A DNA stretch of 62,980 bases, filler included, from Sphacelaria rigidula (lineage: Eukaryota), in the NCBI GenBank assembly GCA_964200075.2. It is 7 parts of 7 records of this genome, joined end to end, with 100 filler letters (N's around TTAATTAATTAA, not from the genome) between each part and the next. Parts side by side here need not be neighbours in the genome. Positions count along the whole stretch, not along the records: positions 18,026 to 26,937 come from CAXNAA020009771.1; 6 more parts are not named here. One strand, written 5' to 3'. This document shows positions 1-62,980 of the stretch, one piece after another; the stretch's first letter is position 1, and each line of letters starts with the position of its first letter. The translations under genes were made by a program, and so were the position numbers. The notes under the pieces were generated by a model. The model searched no databases and was not told where the DNA came from. It saw nothing but the letters and a program-made list of their open reading frames with translations.

Positions 1-19
1 CCCCTCTCCCCCTCCCCCC

Positions 20-328
20 AATCTCACTCACCCATGCGGCAGCGAAATCCCTGGCTGTCTCTGGAACTGACGATACCAGAAAATGGAACAACTCATTAGA
101 GGCTGTCATCCGAATGCGAGATAATCAGAACGCTTCGGGCCGAACAATCTCAGCAGGATGCAGCTCACCCTTCATGCGACTCGCCTGACACATCACGGCG
201 CTTCGCGCTTGGTGATCAATTGCGACCCTGGTCCGGTGAAAACCCAGCGTGCTCCGCCCCAGCTTTATAGGGATGCAAGGTCAATGGTGTTATGATTACA
301 GGATACAAGATCAACAGTGCACCCCCCG
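20..328 (+). mobile_element. SINE-like repeat family A (~305 bp, poly(C) 3' end)
   Basis: Aligns by eye with 12905-13215, 42901-43204(-) and 54410-54716. Ends ...CAGTGCACCCCCC. Confidence 0.8.
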
Positions 329-1238
329 CAAAAATGCTTTTAGCGAAGGCGATGATACAATCTCAACCATGATCTTACACTTGCACCTCGCAGCGACTCC
401 GAGAAAGAGACATCATGATGCCCAAATACCTCACCCAAGGTCCCGACTGCTGACTAGTAGAGCCGATGGCACACTTATCTCAAGGCATAGAATCCGCGCG
501 TGTAACGACTTATAAAACAATACATTCGCATGTCGGGACACCTCAGTCGAGGATACTGCGGCTGCTCACTTTGTGAGATGTCTGTCGACCACTTGACAAG
601 CCACGACAATCACTTGGGCAAGACGCGAGCCCCGTCGCGCTTCCCTCAGAGCTGTCAAAACCCGCCTGAATCGGTCCAAATTCCTAGACCTAGCCGGGCC
701 CGTTGCTGCGATATTTGCTCGTGAAACCTATCCCGCACAGAAGCGTATTACATGGCACAGCAGAAGACAGGGCGGGGCACACACGAGCGCGGGGTACACA
801 CTGCGTGCTTGTCTTGTGTTCTCGCTCTTGGTGAAAAAACACGTCGTGGGCTTTGGGGATGCAGCAGTATGCGTGCGCGACGTTCGCTGCGCTCGAATGT
901 GCGTTGCCTGTGCTGCTCTATGAGCTGTCGACAGTCGCGCAGCAAAGATCATTCGCTTCACCTAGACTCCTGTGGGCGAACTCATGGTCACCTCTCCACT
1001 GCTAGGAGGACCCCCCGATGACACAGACAATAATGAGTGCTGTACCATTTCCACGATAATAATTGCCTGGTGATAACACTACAGTTATGCTTTCACCGTT
1101 GACTGCACAAAAGCAAAAGGTCAGAGGTCTGTAGCTGCTCGGACATTCACCGAATGACGACAATGGAAATATTCCACAAGGCAAAACCGAGGTCACCTGC
1201 AGTTCAGTCAGCAATCTTCGCACGATCAAAACTTGTGT

Positions 1239-1326
1239 CTACGACACCGATCTACAACAATGATCTACGACAATGATCCACGACTACGGCCCACGGGTAT
1301 GATCCATTGCTACGATTTACGACTGC
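1239..1326 (+). repeat. Degenerate 12-bp minisatellite (CTACGACAATGAT-like)
   Basis: About 7 diverged units: ctacgacaccgat, ctacaacaatgat, ctacgacaatgat, ccacgactacggc and so on. Confidence 0.6.
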
Positions 1327-1754
1327 AACTCACATTCTTCGAGCTTTTGGAGATGCAGACATCCACCCACAACTCAAAAACCCGCCCACACCACAACCGA
1401 AAACTTGTCTAGCGCACGACCGTGATTACTACCCTTGAACTTCTTGAGATCAATGAATCCACCCACGATTCAGAAACTCGCCAAAACCACCAAGCACACC
1501 TTGTCCAAGGCTGCCGCGTCCTCACGCAATCGCTTGAGCAGCAAATTATCCGCTTCGAGCACGTCATGACCCGCCCCGCCCCGCCGCGATACGTCCGTTT
1601 GCTTCCGATCGCGTGCCCCGCCCCGATGCTCCGACACCACAGCCTTCCGTCGCGATGAGGCCGCTGGACCTTCGCCGTTTGGTTGTACTCGTGCGTGGGT
1701 ACCTCCTTCATGGCTGCCGGGATCAATCATGTTCGGGAGACATTTAGGACGGGG

Positions 1755-2075
1755 TAAAATGTTGGTCATGTTCCGTACACTTTTGCGGGACAGATGACGA
1801 TGTTTCGGGCTACAGTACGTCTAGTACATTTCGAATGCGAGAAAAATTGTTCATGTTCTATTTACTCTTGCGGGATAAATAGTCATGTTACGGACTACGT
1901 CTAGTGGATTCGGAACAGGAGAGGAATTTCCAAATTTTCCGTTCAATCCTGCAGGGAAATATGATGATGTATTGGACTACGTTTGGTACACTCAGAATTG
2001 GGGTAAAGTTGGTCATTCTGCATTCATGCCTACGGGAAAGGTGGTCATGTTGCAGCCTACGCAATTCACCTTCAA
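1755..2075 (+). repeat. Degenerate tandem repeats upstream of the Helitron genes
   Basis: Recurring blocks ggtcatgttc...tgcggga...tcatgtt..ggactacgtctagt. Confidence 0.5.
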
Positions 2076-3121
2076 TTTTCGTGCAATGCAAACGTAATTG
2101 TATGCTTCTGGACCTACTACGAAACACCGAGGCGTTTGCGACATGGCAGGTGGGGAATTGTCGCCGAATAATTACAGAAAAAACATAGTCGATACCTGTC
2201 ATGTGCTATACATGTGGCTGAGAATTCCCCCTACCCCCACGCTGTTTGGAGGCTTCGTGTGCGCCTCAGATTCTTCCCCTCTTGCTTTTCAGCATGGACG
2301 TACATTTCAAAGTTCTAGATACATAGACGGGAGGAGCCCGTTGGATATTTCATTACAGTACCCGGATGAGAGACTGTAAGCCCCACCACTCCCTCATGAC
2401 ACACAAGAAATAAAACAATTAAAAAACGCCTTGGTGGAAATGCCTGATTACGACCAAGTGAGGGCAAATTTTTCAGACCCATGACTTAATCTTGAAGCGA
2501 TCACGTACGGTGCAATAGGTGGCCTATACTACGTGTGGTTGCGCCGAGCCTTAACCCATACTTGTTGTCGACACATTACTACACCATTGGAGGTAACTAA
2601 TATCACGATTATTCTTATCTTTAGTTCTAGGTCGCTCACAGCGCAGCGGGGAAACTCGCCCCCCTCTCAGATCAGTATGTTAAGCGTTACCCCTCTCAGC
2701 CCGCGCGCTCCACCACCGCCCGACTCCTCCTTGCACGAGGTCAGCGAAAAAAGTCTTTCCAACACATACCCGTTGCCGCCGTACCGAGTTTTTGCGTTGG
2801 AGTCAGGCTACCAGCGTGAAGCTACACGAGTTATTCTTGTGTGTGCTGTGAAAAGTGTTCGTCCGTGTGTGGTTTGCCAAGGCAAAAGTCCACACCTGCG
2901 TTCCTGAAAAAGTACGGTTTTCGTCTGAACAGATCACATTATAACTTCGAACTACACCTGCTTACTTGATAAAGTACGTTTTCCGTCTGAACAGCCCACA
3001 ACAGAAACTTCAAACTGTCAAAACTTCAAACTTCTGTAGAGCTTCGATTTTAGTCGCGCGCTTCCTGTTATCCTCCATTTTACCCACCCAAAACACTCAC
3101 AACCAACACCTTTCGAGTACA

Positions 3122-4326
3122 ATGAGCGCGTTGTCGACAAGTTCGCCGTTGAAACGCAAGACAGAGGAGAGATCGCAGCCCACCGGCAAGCCTAAGGCCC
3201 TTTTTGAGATCGGCAACCCCAATTGGCCGTGCTTAGACCTCAAATCCTGCCCCGAAGGCCGCCTCGAGGTCCGCAACCGCAAGTCCGACGACAAGGAATA
3301 CGTCACTTGCGACCACAACGTCTGGAAGGACACGGACACCTGCAAGGTGACTCTGTTCATGCTCAAGCCGAGCAAGGACCACCCTCACTTCTGCCAGCTC
3401 TGTTTGCAAGACGTCGGCGGGTGCCCGTCTATCGGTAACCCCACGGGGGAGACGGATGGCCGTGGGTACACAGGTGAGAGGAAAAATAGTTTTATCGCGT
3501 GTGTGCCTTTTATGATGTTATGTTATTTTGTTGTTGTGCAAACAATGAACTTCTATGCCGACTGAACACTGTGAGATTTCAGTGTGCGGGATGCGCAGGT
3601 AGGTGTTGAAACAAAAAGCTGAAATACCATGGTGTGTTTTCTGTTGTACCTGTGAGAGTGTGTCGGAATGCACAAAATTTTACATCATATGATTCCCCTC
3701 TTGCTGCCCCAAATTACCACAAACAACCGTGCCATGTCTCAGTTTGGGAAAACTACCACGGCGTATTCTCCCATTGCGCCGGATCCAAGATGGCTGACGG
3801 ACGGACCTTCAAGAACGCCACCCCCGCTAGCGGCGACATCGTAGGCGTGAGTGGTCACGGAGTTGTAGCTGTTGATCTACATTTAACTGATTTATTTTCT
3901 ATAAAGATTGTCCAAAAGGCAGGGTGGTGTACAGTTGTAACCTTACTGGAAAATGGTAAATTGTAATCTGAAATTGTTGTTTATGAGCCAAGGTAGCGTA
4001 AAATAAACTATTTTGGAAAACAATAAAAGGAACAACGCGTTCAAAGGCTCACTCTCGGTCGCATAATTTTACGAGCATGGAGGTAAGCATATGTCACGCG
4101 TACATTTTCTATGTATCTACCACGTCAAAATGTACCATCGTTTTCTGGCCCAATTGTGAACACGCAGAAACGCTGCCTTTGTTGGGACGGTAAGAAGGCT
4201 GCCGCCAAGGACATCGACATCGGCTGCACTGGCAAGATCAAGGCCGGGGAGCTCGTGGTAAAGGACTGGGTGGATCCTCCCCTCCACCTTATCTGCTCCA
4301 AGCGCGAGTGGAGGAAGGCGGACTAG
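3122..4326 (+). CDS. Three-exon Cys/His-rich (putative multi-zinc-finger) protein upstream of Helitron Rep
   Basis: Exons 3122-3473, 3743-3846 and 4168-4326 have GT..AG introns with matching phases (1, 0) and strongly GC3-biased codons. Motifs include C-x5-CPEGRLEVRNRKSDDKEYVTC..C, CQLC..HC and CxC..GCTGKIKAGE..HLIC. Confidence 0.6.
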
Positions 4327-4486
4327 GGGACGACACCCGAGAAGGAGGCGTCCCAACCGTCAGCCGCCGTCCCAGACTCCCTGAAGGATTTTCGAGGTAT
4401 GACGTTTTCGCGTGAAGGTAAAAACCTACATTGGGCAAACGCTCACCTAAACCTCTTTCAACGTTTCCGATACACTCTCAACTGAC

Positions 4487-7350
4487 ATGTTTACACATCA
4501 ACGTACTACGCGTGGACCTGCACGTCGTGCTGATAACGCGCGTGATAAAAGAAGAAGGCGTGCTGAGGTCATAGCGCAACGAAGATCAGCGGGTCAAATC
4601 CTAGGCGACTATCGCAGGCAACAAGTTCAACCTCAAAATAACTGCATAGCATCTGATTTTTGCAGCGACCCTGACTCAGGAACCCACGTGATTGTAACAC
4701 AACGACTTGATCTCATCAGCAGTGACTCAGACTCAGAAACTGATATTATAGCGCAACATTTTAACAGAATGAGAAACTGCCCTCCGAGAAGACCTCTAGA
4801 TAGCGATATGAATACAGATGATAACGACAGCAGCGACTCAGAAAACGAAAGGCTTGGCGTGCAAGATTTTAATTCCATACGAAAAGACTATCCGCTCGAA
4901 CTGTATCAATTGCAGTTCCTTTATCTGATGCATGAAAGTAACTACACTTGCCCCCATTGCAGCTCCGCGCTATGGAAAGAGGAAAGGTACAACAGATACA
5001 ATTGCTGCAACAAAGGTAGATCTGCCATTCATCCGGTCAAACCTGTTCCGGAATACTTAAACTCAATATTCCAGAGCGTTTCGTTCCAAAATTTGCAAAG
5101 AAGGTACTACGGGTTGTTCAGTTTTACTGCATCAGGAGCAGGAGGTTTGGAAAAACGGACATGGACAGAACCAGGGCCACCCTCAATGCTGTGCCTCCAT
5201 GGTAAAGCGTACCATGGAATTTTTTATTTACAGGAGAGGTATGAAAAGTACAACGTAGCTAACAGTGCTAGATTTTACATATATGATTCGGAATTTGATG
5301 AAAAGGCTTCATCGCCATGTTTAAATATTCAAATTGCACGTACACTAAGGACACATATACCCACAAAAATTAGATGGGCTCAAGAATACAAATCAGCTGT
5401 CCATGACATACTAAACGCGTCACATGGTCGCCGTGAACAATCAGAATCTTCCTTCATAGAATTTGCGGAAGTAAGTCGTGCAATCGACGGACCGATTGTG
5501 AGGGACAAACTATGTGCACCTGAAATAGCAGCCCTAGTGTACACTTCAGGTAATCAAAACGATGCACCGCGCACAGTGGTGACATATCCCAAAAACAGCC
5601 CAGATAATGAACCACGATTTTTGCCGCTTTGGAGTTCAACTTATGAAACTTTACAATTTCCACTATTATATTTGCATGGAGAAGCAGGTTGGAGTAAAGG
5701 ACATGACAGTGAAGACCCTCCGTGCAAATCAAAGACCATGAACGAGCACAACACTCACCCTGTTACGTTCCCTTTTTACTGCGGGCAAAGAATCCTTTCG
5801 GAACCAATATTCAAACTGAATAGCCGCATAGCACAAGAATGGGTGTGTGATTCCCTAAGCAGAATGGAAGAAGAACGGTTGTCATTCGTAGAAAATGCTA
5901 CTCTTCAACGAAGACTAGCTTCCGACCGATCAATTCAAGACTCTCAACCCGACGAACAACCTGGAAAACTGCTTTCTGCTTGCCACCCGGGGTCACCCGC
6001 GAAGAGAAAGAGTGATACGGAAGACGCTTTAAGCATTGCCAATAGGCGAGGGAGACCGCATTTGTTTATCACAGTCAAATTTCACGCCGATTGGCCAGAA
6101 GCAAAAGAAAATTTGCTGCCGGGACAATGCGCGTATGATTGTCCTGATTTATGTTGTCGGGTGTTCAACATGAAAATGAGGGAAATCATGAGAGTACTCA
6201 AGTCAGGAAACGTTTTTGGCCCATATGATAGTCATCTCTCTGTCACAGAATTTCAGAAACGCGGCTATCCTCATGCTCACTGTTTGATGACGTTTAAAAA
6301 CGCAGGTCCAGACGCTCTCAACGAAATTGACAAGTGGGTTTGGGCTCAGCTGCCTAGCGAACACATCTCTGAAGGAAAACTGAGGGGAAAAGTACTAAAA
6401 TATATGATACACAGACCCTGCGGAACACATAACGTTAACTCTCCATGCATGCAATTAAACAAAGATAAGACACGAAAGTCTTGCAACAAATATTATCCAC
6501 AACCTTTTAGAAGTGTTGCGTCTATCAGTGAGAAAACGGGACGAGCAGAATACAAGAGAACAAATAACGGTGATAACCCAACCATCAGAGTGCGCGTTGA
6601 TGGGAAATGGACAGATGTGAAGATCGGAAATGAATGGGTGGTGCCATGCAATCCCATGTTGCTCATGATGTTTGATTGTCATATATGTGTGGATATCGTT
6701 ACCGCTACAGCCCGTGTCAAGTATCTCATTAAGTATGTCAACAAGGGTGCGGATTTCGCAAAGGCAAGGATTCAACGAATTACGGGTGAAATTGAGCAAT
6801 ACAGGGAAACTAGATATATCTCAGCTGCGGAAGCAACATGGAGATTGTTGGGTTATAACATGGTAGATAGGTATCCTGCAGTCACTAAGATTCACGCGCA
6901 TCTCGAAGGAGAACAGTACATCACGTATCCTGAAGATGCGACCCATGAGCAACGACTGGAATTAGCAGAAAACTTTCAAACACTTTTACTGAAATATTTC
7001 CACAGACCAATTAATGACTGCTTCGCTGACCTGACTGTTTTAGATAACTACGAACAGTACATCGTCACCGCTCCAAAAAAAACAGACGCTCCACTTGAGG
7101 TTGCACCCTTAGATAAATATTTGGACGGTTACAAAAGCGTCGTTTCCAAACGAAAAAAACAAATCACGTGTGTCGTATATCTTTTCAAAATCCAGCAGTA
7201 GGCGACCTCTTCTATTCAAGACTTTTGCTTCACAGTGTACCGGCAAAATCATATGATGATTTGCGTACCGTGTTGACTAATAATAGTGAGCCTGAAATAC
7301 ACGCAACTTTTCACCATGCAGCACGAGCTAGAGGGTTGATTGAAAAATGA
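4487..7350 (+). mobile_element. Helitron Rep (HUH rolling-circle initiator) region, frameshifted near 7150-7200
   Basis: N-terminal CPHC..CCNKG zinc finger, motif 1 FITVKFHADW, motif 2 EFQKRGYPHAH, motif 3 YLIKYVNKG, RYISAAEATWRL. The +1 frame continues FYSRLLLH..SYDDLRT..FHHAARARGL. Confidence 0.95.
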
Positions 7351-8490
7351 CACCATTTTCGGTGGCAAAACAATCTTATTCAGCGGTGACTGGCGCCAGA
7401 CAGGTCCAATAGTCAAAAATGGTTCTGCAACTGACACCATTGACGCAGCCTTCATCTCTAGCACTTTGTGGAAAAATGTACAACGAATGAAACTAACCAA
7501 ATCACAGAGAGATAAAGACGATCCCCAGTATGCTGCATTTGTTCGGGCTATAGGGGGGGGGGGGGGGGGGGGGCACTTTTTTTTTTTNNNNNNNNNNGAT
7601 AAGACATACTCATTTGTTGCTTGCCTTAGTCGTTTGACCATCGACCACGCATCCCTTTCGAGACGGAGCACTATAGGGGAAGGGTCAAAACCAACCAAAA
7701 TAATTAACGGAACTGAATTTATAATCTTAAACAACCATAACGACGACAATCAATCTAACCACTTTCGAGTAAAATACACGACAAATTTTAGCGATCTGAT
7801 CAAATTTGTTTACCCAGATGTTACTGAAGACTCCCGTACATGGGAAATACGAGCAATATTAGCCACCATAAATAATGCCATTGACCGTTCCAATGACGCC
7901 ATCTCCGACCAACGTCCGGGAAATCACTGCTCTTTCTATAGTTCGGATTCTCTCATTTCAGACGAGTCATCATCTCACACAGCATTTTCATCGCCTGAAC
8001 ATCTCAACCAGCTCAACGTGCAAGGTGTTCCACCGCATCAGCTTCAGCTCAAAACCGATGGTCTCGTGATAATCACAAGGAACCTCAACTTTTCAGAAGG
8101 ACTCGTCAACGGCCAAAATGTGTGTTGCGCGCTATTTCACCCAATACGAGGGTAATGCAAGTTGAGCTTCTCACTGATGAAACACCCAGACCAATAGCTT
8201 TGATTCCAATGATCGGTTTCCATGCAAAGGTTGGACAGAATGGAATAAATTTTATGCGTGTCCAGTTTCCCCTTAGAACGGCTTATTCGATGACAATTAA
8301 CAAGAGCCAAGGACAAACTTTGACCAAAATAGGTTTAGACTTGAGGTCGCCTGCTTTCGCCCATGGTCAACTGTACGTCGCATTAAGCCGCGCACAAAAT
8401 CGTCAATCCATCATGTCTCCTACCTACAGACCACATCATCGACGGTAATCCACGCACAGAGAATGTTGTCTATTCGCCATTCATAGATGC
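7340..8490 (+). pseudogene. Helitron PIF1-family helicase, internally deleted, frameshifted and interrupted by an insertion
   Basis: FGGKTILFSGDWRQTGP, RAILATINNAID, PPHQLQLK..RNLN..GLVNG, RVQFPLRTAYSMTINKSQGQTL, HGQLYVALSRA. No Walker A or B motif is present. Confidence 0.92.
7557..7670 (-). mobile_element. 5'-truncated LINE 3' end inserted in the Helitron helicase, 9-bp TSD CTATAGGGG
   Basis: Matches LINE end 26180-26250. TSD copies at 7548-7556 and 7671-7679; removal restores ..RAIGEGSKP. Contains a small N gap. Confidence 0.8.
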
Positions 8491-8539
8491 TGCCACCAAT
8501 GAAGATCATCAACGCTCAACTGACCCGAACATTCCGCAC

Positions 8540-8913
8540 CCAACGTGGATTGTTCAGCATGAAATAAGACATGGTTCGTGCGGGTTCAGGGCGATTGCTA
8601 GGCGTTTTCTTGGAGATCCTGAATTGCATATGAAAGCTCGACATCAAATTCTGAGACACCTAGCAAACAACCGTCACAACAACGATTTCCACATTTACGA
8701 CGGGATCGACAAAGAACATCTCTACAGTATACATTCACAACCAACCACTTACTCCTCATATGATATTATCTTTTAAAAATATCTACGCCAAGCACATATA
8801 TGGGGCAACCGGAAATAACAGCAGCTATTTCCATATATGAGTGCCCCATAAGTGTTCACTTTCATTCTTCAACCCTGCCGCACCCCAACCTAGTGGACCC
8901 AGACGAGCTATAT
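8540..8913 (+). pseudogene. OTU-like cysteine protease domain at the C-terminus of Helitron RepHel (cut off by scaffold end)
   Basis: Manual translation gives WIVQHEIRHGSCGFRAIARRFLGDPELHMKARHQI and, after a frameshift, YMGQPEITAAISIYECPISVH. These resemble OTU motifs GDGxCxFRA and WGGxxEI. Confidence 0.75.
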
Positions 8914-9013
8914 NNNNNNNNNNNNNNNNNNNNNNNNNNNNNNNNNNNNNNNNNNNNTTAATTAATTAANNNNNNNNNNNNNNNNNNNNNNNNNNNNNNN
9001 NNNNNNNNNNNNN
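8914..9013. other. Artificial scaffold linker N44-TTAATTAATTAA-N44 (also 17926-18025, 26938-27037, 35949-36048, 44960-45059, 53971-54070)
   Basis: Six identical 100-bp spacers carrying stops in all six frames, spaced 9011-9012 bp apart. Intervening pieces fall in size from 8913 to 8910 bp. Confidence 0.98.
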
Positions 9014-10254
9014 AAACGTCATTGGGCACCATCGCTGAAAGCGTGGGGAAAGCACTGTTTTAGGCTTGAACCCCATCTCGGAGTTAAACCTCAATTTGCA
9101 CAATTTGTTGTTAAAAGGAGTTGCGTAAATTGCGCGTGGCTTGTGTCGTTGCTGCTCGCATCACGACTGAGTTTGGTATTCAGTTGCGACTTACTCATCG
9201 TTTTGGCGTTTATTATGTGTCAAGCTTGTTGCTCGGTTTTCGTCCAACGCGCTGTGGGGGTGCTGTGACGAAAATACACCTTTACGTCGAGTTGGTGGCG
9301 ATGATTTGGATCATGACTGGGGGTACGGGGAATCTGGAGGATTTTGGGAGGATTTTGGGAGGATTCTGGAAAATGACCGGGGACACGGGCATGATACCCT
9401 GCGTGTCTTCTAGAAGGTTGGTGCCTGGAGGGGCACTCCTGATAATGAGATGTTGTCAAGGCTGACAATTAGTAACTGAGGTCAGTGAGACTGAGGAGTC
9501 CCTCAACAGCAATGATCCACCAGTACTTCTCTCTGGCTGGCGTCACACGTCAGGGAAAACACTGCTTTGGACTTGAGCGTCACATGTATGTTCAATCCCA
9601 TTTCTCAGGATCCATCCCCCATTTATTATATCAGATGAATACCCCACAAGCTTTATGTGACGAATGTATGATACCCCAGACGTATGTCTCAGATGAAAAT
9701 GATATACTAGATGAAGATGATAAATATCCCAGATGGAGGTTACACAATACCCGCTTTCGGTGGCAAAATAGTGCTTTTATCCGAAGGGAAGAGTATACGA
9801 TATACAAGATTCTCCTTCCGGAGGTTCGTACTGGCCTCCTGGGGGTGACGCACGTCGGAAATATATGGTCAAGGGAAGCTGTTGTACCTCAATATACAGT
9901 ATTGTGAAAGTGTTTGTGGTGAACCTTGCATGTGCGATCGGATGTCATTTGGAAAATATAGGAATTCGGACGGAGGCCGACGGCGGAATCGCCGGCGTAG
10001 GACATGTATGTGTGGTATTTCCGAGGGCCAGAGTGCGAAGTAGCTCTCATGCCACAAAAACATGACAGCGGGAGGCACTCCCGAATAACTGGAATGCGTG
10101 GAACATTCTTGGCATGTTCCTTGTACATCACTGTGGCTTCCACGTCACCGGGCCTTTTTCAAAACATGGTGATTGTTTTGCGACCAAACATTCATGTGCT
10201 GCCGCCCTGTGTACCTTATTCAACTCGTCAGTGGCCCGTTGCACAGTCTTGTGC

Positions 10255-10720
10255 TTGCTGCTGACTGAGGTCAAGGCAATGCTCCATCGTTTTCAACTGA
10301 TTTGCTCTCATGTTCTCGTGACATTGGTGGCATAACCGCTGTCTTCGTGCTCCCAAATGAACGAGAACGCGACAAAGAGAACTACGGGGGGGCAAACCCG
10401 CCAAAAGTAATCCTTTTTGAACATTTCTATGATCTTCAACAGGATGTTTTGTGGTTCGGGTTCTTGTCTCAAATTTTCCATGATCGTGAAAATACTTTTG
10501 TGGTTCAGGATCGACACCCCGCAAAACAGGGCCAGTTTGAGCAACTTTCGGCGGCCAGAACACGCGTCACAGATATCAGATGACACCTAAACCTGAACGG
10601 TACAGTACCGCTGAGCCTTCTCAGTGCGCTGCAGAAGAAAGCGCGGGAAAACTTGCCTTGTCGCCGGAGAAAACTTGGCAAAAGTGGTGAGAAATGCGGA
10701 ACGATACATGTACATATAAC
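10255..10720 (+). repeat. Interspersed repeat family B (non-coding, probably a non-autonomous TE)
   Basis: Homologous to ~57775-58185(-), ~58910-59160(-), ~59640-60100(+) and ~60850-61170(+). Shared core gctctcatgttctcgtgacattg...gtggttc.ggatcgacaccccgc. Confidence 0.8.
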
Positions 10721-11490
10721 ATGCGTGACCAACCTTTGGATTTTTTTCAGCTGTTTTCCGCTTCGTGCTTATATATCTGAGCGCCCAGGTCTGGGAAAAT
10801 TGAGTAATCAAATCTGTGGGAAAATTGAGTACTGAAATTGCTTGTTTTCGCGCAAGCTCACCAAATATATCGTCAAAGCAACCACTTGGTCATAGACAAC
10901 CACACTGACTAACAGGCGCCCAGCCCTGAGCATCACCCCAGACAAACCCGCAACACTGAGGGGCTTGAAATAGGTCCACCCCTCCCTTGAGATGAAGTGG
11001 CTCCAAGTCATCGAGGAAAAACTACCCCCTACCCACACAATGAGCTTGATTGATTGATTGGTTGTCGCAGTTCAACCGACCCACCCGGGGTCCAGCCCTG
11101 GTCTCGATCATGATAGACGTACCCAAGAAAAACGAAACTGAAACACACTCTGAAGAAAAGAACGAACACGACAATGGGGTTGATTTTGCGAACTACTTCG
11201 CACGCTTCTTGCGCAGTTGTGGTGCTGGAAAATCCTCCATAGAGAGAGAGGACCTACTCATTGCAAGGAAATCGATCAAAATTGTAACCCTTCGCGTCGA
11301 GTGTGACTACATCACATGCCTCACAGCCTTGTCGTAATATTTTCTGGATTCCGGCGTCCATCATGCATGCGGATGCACCGCACATACTTCATGGAGCGGA
11401 AAAATACACAACACGACCAGTTTTTGTCAGAGTCAGAGTTCACAATTCAGTGCACATTGTACCACACGTTGCAACCGCTCTATATCGCAG

Positions 11491-11848
11491 GCCGCTGCTA
11501 CCAGGAGACATAAATTCAGACTCGACATATCAACCCAGGCAAGATTATACGACGGTCGGCGCCGGCCATACGAAAATGGGTAGAAACAGTTACGACGCAG
11601 ACAATGAACAGAAAAAGCCTCTGCAGAAGCAGCGGAGGCGGCAGCAAGATCTAGGAGAAAAAGCTGACGGTACGGCTGGCGGGAATACTTACCTAGAGGA
11701 TGACGAAGACCCGTGGGCGAGGAAACGCCGCATGGAGATGGTCATCAGACGAAAGGAAGCCAAACTCAGGGCCCAAGGGGTGCCGATTAACGGAGCGGGA
11801 TTGGCACGTTCAAGCTGTAGCGCCACTGCAATGAGTAGGGTCGGGTAA
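11491..11848 (+). CDS. Possible terminal exon of an unknown gene
   Basis: Acceptor tatcgcAG, then an open frame to TAA encoding a charged peptide (..DDEDPWARKRRMEMVIRRKEAKLRAQG..). No family recognised. Confidence 0.3.
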
Positions 11849-12904
11849 CTATGGCGATGATCTTATTCTTCCGAGTTGGACCCGGATGGACATGAATCAT
11901 AAATGCCAGCAGCCTTTACATGTGTTGTATTCGAAGATATCTGGCCACTGAGTCATGCTACGATAGGGGGAGGGGAGGGGGGGGTGTTCGATTTCACGAA
12001 ATATGGGCTCATGCATGCTTCAGACAACGTAACACACGCGCGGTGCGGCTGTACTCGAGAAAGAGCGCTGTAAAGCAGTATGAATCAGCATTATTCATCG
12101 GGATCAAGCGCGTTCGGAGAACCGCTGCTGCTGTCAACGACGATTGCAAGTAAAATTTCGTGGAAGAAAACGGCCCGAAATATCCCCCCCCCCCCCCTGT
12201 GAAGTAGAGAAGTCTGTCACCCTTGCTGTTCGAAGACTGGAGTGATATCTTCACAGGATCAAGACTTCTCTGCTGTAAACATGCGAGTAGTAGTGTGAAC
12301 TGGGAGGATGTCATCTAAAAATTCTAAAAAAAATGCAGGTGCAGACAAGTGCAGAGTCAAATCGAAGGTAGACACCCAGGAACTTACTAAGTAGTTTTGT
12401 TCCTGAGGGCCCACAGCTGGACGTGCAGTACCGTAGATGTATCAGATGCTGAAAGTGTTTAATTAATCTCTACTGTACTGTTGAAATCCAGAGCGATGGC
12501 GACAGAGTGACCGGTGGGGGCCAGGTTGCCCTCATCATGCTACGAAAAACATTATTTGAATAACAATCACACAAATCCATCCTGACTGTGTGACCCCGGC
12601 TGATGCGCCCGCATATACCGAAAGGTGTAGACTGGTGCCCAGAATAAATGCGACAACACACACACACAACTGCTTCAATAAGTGCGTACATGGTATATCG
12701 TTCAACCCTAATCACTCCACGTCATGCAACACGACAGCGACCGGGGACGTACTTGTGAATGTAACAGCTGATGGGCAGTTGATCAGATGGGCGCTCAATG
12801 ATTCGCCCATGATATACACTCCTCGTAACCTCTGGTCTCTATCTATAAAAAACTCACTAACTGCATTCCCCATCACATAACACCCCTTTATCTTGCATTT
12901 TTCA

Positions 12905-13215
12905 ATGGTGAGATAACCAAGAGACAGTGCAAAAGCCGTGGCTGTCTCTGGAAGTGGCAATACCGGAAAATGAATGAACCCATTGTAGGCTGTCATCCAA
13001 ATGCAATAAAATCAGTAGGCTTTGGGCCGAACAATCTTAGCAAGATGCAGCTCACCCTTCATGCGAGTCGCCCAACACACCACGGCGCTTCGCGCTTGGT
13101 GATTGAGTGCAAGCCTGGTCTGGCGAAAACACGGCGTGCTCCGCCCCAGCTTTGTAGGGATGCAAGATCAATGGTGTTATGACCATGGCATGCATGATCA
13201 CGAGTACACCCCCCT
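12905..13215 (+). mobile_element. SINE-like family A, full-length copy
   Basis: Starts ATGGTGAGATAACC and ends GAGTACACCCCCC. Degenerate TSD cccctttatcttgcat / cccctttcgttgcat. Confidence 0.85.
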
Positions 13216-13747
13216 TTCGTTGCATGACTCCACTGCTCGCGGGAGGCGAATTTTTTCAAGACACATTGTGGAAGACGTTTGTTGTAGTCAACACGTGTAA
13301 TTGCAAACTGCAGATCATACCACCTCGGAGTAGGCTTTGACTGCGGCGTTCGAGCTAAGCGAATGCGGTCCTCATGCTCGATAGATTCAAAGCCGCTAAA
13401 TCTACATAAACCTCCAGGATACCGCGCAGCACTGTTTTACGACACCGCGAGTCGGTAGTGCGAGCAGAGCTCACTAAGCATATATACTTGACGCACCATT
13501 TTCCAGATTCACTTCACAGGCACATATTCCCATCCCACCATCCGATATAAACACCACGTACGCGAATCCATACAAGAGAAAACATCTCCTAATCCACCAT
13601 GATATTTGAAGGCGGCAACACTAGCTTACATGTGCCGAGTCCCCTAACGACATGCTGCACAATACACGACGAAAAACAGGAAACATGGCGAGACAACGAT
13701 TTTCGAAGACCTGTACAACAATATACATCCATGCAACAGGCCGACCC

Positions 13748-16700
13748 TCAGCGTCTTCGTGACCGTTTGTTGCTACCACCATTATCCCCATCTTTCCTCT
13801 CTTCCTTCCTCCCTCTCTCGTCCCTCTCCCGCGTTTTCTTCGAGCGGTTCCAAGTGTCCTCATCCCCACCACCACGACTGTCCCTGCGGCTGCTGCTGCC
13901 GGTATCGTTATCTCCCCGCTCTCGACTACCCCTAGAATCACCAGTAGCACCACGACTACCTCTCTCTCGCGAATTTCGGCGGTCAGACTCTCGCCTGGTA
14001 CTACTTGTCTTATCCGACGATGAGCCAACACGCTGTTCCTTCTCACTCCTCCTTGTACCAGGCGTTTTTCTGTCCCTCTCCCGCTTGCTCGTATCGTCAG
14101 CTTTCCTCTGGCCATCACTTTTTTTACGATCTTCGTCACCTCCACCGCTACGACCGATCCTAGAACTTTCCTTATCACCAGCCGAGCTGTTCCGTCTGTC
14201 GTGATTGTCACGATCTCGGGATGACGCCTGACGTCGATCTCGACCGCTACGATTGCGCTCCCCTCCTCCCCGGCGTTCCCTGCTCCTGCTCCTTGACTCG
14301 CGACTGTGGTGACGGGATTTGCTATTACGAGAGTCCGTTTTTGATGAGCTGCCGTGTCGTCGACTGCGGCTGCGACTTCGAGATCTGCGCTTCTCGTCCC
14401 GACGATCAGTGGTGTCTTTGCTCCGCCTAGAATCGGAGCTCTTTTCCGCACTCCGCCTACGCTTGCTCGGCGTGGATGGCTTCCGATTGCCTTCTCCGAC
14501 TTTGTCCGCCGTTTTACCATCATCACCAGTGGTACTCGCTTTTTCACCCGCTGCCACGCCCAGGAAATCCTCATCGTCCACTTTTTCCAAGTCACTTCCG
14601 CTATCCAGGTCTGACAGGTCATCAGACGACTGTGAAACACCGCCGCCACTCCCCTGCTGCGGTGAGTCGCCCATACCGTCAACTTCAGGGCTAGCTCGTG
14701 CATCGGCTCCTTTGCCGTCCCTAACAGGCAGGATTCCATCACCAGCCGGGTCCTGTCCTCGAGAGTGCATCACGGCCAACTGGTAGTGCCCCTTCATGAG
14801 CCGCGCGCGCTTCAGACGATTGGCTCTTCGTGTTTCAGCGGTATCCTCACTAGCAGCCTCCGACCCCAATTCATCGTCTCCAGCTTCGTCGTCTTCGTCG
14901 ATATTGTTGGATGCATCACCCGCACCGTTAGCCTCGCTATCCAAACAATCCGACACATCGTCGTCGTCCCTACTTTGCGCCAGAGCCACCGCCAACTTAG
15001 TACGCAGCTCGACGGCATGCGCACGCGATGCACTCAGCTCTTCGTCGTCGCCCGTATTTTCCAACACGTTTTGAACGCCGCCGGATAGGTCGCCGTTTCG
15101 CACAACTTCACCACTGGCACCAGTGCCGCCGCTCACATCATCAGATTTTGCCACCCCTTGCTCAGGTTCTGCGTCATTTTCGGTGCGTTGGCGATCTCCT
15201 GCGTCTGCGTCGCCACTACGCTCACCTTCCGAAGTAGTAGCCACACTAACGTGATCCACCCCAAGGTTGACAGCATGGTCCACCTTGATCACTGCTGCTT
15301 GCTCCGACACAATTTTCGCCGTCGGCGGAGGAGCACGTGCGCCATCGGGCTGCGTAACGGTGCGTGGCTGCGTCCCTTGGCCCGCTGGTATCCCACTGCC
15401 ATTGGAACTGGTCGTGGGTGGCGCTCCCTTCTTGGCCGCAGCGAGTCCCGCTCTGTAGAACGGGTGGAACTTATTGCTTGGCTGAAGAAAGTCGAATGCG
15501 GGATTATTTTTCTCCCTGAGGAAGAGGTATAGCGGGGATGGGAGCAACGCACGCGGAGAATTGGAAAGCGATCGATAGCGTCGGCGAATATCCCGATCAT
15601 TGCTGAGGAGATATGAAAGAAGAAGGCATAACGTGTGAGGTCGATCGGTAGCGGCCCGTGTTGGCACCCCTGCCAATTCCAGCGGATTGCAGCCCATACC
15701 ATCGATACAAACACCCCGTAAATACAAACCAACGACTTTCAAGTATCTGCTGAAGCACGAGACAAAACGGAGCGACAGCCTTCCAAAACCACATTTTCTG
15801 GTACATTGAGGAGTTTTCCTTCTACACCCCCCCGTTTTTATCCAACCAGGCGCATGGTTTTGTATTTGAATTCTATCGTAACAATGCCCACATTCCAACA
15901 ACCAACAACACCCAGCACATTACGGCTCAGTTTTCCGCACGACGAAACATCCACTGGAGAAGCTCAAGTCTCAAGGCAAGGCGTGAAGTACAGGTGTTTT
16001 ACTGATAACCACGGTAACTGATGTCAAGGCTACACATCGTCGGTATGTTGCATGACACAGTTGATTGCTGCCTGCGAACAGTGGGAAACGTGGGTTGTCG
16101 TGGATTTCGGATACTGGTTACGGCACAGGGACGCGAAACACAGACGCCGTGCAGATCGAGTGGATATTGAGCACAAGATAGTTCGACCGTGGGGGAGGGA
16201 TGGGACATCTCTGTCCTGAACACTAGCCCTCTCCCTTCCCCCCGTTGTTTGCCTCCAATAATATCTAACATGTTGGCCGAAAAACCGTCATAAAATCAGT
16301 ATGCAGGCTTTTTCAACCGGCTGAAATAGGTGCAGGAGGGACCCGAAACAAGTACACGTGAACTGATCTTTTCCTAGACCCCTTCTACAGGGTGCGGTGT
16401 GGTCTCCGAGCAACTTCAGAGTTAGTCGCGTCGTTGTTGTTTTGCCCACCACATCAGTGCGTTCAATCTGACTCGCGGTCAACGCGTGCCAATCTCCGAA
16501 CACACATGGTACACAGCCACTGCAAGCCCAGTAACCGAATCTCCAACACATGAGAGGCCTGACTACGTCTAGTAGCTTTTTTGCTCCGACTGAGGGAGTC
16601 CACTTCACCACCTCGAGTTTGGGTTCGAGCGAACAAGTCAAAAACACAAAAAGTGTGGCATGATGCATTTGTTTTCAATCACATGCTTGCTATGTAATGG

Positions 16701-17228
16701 AAGAATTCAATTATCGTGTGTGGCATTGTAAAACTCATGAAACGGGGGAACGCCAAGGGACACACAGAACGACTCCACCGCCCCTTGCGACACCGTTCTT
16801 GCGGCTCACTTTGCTTTGACGCGGTCTTCGAACACCTGACCATTTCTCGCGACAAATCCCACCATCTTCGCAATAACTATTCGCTTCGCATCGTCCGGCT
16901 CTGCCACGGCCCCGTGCAGCTCCTGTGATTCCCCCGCCTGCTCACCAGCAACCCCCGCCTTTACCGCCGCCTTGTCCTTTCCTGGATCCGACGGTGACGC
17001 TGCCGTTGCCATTCTTTTCGGAATGGTCGGTTTGGCGGCTTTGCCCACGACAGCAGGTGCAGTATTAGCACCAGTTGATGCGGAAGGGCGGTTGTTCTTC
17101 ATTTCATTGTCATCATCATCATCGTTATCATCATCTGACGAGTCGTATGCACCGCCGAGAAGATTGGGGGCGTTGTCTTCTGATTCAGGATCATCGGAGT
17201 CGCCCTCGCTCCGCCTGCTGGAAGCAAC
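13748..17228 (-). CDS. SFSWAP: SWAP/surp-domain, RS-rich splicing factor (suppressor of white apricot-like), last two exons
   Basis: Exons 17228-16810 and 15515-13748 join in phase 2 to complete a surp motif IAKMVGFVARNGQVFEDRVKAK/EKNNPAFDFLQPSNKFHPFYR. Also RRANRLKRARLM and a long RS/RD/RE tail. Confidence 0.8.
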
Positions 17229-18398
17229 CTGTGGCGCGGCTAGTGGATGCACAGCACGCGAAAAAGAGACAGCAGGATCACAGCAAGAAGGGGAGGACGT
17301 GACAGTGCACACATCAACAGGGCGACGGTCGGGCAAGGCGAGGCGCGGACAGAAGGGGAGGGATGATTTCGTTAAAAGGCGCACACACGGTAGTTCGCGA
17401 GATTCCGATGATATGTGCCATGATCGAAGTATAGTGATCCCTCTTTCTGGAATAACACGGGTATGAAATGCAACCTTTGGGCCCACCTTGAGTTGTCACG
17501 CACAGCAGGTGTTACAGAGAAGCTGATCGTACCTCTTGAAGGGGTTGAGGCCACAGGCAGTAAGCATCGCGCCACTGCCCTGCCCCAAAGGGTCACAAAA
17601 ATCAGGGGCATCACACGAGGAGCCGCATTCCACGGGCTGTACTCTGTATTCCCAACATAGCTCCATTTCGGACGACCGTTGGGTTGATAATAGATACAAG
17701 CACTACGAGTCCCAATCACCAAAGCAATTAGCTCCGACGTATGCGCTACATGAGGCACACGTTCTCCTTTCTGCGTGGAACATGAAAACACGATGGGAGG
17801 ACAAGGCAACATTCGCACCCATAGGGCACACGCTTTGCAGCACGCCCCCCCCCCCCCCCCCCCCCCCCCCCCCCACCCCCCCCTCGCGCGCGCCGCTTCG
17901 CCTCATCCCCCCACCCCTCTCCCTCNNNNNNNNNNNNNNNNNNNNNNNNNNNNNNNNNNNNNNNNNNNNTTAATTAATTAANNNNNNNNNNNNNNNNNNN
18001 NNNNNNNNNNNNNNNNNNNNNNNNNATGACAAGCAGGTACCGGCGGAGGGCTGGGTTGATCCCTTGAGACCACGGACTCATCCCGAGGAAGGGGAGGGGT
18101 TCAAAGTGTAAGGGAAGAAAGACTGTCACCGTACCTATACCATAAACCGCCATACACAAAAGGAAGTCACGGACCGACAAACACAATAGACATGATGAAA
18201 CCTGAATAACGAATTTTGTTTCCCCCCAGAAACACACAATATGGATATAGACATGATATAACAAAGCTGGCCTTTCCCCCCCCCTCCCCCTTACTTTTCC
18301 TGGTTCTGTGTCATTTCCCTTCCTTTTCGTTTTTTCCTTCTTCCTTTTCCTTCTTCCTTTTCCTCTTACTCTACATCTTTTCCTTTTTTTTTGCGCTA

Positions 18399-19050
18399 TC
18401 ATAACACAGCCCAGACATGTAAATGGAATGACAAAGCTAACCCTCCTTTTTCTTTAACCTACCATAACACGGCACGGACATGGACATGGAATGAAGAAGC
18501 TAATCATCCCTTTTCTTTAACCTGCCATAACAAAGCCCGGGCATAGGCATGAAATAGAGCAGCTAACCCTCCTTTTTCTTTAACCTACCATAACACAGCC
18601 CGGACATAGACATGTAATGAAGAAGCTAACCCTCCCTTTTCTTTAACTTAACATAACACAGCCCGGACATGGGCATGGAATAGAGAAGCTAACCATCCTT
18701 TTTCTTGAACCTACCATAACACACCCCGGACATAGACATGAAATGAAGCAGCTAATCATCTTTTTTCTTCAACCTACCATAACACACCCCGGACATAGAT
18801 ATGAAAAAAAGAAGCTAACCCTGTTTTTTCTTTAACCTGCCATAACACAGCCCGGACATGGGCATGAAACAAAGAGGCGAACCCTGTTTTTCCTTCCATC
18901 TACCATAACACAGCCTGGACATAGTCATGAAATGAAGAAGCTAACCCTGTTTTTCCTTTCATCTACCATAACACAGAAAGGATGTAGAAATTAAATAAAG
19001 AAGCTAACCCTCCTTTTTCTTCGACCTACCATAACACAGCACGGATGCAG
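18399..19050 (+). repeat. 63-bp tandem minisatellite, about 10.5 units
   Basis: CCATAACACAGCCCGGACATAGACATGAAATGAAGAAGCTAACCCTCCTTTTTCTTTAACCTA recurs every 63 bp (18525, 18588, 18651, 18714 ... 19029). Confidence 0.95.
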
Positions 19051-19364
19051 GCGTAAAACAGCGAGTAAAAACAGATCTACTTCCTCATGTCAAGACAGCA
19101 ACCGAGATTCTTCCCCCCATATCATAACAAAGGTAAGACAAGAATAACACCAAAACCTAGTCATGTAAGTAATAACGTCAAGGGTGACCACCTTTCACGC
19201 AAATCGAGATAGCAAAGTACATAGCAAGTACGGATAGGGTAGGGTCATCACCTCCTCCATGTCAAATTCACATGGAGGTTGGGGTCTCGTGGTGAGACAC
19301 CCGTGAAACCTTACCGGTTTCCAGTGGGCGGTGGAAATCTGGTCAACCATTTTCCTGAAATTTC

Positions 19365-21134
19365 CAGGGATATACACGTTACACTTGCCATACCTTTACA
19401 CCTTACGTTCATGTTACGTTCTGACCGAAACGTAACGTGAACGTAAAAATCATTCTACGTGAGGAACGTAACGTGAACGTAACGTGAACGTAACGTTTAA
19501 TTTTTAAATGAAAGGTGAACGTAACGCTAAATTATTTTGACATGACATGCGTACCGTAACGTGAACGTGAAATTGCCCGAACGTTCACAACACGTATTAC
19601 GAAACGTTTCGCGTAACGTGTAACATCTATTACACGTTACGCGTGTTCTAGACGTAACACGTTACACGAAGCGTCAATTACGTTACACGCTACATGAAAA
19701 GTCATGAATACGTTACATGAAGCGGTGACACTTCAAGATTGCGATGAATTTTCAAATCCTACAAGATTGTGCTTCAATAAAAACCAGTGAGATTGGATGA
19801 CCATGGTATAGGACATATTATTTCAGCAAGTTCGCGCGCTCCGCGCCGCCTCACACATTATAAGCTATCGTGACAGCATAACATCATTACATCATAATCG
19901 TCCTGACCACACTCATATCGAGATACCGGGTGTAACGTACAGGTGCACGTGGCGATCACGTGCACCAGTACATGACATGGATCCAGGGGGGGGAACGGCA
20001 GGTCCACAACGAGGGGGTGCCGCAGTAGCCTCCAGCTAATCTCGGCCGTTGCCTACAGCTGCAGCATCTGATGCGGGACTCGCCTGCCTCGTGGGCGATG
20101 ACTTGCTGTGTGCAGTTAACATGTATGTAGTGGGCGGGGATGGAGAAGCGGTATATAGGCGGTCGATCTCGGTAGCTGAGAATTGCCCAGAACGTGCAAG
20201 GGAGTATGCAGCGGCAGCTGCTGCTGCAGTTGGAGAGGCGTACTGCACTGCACTGTACTATACTGTATGTATGCGCGCCGCAACGCTGATACTCTTCGAA
20301 GAGAATTTGCCGCATGCAACAAAGAGTGAAATGGCGCCCCACCCCGACCACAAAGGGCTGTGTGGCAAGGTGACGGGACAATAATATCATCCAAAGCCAC
20401 AAGTAGTGGCGGGCGGCCCGCCGGTCGCCGCATCCTGTTGGAAGCTCTCTACCGCGACCCATACTGCTTGCTACATCAGATGTACATGGCCTAATGCGCA
20501 CCCTGCACCTAAAAATAGATTAGATGAAAGTTCCGTTCGTCCTCATAACCCTGCGGTTACATATGCGGATTTTCAGCAACACGTCACTGTTTCGTGCAGG
20601 TACGTCATTCCCAACCAGCCTCATGGTCGTTCTGGTGGCCCGGTCCCAAAAGGGTCAATACATGTATCATGTATACAGATCAAAATGAATGAACGATACA
20701 TGGTAGAGGAAGTAACGTTACACAACAATCAGAAAATTCGCCTACGTTCAAACATACGACGGGCCAACGTAAGCGTCACGTACACGGTGACGTCACGCGT
20801 CACACGACAAGTTACAACGCCTTGAACACTGGTCAATGAGCCGCGACATGCACAGAATGAAACGTTACATTCGAACGTTACACGTGTCAACGTAACGTTA
20901 TACTAGACGTTACACGTTACATGCAACGTTTCATATTACCTTACATGTAACGTAACGTAACGTTAACTTTGTTTATGTAGTGAACATAACGTGAACGTAA
21001 CGTTAAAATTTCAAATGAAACGTTCGCGTAACGTCAATTTGTTTATAAGTGACATACGTCACGTAACGTGAATGCCATTTTTTTTCACGTGATGAACGTA
21101 ACATGAACGTGATTGTGTAACGTGTAGGTTCCTG
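19365..21134. mobile_element. Non-autonomous hAT-type DNA transposon (1770 bp)
   Basis: TIRs CAGGGATATACACGTTACAC / GTGTAACGTGTAGGTTCCTG. Perfect 8-bp TSD GAAATTTC at 19357-19364 and 21135-21142. Dense ACGTAACGTGA subterminal repeats at both ends. Confidence 0.9.
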
Positions 21135-21929
21135 GAAATTTCCGACATCAGGTGTAAAACGTGCCTAGTGAAGGGAAGGGGTGGATAATGCATGACATAA
21201 ACGTCAAGACCTACTGCACTCACGAAACAAACACCTTACCAATGACCGGCTACATGACCCACGAGAACGAGCACCAAGCGATACGTAGACTTCTTGAGAT
21301 CTTGAAGGATAGAAGCCGGTACAAAGTGTGGGGTAATCGTTGGCCAAGCTTTCGGCAGCGAAGGTCTACCCGGAAGCATTCGTGGAGTAGCGACCCATAG
21401 TGAACCGTACACGGAGTGCGAAAAGTGATGTACGGGACATCCCGATGTGAGGAAGACCTCGTATTATGGAAGCCGCCCTTGAACCTTACGCAGCGAAAAT
21501 GACCTCCCTGGAGGAAGGTAACCAGTGCGACAGCGGGGCAAGAAGATAGAAGATACACTCGTGGGAGAACTGGATGGTTCACCATGAAGGTCGCCTGGCA
21601 CAAATGTGGGGTACTTGTGTCAAAGGTGAAACTTGGCTTCATGCTACGAGCCCGTGTTGGAGGCATCATTTNNNNNNNNNNGTTCACCATGAAGGTCGCC
21701 TGGCACAAATGTGGGGTACTTGTGTCAAAGGTGTTGAACTTGGCTTCATGCTACGAGCCCGTGTTGGAGGCATCATTTAGTGTCGATGAGCCAGCAAAAT
21801 AACTGAAAGGCACCAGATCCACATCAAGTACTAGGATTGGGATGTCCTAGTACGTTGATTCTATCCCGCCAATACACTCGAAATGATTAGGCTGGAGATT
21901 ATCTCGGAAGAGATCGAGAGAGAGGCGGT

Positions 21930-24900
21930 GAGGAAGGGCGGATGGAGAACTAAAGAGTGGACGGGTAAAGCATTAGTAGTGCTGATATTCGGAGTTCATC
22001 GCGATACTACGAGAATAGAGTTTTAAAGAAATGCGATGAAGTTGGATTACACTGTTCGACAACAGGAAAAATAGAAAGGGGGGGAGAACACTTCTGAGTC
22101 ACAGTAGAACAGAGCGCGAGTAAGGAGTGGTGGAGGATAGAGACAAGTAATGTGTCGACATGGGTTAGAAGGGTAGGATGAAAAGTATGCATGACTAATG
22201 GAACAACAAGCCCAAGACGTAGTCCGCAGGGAAACGAAGGGGGAGAGAGGCAGGAACAGGTAAGTGCCCGGAAGGGGAAGGCGATGGGACATGGCGGCCC
22301 GAAGCAAAGGGACAAAGATCAAACCGGAAAAGGAAAGCACAATCAATCGAGGGAAAGTAGAAGTAATAGCGACAGAGAGAAAAAAGTAGACAACAGGAGA
22401 GCAGATAATGATTCGGAAAAAAAAGTTGAGAATAGGATCGTGGAACTTGTGTGGATTCGCCACAGACAAGCGCAAAATAAAAGAGATAACTCTACGAGTG
22501 AGTAAACGTGACCTATATATAGTAGAAATCCAAGAGTAATGGGAGAAAAGGGGGGGCGGGGCGGAAATAGGATGCAAAATTGAAGAGTTCGCGTGGATAG
22601 GGAAAGAGTGGACGTGACAGAACCCTACCAGCCGGGGAGCGGGGGGAGTAGGACTTTTGTCAAGGAATACCTTTGTGACATTATAGAAGTGATCGACGAC
22701 ACGAAGTTCGACGAAAGCATAGGGATAAGGGTACCAGGAGAGCGGGGAACGAAGGACCTTTCGTAGCGAACATCTACATGCCCCCAGAGTCGAAGAGTAG
22801 GGTGAATGATATACAGCGGAGGTTTGAAGAGATAGTAGCAGATGTACATTAATATAAAAGGCAAGGAGAAGGAACGTTAGTGAGAGATTTTAATGCAAGG
22901 GGAAATAAGAAGAGCACGAATGGGGGTAGAAATGCTGAAATATCTTGAGCGTAACGAGATGAAGACGCTGAACGATAGTGAACAGAAACCAGAGGCGCAA
23001 TAGACATGCACTAGCAGATGCAAAAACGAGAGAGAACGCTCCGTTCTTGACTATACAGTGGTAGAGCATGGAAATAGTAAGAAAATGGACGTACAAGTAT
23101 GCGCGGAGGACGTGGAAACTGCATATTATTGCCTATTATGGACAGAAAGCCAACAGACGACAGCTAAAGTTAAAAGGCGGGGTAGGAAGTTGTACAAACG
23201 GAGAGCCGATAAACTAGATATGGTAGAAAAACGACAAGAGTTCCAAGACGAGATGGCCAAAAATGCAGCGAAATTTTCCCAGTTGTTAAAACGCGTCGGT
23301 ACAGTTGATACCGAAGTGGAAAGGGATAGGGCAGGAGAGAAGACTATGATAGGATGGAAGGGAGCAGTTGGTCAACAAAACAGCGAGTAAAGTCATAGGG
23401 AAGAAACGGATCGTATGCAAGACACTTTCTACGATAGCCCCCCCCAAAAAAGTGCATGGTTTTGGAAGGCAAAATCTTCACATAAATCGAAATGGGAAAA
23501 GCCGAGCGGAACGAGCAGCTGGGAATTCCCACGCTTGGGTTCGTTTCAGCCAATGTCGCCGATATGAGGGGCTTCATGCAGCCTGAGCCCCAGCATCAGG
23601 CGCTGTATGGCCATTTTTTTGTGACACTTTTGGGCTAGTTTTTGGGGGGGCTATCGTAGAAGGTGTCGCAACAGAGCAATAAAATGGTGGGATGATGAAG
23701 TAAAAGAGGCTAGAAGAGTAAGGAGAGAGGCCCACGCAAGATGCATATCGAGTAAAACGTCGGCAGGATGGGAGGAGTACACTGAAGCTCGAAAGGAAGT
23801 GAAAAATATGGTACAGAAGAAAAAGAAGGAAGAATGGGAAGATGTAGTGGACAAAACAAATGAATATTTCGATGGCAGGATGAAACAAATGTGGGTAGGG
23901 ATAAAAGGGATAACGAGAGACCAGGCAGGAAAAATAGACAAGGAAATAGCCACACTACGGGCACAGAACGGTATAACGGTCAGTAGTTCGAAGGGGGAGA
24001 GAGAAGTGCTAGTCGAGCACTCCCGTAAACTAGGAACACCAAAAACTAACACGAAGTTCGACATGATATTCGAAAAATAAATTGACGCGTGGGCAGAGGA
24101 AAATCTAAAGACGTCAAAACGAGAAGATAGTGGCTCGAAAGAGTTGCAGAGAGAGTTCACCAGAGATGAAGTGAAGGAGTGCGTAGCTAACATCAAGAAC
24201 AGAAAGCCAGCAGGGGTAGACGAAATAGTGAATGGATTTCTAGAGTACGGGGGAGAGGGAATGATTACCGTGATGGTTATGCTGTGTAACTGGATATGGG
24301 AAAACGAGTACACACCCAAGAGGTGGAGAGGAGGAATCGTAGTCAACTTTTTCAAAAAAGGAAAGAAGGCCGACCCAGGAAGGTGCCGAGGGATAGCGCT
24401 ACTGAGCACGGTAGGGAAAACGTTCTGTAAGATTCTGAACGATAGAGTGGGAACGATGCTAGGAAAGGACGAACAAATCAGCGAAGGACAAGCATTATTT
24501 ACACCCAACCGTAGTTGCGTAAGCCATGTTTGCACATTAGGTAAGGTTATTCAAGGTAGGAAAGACGGCAGGCTGACAACGTAGTGTTTAATTCTGGACG
24601 TGCAAAAGGCTTATAACACAGTATGGAGATTTGGGCTATGGAAAAAGTTGTCGGAAGCTGGGATCAGAGGAAAGATGTGGAGAATGGTAAAGAAGACGAC
24701 ATATTGTACCAAAAGTGCTATGATGCTAGACGGGGAAATAACGAAATATTTTCATAGTTTACAAGAAGTTGCACAAGGATGTACGCTATCATCCAATCTA
24801 TTCAAGGTATTCATTAATGGCCTGATAATAGCAATAGAAGCAGCGAAGCAACGGCTCAAGGTCGGTAAAGACATGATATCAAGATCAATATTCGTGGACG

Positions 24901-26270
24901 ATTTTGTGGGGATATCAAGAACAGCAGAAGGACTACAGAAATAGATAGACACGGCGCTAGAATACATAAGGAAATGGAGAGTGACAGCGAATGTCAACAA
25001 ACGCACGGTACTCGTCGGTAACGAAGATAAGGAAAATCTGGCAGAGTTCAAATGGAAGTGGGGAGAAAAGGAATTGCCGATTGTAGACCAGTATACATAC
25101 TGTACCTTGCCGTAGAGATCTAGAAAAACTGTTCTTGTGATGCACACATAAATAAAGCAATATAAAAGGGTAGGCATAGATAGGCAGGCTGGACGTGATC
25201 ATCAGAGACTCGTACCTAGATACTAGGATTGAGAGATGTATCCTGATGAACGTGATTGTATCAAAGCTGGAATATGCAGGAGAAGTATGGCAGGGGAACG
25301 TGAAGTTGGTGAAGAACTTGGAAACAGTACAGATGGCAGCAGCTAAGGAAATACTTGGGTGCTCGAAATTGACGAGTAATACAGCACTGAGAGCAGAGTT
25401 GGGAATATATTCACTTGAAACTAACAGAGACATGTGAAAATTGCGATGGCAATATAGCTTGAATAACATCCAGAGAAAGAGATTGCCAACTATAGCTGAC
25501 AAGGCTGTATGGAAGAAAAGTACGAAAGGGCAGGCTGGAATAGGGTAGAATAGCGCAGTCGAGAAAGTATGGAAGGAGATAGGAGGAAACCAAGACAAAA
25601 TACCGTCCATAAATAGACGAAGGCGCGAGGTACAAGACAAAAGTAAGCGACATGCTAGAAATCAGGGGAAAATGAGCGCTCAGACGCAAAATAGACGAGG
25701 AAGAACACCTGAAGATATATGGGGGGCTGAGAGAGGGGATAGGAATGGAAACATAATATTTGCAAGGCCCAATGGACGCGGCGAAAAATTGGAATCTGCG
25801 CTTTCGGGTGGGGGACCTGGATCTGCCGGAAAGAATGAAGATATTCACCAGTAGTCGAGAGGAGGAGAAAGTAGATGCGCAGAATTGCCCCTGTGGCAGA
25901 GCAATAGAGAGCAGAAGTCATATAGTGGTAGCATGTGAACTATACAAGGAGGAACGAGACGTGCTAGAGGGGGAACTGCAGGACGTGAACGAAGGTGGCA
26001 TGGAATCGTATGATGCATTAGACAGTAGCGAGAAAATGATGGCTATGCCAGGAGATAGATGGTGGCCACAGACGGCGAAACAGGACGGGGGGAAAATATG
26101 TAAACGGTTTTTGTGTAATGTATGGAAGAATCGTAATGAGCCCCTAAATGTTGAAGGTGTTTCTATTAGGAGTAGGAACGGTGCTCCGTCTCGAAGGAGA
26201 TGCGTGGTCCATGGTCAAACGGCTAAGGCAAGCAATAAATTAGTACACCCCCCCCCCCCCCTCCCCTCCC
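21930..26270 (+). mobile_element. Degenerate non-LTR retrotransposon (LINE): APE endonuclease, reverse transcriptase and C-terminal CCHC, with poly(C) end
   Basis: EN remnant WNLCGF..IQE (~22441-22540). RT motifs KPAGVDEI, RGIALLSTVGKTF, LDVQKAYNTV, VAQGCTLS, FVDDFVG. Zinc knuckle CPCGRAIESRSHIVVAC. Many stops and frameshifts; 5' boundary approximate. Confidence 0.95.
23421..23667. mobile_element. MITE (247 bp) nested in the LINE ORF
   Basis: 24-bp TIRs GACACTTTCTACGATAGCCCCCCC / GGGGGGGCTATCGTAGAAGGTGTC, flanked by GCAA. Removal restores IVCNRAIKWW. Related copies at ~51193-51418 and ~28323-28570. Confidence 0.9.
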
Positions 26271-27120
26271 GGGCGGCATTTTTTCGAAAATTGTCATGAT
26301 TTTCTTCTCTCTTGTCAATATATTCTCTTTCCCTTGTACAAAAAATGAAATTCAACAAACCAAATAACCATCTATTCTCAACCAACCAATGTATGAATGA
26401 ATGCATTATTTAATGAATTTAATACATTCCGACCTGCTATATGTATTGTTGAAGATATCAGTAAGAAAGCACTGATAAAAACCGAAAAGTCTGGTGGGCT
26501 GTGCAAGGTTAGTATATTCGCTGCTGCTTCTTGCCCGCTCTGTCCCGATGACCTCGGATGCCGGCCACGCTCACACACATGTATACACACGAGCGCACGG
26601 TAGCGACAGCCTGCAGCCAAAGTAGCAACCTTATCTCAGGCCTTGCCAAGCTTACCCGGGCTACTGGTAGGTACTCGAGGCACACGACACGGAACATGAT
26701 CCCATAAATGTGATCACGGTAAGTGATGAGCTTGGGGGGGCGGCGTGTCCCCCATGTGATCGGTCTCCATGCCAAGGATCTCTGTATACAGCAGCTGACT
26801 GCATTCGCTAACGCCTCGGCACTAACCTAGGGGACAGCAGGCTGGGTGTCCTCCCCCTCATCTCATAAAAACAGCCAATCATCTATGTTGAGGATGGTGC
26901 TTTTGATTGAGGATGAGAACCCGGAGGATTAAAATCTNNNNNNNNNNNNNNNNNNNNNNNNNNNNNNNNNNNNNNNNNNNNTTAATTAATTAANNNNNNN
27001 NNNNNNNNNNNNNNNNNNNNNNNNNNNNNNNNNNNNNATGAGTTGCTTTTTTGTCTGGTATCGCCACTCCCAGAGACAGCCACAGCTTTTACACTGCCTC
27101 ATGGGGGCGGTGGTGGTGGG

Positions 27121-27210
27121 GTACTTATTTATCGCTTGCCTTATAATAGTCGTTCGGCCTTTGACCACGCATCCCTGTCGAGTCGGAGCACTGTTCCTCC
27201 TACTAAAAAA
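27121..27210 (-). mobile_element. 5'-truncated LINE 3' end
   Basis: Reverse complement matches 26165-26250. Followed by a C-rich tail and abuts a partial family A SINE (27038-27105). Confidence 0.75.
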
Positions 27211-27438
27211 TCTCAAGTTCCCAGGGCGGGAAGGTATGTTTTCTGTCGGTGTATTTTCGTCAAAAACACAGCCGTACTATATAGCCCTAGCCGTAACGCT
27301 AACCCTGAGGTAGCTCTACTGCAGACTATTCCATGTCGGTTGATATTCCATTTCCCTTTCTCGCTCCCCCTTGCTTCCCCTCGTGCATTTTCATAATTTT
27401 GTGGAAAATGATGCAATCTGACATCTCGCAGCAAGAAA

Positions 27439-27621
27439 TCATCGCGAGGTGCCACGCCCCCCTGCAATACAGCCGATTCGAGGAAACACCCCGGCCATAC
27501 AAATCCAGCCGATCGTAAATACCCCAGGGTCAGTGATCCATCCGGTCAGAATTCCTCCAGCGCTTGGAGCGGAGACAAGAGCGACAGCGACGACGGCGAC
27601 AAAGTGAATCAATCGGGGCAA
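27439..27621 (-). CDS. Possible first exon with a signal-peptide-like N-terminus
   Basis: MPRLIHFVAVVAVALVSAPSAGG. No other support. Confidence 0.2.
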   Translation of the reverse strand: MPRLIHFVAVVAVALVSAPSAGGILTGWITDPGVFTIGWICMAGVFPRIGCIAGGRGTSR

Positions 27622-29358
27622 GAATGGAAATGGGGTGGGGGAGGGGGCGGCAATATGGATAGCTTAGATGGTGATGATCGTGGGGGTGAAGAGGGAGGGA
27701 GTGGGGAAGAAGAGGAGGAAGAGGAAGACGAGGGGGCGTCCTTTATGGCGGTCGGAGGAGGTTGGCTTAGTTTTTGATTTTTTTGCGCTGTCACTGAAAA
27801 CATGATTGGATAACCTTTTTTTTCAGGCAAGATTCTGGAGATGTTTTTACAGCACGATACATGCGTAGTGTATACTATACACATCAATGGCCGATAGAAT
27901 GATGAAAGCATGGTTGTCCATTTGCACGAACACACGAACCTCACAAGCAAGATGTTAAGTTTTCGCGTTGCAGTAGCATATTTTTTGCTATGACCTTTTA
28001 GTCCGTCATGTCCGCTTATTTACAAAGCCACGTCATGGTTGAAAGTAGATCGTATGTACGTGACCTCAAATGGAGTACACCGTGGCCAGAGTGTTTGCGA
28101 CTCTCAGAATCTGACAGGCTGTTTTCGAGTAGTAGTGCAGCATCCTACATATAGCCTGAGCTTGCGACCAGGCACAAATACAACGCGCGGCATATGGGCA
28201 GCGCCGCACACCAACGGATACTACTTACCCACATCGACGCACTCGAGACAGGATAATAAAAGTCTAATCGTTTTTGTCGACTCTTCACGATGCGACACGG
28301 AGTTGGATATGAACCCACGACTGATGCTGCGTTAGCCCCCCCCCTCCCGCCTACCCAAAATGGCTGGTTTGAGGTGGCAAAATGTACACGTAAATCGAAG
28401 TGAAAAAAACGAGCACCCCGAGGAGCTGGGAACTCCCATCCTTGGGATCGTTTCCGCCAGTGTCGTCCTGTGAGGCGACTCATGAGTCTAAAACCAGCTA
28501 TCGTGCGCTGTATGGCCATTTTTTTCGAGACAGTTTCGGGGCTGGTTTATGGGGGGACTGTCGTGGCATCTCTCCCACCCTTTTTTTGCGACGGACGTGA
28601 GGCTGGGAGATGATTTCGGCGAGGTTGAGAAGTGCAGACTGGAACAGCGCGACAGGCTGTCATGCAGTTTTGTTGATGGATCAGGTCGTTCTGCGTCGTT
28701 TGTTTTTGCGGAGTCTTCTTCAGCAAACGTTGCTGTCTTGCAGTAGTAGTAACAGTAGGTGTGTAGACGAAGCAAGTCAGCTAAATAAAAAACTGAGAAC
28801 TGAAAGTGGGGTGAACGATCATGTGCTAATGATGATAGCGCAGACTAATGCCGAGATAGCTCCCCCACAAAAAGTGCACCGGAGACCGTCCGATAAACCG
28901 GCTGCGATTCCACTATTGGGCTCGTTTGCAGCAATTTCGCCAACATGAGAGGCGTGTAGCAGTCCGAAATCAGCTACTCGTATAATGCCCGAATGAGTCG
29001 CGTCGTGCAGCACGAAACAAGCTTTAACGGCATGCATGATCATCGCCTCCATGCAATTTTTTGGCCGGTTCGAGAAGGGAGTATCTCGGCAGCAGTCCGC
29101 ATCGGCTGGAAAGAAGTGGTTGTGGCGCGTGTCGTTTGGTCTTATCGGACAGCCTGACGCTTGACGGTCGACGCTGATTCGAAAAACGCGGCGGAAATAA
29201 AAATGGTTCGACGAACCCACCCCTCAAGAGACAAACGGTTTCATCGTTTTTTCAGGAGGATGGCAATACGTGCATGGGCATTCTCTATGTGCCCACCTGC
29301 GCCGTTTCTATGCTCTGTTCTTGACGACAGTAGAATTTGTCGCACCCATAGCTACACT

Positions 29359-29640
29359 ATGGCTACGCGAGGAGTCTTTCAGCTTTCGAAACTCAGAATT
29401 CATTACTGTGATATTGGTGGAAGCAGTAGGGGGGCGAGGGATTTCATCAAACAACACGTCGTCAAGTTCGCCAATGAGACACCTGCGGCTGAGATTCAAA
29501 CAGTCATGAAACGAGGGCGTCACCCTTTCCTGTTTGGAGAGTATTTGGATGGCACGCACAAGATGATCACAGTAAAGAATTTGACGCCGAAGGAAATCGA
29601 GGACTATGCAATGATGCTCAAGAATTCCAGTTCGGGCAGG
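29359..29640 (+). CDS. MRPL43: Mitochondrial ribosomal protein mL43 (L51/S25/CI-B8 fold), first coding exon
   Basis: MATRGVFQLSKLRIHYCDIGGSSRGARDFI..GRHPFLFGEY..VKNLT..KNSSSGR, then donor GTGCGT in phase 0. The downstream exon was not located. Confidence 0.9.
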
Positions 29641-31952
29641 GTGCGTATCTTTGTTGGTGTTTTTTTTTGTTGTGTTCCAATCAAGCTGCTTCTTTATGGA
29701 TGTGGTTTTGTGTGGGTGTCCGTCTGGACATGTAGCGGAAAAGGGGCAGCTTAGATGCTACATCATGCTGCGGACACTCCGTGCTCCTATTATGCCTTTA
29801 GTCAATCACGAGCCATTGCTCGTACGTAGGCTTCTGGTCAGGGTAATTTCACCGCGTGGCGACGTGTGAACTTTGAAAGCTAGACGAACGACTTCAATTG
29901 AACGACTGCAACCGACGATCAGAGTTTAGTGTCACGTTTTTTACCACCCCTCCGAAAAACAACACACGGTGAGATCAACAGACTCGATGCCGCATAACAG
30001 TATTATCATGTTAGCCTCCAACCATAGATAACGTTCATGACTACCTCCCCCAAGAACTCTGACCCACCTTAACCCATCGTAGCGCACAAACTGAAAATCG
30101 ATATTTTCCAGCAGCTGGCCCAACGGATACAGAAATTGTACGAGCGCGATGATCATTTCATTCTGAACCTATAAATAACATATGCCAATCACCCTCACAC
30201 CCTGATAAGGCATGGTGGCGGCTATCGTTCAAGGCCGAGATCATGCTCTTGCGCCCACAAAATGGTGCCGCTTTTGCTCCTCGTCGCTTCGTCTGTACCT
30301 TAGCTTTTTCAGTTATGACAACGGTGTATTATGTTGGAACTTGATGCACTTCTGTGTATGTTTCTCAGCCGTACATTGAGACAGAGCAAGTTGTCTCATG
30401 AGGTGCTGTGGAGGTAAAAGATATTGTGATCTCTGCCGTTCGTTTGAGCATAGAATATGCGGCTGAAATGATCATTGAAAAACATAATAACCCAGGCGGT
30501 ATCGCCGCACATGGCTGTTCATGGCGAATTCGAGCTCTCTGGGCCTCACCCCACACTTTCGGTGTACATTTTTGCTGTACTTTGCACGTAAGGCAGTGTA
30601 CCACCTGGAGTTTTCATTCAGGCTCATTGTTATCGCCATTGTTTTCTCAGAGATCTCTGAACTTTTCGGCGTTTATTACAGACTCAGTGATCAGCGTTCT
30701 CGAAAATAAATCGGCTTGATTTTTTCTCTGAACCGTCACGTTTGGAGAAGTCTGGATGCTTCAGACTGCAGCGCAACACTTCGCAGAGATGCCCTGTGAA
30801 CACGCCGTGACGCTCGCAAGCGTGCGAGAGTCATCAGGAATCTTGACAGTAATACCATGGGCCATGTCGCAGAGTGAAAAGCGCCGTGGGTTGGCGGTGT
30901 CCATCTTCTTGGACGGTGTGTTCGTCGGCAGTGATGGTTGAGCCATTGGGGTCATGTACGGTGATCGCCGTTTGCGGACATACACACTTTCGAAGTGAAG
31001 AGCAGAAACAGTCCAGTAGTGAACTACGTTGGCTGCTGTGCTGCTAGGAGTGTATGCTACCGCACCATCTGTTAAGAGTATAGCTGGTGGTGCGGCGGCT
31101 GTATCTGTGCATACAACTGACAGAAAGCAAGCATGCTGAAAACTTTGCGCTGGGCTTTCTACATTTGGTATTTTTATTTGTGTGTACTGCGCAGGGGAAT
31201 TCTCATTTTTTTGTCAGCACAGCAGTATGCAAAACGTAGCTGCATAGGCACAATTCTTACTATTAGTCCAGTCACGTCAAGTGGGACTTTCAACCATATT
31301 GTCGACGCGTCATCGGACGTAAACCACGACGTTTTGTCATCGAGTTCCTGCAAACCCATAATTTTTTGCCACAAGACGTTCGTGATGTCAAGGTATCATC
31401 CGTTGCCCCGATGACGTAGCAAGCAGTGGAGCACCAGAGCAGCGGTCTCTCTCTACACCGCAGAGCTGGTGCGAGCAGGGCGGGTGGTCATGAACACCAA
31501 AGCAGCGACAAAATTCGCTTCACCCTCCCACACACACACTGGTCAATGGTCTTATGACTATGGCATGCATGACCATGAGTATACTCGTCACACGCCACCT
31601 CATTATGCGACACAGTGTCTATTATACTTAGCCCCTCACTCAGGTAGTATATTCCACCCGTCCTCACAGTCGATCCCACTTGCGTGCTGTAGTTTGCCCT
31701 GAAGGAACGAAGGTCAAGTGTGCAGCATTGCTTGATCTTTTCGGGACCGGACTCCCCACAATGGTATGCTAGTGGCACTTTTCCCCACTTTCCCCCCACA
31801 ATCGTGTGTTAGTGGCAGATAAATGTCCATTAGTTTTGTTTTCAAGTCACAAAAAAAGGTGTGAATTGGCATCATTTTGACCTGAAAACAAAAGGAATGG
31901 ACACCTGCCACTAACACATGATTGTGGGGGAAAATGATCCCAAAAGGGTTAA

Positions 31953-32053
31953 CCCCTAGACCACGATGCGGGTAGTCCATCTAGATCATACATACTTTTT
32001 TCAAGTGAAATTGATGTAGATTCAGCAGGTGACCTACCCTCGCGGCCAAAGGG
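31953..32053. mobile_element. piggyBac-like MITE (101 bp), TTAA TSD
   Basis: TTAA-CCCCTAGACC...GGCCAAAGGG-TTAA. Diverged copies at ~45135-45242 and ~45994-46101. Confidence 0.8.
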
Positions 32054-32568
32054 TTAATGGACTGATTGTCGCACATTGACTGAACCTCGCCGGATATAGC
32101 CGTGTTCATTATCCACAAGACAAACATACCCAAGCGAAACAAGACGGGAACACTCACGCTGAAGGAAACCCGAAAAAGAAGACTGGGGAAGTAGGACAAA
32201 CGGAATGAACTGAGCAAAGATGAGGGACAAAAAAACACAAGAAAAACAAAAGAAAAGAAGCGTACAGCCCGAAAACCCGCGATATGCGCCATCATCTCCG
32301 AAAATACGGAGGTTTTCAAAGGTATGTTGAAAAAAAAAGTTGGCCGGCCGGCGCGACGCTGCTGTACTCTTATGGGGGTGAATGGGGGCCGATTTTGAGC
32401 ACTTTATATCGGAAAAATGGACACCAACTCCTCCCTGCAGAAAAAATGGCTCGTAATCGAGCCAATCATATGAATCACAGATACACGCGTCGCCTCCGAA
32501 TAACGACCTCGTTGATATGAAATGTACTTTCATTATAGTACATTTTGCAACAAACCTGTGACTGGCAT

Positions 32569-33599
32569 TTATTGCCATACACCTGTAACAACGTCACAAG
32601 AACAGAAGGATAGAAACTGTTGCGCATGTTGTTGTTGTGCCCCTCTTGTTGCAGTATGTTGTTGTGCGCATCTTTCAACGCGGTTTTTTCGGCAATCAAG
32701 CAGGGGATTGATTGGACTGCGGTTTGATGCGTGCGCTCCCCAAACATTCGAAGTAGTCACTCGCGCGGCGGATTTCCGTAACACGTGCCGCAGAGGCCGC
32801 AGCACTCTGCAAACCGCTGCACCAAACACAAAATGTACTTCAAAACGCGTTCTCTTCAACGTCTTGGGGCTTTTCGGGTCCGCTGTGGCGAATTGAGCAA
32901 ATCCGCCGAGCGAGTAACTCGGTCTAGTGTGTGTGCGGGGGGCTATCAAGTGCCACAGGCCGGTTTGCTCTGTCTCGAGAACGACGCAATGAAAATATTA
33001 CAGCTTTTGCATACTAAACCTAGGTTACTCGGGATGGAGCGTGTGTTCTGTTCGGCACAGATTCGGCATAGGTCCCACCAGTCGATGACGTCTTCATTAT
33101 CCCTCCGCTCTTCATTTATTTATTTATTTTCCCACGTTTTTTATTTCGTTATGACCCCCATTCACCCCCATAACTGTACACCTCACACGGTCGTTGGGGG
33201 AAGGCATTACTTTCGGTGAGAAGATGCTCTGGCAAGTACAATGGGCAGTTTGAGGTATATGTGGATGTTCTTCGGTCACAAATAGGTACAGGGTGTACCT
33301 CCACTGCAGAATTTCCAGCAACGTGATCAACCGAAATGGCCACATGCCTCTCGTTGGCGTGACATGTGTTCTTGAAAAATTATTTTCTCCAAAACGTACT
33401 TCAACAGCGAATCGGGCGGGGAATCATATCTGCTCTTGGTGGAATCTTGGGAGCTGGAACGCCACATTTCCGCTGTTCCGATAGTGGCAGAACAACGATG
33501 GTTGTACATTTTCGAGCTCTCCCCACAAGCATCACTCGTCCAAAAGTACGGCATGTGCTCCGGTCTGCGAACAAAGTCTGCCTCTTCCGTGCTGAGGTC
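32569..33599 (-). CDS. Possible exons of an unknown gene
   Basis: Exon ~33599-33400 (donor GTACGT, phase 2) joins in frame to an acceptor at 32923, giving ..PPDSLLK/PSYSLGGFAQF... No recognisable domain. Confidence 0.3.
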
Positions 33600-36428
33600 T
33601 GACTGGTGCCGATTTTCCCCGCGACAGGCAAAAGAGAATCGGAAGCAGCAGACGATGGAAACAAGGAGGAACCACTCCTGGCAGACCCCACAAAAAACTG
33701 TGTAGCCATCGAGGCAGAAGACAAAGCGGTAGAATGGAACTGCTAGAAGTGTCGTCCATGGCAAGCACTCGTACAGTGTACAGCGTAAGTGTGTACAGAC
33801 AGCACGGCACGGGAACGCAGCGTTGCACTCATGCAGACACACGCTGCAGGTGATATCGCGGAAGGGATACGTCTTATCCGCACGTGAAATCGCCTCGCAA
33901 CCGAACGTATTCAGGGCAATATGCCGCTATACCGGGACTCTCACTGTGTAAGTTTTGTAGACAAGGAAAAAACTTCAGGTGTACCTATCGTGTTCCTCGC
34001 CAACAGGTATACGGCGGTGTCGGCCAATCACGTGGCTGGAATTTTCGGCGTGTTGTACTCGCGGTACACCTTGTATAATACCTATTTTCGGTCGAAACGC
34101 GTCCGCACACACCTGAAACTGTCCATCACCATTTTTCAAAATAAACACACGCACAAACAAACTAGCAAATGCAGGTATTATTTACCGTTCACTGCGATGT
34201 TTCCGCATCTCCCACCGGAGGGAAATTGCATGCCTCGACAACAAAGCCTCGAAACTCGAAACCCATAAATTGCGAGTTAGAACGGCACGTAGTGCACCCC
34301 AGCTTGTAGCAATATAGTAAAAAATCATTTTGCTCGAGACCCTGAGAATATTTTAGGCGGGTTTCTGGGCGCCTCTATTTTTTATTCGGAAAATATGTAT
34401 AATAGTTTACACTCTGTGTAGCTTACACTGTATGAGGCGAGAATTCTGACCTCGACTTGAAACTGCTCGGCTGAAGCACCAAAGAGGCAGTTCCGAAGAG
34501 CAGGTCTTCGCTAATGCAGAGCACCGAGCAGCTCCCAAAAACATCAAACATGGACAGCTTCGCTCAGCACACATGCAGAATTTCTCGGCTTTAGGTTCGG
34601 CCCGCAGATTGCTGTTTCAAAACTGAACCAAACATCAGCCCTCGGTCGTTCGTTGGCGTGAAGAAGCTGCCGGAAAATGCGTTTTTTTCTGTTTTTTGTG
34701 AGAGTTTTTGTCATGAGTGAGGACGGACTGAACTGAACATGCAGTGCCCAGTCTACGAAGAAGTTATTTTCTTCGTTTATTTTGCCACGTTCCCACCAGA
34801 CCAGGTGTGCATTACAAACAGAGCGCATGCATTAGCCGTCGATGGTTGCTAACAATACAGTGACCTTCGACAAACAATGAAACACTGCAGCAAATAACTG
34901 CACCATTTTTGTTATCCACCCTTCCGTCTCGGCCTTGTGAGTCAAATAGTGTATCGTGCGTCGCTCCTGTGAGCACCCATACCCTGCGCTCGACACAACA
35001 GTTTTTTTTTGTCGTACTTTACACCCCTCCCCTTCCTCGGAGTAAGTCCGTGGTCTCAAGGAGACCAGCCCATCTCTCCCCCCGATACATGCCTTGCATT
35101 TTGATCTCGCGGGTTGGATCATGGGTATCAGCAATCCTGCACCGCGTCAATTCTCGTCAAATAAACTCAGTCAACTACTTGTCAGTTAGTATACTGCAAT
35201 ACAGTCGGTTCAAAGTACAGTGTGCTGTGCCGTACAGACTGTACCGCATTAGCATCAAGTCGCGTCTGTTTGATACCGATCTGGTGACAGGGATGAATTA
35301 CGTTTTATTTACGAAACATTCATGAACAGACCGGAGGGAAAGTTTGAAGGGGACACATCAGCAATATCGGATCACACTATTTGAACCATAGCGCTAGCGC
35401 TTCAGAGCTGCCCCCAAGCCGTGACTGCCAATACCCCCGTGACGTTTATGTAACACTGTGCCACCGTGAGTTGGAACTATTGCCTTCAGGGCTGTGTGGG
35501 TGGATATTGACGGTGAATAGGGTTGCTAACAGTTCGTTTTTCTCCCTTGTCGTTCGCGATACTGACGGGAGCGATAGGTGTGGCTCTTGATTGACCGAAT
35601 ACACGAGGTCTGGGAGCTTCTGACTGCGAAAAAAAATCAGTCCAGGAAAGGTATATATTCGAGTATTTCGCCCTTGAAAGGTACTTCGAAGTATAATTAA
35701 TGGGGAAAAAAACGCGAAATCGGAAAACATTCGCCACATACCCCGTTTCCCCGGAATTCTTGACGCAACATCCATTGGGGATATATGTGCTGCATCCGTG
35801 CCTCGTCAACGAAACGGGAAAACATGTATTCTCGTCTCACACGGCCATACACAAAAGAGCGCTCGTCGGCCGAAACCCGCCTTACGCTACGAGCTGGGCC
35901 AGCCTAGAGGCGGATTTGAAGTTTGCAGGCCCATGCTCTTTTATACATNNNNNNNNNNNNNNNNNNNNNNNNNNNNNNNNNNNNNNNNNNNNTTAATTAA
36001 TTAANNNNNNNNNNNNNNNNNNNNNNNNNNNNNNNNNNNNNNNNNNNNTTTTTTTTTTTTTTATTAGTTTTTGTTCTTGTCGTTTTGTTTTTTGTGGTTT
36101 TTTTCCCTTTCCCTTTTTTTTCAAAAAAATACCCCCCCCCCCCCCCCCCCCCCCCCGGTCTGTTTATATAACCTCACCTATGTTGAAAGCTGACATTTTC
36201 ACCCGTTATCCGCGGCGACGCATTTGTGGCCTGCCTTATGGCACGTTCAAGACGGTTCTTTATTTCCTTTTACACTAATCTAATCTCATTTTTCTAGGAA
36301 CCATCCTCCCTTTTCCTCTCTCTCGATCGGTTCCCTTCACGTGAACTTTGGGCGTGGTTCCCGTCCGTTGTTTTGTCCATTGTCCTTCGTTGTTGACCAT
36401 ACCCCGTGGCGTAAATTTATATATGCAG

Positions 36429-39400
36429 GCGAGGCGACTGCAAAACCAGAGCGCCGCCTTGGCAGAACCGACGGCATCCCCGCCGCAGCAGTCTCGCAGC
36501 GGTGACCTCTTGGTTCGACTTGTGGAGGCCCTCCAAGTGCTCACCACCGCCGCACCACGTCCGCCCCGTCATAGTAGGGCTCTCACCTCTGCATCGCCCA
36601 GTACGGCGTTGGCGCCGGCGGCTGCGGCGGCAGAATCTACGGCCGTACCGGGGACGTCGGGATCGACGGCAGCACCAGCTGATGGTCCTTCGGATGGTCC
36701 TAGAAGCGGCGCTGGAGATGGGAGCGGTGTGGACAAAGATGGCGATAGTAGCGGTCGGCAGCGAAAGCACGCGGAAGGGAGTGACGTGCCAGTAGCGGTC
36801 GCCCCGGTGGAGCCCATGGCAGAGCTCGCTTTGGAGCCACCGGCGCTGCCGCCACTAGCGCCGAGTGCTGATAACGTGGGTAACTTGGCTGTTACGGCGG
36901 GTGTGGTTGGAGCACCAGAAGCCGCGGCCGCGGCCGCGGAAGTTGTTGCGGCGGTGCAGATGGCCGAGGACGAGGAGCGAGGGAGTGGAGTCTTGTCGTC
37001 TGCGGGGGCGGCGTTGCCGGCGCCGACGGAGCGCGCTGGCGCTGAAAGTGTTGAAGGAGGGAGGGCAGCGGGGATTGAGAGACATCTTGATCTTGTGCTG
37101 GAGGCTTTGGTGCGGATCCGAGGAATATTTGTGCCTCACTCCAGGTAGGGGGTGTGACTTTGTTGTTGTATATTCGATTCGAGCTCTGCGTTTGCGGCGG
37201 TTCGCGGCAACTACTGACTGGGTTACAGTCCGTTTGTTAACTGCGTTGTTTTAGTATAGTGTCTGGTAGCCCGCTGACGTTTCTGCTGGCTACACGACTA
37301 TTGCGCGCGCTTTCTGTATGCTTTGCCTCTTTCTTGGCATGTTTTGCTGCCCCATCTTGATACGCATCATCGCCCTCTCGACATATAAATGTACATGCAT
37401 ATATTAGTTTAATATCTTTTACAACATCGAAATGAAACAGCTCGAGAAATCTGTCAACCGCGACGGACGTCTTGCAACGCTTGACGGGACTCTCGACCGC
37501 CGGAGGCACCAACGCCGCGACGACGTCGGTGCCAGGAGGGCCCGCAGTGCCGCCGCCACCAACAAGTGGATGCGCGCCAGATGTATGCAAACGCGCATAC
37601 CTCCGCGCGGCCGTGAGGGTACTCGAGAGGAACACCCCGGGCTTGGAGCGCCAGTCCGTGCAAGGGCCTGGGCCCGATACAGCTGCAAGAGCCTCCGGGG
37701 GACCCGTTGGCGATAGGGCGGGGCTGTTGCGCAACGCCCTGCCGCCGACTCCGTTGGCCGAGATGTCTGTGCGACTGTTGCTGAAGGAGCTGAACGACAT
37801 AGTGGACCCGCCGCGGAGGCTGCCTCGGTTTAAAGTTCACCTGCGCAGGGCACCTACGCAAGAGGTTGGTCATTATTCGTTCGCGCGCGAGTGTATGTGT
37901 GTGTATGTATCTGTGTATCTGTATCCACGCTTGTCGCATTCTGTGCTGTTGTTTGCATTTTGTTTTTCGTTCTCGCTTGTAATTATTTTCCTGGGCGTCA
38001 CACAGGGATGCTTACTGTTTGGTTGCTTGGTTGTCGCACATTAACTGAACTGTATGTGGACTTTCTTCCTGCAACAAGGCACCACCATCACGCAAACTTC
38101 ACCTGCCGATCAATGTCGTCTTTTTGAGGGTGGCTCGGGCGAAGTGTACATCATTCTCCATTCCGCCTCACCCTACCCAAACGCATCTACTCCGGAGTAT
38201 CATTTATATCTCCTCATGTATGATGCGTGGATTTCGCCTTTGCTTGTTTTTCGTCACCGGTCTTGCAGGAATTCTTCCGCGGCTCTCTATCCAAGAACCC
38301 CTTGTACTCGACGGATATTCTGCCGACCTCTAGGAAGAGCAGCGGCAGCGGCGGTGCTGCTGGCGGCGGTGGGTCTTCTGGCGGCGGCACAGCCGGGATT
38401 GCGGGGGTGGGCGGGCGGGCTTCGACAAGCATTGGGAGTGTGGCGGAGGCCACCATGCGGAACCTGAGGGACAAAATTGCCACAGACCTTGATATGGCGG
38501 ATGCGGTACGTGGCGCTGGTGACTGTGGGTCGTTGAAGGGGGGCTTTTCGCCATTCCCTCGTTGCAAGTGTCGCTTTTTTTGGCTCGTAGCAGACGCGTG
38601 GGTGCTGGCCGTGTGTGGAGCTAGTAGAGGGATCGGTTCGACTTACGGGTACGGTAAACGCAAATTTTCACGAAAAAAGGGTTTGGCTCAGTATGTTTGG
38701 ACTTGTGACGAATAATTTCAAGGGTGTGTTGGGTGGGGCATTTCCCATACATGTAGTTATTTGAAAATTCATACTCGGAGCACCCAAGATATGGGTAGAG
38801 TGTTAAGATCGTACTCAACAGTGCCCAGATATTGGTAAAGTGATGCGATCGTACCCAGTTCCACCCAATATTTTAGGTGAGGGTTTCGAGATCGAACCAT
38901 TGCAACACAAAGTTCGGGAGAGTAATTACACGGGTGTTTTACCCTACCCAAGACACCTTTGGATGATTCCACACCTTTGACCATGTGGTGAAGGAATGCG
39001 ATAGAAAAAAATATACCTTGGGTGAATGAAGTATTGGCCTATTGAAACTGTTGTCGACCGACAGTAGTTGCAATAGGCCAGTACTTTACCCAGTACATTT
39101 TTCAGTAGAGTTTACCGGCGTTGGGCTACAAATGTTCATGGGGTGATCTTACTTGATTTGAGTGTGTGAAACGAGGATCGGAATTTTAGTTGGGCTGACA
39201 GTCCCGTGTGCTCCTCGCCTGCACAGAAGGCATTTTCGTTGAAATTAGCCCAACAGGCGCCGATTTCGGGTCTACCAAGGTCGCACTTTGCCTATGGAAC
39301 GGATGTACCGCCCGTGCCCGAGGGTTCTCGGTATGCGTTGGGTTGGGGTTGGTTGGGGTTAGGGGTAGCGATACTCGTAAAATTGTGTCAACCATGGACA

Positions 39401-42400
39401 TTCGTAGCCCAACGCCGGTAAACTAGCCTCACATTTTTTTGTCTATTACATACTATTGTCCATATATTGTTCCATTATCCAGGGTGTCAGATGATTCCAA
39501 CCATGCTGTGGCGGGACCTCGCATTTTAGCGGGTTGCTTCGTCGCGCGACCACCTGACTCCACAAACATACGGTGCGTTTCGCCCCTCCCATCCCGTGTT
39601 TCAATGTTCTACTGCGCTTGTCCTCTGTAGGTGGACCTCCTGGAGCTGATTGTTTGCGGTAATATCGTCGGGCTCGACATTCCCGTGAGGGTCGTGCAGC
39701 ACGAGATCTGGCGTCCGCACATTCTGGAAACTACGGCGGATGACTACAGCTCCGACTGCGACGCCGAAGCCCTGCCGGCGATGATGGTTACCTATCGCCT
39801 CGCCGGTGTGGACGGAGAGGCGACGGAGGAGGTGGTGGATTCTTTGGTGGACAGCGACAGCGCGGCAGACCAGGACCCGGAAGTGAAGTTCGGGATCGCA
39901 AGGAACATTGCGGAGGTAAGGCGTGATTTTGGAGATTCTTCTGGGTGACGAGATGAATCGTGCGAAGATGTGAGGTGAAAGAAGTTGTCAACGGGATGTT
40001 CGCTTGCCTGAACATCTACCTCCAACCCTATATTGGTTAAATAATTGAAAGATGGATTGTTTGTCGCACTTTAAGTGACCCCCCCCAGGGATCCAGCCAA
40101 CATAATTCCGCATCGGGTACGGTATGGGAGGCTTACAGAAAACCGGTACCGGCAATCGGGTAACCTTTCTAGGGTATACCCGCCCCTCGGCTTGGGGTAA
40201 ATTTTTCGTACAAAACTCACAGAACTGTCGGGTAAGGGTATGTGAGGCTTACAGAACTCACAGAAACTGTCGGATAGGCTATGGAGGTTACACAGAAAAC
40301 CGTACCCGCAATCAGGTTTCTTAAAAACAGCGTACCCGTGCCCCCCGGTAACGGTACGGGAGTCTTACAGATCTTACAGAACTATCGGGTAAGGGTATAA
40401 AAGTCTTGCAGAGATCACAGAAGTGTCGGGTACCGGTATGAAAGTCGTGCATGAGTCACAGAATTGTCCGATACGATAAATACGCGGAAAAATACCCTGG
40501 GTATACAGAAAAGCGTACCCTACAGAAGACAACCTTGGGATGTTTGTTTATGATTATGTTTCCTTTTTATCTTCTTTTTTTGTTGCGCATGTTTTCGGTC
40601 AGCAGGAGGGCGGTTTGCCGCTCTTGCTCTGCCTGGCGCGTGCTCCTCCTCGGACCGACGTCCCGCGGTTGACACCTTCCGCATCGACGGCCACGATGTC
40701 TGATCATGACGATCCGAACGGTGCCAGTTCTTCATCTACGTTGCAGCTCCGAGGCAGCGCTGAAGGCAGGGGTGGTGGCTGGGAGGTGTTTGCATCCGCT
40801 GTGTGGTTGTTGAGACGATGCTGCATGCTGGCCGCGAACCGTGCTGATCTCTTGGCTCTAAAGGTGATGGGTCGCTTTATAAGAAGGAGAAGTGAGAGGG
40901 GGGAGGGGGGCGTACCCATCTGTTACTTGCCTTAGTCGCTTGACCATTGACCACGCACCCCTTTCGAGACGGAGCACTGGTCCTACTCCTAATAGAGACA
41001 CCTCCAACACTTAGGTGCTCATGAAGTCTCTTTCGTACATTACACGAAAACCTTTTGCATATCTGGGGGGGGGGAGAAAGTGATGAGTGGTTGTCGCCAG
41101 TACATCACAGAACTATCGGGTTTCGCCTGAAGGCGCCAGTCGAGGGCGAAGACCGGTTGTGCTGGGGTCGATGTTCAAGTGGATCATGATCTGTTTGTTA
41201 TCTTACGTCACAGCCGGCAACGGCAAACTAGCGATGTCGGTACCGAAACAAATGATGCACGAGCCAGGTGTTGCCTGATGCCGTACATATGTGTACTCCA
41301 TATTATTAAGTTCACTTATCAATATCGGTTGCTTTCATACATGATGACAATGTTCGTGGTGTTGGATTCAATAGATTTGTAGTATTTGAACACAAGACTT
41401 GTACCGGAGAAAAACCTGCTGTTGCTATGAAGACTGCTGCATCAAAGCAAGCGCCCTTGATGTCATCAGCGGCATCACTATCCGATGTGACGATGCGACA
41501 CCTTAATATATCCCATCTCCCATCTGTCGGAAACTACTTTTTTTTTTGCTTGTGTGGTGTGGGGCAAATCAGGCTCCTGGTGTGCTGTTGCACCAACTGC
41601 TAGAGGTTCTGCACAGAGGAGCGTCGGCGGGGAGCACGGGGGCCGCAGCTGGGGGCGGGAATGGAACGGCGGGTGCCGAGCAGTGCCCTCCGGGAATAGT
41701 GGAAGACTTGCTGGCTATGATGGAGCAGCTCGGCCAGGTAATAACGCGTGGAAAAATTCGAAGGAGGAGCAGTTTGGTGTTAACTCAAAGGGGCCGACGT
41801 CAGTCAAATGACAGGGTGATGAGTCAGGGTCGTGGATGAATGTGAAGAAAAAAAAAGGCGCGAAGCGATGCATGGTTTAGCTATCATCGCGGAGCCGACG
41901 GGTTTTGCGGAAGACGGACGAATGGGATGCGCTATTGCTAAAAAAAATCGCGACTAAGGCCACTCCTTATGACGGACCAAAGTAAGAACGTCCGGAAAAA
42001 GTGCTATTTTGGAGCTTTTATGTCGTGAGAAGGCTAGGCGGATTTTGACACCTTGGAGTGCCTTACTGTACTCGTTGAGACGGTTCCAGCACACCTGTAC
42101 GTTTTTCCAGTGGCCGCACTTTCTGTTTTGGCCAACGTTGCATTTTTCTCGGATACCGGTCAAGTCCATACAAACCTCGGATTTTTTTCTTGACTTGACA
42201 GATCTCCGAGAAAAAGTCAAGTTTGGACGAGAAAGAAAACTGCGGCCACCGCAAAAACGCACAGGTGTGCTGGAACCGTCTCAACAAGTGCGGCAAGGCT
42301 ATCCAAGGAGTCAAAATCCGCCGAGCTCTCTTTTAGGCCGTAGAACGGCGCACAAGCTCCGAAAATGTACTTATCCATTTTTTGTTTGCCATAAAAGAGC

Positions 42401-44898
42401 GGGGCCTGACGGACGAAATTTGCTGACTTGATATACATATACACATGATGTTTTTTTATAGTGTCTCAGGCTCGTTCAGTCTCGTTTGCCAGAATTTTTT
42501 TCTCTCAGCTTGCCTCCCCTATCCCCTCTTCCCTCCCCACCTGCCACGACGACCGGCTCTCCCCGTATCTTCGCGGGCATTGGGTATGGGTCGGAAATTT
42601 ATGTCGTGTCAGGACATCGCGAGTACGGCGGAAGTGGATTTGCCGAGCCATCGGGCATCCCTCGACGCGATAGGAGAGGGAACGGCGGTGGCAGCAGAAG
42701 CAGCAGCAGCAGCAGCGGGCGTTAGTGACGGTATGGATGTGGAAGGTGAGCTTTTATTCTCACTAGGGCAGCATCAACCTCAATCCTTCACCCCCCTCGC
42801 TGTATCCCTAGGGCTCAAAAGGGGGATGAGGTCCCCACAAGCGCCCCATGTAATACCCACCGTGTTTAGGGTGGTGTCTTGCTCTGAATGTTGAAGGAGG
42901 TGTACTCATGATCTTACATACCATAGTTATGAGATCGTTGACCTCGCATCCCTATAAAGCCGGGACGGAGCACGCTGGGTTTTCACCAGACCAGGCTTGT
43001 TATCAATCACCAAGCGCGAAGCGCCGTGGTGTATTCGGCGAGTCGCATGGAGGGTGAGCTGCATCCTGCTAATATTGCTCGGCTAGAAACGTACTGATTA
43101 TCTTGCATTTTGGATGACAAGCTACAATGAGTTGCTTCATTTTCTGGTGTCGCCACCTCTAGTGACGGTCACGGCTTATACACTGCCTCGCGGGTGTCCC
43201 ACCATGAATGTTGAAGGGGGTTGATGAATTCCCCAGGACTCACTCACTTCAGGATTTATTTTCCTTTCTTTTTTGGTTGAGATTTCGTCCATAACGTCGG
43301 TTATTTGACTACTCACAATTTCGTTTAAAACAGGGACAGAGAGATGCTGCGACTAGGATTCGAACCATGGTGGTTCTCAAACTTCCTGCGTAGGTCGCAG
43401 GTTACGGGCGACAGGAGCACAGAAGCTCTAAGGTCAAAATTCCAGGAAAAACGATTGCGGGCTCGTGTCGGCTGTAATTTGCAACCTACGCAGAAATTTT
43501 GATAACCGAGACTGTGGTTCAAATTGTACTCGCGAAATCGCTCCCTGTTTTCAACGAAGTGCAACTCATTGAAGAACCGATTTTATGGACGAAATCCCCC
43601 CCCCCCAAAAAAAAAAAAATGAAAATTAATTTCTAAAGCGAGCCCAAATTTTTCGATAGGTGCGTGTGGCAGTCTCTCCCTTCACGTGGGGGTAGGATCC
43701 ACTTGAAAGATAAAATGGGGTAGAATCATGGATGGAAGTGGAATGCATTTGTGACTACCAGCATCCATCATTTTTTGGGGGGGGCATGGATCGTTTGACC
43801 AGGAAGTAATGGTTGCAGTTTTTTTTTCCTACTCTAATATTTTGGTCTACAGACTCTACTGCACCTTGGCCGCAAGATATGCGAAATGTGTGCCCACAAC
43901 ATATTTAATGATGATATGCATATCTTGGTATGTTTCTCTCTCGAAGAACAAATGAGAGCTTGACCTCCCTCCTTAATCTCTCACGATAATGCCGCTAAAA
44001 AACCTGGATTCTACCCGACACAGGCACTTCTACTTCTACTCCTACTATCGCTATCGAGAAGAAGGGAGGTGGAGGTGACGACATGGAGGATGACGATAAG
44101 TGTGTCGAACAGGGGGCTGAGCAAGGGGGCGGACGTGGCACGATGGACGAGGAAGGGGAAAGCAGCATCAAACATTTATCGTTCCTGTTCGAGGCGCTGG
44201 AGGAGCCGGCTCTGATTGATGTTTTGGGCCGCACGCCGGCCCTGGCCCAAGCGGTGTCACGGCTATTGCCGTTCTTGACGTACGGAAGGACAGCCGCCGC
44301 GAGGTTGCTGGCGGCTAAGTTCGCGCAGGTGGGTTGTTTTACGTATAATATCGTGCTTGTCGAAGAAGAGAATCTGCCAACTACGGGGACCTGCTCCGCG
44401 TTCACGTTTATATTGACAACATGTTATACGATCAGCTTCACACTGTCTTGCTTGCTTGATGCAGTCAGTCGGTCGTGTGTCATGGTGTGTTTGTGTGTTT
44501 GTGTGTGTTTCGTCTAGTGTCCGTATCCTGGATGAGCGAGAGAAGTGAAGCACGCGAGATACACACCTTGTTTTCGCTTGGTGTAGGTGTGTGTGTATTG
44601 TATTTTTTCTTCGAACAAAATACCCTTCGTTCTTATGTGTGTGTGTTTCTTCTGTTTTTGCAATGTGCTTTGCTCGTTTTTTTTTTTTTTTTTACATCCA
44701 TGCAAACTGACAAAAAACTAAAGGTGGTGCTTTGGAAAGACGTTGTAGCCGATGCTTTGGAAGCCGAGGCCAGCGGTTCCCAATCTGCGCCACCGATGTC
44801 CCCGGCCCAGCTTCGGCGGAGGTGCTTCATGGACGCGGCCGAAGGGATGGGGTCGGGGCGCTCTGGCAAGGTCATCAGGGATTGCCTGTTGGAAACAG
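36429..44898 (+). CDS. UBR4: E3 ubiquitin ligase UBR4 / BIG, nine internal exons of the C-terminal region
   Basis: Exons 36429-37144, 37441-37864, 38269-38505, 39631-39915, ~40603-40863, 41573-41737, 42613-42745, 44024-44328 and 44724-44898, all GT-AG and phase-compatible. Conserved TQE/EFFRGSLSKNP, LRDKIATDL, LLELIVCGNIV, VTYRLAGVDGEATEE, RLLPFLTYG. Confidence 0.92.
38717..38963. mobile_element. Intronic MITE with imperfect ~45-bp TIRs
   Basis: TTCAAGGGTGTGTTGGGTGGGG ... CCCTACCCAAGACACCTTTGGA. Confidence 0.6.
40113..40525 (+). repeat. Intronic degenerate tandem repeat (~40-45-bp unit, TCGGGTA.GGTAT..GAGGCTTACAGAACTCACAGAA)
   Basis: The motif recurs several times across the interval. Confidence 0.7.
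40911..41064 (-). mobile_element. 5'-truncated LINE 3' end in a UBR4 intron
   Basis: Reverse complement matches LINE 26095-26250. G-runs on both sides and a degenerate flank duplication ggaga(a)agtga. Confidence 0.8.
42007..42365. mobile_element. Foldback/MITE with long internal inverted repeats
   Basis: GGCGGATTTTGACACCTTGG..TTGAGACGGTTCCAGCACACCTGT pairs with ACAGGTGTGCTGGAACCGTCTCAA..CCAAGGAGTCAAAATCCGCC. Confidence 0.8.
42901..43204 (-). mobile_element. SINE-like family A, full-length copy with 16-bp TSD
   Basis: TSD TGAATGTTGAAGG(A/G)GG at 42885-42900 and 43205-43220. Confidence 0.9.
43248..43638. mobile_element. Intronic MITE with imperfect TIRs
   Basis: ..TTTTTT..GATTTCGTCCATAA pairs with TTATGGACGAAATC..AAAAAA. 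Confidence 0.6.
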
Positions 44899-46941
44899 GT
44901 GACTACTTCATGTGTGTGTTGTCGTCCCATTTATTCTGGGCGCCACTCTACCCCTTTCGNNNNNNNNNNNNNNNNNNNNNNNNNNNNNNNNNNNNNNNNN
45001 NNNTTAATTAATTAANNNNNNNNNNNNNNNNNNNNNNNNNNNNNNNNNNNNNNNNNNNNCCCCCCATCGCCCTCCCCCACCCCCGCCCACCCACGTTGTC
45101 CCCCTACACGGTTAGCGGCACATAGCGGCAACATACATCTTAGACCGCGACGCGGATAGTCAATCTGGATCACGCATACGTTTTTCAAGTGACATAATGC
45201 CGATCCAGCAGATGACCTTTTCTTGCGTGGTCAAAGGGTTAGAAATAGATTTACATATTTTTGTTGAAAAAATCGGGGCCAAAAAGGGGGTTCGTAGGGG
45301 GTGGGGGTCGATCATTTCCAATCCTCATGTACCCCGGATTGGAAACCCATTGTGATTTCACGCGTAAGTTCGGGTCCTACCGTCGACGCCAATAAGGATC
45401 CTACTCCTGGGTGTGGGAGAAGTAGTGTCGGGATCCACAGATTTGGCCGTTGGACGTGCTTAGACAATTCGTTCTTGTGTGAAGAGACTCCAGGGTCGAG
45501 AGGAGAAGTGATCTCGAGGGGTGCCCGGAGAGGCACCACCTCGAGTTGGAGTATGACCATTGCTCCGAGGACAGGATAGACATTGACCCGAGAGGACAGA
45601 CTAGTGTTCCTGAAGGAACATTCCCGGAACTATGCCGGCGACATGGACATTCCTGAAACGGAGCGGAGAAAGATCCATAGATATTCTCGGAATTATGCCG
45701 AGGGAGATATGGTCCCGTCACGGTTGTGAACAAGTGTAGAGACTTGTGGACTACCCTGTTACTAACATAAACGAATAAATAAATAAATAAATAACACAAC
45801 GGAGAGCATTTTCTGATGATTTTTTTGCTTGCTGCTTGTAGCGACACTTTAAAGTGACTCCTGTGCACCAGATATGGCTCGAACCCCCTCCCCCCCCCGC
45901 CCAGATTAATCTTGGCAGGATCACCCTTTCCAATGATGGTATAACGCGCACCCGATTAGTCTTCATGCGGCGTGAGCTAGACTTTACCAGCCATTAATCC
46001 TTAGACCGCGAGGATAGGTCACCTGCTGAATTGGCACAATTTTTACTCGAATAAAGTATGCGTGATCCAGATGGACTACCCGCATCATGGTCTAAGGTTC
46101 AACGACAAACCAAAAACATTTCTGCAGGGTTGGGAAGTAATGTTCACGACACGCGCATCGCGCATGCACGGTAAAAGATAGGTTGTCGTTCTCGTCGCGA
46201 TTTCAATTAGTCATTGTCGTAGGTCACCCCATCTACGAGCGTGCGACCGGCCTCCGACGGCCCCGCCGAATTTTGTAGGGTGGAAATAGTGGTGCGCGCG
46301 AACATGGTCAATAGACTGAGCCAGAATGCACTACAGACGAAACATCAAGTGTTTGAACAAGCATTGGTCGGTAAAATAGGGCCGTCTATGGAACATTTAC
46401 ACACACATGCATGACAATCGTCAAGTCTCGATCGCTATAATTATTTTTTGCCAAACAAAACCACAGTAATCGTTCTACACACATGATGAATAATCGTAGT
46501 TGGTCGCGGGTGCGCATTTCGGTGTTGCTCATCACAAAACAGCAATCCATCCATACATTCACCCATTCATCCACCCAACCAACCAACCAACCGATTCCGA
46601 CCCAATCCATCGGAAAAAAACAAAACAATAAAATACGTGCATACATCGTAGGTCGTTACAACAAGCCACATCACAGTACTCCACAGCAACGCATCCCCCC
46701 CCACCCACCGTCCCTCAACCCCGCGCGAAACCATCCAAAAATGTCTTACCGTGCAAAAGTGACCAACCCCCCTACCGATGACGCATCGCCCCAAAGGGCT
46801 GTGACTGTAACCCTTGTCAAACCCCGTCCGCGCATACTACACTATTTCCCTACATCGCCCGACCCCGCCGCTCTTACAGCGGTAAATCCCTGCCCGTCCC
46901 AGCATGATCTCCACCGAGCGTCTGCGCCCCCCGCCCTCCCC

Positions 46942-47050
46942 CGAGCCTGGTTCGGCGAAAACCCGGCGTGCTCCGTTCCGGCGTTGTAGGGATGCGAGGT
47001 CAACGGTCTTATCACTATGGCATGCAAGATCATGATTACACCCCCCCCTC
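46942..47050 (+). mobile_element. SINE-like family A, 5'-truncated copy between C-runs
   Basis: Matches the 3' ~100 bp of family A. C-rich flanks on both sides. Confidence 0.8.
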
Positions 47051-48751
47051 CTCCCCCACCCCCACCGCCAACCCCTCGATGGAATAACACGACACCAGAG
47101 GAAGGAGGAAGGAGAACAGTCGGCCCAGAAAGTCTTGATTTTTGAGGTGCTAGTTTAGTAACCACACAATGCACCCACGAGAGGGTCGGGTTCTATTTCA
47201 TTTGTGTAGCAACAAAACTGTCGACTCTATCTCTTCCTCTCCCTCTCTCTTTGATTATTTCACCACACACGACACACAAAATTGGACCACACAAGAAACC
47301 TTCACTCGAGACAGAAAAACAAAGCAGAACACATCTTGTCACATCATCACAAGCCACAAGAGGGAAAAAAAAAAAACAGCATCAGAAATAGTTGGCTCCG
47401 CCTAAACCTATTTCCCCGAGTCACGACGGACACTCGACCGTTACTCCGACCGTTACTCCGCATGATCACCTTATCATCATGATACTCTGACTCATTATCA
47501 TAAGAACATCGCCACCAAAAAAAATATTAAAAAAAATAATTTGACAGTTGTCACTAGTTTTTCAAGGTCATGCAGTCACTTTCGGCTATCATCCCGCATC
47601 TTGCTCCGCCTTCGGAAAAACACCAGTAATCATAGAAAAAGCCATCGGCTGATGAACAATATTACAGTACCCCGCTCCCGACGCGTATCTTGAAACAGAA
47701 AAGTAACTATCGGCGTCGATGGGCACGCATAGTTACCGCGGGAGGGGGGACGGGAAAGGGTGTACAGCTACTCCATATAGAGTGCGTTTTAGACAAATAA
47801 AGCACAAAAATCACGACTAGGGGGCGCGGCTGCACTATTGAGTCAACCAGCAGCGAATACTCGCTGGTGGAAAAAATCTCACATATAGTTTCTTGATTGA
47901 TTGTATCTCTTTTCTTGCTCTACAGACAACCAACAGCGGCGAAAGCACACTTTAGCTACACAGCGACATAAACTTCGGCCCCCGCACAGCCTCCTCGAGA
48001 TTCCATTGCCAAGGCAACAAAAACGTTGTAAGTCGAAACGAAATCTTCATGCCCCTCATGTACGTGTGTTTCGTGTCTAGGTCCACTCGACTTGTGACAT
48101 ATAAAAAACATCATGCACGTCGCTCACCTACGCTTCCCCCAGCGCACGGAAACACAAAACGGCAGCGTTCGATCTTTTACAGAGATTCACTACCCCTTTC
48201 TCGTTTGGATCCCTGGGGTGACAAACATGAGCTAGTCGATGTCACCCACAACACACGAGCGTGTACCTACACTAAATTTTACATCCCAAGGGAGAACAAA
48301 ACATCAGATCAACGAGAGGACTTGACTCCCGTCACGACTGACTCCCGGAGAGAAGCTCAAGTATTTTCGCGTTAATGAACTCTCTCGCTCCGGCCCGATG
48401 TTTCCTTTTCTCTTGCGTTTTCTCACACCCCACCGCGTGACCGTCCATGCAAACGACCGCTGGCTAGGTGAACGTTCTCCACTCCAAACAGAGATAGATC
48501 GCGGTTGAAGACAGTTCTGACGCACGTTCCGGAGGAACACCAATGGAGAACTGCCGGACGCTGCCAGGGAACGTTTACCCTCCCTATCATCCGCCGCTTC
48601 GCCCCGCGGACCACACACATACACAGCCGTAACACATTTTGACCGCGTTTTGCCGTATTTTGACTGAAGACCGCCGCCATGCGATATTTTATCCCCCTGC
48701 TTGCCCGTTCCACACAACACATACACACGTACACACACCAACATGAATACG

Positions 48752-51700
48752 TCACACCTTTTCTAGTTCACGATCGTTATCGCCGTCTTCATGAACAACG
48801 CGACCCGTGTCATTATTCTCGCGGCGACCGTCGTCGCCACAGGAGCCATCAGAATCGTCCCGGGCCTGAGCTCGGCAGCCTGCCGCCACCAGCGAATCCA
48901 ACGCAGTACAAGAAGCACGGCCACCTCGCGATAACGCACCAGCCCTACGCGACGCCGCAGCAGAGGAGGATGAGGACGACGAGAAAGACGCACGGTCCTC
49001 GCTCGGCGCGGAACAAGATGCGGTAGCAAGGTCGTCCGTCGAGACCCCGCTACGACTCTCCGTATGATTCGAGGGCGACGGCGATTTCCTCGCCCTTTCA
49101 TCGCCTCGCTGCCACGAACTGCGAGCCCCTGCGGCGCCGTCGGCGCCTTCGGTGGTTCGATCGCCCCCGCCCTCTGCCTCCGAAGAGCAACCCTTGTCTA
49201 CTGCGGTTGTTGGAGGCGCGTCGCTGCTGCTATCGACGCCCTTGGAAGAGCCATGGCTTCTGGCGCCCTTGGGAGCAGCAGCAGGGGCGGCATCGCCGAG
49301 CAACGCGTCCACCGTGATGACGTTCCCACCGTGTTGAGACCAGCCGTCCATGGCCTCCTCATCACCCGTGACAACTGTGACCACGGCCTCGTCCGCGCTG
49401 TGCGCGTCATCGTCGCCGCCGTAGCCGCTGTCTGCCCACACGCGCGACCGGTACCGCACGCGCGGTCGGTCCGTCTCCCGAGTGCGCTGCTTCGCGAACG
49501 ACAGCGGCCGGTCAGATCGCGAAGGGGGTCGGATGCCGACGTCCACAACGCCCCCACCGCCCACGCCGCCGCCGAGAGCTGTACATGACCCAGTATGGCG
49601 GAAAGATCCGGCAGCCGGGCGAAATGAACCGCTACGAGGGGAGTATCCTCCACCGCCTGCAGATTCTGGGTAATGCGAAGGGCCGCTCATCGTCGTGGCT
49701 GTGGTCGAAGGGCGGCTAGACGTCGAGAAACTTCTCTCACCACCGCCACGGCCGCCGTCGCCGCCGCCTTCGCCCACGGCCATGTCAAAGCTCGAGATTG
49801 TGGAGCTGATGTCCATTATCCCGTCAGAAGGGACGCGACCGAGAGGTCCATTGTGTGAGTCACCAACGCTTCCAGCAACCAGCCGAGACAAGCTCATGCT
49901 GTGGAGATCGCCGCCACGGATGAAGCTGTCGTTTCCTCCGCCTCTGCTCCTGCCCTGGTGGTCCGACCCGAAACGGCCGCCGGTGTTTCGGTGGTGCTGC
50001 TGATGCGAGTCTTCCCGCATGGCAAAGTCACGGCCGCCGCCGCCGCCGTTGTCCGCCCCCATCGCATCACCCTCAAGATAGCTCACCCTCACAGCATCGC
50101 TCGAGTTTTCCACCTCTTCTATCCCTTCCTCCGCCCATCCCCGGTCCCCGAACACAACCGCCTCTCCGGCGGCCAAATTCTGCGCCGACCTGGTTCGGCG
50201 GCGCTTGTGCGGGATGTCAGACACAACTCCACCCCCGACGTCGTCGCAGCCATCTTTCCCGGCAATACCCCCTCCACCGTCAGCTCGCGCGACCGTTCCG
50301 CCGCTACCGTAGCCTGCCGCTCCGCTCCCTCCGCCGGCACGAACACTCCGATTACGCGTCGGGGCGTGCATCGCCATACCCCCAGCCCCATATGCAAGAG
50401 GTGGCACCCCGGCGCCCGCGCCGGGTCTGCTGCCTTCGGCGGCGGTGGCGGCACTGCGCTCGTCGTCGTCGTCGAATCCATCCCCTCGCGCCGGCGGCGC
50501 CGGGGGAAAGGAAGGACGGGGCGCGAAGTCCGGGTCTTCTTCTCGTAGTTGTTGTTGGTGATGGCCGCGCATGTGGCCGTCGGTATAGAACGGGAGCTGC
50601 CCGAAGCTGGTTTTCCCCGCGATGGAGCACGTGATGGTGCAGATATTAGAACTGGAGTCGCACAAGTGGTCAATGTATGCTTCCGGGTCGCTTTCTGGGT
50701 CCGGCAAGCAAAAGCTCCAGCGAGACTAGACGGCAAAACGCAAAAAGGTTTTTTGTTGTGGTATCAACCACAACGGAAACGAATGAGCACGGGAGTGGGG
50801 GGCAGAGAAGGTGTACTCATGATCTTGAAAAAAACATACGAGTACAGTAGTCATATGATCATTGGCCTCACGGGAGGGCCGTCATGTGTTCGAGGAGTTG
50901 CATGAAGGGTGGTAAGCTTCATCCTGCTAAAATTGTTCGGCTTGAAGCGTACTGACTAACTTGCATGTGTGTGACAGTGGACGGGGAGAGGGTGTACTCA
51001 TGATCTTGCATGCCGTAGTCGTAAGACCGTTGACCTCGCATATCTACGAAATCGGGACGCAGCACGCCGGGTTTTCGCCGGACCAGGCTTGCAATCACCA
51101 AGCGCAACGGGGGGGTGGGGGGGGGGGGGGGAGGGGGGGGAAGTAGTAACACACCGTAACATGTTAGATGGTCAACGTATGTCGATAAGTAACGACATTT
51201 TCTACGATAGCCCCCCCCACCACAACCACCCCAAAAGTGTCACGAAAAAAATGGCCATACAGCGCCTGACGTTTGGGTTCAGGCTGCATGAAGCGCCTCA
51301 TATAGTCGACATTAGCGAGAACGAACCCAAGCGTGGGAATTCCCAGCTGCTCGTTGTGCTCGGCTTTTCCTATTTTGATTCACATGATGGTTTTGCCTCC
51401 CCAAACCAGGCTGCATTCTAAATTACAGTCAAGCCAAAGCCGCTAAGGCGGGTAGATCCCCATAGGTACGTGAAGTGAGAACTCGTATTGCAGAACGAGA
51501 AGTCGCAAAAACGGTTGCTCTCCACCGAAACAATCGGAAGTATGAACAAATCTGTGCTCAGGTTCACACCGTGATGAGAGAAAAAAAAAACACACCTCCC
51601 AGGGCATCGATTCCACGCAAGCCATGACGGACGCACGAATCCTGCGGTAAGTGGAGAGTTGTCCCAGGAGGAATGTCAGAGCGCCCGCGATCAGGAGCGC

Positions 51701-53364
51701 GTCCCAGCTAAGCGGCAGCGCGCGCATGGCGTCCGGGTTACCGCCTTCTGACTCTCGCACGAGCGCCGGGATAGTCTGCAGCAGTGTCATAGCCTTATCG
51801 CCGCGGCCAAGCATCACTAGCAGCAGTGCTCGCAGAGCCTTGCACAGGAGCTTGGCTACTTCCGCATGCGCCTGGGGTGCAAAACAACATAATAACCGCA
51901 TAGTACCGTATTGTTTGTCTTCGATATGTCTATAATGTGGATAATGACCGAAACCATATCCCTCGGGGGTCAGTTGATGTGCGGCAACCAATCCATCAAT
52001 CGATCAAGCACATTGCGGTCCATTCTTTCAACGTCTGACATTCAGATATGTTATTACCGGTGTATGCACGCGCAAGGGTGTTTTCCTCGAAAACTATGTG
52101 TTTCGTTCACGGCTGCAAAGCTAACGGAGATTTGCAAATGACATTGTGTTCCCCCGCGTTTCTCCGAACCCCGTCACAACATGACGTGCGAATCTCATCG
52201 TTACAGCTCAGTCACGGACACAGAGACTGCAGGCAATGATGCGTGTCGTACGCATCATCCCGCACCGTATCGTTCACCACAACAATGCGCTGGGAAAAAA
52301 CGCTGCATTTGGTCCAGGGTCAAAACAGTTTCTTGACCGCGAGATTCAATCGGATTTCTTCCTCGGGAAATATATTCAACTCTATAAAAGTGCATCCGAC
52401 GAAAGTACCGCAAAAAAATCACCAATTTCTTGATTCTTAGCTTTGTACTTGCGATACGGTCCCGCAGAGGAACCCCCTCTGGCTACTACAGTACACTCAC
52501 GGAATAATACGTGCTTCGATACCACGTAGTCGGGGAAAAAACAACAACGCCACAACCAATCAGACGAAAACAAAATTATTCGCATGTCAACCTTCATCAT
52601 GGTTGTACACCACCCAGGTGGCTGCAGCGCATTATTGCCGGCGTTCCAGACGGACACCCGTCAGGTCATGCGCACGGCGTGTTCAACTTTTGATCAAGTT
52701 CGTTGACATTGTATTGGACGCTGCTATGGTACTCTATCAACCACTCTGCATGTGTCACTGGTGTGCGCCCACAAAAACTCATCACAATTAAATCGTCAAT
52801 ACTCCACACCCTGGACAATATATAGTCAATAGATGCAATAGACGAGAAGCGTATTGCATAAAATATAGGTCTATTGCAACTATTGCCGGCCGACAATAGT
52901 CGCAATAGACCTATATTTTATGCAGTACGCTGCTCGTCTATTGCAACCATTGACCATATATTGCCCAAGGTGTGCATTACTCCTGTATCTCATGCAATAC
53001 AAAATGAACATCGAGTGTGAAAACGCCGCACGATAAGTAATCCAATGAGCGACAGCACTAATTTTGAAACGGACACGCCCTGGCCAATACTTGGTTTAAA
53101 TACGACTCGTAACCAAGACACGTGCCTTGTCCGAGCACCCACCTCGCTCTCCAACGCTCGGAGGCACATCCCGAGATCGTCACAGAAAGCCACTGCAGCG
53201 GCATGTCCGGCGTTGGGGTTGACGATGTTCGGCATGTACGACAGCAAGCACGAGATCGTGTGAAGTGTCCGACGGGCAGGCGTCAGACTGGACACACCCG
53301 GCCTCGGACGTGCCTCGACAGCGTAGTCGAGGTATTGAATGCTCAGGACGAGGTCTCCCGACAC
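48752..53364 (-). CDS. Unknown protein, three phase-compatible exons (helical region plus long Gly/Ser-rich tail)
   Basis: Exons 53364-53143 (222 nt), 51871-51596 (276 nt) and 50725-48752, all phase 0 with GT-AG borders. The last exon holds a 651-codon open frame. Confidence 0.75.
50800..51105 (-). mobile_element. Two adjacent partial family A SINE copies in an intron
   Basis: GGTGTACTCATGATCTTG at ~50810 and ~50992, each preceded by a G-rich run. Confidence 0.7.
52800..52979. mobile_element. Almost fully palindromic MITE (~180 bp), TA-flanked
   Basis: Arms of ~85 bp pair around a GCCGGCCGAC loop. A related weaker hairpin lies at ~39000-39105. Confidence 0.85.
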
Positions 53365-54409
53365 CTGTCGTTGTATCATCACGGTAGTAGCAGACGAGGG
53401 CGAGGGCGAGGGCGGGGCGGGGCGGATTGGCAAGGGCGAGGCGGATTGGCGAGGGTGCGGATGAAATATTCAAGTACAACAAGGGATAAATTACTGTAGG
53501 ACACAGGGAACACGTGCACTTTTTTTTTACAACCATCGCACTAGCCCTTGTGTTCAGACCCGCTGGCCGAGATCTTAAACATTCTCGGGAAACTATGCAC
53601 AGAAACCGTCAATCCTCTGGGAGGAAGGACTGTTGAACCGTGGAATGGTACCCAATTCCGACTGAGATCGACGATATTTGATAATCTGGGTAATACACGC
53701 ACATTTTGTTTGCGTTTGTTTTTGCTTCATTCCAGTTTGCCCCCTGTTTTCTTCTCTTCTTCCCTCCTCCATCCTTGGGCTTTCTCGAGTTTCCTTCAGC
53801 GGTTGTTCCATTCTCAGGCCGCTTCATTTAGACTGAGAAAAGTCTCCAAGGAAAGACATTTTGGACGACTTTTCTCAGAAACTTTCTCCAGAGAAATCAG
53901 TTTTCAGAACCCCAGCTTATAAAAAACAAAAAAATCCTGGGGATTTGTACACCCGAGGCCATCATCTAGCNNNNNNNNNNNNNNNNNNNNNNNNNNNNNN
54001 NNNNNNNNNNNNNNTTAATTAATTAANNNNNNNNNNNNNNNNNNNNNNNNNNNNNNNNNNNNNNNNNNNNCCTCCTCCTTCTGCCTTTTTTTTTTTCCTC
54101 CTCTTCCCCGTCCATCAAGAGATTTCCCCCCCCCCCCCCCCCCCCCAACCTCTCCGAAACAACATTTATGAAGAAAAACTCCGACGCTAGATATCCGGAG
54201 AGATTTGCAGTCCCTCGTGAACTGATCCACTGCCTATCCTGGTGGAGAAATCTGCTCTCACATTTTCTGGAGGTTCCCCTCCCTGCCCCAATTGGGTTGG
54301 CGTCGGTTCGCACAGTAACCATGATGGTGGTCGAGCTAGATCATGTTGTGCGGGGTGGGAGAACCTCAATTTTGCGCGAAGGGGATGATCGTACTACGTA
54401 GTGCTCAAA

Positions 54410-54716
54410 TGGTATGACACCCATGTGGCAGTGTGTGAGCCATTGCTGTCTCTGGGAGTAGAGATACCAGAAAATGAAGCAACTCAGGCTGTCATCCATA
54501 TGCAAGATAATCAGTGCGCTTCGGGCCGAACAATCTTTGCAGGATGCAGCGCATCCTTCACGCGGCTCGCCGAACTCGTCACGGCGCTTCGCGCTTTTTA
54601 ATCGAGTGCGAGCCTGGTCCGGCGAAAACCTGGCGTGCTCCGTCCCGGCTTTGCAGGGATGCGAGGTCAATGGTCTTATGACTACGGCATGCAAGATGAT
54701 GACGAGTACACTCCCC
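54410..54716 (+). mobile_element. SINE-like family A, full-length copy
   Basis: Starts TGGTATGACACCCATG and ends GAGTACACTCCCC. Confidence 0.85.
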
Positions 54717-55095
54717 GGAAAAAAAAAAGTAGACTTCGGCAAAAATAGTTCAGTCCCGTTGATATAGCTCTTTTCTCTTTTCTCGTTTTGCCCGGGGGCA
54801 CTTTTTTTTTTAGGAAAACGCCTCCTTAGATACCATTTTCTTCGTGCCTTTGTGGTGGAAGCGATACAACAATGGGCACGTAGGTCGCATTATTGCGGGA
54901 TTTGAACTCTACGGATACGTGTTTCGGGACAAAAATATGTTCTTCCCGTAGTTGAAAACTTGAGAACAAAAGTGCTGTCGCGTTCGATAACCATTTCGCA
55001 CCATCTCTGCTGCTGCTTATATATCTTGCTGCCCCCGCGTTGGTGTCCGGTGGCGCGTGCCTTGGCTACGTGGCGGTGTTGCGGCAAACTATCAG

Positions 55096-58000
55096 CCTGG
55101 GTACGAGAGACAATTAGGTAAGCATCCATTTCAGTGCGTGCTGCTGTTTGCCTTTCGGAGCCGGTGCCCCCCCCTCTCCCCCATCCCCCGCGATGAAGAG
55201 CGTATTTCATGTCATGATTTCGCGTTCTCGAAGCACTAGTATTTGCACAGCTTGGGGCATTTCACATGAACCGCGCGTTTCCATGTTTGGGAAACGTGCA
55301 TTGCGCGCGTGTATATATTGTAGACCTGCGACTTATATATTATTTTTTCCTGCTCAGGGCACGGAGAGAAGAAGACGTGACTTCTCTCGTGTGTCCCTGA
55401 TCCATCCGCTGTACTCGTGTTGCGTCGTTCTCTTTTTTTGGATTTCGTTGCGCGTGACGTCCCTCGCCATGAAGTAGCTCGAGTTTTCAGCCCAACGTCC
55501 GCTGAGATGTCCTCACTCACGCTTTATCCCATAGCGCAACTAATCGTAGAGCTGTACCGACGCGTCACACGAAATATATGCTGGAAAGCGTCACCGTAGA
55601 CGGATTTGTGATTTCGGGCCTTGTACCATGGTCGGGCTGTGTGGCGGCAGTCGTAGCTGTCTCATAGCCGCCAGTATTCAACCGTTTGGAGGGCCACATC
55701 TCGAAGTTCTTGTTCGTAATGGTGTTTGTGCAGGCACCTCATGTACGGACATGTTGATCATGCCAGCTTATGCAGTGCATGAAAAGGTGTTTACAGTAGT
55801 GCACGTGTCCCCTGGGGAATTCATCACGGACAGAGACGGCCGCATCGTATTGAGTACACGGCGCACACGGGAAGAGGAGAATGGTATGTCATGTGCCTTG
55901 TGCATGCATGTATGCGTACGGGTGTGTGAAGGGAGGCTGCTGGTGTGTGCGGAAATGGACGCAGTCGGTACTCATATTTACTTTTATGTCGCTTCACAGC
56001 CGTGCTAGTTCATGGTTCTGCCAATGGAGAGGAGGGGTAACGTGTGCAAAGTGGTTGTCTTGCACGCCGCGACGGACCATTGAGGTGCTCATCGTGTAAC
56101 TATCGGGTTGATTGTGTTGAACGATGGCCTTGGAATGTAGGGTCTGCTTCTGTGGGTTAGAGTTTTCCACGGGGCGGTTGTTTCTGTTGCATTGCAGTAA
56201 AGTGGGGATTCAGGTATTGCTCCCTCGCTGCTGTAAGGCAGCACAAAAATGGGCGTGATTGTCATGGCATGCAGGTGGTGAAGGGTGCGCGAGAGAGAGT
56301 TCAATCAATCCACTGCGCAGCTGGTATTATTGCATTCTCTGGACAAATACACAAAATTCTCTCATCAAAAAGTGTACTGTGTACCGTATCGACTATTTCA
56401 TGTATTGCATTAGACAACATATTCGATACCACATGTAATCTATTACTGCCTGAAGCCTTGCGCAGCGCAGTTGGGATCCAATGCTGGCATTGCCGTCGAT
56501 ATTCAAAATTTTGAACGGCAAATACTGGGGAAAAAATGCGGCCATGTTTCTGCTGGCCCAGGATCCACTTTTCATCAACATGGTGTTTGTATGTAGAGAC
56601 TTGACAAGACATGCTCGTCGATAGATTTCTTTCTGTCGATCTACTTACAACGGTTTATATGTGATGTCGCTCGATATTTTCATGTTTCCGTCCTCGTGGT
56701 CTATTGGTGGAGATACAAATATTACTCGCATGTCAACATTCCCTATTTTTGTGAATCAGGTACTGATCAAGGGAAAAACCACTCGTGGGACTACAACGCT
56801 AAACAACGTGAGGGTACGGTCCAATTGGCCATGATCAACCAGCTCCAGCGCCCCCCCGACGGTTTCGAAGACGTGGTCAGGGGCCACTTCTATTATCGGA
56901 AGAGGTAGGGCGTACGGTATTGATTCGGATGCGCGTGGGGAATTCCAAATGGCGAATTTTGGGCGAAGAGAGGAGCGGACGGAGGGTTGGATGAAAATAA
57001 TCAGCAGATCGAACAAGGAGAAGAATGAAATCGCACCAATGGTACCACGTAACAATATTTACATTGTGTAGCTGCCAACTCTATTACACATTCGACAACA
57101 TGAGGAGAAGACGGGGGGGCGACGATATCGAGAAAAAAGTTGACACAATGAGGCTGGTTCGGCGATGAAAAGGTGCCGGGTCTGTGCGCATGAATAGAAT
57201 GGCACGAGGTTGAGCGAAAAAAATGTTGTTCGTGGGCGCCACTCGCGTGCCCTCACGAAGAAAAGTACATGCGCATCAGCAGACGAGAATGGCGCGTTTT
57301 TTGGTTTTGTTCTTTCTTGTCGTTCGATACGTTTGGGGCCATCCAGGGGGCAGCGTGGAGAATATCCTCGGACACGTAGCCCCCTCCCGCACCCAGGGGT
57401 ATTGAAAAAAAAATTGTCATGATTTTTTCGATAATTTTCTTGTCAACTTTGTTGCAAGAAATTGATGAAAAAAACACTGAGAAAAAGCCAAGAGTCTGGT
57501 GGCCCTTGCGGTGTTTGTATATTTGCTTCCGCTCCTTGCCCGCTCTGTCCCGATGGCCTCAGATACCGGGGGGTATTTTTCTCGAAAAACGTTATGATTT
57601 TGTCAATATTTTCTATTACCTTTGTTGCAACAAATTGATCAATGAACGTAGACAAAATCCGAAAAATCTTGAGGGCTCTGCCGGGTTTGTATATTTGCCT
57701 CTGCTCCCCAATATATGTAGTACAATATATATATTGAGGACCAGAAACATATATATATATATATACATATACATTCATCATTTCACATATTTCAACACTT
57801 TTGCCGAGTTTTCTCCGGCGGCAAGGCGTCTTATCACGCGCTTTTTTTTTTGCAGTGCACAAAGACGGCGCAGCGATACGTGAACTTTCAGGTTTGGGTG
57901 TCATTTGATACCTGTGGCGCGTGTTCTGGCCATCGAACGTCGCCCACATTGACTCTTTTTCGCGGGGTGTCGATCCCGAATCACAAAAGCCTTCTCAAGT

Positions 58001-61000
58001 TCATGGAAAACTTCAAGCAGCAGGGTAACGTTTGGCGGGGTATTTTCCTCTCATCTTTCTTTTTTGTCAATTCTCGTTCATTGGGGAGCACGAGCACACC
58101 GGTTATGCCGCCAATGTCACGAGAACATGAGAGCAACGCAGTTGAAAACAATTGAACATTGCCTTGGCCTTAGTCACCAGCAAACACAAGACCGTGTAAT
58201 GAGCCGTTGACGGGTTGAACAAGGCACACACGTGGGCAAACGTCCCCCCTGTGGGTTACGTGTGTAGGACCAGCAAAAGGGAGGTGACGAAACCCCTGTG
58301 ATCATGCAACCAGTAACAGAGAGTTCCCTCACAGGATGCACCTGTGAAGTACGGGCCAACGATGTCCTTGTGGCAGGGATAACAGGTTTGTCCTTGTGAC
58401 AGGGATGACGGGAAAATCATACGAGTTCGCACCTCATGTTTCTTTCGACGGCTCGGTAGCGTATTATCGGTACAAGTCAAGCGTTACTTTGCTTGTGGAT
58501 TTCTCCGCCGTGTCTGAACGAAGCAGCCTGATACTTGGTGGCACAGAGGTAGACCACAACACAGACAGCATATTCCCGGATCGGCGGCACGTTTTACGTG
58601 TTGCGCCAGACTGCCGAAGCGAATACGGATTTTGGGCAATGCCATCGATACGCCCTCAAAATGGAGACCCCTCGGCCCAGACTGCGTGAGACGTCAGTCA
58701 ATGCATATGTGGACANNNNNNNNNNCACATCATGACCTGCTGGGTGGCTTTTGCCCCGGCAAACAAGCATCGATCCGTATTGGTCACACTACGGATTGTG
58801 TCATTCTACGCGGTATCTATCTAGGTATCGCCTGTAGAGGTATACTCACTTCAGGAGGCACGGTCGTGCAAGTGATGTCAGTGCTTTTAAGCGCAATATG
58901 TATTATTATGTACATGTATCATTTCACATTTTTCACCACTTTCGCTGAGTTTTCTCTGGCGGCAAGGTACTTTTTCCCACGCTTTCTTTTGCAGCGCACT
59001 GAGAAGGCTCAGCGGTGCCTTACCGTTCAGGTTTGGGCGTACATCTGATACCTGTGGCGCGTGTTCTGGTCACCGAAAGTCGCTCAAACTGGCCCTTTTT
59101 CGCGGGATGTCGATCCCGAACCACAAAAGCCTGTTCACGATCGTGGAAAACTTTAGAAAATATATTTTCGACTTGCGTCACCCCCGGGAGGCCCGTACCA
59201 ACCTCCCGGAGGGGAATCTTGTATACATATATATATGATATATATATAATATAAAGCACATATATTATATAATACACGGTACTTTCGGCCGAAACTTTAC
59301 GAGGAAGTCGTTGACGCGAGTGCCCGTATGTGTTGGGGCGTTGTCTGTGAGCTTGATGGCATCATGTGCGTTGGGTTTGAGCCTGGGAGTAAACATAGCT
59401 CTGTGGCTCCCCCAAGGTACACAGACAGTTCAACAAAATCTCCTGCAGCAGTCTAGCCGACACCTGAGGAATCCTCGTGGTTCAAGGTTTCCTATGGACA
59501 GGAACCGTGGGTCGTGTTCTCGGTAGAACGATAAGGACTGTTGTGTTTGCATAACTGGGACCCACATTACGCAGATGTGACGGTGCCAGAGGCTTCACAT
59601 CAAAACTAAATATTAAGGGATCTCAGATCATTCTAAGTGTGTTTGCTGCTGACTAAGGCTAAGGCAATGTTCATTTGTTTTGAACTGCTTTGCTCTCATG
59701 TTTTCGTGACATTTGCTGCATAACCGCTGTCTTCGTGCCCCCAAATCAACGAGAACGCCACGAAAACCACGGTGTAAAAATACCCTGCCAAACGTCATCC
59801 TGTTCGAACGATGATCTCCAACAGGCTTTTCTCTGTGGTTCGGGTTCCTGTTTGAAGTTTTTCATTATCCTTGAAAGGCTTTTGTGGTTCGGGATCTGCA
59901 CCCCGCGAAAAAGTGCTATTGTGAGCGGCTTTCGGTGGCCACAACACGCGTCAGAGGCACCATATAACACCCAAACCTGAATGTTAATGTACCCCTACGC
60001 CTTTTTCGTGCGCTGTAGAAAAGAGCGCGGGATAAACTGCCTCGCTGCCAGAGAAGAGGCAGAAGAAGTGGTAAAACATGTGAAATGATACATGTACACA
60101 CAAGGTTTCCCTTCGGGAGGTGGGTATGGGCCTCCCGGGGGAGAGGCAAGGCGAAAAGATATGTTCAACAGAGGCTGTTTACAGTTAGTATCTGACACAG
60201 CGGAGTGCTCTGTCGATCAAGATATGACCGTGCGTTGAGGACAAGACAATGCTCACGATTGCTGTAAGTGAACATCCCAGTGCTTCGCACATACATTGTC
60301 CACATGGAAAGCATTTGATGGATCTGTATCAGTTCATATCGCTGATCCATCTACAGATGGTGTACCCCTGCATGCAGGACTATGTTTCACTCACCTGTTT
60401 ACAGTTTGTGATGTAGTGTACAGTCAAGCTCACAGAATGTGAGCTTGATGGCATCGTGTGCGTTGGGTTTGAGCTCGGGAGTAAGCATGGCTCTGGGACT
60501 CCCAAGGCACACAGACAGTTCAACAAATCTCCTAAAGCAGTCTAGCCGACACCCGATTGATGACATTGTGTGCGTTGGCTTCGAGCTTGGAGCGTGAAAA
60601 TAGCTCCGTGGCTCCCAAGGTGTACAGACAGTTCAACAAAATATCCTTCAGCAGTCCAGCCGACACCCGAGGAACTTTCCTCGTGACTGGGAATTTTTCT
60701 ATGGATAGGACCCGTGGGTTATGTTCTAGGTAAAACGATAAGGACGGTTGGGTTCGCATAACTGGGACCCACTTTATCAATAAGTTATGACGGTGTTGAA
60801 ACCTTCACGTCAAAACTCAACGATTAAAGATGTCAGACCATGCGACTTGTGTTTGCTGCTAACTAAGGCCAAGACAGTGTCCAATTGTTTTCAAACTGCT
60901 TTGCTCTCATGTTCTCTTGACATTGAAGGCATAGCCGGTGTCTTCGTGCTCACAAATGAATAAGAAGGCGACAAAGAGAAACACGGGGGAAAAATACCCC

Positions 61001-61563
61001 GCCAAAAGTAATCCTGTATGCAGATTTGCTTGATCTCCACCTGGCGTTTTTGTGGTTCGGGTTCTTGTTTCGAGTTTTTCATTATCTTGAAGGGGCTTTC
61101 GTGGTTCGGGATCGACACCCCGCGAAAAAGAGCCAGTTTGAGCGACTTTTGATGGCCAGAACACGCGGCACCAACGCCTCGGCAATAAATCAGGGGACGC
61201 ACGATCGGTGCCCCCCCCCCTCCCCTCAAAAACTCAAATTTTCGATTTTGGGGCCAAGGTGTCCAAATTTATTTTTCGCTGCCCCCTGAGACATCAGATA
61301 TTTTTTCTCTCATATGTTTTGGCCAATTTCAACCGGTCAGATTATATGTCGTACGTACACCGTCGTTCGATCCTTTCGTCGCACTTTCCGCTGTATGGGC
61401 CCAACACGAATAAAGGTATCTAGAGCGCTTGATGGATCGGTACGTGAATGAGGCGAAGGCTAAAGGAACCTCGGTTCAGGGCCATTACAGCAGAATCCAG
61501 ACGCTAGCGGCACAGCTGAAGGAGGAACTGGCGGCTGTTTATGCACCAGAATCGGATACTTGA
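55096..61563 (+). CDS. Ubiquitin-conjugating enzyme E2 of BIRC6/UBE2Z/UBE2O type, last three exons
   Basis: Exons 55096-55117 (22 nt), 56760-56904 and 61416-61563 splice in phase to PGYERQLGTDQGKNHSWDYNAKQREGTVQLAMINQLQRPPDGFEDVVRGHFYYRKRYLERLMDRYV..PESDT*. This matches the NEPGYE..S..YN..PP.GFE....HF tail of that UBC subfamily. Confidence 0.85.
57400..61170. repeat. Cluster of nested/duplicated repeats filling the last intron of the E2 gene
   Basis: Four family B copies in both orientations, three copies of a TGATGRCATYRTGTGCGTTGG..ACAGACAGTTCAACAAA block (~59348, ~60440, ~60557), and 57400-57570 similar to 26275-26565. Confidence 0.8.
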
Positions 61564-62980
61564 TCCTGCAATATCCGACAGCATTCGTTCATGTTCGTAT
61601 AGAATCGGTTCTCTTGTCTTGTGATTGCACGAAAACGGGGACTATTGTGGAGCCTATCAGTGGTGGATGTGTCATTTTTATGATAAGGAGTAGGGTGTAC
61701 TGTTATGGCTTGATGTAGGTTCAGCTGTTGATATGCTCGCCGCTGTTTCGTTTTTCCTTGTGTGAAGTTTTTCTCGTGTTTTAGAGGTTCAGTGTTGGTG
61801 GGTCTGTTACGTTCGAGAGCACAGAATTACCGGTGTTCTGTCGCGATGAAGTATGCGGGAGTATGGATGTTTTATGTTGATGTGTGATGGTTTGTTTCTA
61901 TTCGTGTTACTGTAGTAAGGTTCGTATGTTCTCGTTGGGGGTATGTGCAACCTCTTTTGAAAGTTTCACGTGACGCCCTTTATGTCGCCAGCTAAGTCGT
62001 TCGCGCCTGTGCGTTTTGGCTGTGTCTCGTAGAGGGTCCGATCCGATGCTTCTGACAATGTACTTACTGCACTTGCGCGGTGACGATTTCGTTGACGATC
62101 TTCTATGCTGTTGCGGCACATGTACCACTACGCTGTCGCATGTCGTTTCACCCCAGGGCTTGTTATCAAATGGTACAGAGAAGGTAATGTAAGGGGGGGT
62201 GCACCGCGGTGCTTCGGTCGATATGTCGGCCGGTAGGGCCTTCTGTCATACGCTTTAGAGAAAGATTGTGGGGGAGAGTACAATACGGTGAGTGGGGAAT
62301 CGGCAATCGGGGAATATTCCGGGAGTGAGTTCGTAGTTTCCGGCAGCCACACCAACGTGTGCACATGGCGAGGAGATCGATATCGTCTTTCCCCGACCAT
62401 TTCGGTATGTGTCTACTGGCGGACCTCACAGCAACCTTCACGTCTAATACTCGTAGTTGTATTGTTTCTGTCTGTGTTGAGGCTAATGATGAGATGGTGG
62501 ATATTGCCACGGGTATTGCGGTGATCCCGTGTTATTTATTCTCGTTTATATACGCTGTACGCGTACCACGATCGGCGTCAACTCATTTGTTGTGTTATTC
62601 TAGTTATTGTGGTTGTGTTGTGGTTATTGGTTCAGTCGGTGTGCTTCCGAGTGCTTGAATATGCGGACGGATCACGAAGGGAATGATGACATCTATATCT
62701 TGATGAGGGGTAGTCTAGAAAAGGTGGGAGGAAACGCTTCATGACTGAGGTTGTGAATCGAATGTTCTCCGTGAGCGGTGGTTACAGGTCGGGGAGTGAC
62801 TTGTTTTATCAGTCGGGCCCTCTGTTCGCCCTGTCGCTACGAGCTGGGCCAGCCGAGAAGCGATTCTGCAGTTTGCAGGCCGATTATACGGCCAATACTT
62901 GGAGTTGGACCCTGAAATTTGGTATGGACAATGAGTAGAGCATACCTGAAAAAATTACTGGCGTACACAAGGGATTTTTT

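Follow-up and report, generated by a model that had tools for sequence, protein, structure and literature searches.

An RTE-X-like LINE and its non-autonomous partner insert into and duplicate C/G runs in Sphacelaria rigidula

Introduction

In target-primed reverse transcription (TPRT) the nicked target strand primes reverse transcription, and human elements of this kind use A-rich sites, L1 being an example of relaxed poly(A) recognition. The elements closest to those described here are tabled for Ectocarpus, where RTEX-1_Ec32 (5867 bp) is annotated as "single EN-RT ORF; (C)n 3'" with a "C-rich" target-site duplication (TSD) and RTEX-2_Ec32 as "(C)n termini/TSD" (PMC12477816, Supplementary Material 3), both being 5.5-5.9 kb long with copies in the thousands (PMC12477816). 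The non-autonomous RTEX-N1 and RTEX-N2 of Ectocarpus are also tabled with "(C)n 3'" and a "C-rich" TSD, and RTEX-N1_Ec32 is given as a 607-bp element with a 60-bp 3' end in common with the LINE, weak 5' homology to RTEX-2 and tandem copies (PMC12477816). In the main text of that study the term "C-rich" has no match and the C-run behaviour does not enter the discussion (PMC12477816), so that the (C)n end is already catalogued as a spreadsheet note only. More distantly, green algal RTEX families are reported to end in short repeats, (CA)n, (CAA)n or (CCAT)n, and not in poly(A) (PMC3747384), slippage on the 3' repeat is described for UnaL2 (PMC1636434), and the L1 site consensus, as discussed in one account, may reflect priming as much as cleavage (PMC12809410).

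Here we analysed a stretch of 62,980 nt (the window), made up of several contigs joined by N linkers, from the 244-Mb, 27,214-contig assembly of Sphacelaria rigidula (GCA_964200075.2). An initial annotation of the window had proposed a poly(C)-tailed LINE/SINE system that primes at G/C runs as a mirror of L1 and that had no known precedent, and had itself named an earlier description of such behaviour as what would count against it. The Ectocarpus entries for RTEX-1, -2, -N1 and -N2, with their "(C)n 3'" and "C-rich" TSDs, are such a description (PMC12477816). Our literature searches, whose scope left out Repbase, Dfam and most subscription papers, so that more precedent may exist, returned no paper in which G-run priming is tested or treated as a mechanism.

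Results

The window contains one long LINE copy and three short LINE 3' fragments:

18120-26247, + strand: near-full-length, decayed copy of an RTE-X-like LINE, about 89-92% identical to the genome consensus
18318-19121, + strand: 63-bp tandem array in the LINE 5' region, also in genome copies L067, L073, L086 and L087
19364-21135, unstranded: DNA-transposon-like insert in the LINE, unrelated to it, with CCAGG...CCTGG ends and a 6-bp AAATTT duplication
23421-23667, unstranded: MITE inside the LINE ORF, with a 4-bp GCAA duplication and a C-run in its terminal inverted repeats
26182-26247, + strand: conserved ~65-nt LINE 3' terminus with a GAAA-loop hairpin, partly common to family A
26248-26270, + strand: 3' C-tract (C14 TCCCC TCCC), tail and/or TSD; 5' target copy not recoverable
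7607-7671, - strand: 65-nt LINE 3' fragment in a Helitron PIF1 frame, with TSD CCCCTATAG
27121-27206, - strand: LINE 3' fragment with an interrupted C-tract at its end and, immediately after it, a family A fragment (27038-27105, - strand)
40912-41064, - strand: LINE 3' fragment with C10 on the 5' side and C6TC6 on the 3' side

The span of the long copy was reckoned after setting aside the two DNA-transposon-like inserts (19364-21135 and 23421-23667), and within it a 5' region with the tandem array leads into a single broken APE-RT-CCHC ORF. The copy is without the ~70-nt 5' head found in other copies; a different short repeat, also seen in L041, L053, L080 and L087, stands in its place at 18026-18119. 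The 63-bp array varies in copy number between the window and L067, L073, L086 and L087, and does not keep an open frame. The larger insert is 1.8 kb long and non-coding, with many GTAACGT-type repeats on both arms, and a 79-nt duplication flanking a 10-N gap at 21595-21760 is probably a scaffolding artefact. The MITE belongs to an abundant family of ~250 bp, with a C-run in the terminal inverted repeat and a 4-bp duplication, that also occurs at 51193-51411 and 28357-28564.

The majority consensus of the LINE comprises 5,971 nt plus the head of ~70 nt, the variable tandem array included, and its ORF reads as 943 and 370 amino acids in one frame with a single stop between them, encoding an endonuclease, a reverse transcriptase (RT) and a CCHC finger. 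The TGA that ends this ORF lies ~5 nt upstream of the C-run in the consensus, and the stop is lost in the window copy. None of the three broken LINE fragments in the window gave a Pfam domain (0/3); the domains were established from longer copies and from an intact relative of 1360 amino acids (P0001) with Exo_endo_phos and RVT_1 (Pfam). The endonuclease domain of this relative models as an APE fold (model pLDDT 92, with LINE-1 EN as the top match in a fold search), and a sequence search against solved structures gave a weak exonuclease III match only. Many Ectocarpus proteins are among the homologs of the RT, with up to 61% identity across the query, which makes a brown alga the most likely host. 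The LINE is most likely of the RTE-X type, a label that rests on the best-blastp notes given in the Ectocarpus study (PMC12477816). The copies are all old, with a median identity to consensus of 89% over 99 alignments and a best value of 95.5%.

At 26241-26270 the + strand reads TAGTACA, C14 (26248-26261) and TCCCCTCCC, which bears out the end in TAGTACA plus C(n) first reported for this copy; the end of the family, to be corrected accordingly, is ...AAATGAGTAC followed mostly by G (66/94; A 6, C 21, T 1). Truncation at the 5' side clusters at the base of the 3' hairpin, 29 of 88 3' fragments being 60-68 nt long. The three truncated copies of the initial annotation are present, all on the - strand and a few bases from where they had been placed (7607-7671, 27121-27206 and 40912-41064), and the claim that they end in C-runs holds for the second, with its interrupted tract, and for the third, and less cleanly for the first, in which C21 (7553-7573) stands apart from the element, across 8 nt, a 10-N gap and A11GTG. 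That first fragment breaks Helitron-like Rep/PIF1 helicase frames (Helitron_like_N, PIF1) at 4451-8155 on the + strand, and imperfect 41-bp tandem repeats lie at 40206-40463. Of three TSDs that had all been read as C-initial, CC(C/T)CCTTCAACATTCA beat a shuffle control (score 18.5) and CCCCTATAG is apparent by eye, unscored because of the 10-N gap in the copy first placed at 7557, whereas CCCCTTT..TTGCAT is imperfect and scored below 9.

The partner, family A, is represented in the window by seven copies whose 3' end is preserved:

29-321, + strand: RTEX-N1-like, 5'-truncated, C-tracts on both sides
12900-13208, + strand: copy with C6 at the 3' end and an imperfect TSD
31541-31583, + strand: 3' fragment without a C-run, the exception
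42901-43205, - strand: copy with the confident TSD CC(C/T)CCTTCAACATTCA and zero C's beyond the target
46942-47040, + strand: 99-nt 3' fragment, C-tracts on both sides
50993-51105, - strand: 3' fragment with a long C-tract before it and a second family A piece (50875-50977) after it
54286-54707, + strand: internally deleted copy with part of the LINE-like 5' head, ending CTCCCC, then GG A10

All seven 3' ends lie, to within a few bases, at the positions first given for them. Six of the seven finish with C's, either as a run or as a short tract with interruptions, so the reported C-run ends of family A stand except at 31541-31583. The family A consensus (561 nt) joins a LINE-like 5' head to an unrelated middle and a LINE-like 3' end. 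Its last ~50 nt, hairpin included, are 79-90% identical to LINE ends, with A as the terminal base after AAATGAGTAC in 71/94. Close to the family A 5' end lies a 41-nt block that is homologous to the 5' ends of three full-length LINE copies, with 31-33 of 41 positions identical. ARAGORN found no tRNA genes in seven family A loci, and Rfam, known ribozymes included, gave no match in eight. With a LINE-like head and 3' end and no tRNA or Rfam match, family A is, as judged from its sequence, not the SINE it had been called, in the classical or Pol III sense, but a bipartite non-autonomous LINE derivative. In some full copies (L046, L053, L054, L120 and L139) ~47 nt of the 3' region are repeated at the start of the element, and 5' truncations cluster ~40-46, 93-101 and 299-309 nt from the end. 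The 41-nt head, as found in L073, L086, L087 and the family A head at 54286-54312, contains a weakly folding GCGTCG/CGACGC hairpin whose loop, by eye, could pair with a downstream GCCAC in a possible pseudoknot; Rfam gave no match for this head, which may serve as a promoter or as a self-cleaving motif.

To survey the genome, we gathered 3' ends both from loci located by queries that lacked the tail and from 600 kb chosen solely by position (10 kb at the start of every hundredth contig, C101 to C6001). After de-duplication 193 ends were obtained, three of which were dropped for N's or short flanks, leaving 190 (95 LINE, 95 family A). CCCC was present no more than 13 nt from the 3' end in 83/95 LINE and 78/95 family A copies (161/190 together), against 3.2% of random 12-mers, and other homopolymers were rare at these ends (GGGG 0/190, AAAA 5/190, TTTT 3/190). 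The position-only sample gave the same picture, with CCCC at 23 of 25 LINE and 29 of 35 family A 3' ends. On the 5' side, the nearest 25 nt of flank contained CCCC in 105 of the 151 copies shorter than 700 nt (background 6.5%) and GGGG in two. Five relatives from metagenomes (80-88% identity) included four that reach the 3' end, all of which read TACG plus a C-run, and contigs from three public runs, which include two organisms besides the best-matching one, had loose ends made of C-runs on both sides, past the 3' end and ahead of the 5' truncation hot spot. The genome-wide collection of 3' ends and TSDs that had been recommended therefore shows C-run enrichment, and the C-run association of the LINE and family A is confirmed throughout the genome.

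The C's that follow an element could be its tail or the duplicated target. A C-constrained TSD scan over 159 testable copies, with shuffled flanks as the null, returned 13 TSDs scoring at least 12 (1.2 expected) and 27 scoring at least 9 (6.1 expected). Twelve of the 13 confident TSDs carried a C-tract of at least 5 on the 5' copy; relative to it the 3' tract was longer in five, equal in one and shorter in seven. Empty sites came from the MITE, a recurrent target of both families (8/159 ends). Unoccupied MITE ends, true empty sites in an element unrelated to the LINE, already carry the C-tract, so that at the occupied ends (3 of 19 in the 600-kb sample) the run predates the insertion. Both halves could be seen at five occupied ends; in four of these the 3' tract was, by eye, no longer than the 5' tract, the fifth having 24 versus 7. 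Copies also sat in the tail of an earlier copy in 21/151 cases. Together, the MITE empty sites, the TSDs and the paired tract lengths given below show that the target run comes first and accounts for most of the "tail"; the 3' C-tract is largely explained by duplicated target, and a poly(C) tail like that of L1 is not supported.

The question of what brings the elements to these runs can be approached through the tracts themselves, with the caveat that the copies are old, the assembly is fragmented and long homopolymers are unreliable. The endonuclease alone could do so by a G-run-specific nick, with an RNA that stops at GAGUAC(G/A) and 3' C's that are all duplicated target or later slippage. 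This agrees with several TSDs that lack extra C's (42901-43205; L105) and with a conserved terminal purine beside a free number of C's. Copies with many extra C's, however, and the weak correlation between 5' and 3' tract lengths (rho 0.10, n=150) fit C's in the RNA more easily, and we consider targeting by the endonuclease alone unlikely. Large 3' excesses in single copies, 21 versus 4 in the Helitron copy, 24 versus 7 in L112 and 14 versus 6 in L084, require RNA-templated C's or slippage, and these few cases, with the 39 of 150 copies that lack a 5' tract (median 3' tract 9, some 5' junctions being misplaced by BLAST), make some RNA C's or slippage likely.

In the poly(C)-tail proposal proper, the RNA would receive non-templated C's from a nucleotidyltransferase or from an enzyme of the element itself, and this poly/oligo(C) tail would choose G-run primers in the way that poly(A) chooses T-runs in L1. 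Such an RNA would likewise account for those excesses, for the 39 copies with a 3' tract only and for the 78 of 150 in which the 3' tract is the longer, and the L1 site bias may itself, in the account cited above, originate at priming (PMC12809410). Yet the excess is small and not significant (n=150; median 10 at the 3' side versus 8 at the 5' side, p=0.10; maximum 30), and no long tail beyond the duplicated target, as L1 would leave, emerges from this comparison, which old copies and the assembly weaken. Given a 5' tract of at least 4 (n=111), the 3' tract was shorter in 59 copies and longer in 45; it was shorter in 7 of the 13 confident TSDs, the longest pure run was 29 and most were below 12. 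Read-through from the donor would moreover supply C's without a new enzyme; 3' transduction, which would bear such read-through out, was not found (1/152 copies called, null 0.7%, the sole case lying within a local repeat). A tailed RNA is thus quite unlikely, and the poly(C)-tail half of the original idea is unproven and not needed, whereas its targeting half is supported.

C/G runs of at least 10 nt in the sample adjoined an element in the expected orientation in 36 of 102 cases, compared to 0 of 73 A/T runs, a fraction that may be inflated since the sample over-represents contig starts (15/60 begin with a C/G run). Runs of at least 12 nt numbered 62 for C/G versus 21 for A/T. The suggestion that the elements lie behind many long C/G runs is upheld to this extent: the LINE and family A both seek and duplicate C/G runs, but are not the cause of every one. 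The broadest form of the proposal, that an element RNA whose oligo(C) end is non-templated or made by reiterative synthesis pairs with nicked G-runs as a C/G counterpart of poly(A) priming and is a main generator of long brown algal C/G homopolymers, appears improbable. An artefact (two-colour poly-G or collapsed repeats) or expansion of C-runs after insertion is extremely improbable, for although a C/G run of at least 5 opens 15 of the 60 contigs sampled and run lengths are unreliable, the TSDs are scored, like ends occur in independent assemblies and runs, (C)n ends appear in the curated Ectocarpus library as well (PMC12477816), and the strict element-strand polarity, without one GGGG end among the 190, rules out poly-G sequencing error.

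Discussion

The account that we favor, at a probability of roughly 0.68, is that an RTE-X-type LINE (~6 kb) and family A (~560 bp) enter existing C/G runs by TPRT. The ORF protein would bind the 3' hairpin region common to both, and, as the junctions suggest, the endonuclease would nick the G-rich strand inside or at the edge of a G-run. A TSD starting with C's implies, by established TPRT, a primer ending in G's. The RNA would carry a few C's after GAGUAC(G/A), for which read-through into the donor flank is the simplest source, and we infer that these C's pair with the 3'-OH G-run primer in variable register. A second-strand cut ~5-15 nt past the run would then duplicate the C-run and a little unique sequence, as is seen in the callable TSDs, so that C(n) after the element would be mostly duplicated target, at times lengthened by variable register or slippage. 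Each insertion would double a C-run, and new copies would therefore nest in old ones. Against this account, a TSD is callable in just 13 (score at least 12) to 27 (at least 9) of 159 copies, the lengths of the 5' and 3' tracts barely correlate, 39 of 150 copies have a 3' tract but no 5' one, some copies have a large 3' excess of C's, the copies are old in an assembly whose long homopolymers are unreliable, and 3' transduction was not found.

Matched point by point on descriptions, the element is a further instance of the kind catalogued in Ectocarpus. Compared with the tabled RTEX-1 and -2_Ec32, the S. rigidula LINE has the single endonuclease and RT ORF, the length (5,971 nt plus ~70), the (C)n 3' end (83/95) and the C-rich TSD (12/13); it differs in that its copies are old and broken and in its 63-bp 5' array, which the Ectocarpus table does not mention (PMC12477816). 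Family A resembles RTEX-N1_Ec32 as described there in its size (~600 bp), in the ~50-60 bp of LINE 3' end, in the LINE-like head, in its tandem or nested copies and in the C-rich TSD, and differs in the clear homology of its head (the 41-nt block) and in the extra ~47-nt 3' duplicate upstream of the head in some copies (PMC12477816).

With UnaL2/UnaSINE and the green algal RTEX families, as reported, the system has in common a 3' hairpin, a short terminal repeat in place of poly(A) and length variation by slippage (PMC3747384, PMC1636434); here, however, a single nucleotide, C, is repeated and insertion is into a C/G homopolymer. Like mammalian L1/Alu, it has an endonuclease of the APE fold, as modeled, and pairing of a homopolymeric RNA end with the nicked strand is likely the common logic in light of what is described for L1 (PMC12809410), but there is no long tail, the LINE and its partner have a specific 3' sequence in common, the ORF is single and the target is a G-run, not a T-run. 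Because that specific 3' end with its hairpin is common to the LINE and family A, the arrangement is of the stringent RTE/L2 type and not the relaxed L1 type, and the proposed mirror of L1 is not supported as stated.

What is added here to the catalogued (C)n end is the targeting of existing C/G runs, the nesting of copies in tails and the adjacency of about one third of the long sampled C/G runs to elements, which may help to explain why long C/G runs outnumber long A/T runs and why the assembly breaks. Target choice by the endonuclease could be cleanly separated from RNA-primer pairing in an active relative, a question that is still open for L1 (PMC12809410).

One of the Ectocarpus RT homologs closes with a nearly identical C-terminal peptide, and a similar 'GCVVNG..AM' end is found in more distant LINE proteins of 35-48% identity (P0013-P0019, P0024, P0026, P0027, P0044 and P0048). 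These peptide ends suggest that a 3' RNA element overlapping the end of the ORF may be widely conserved.
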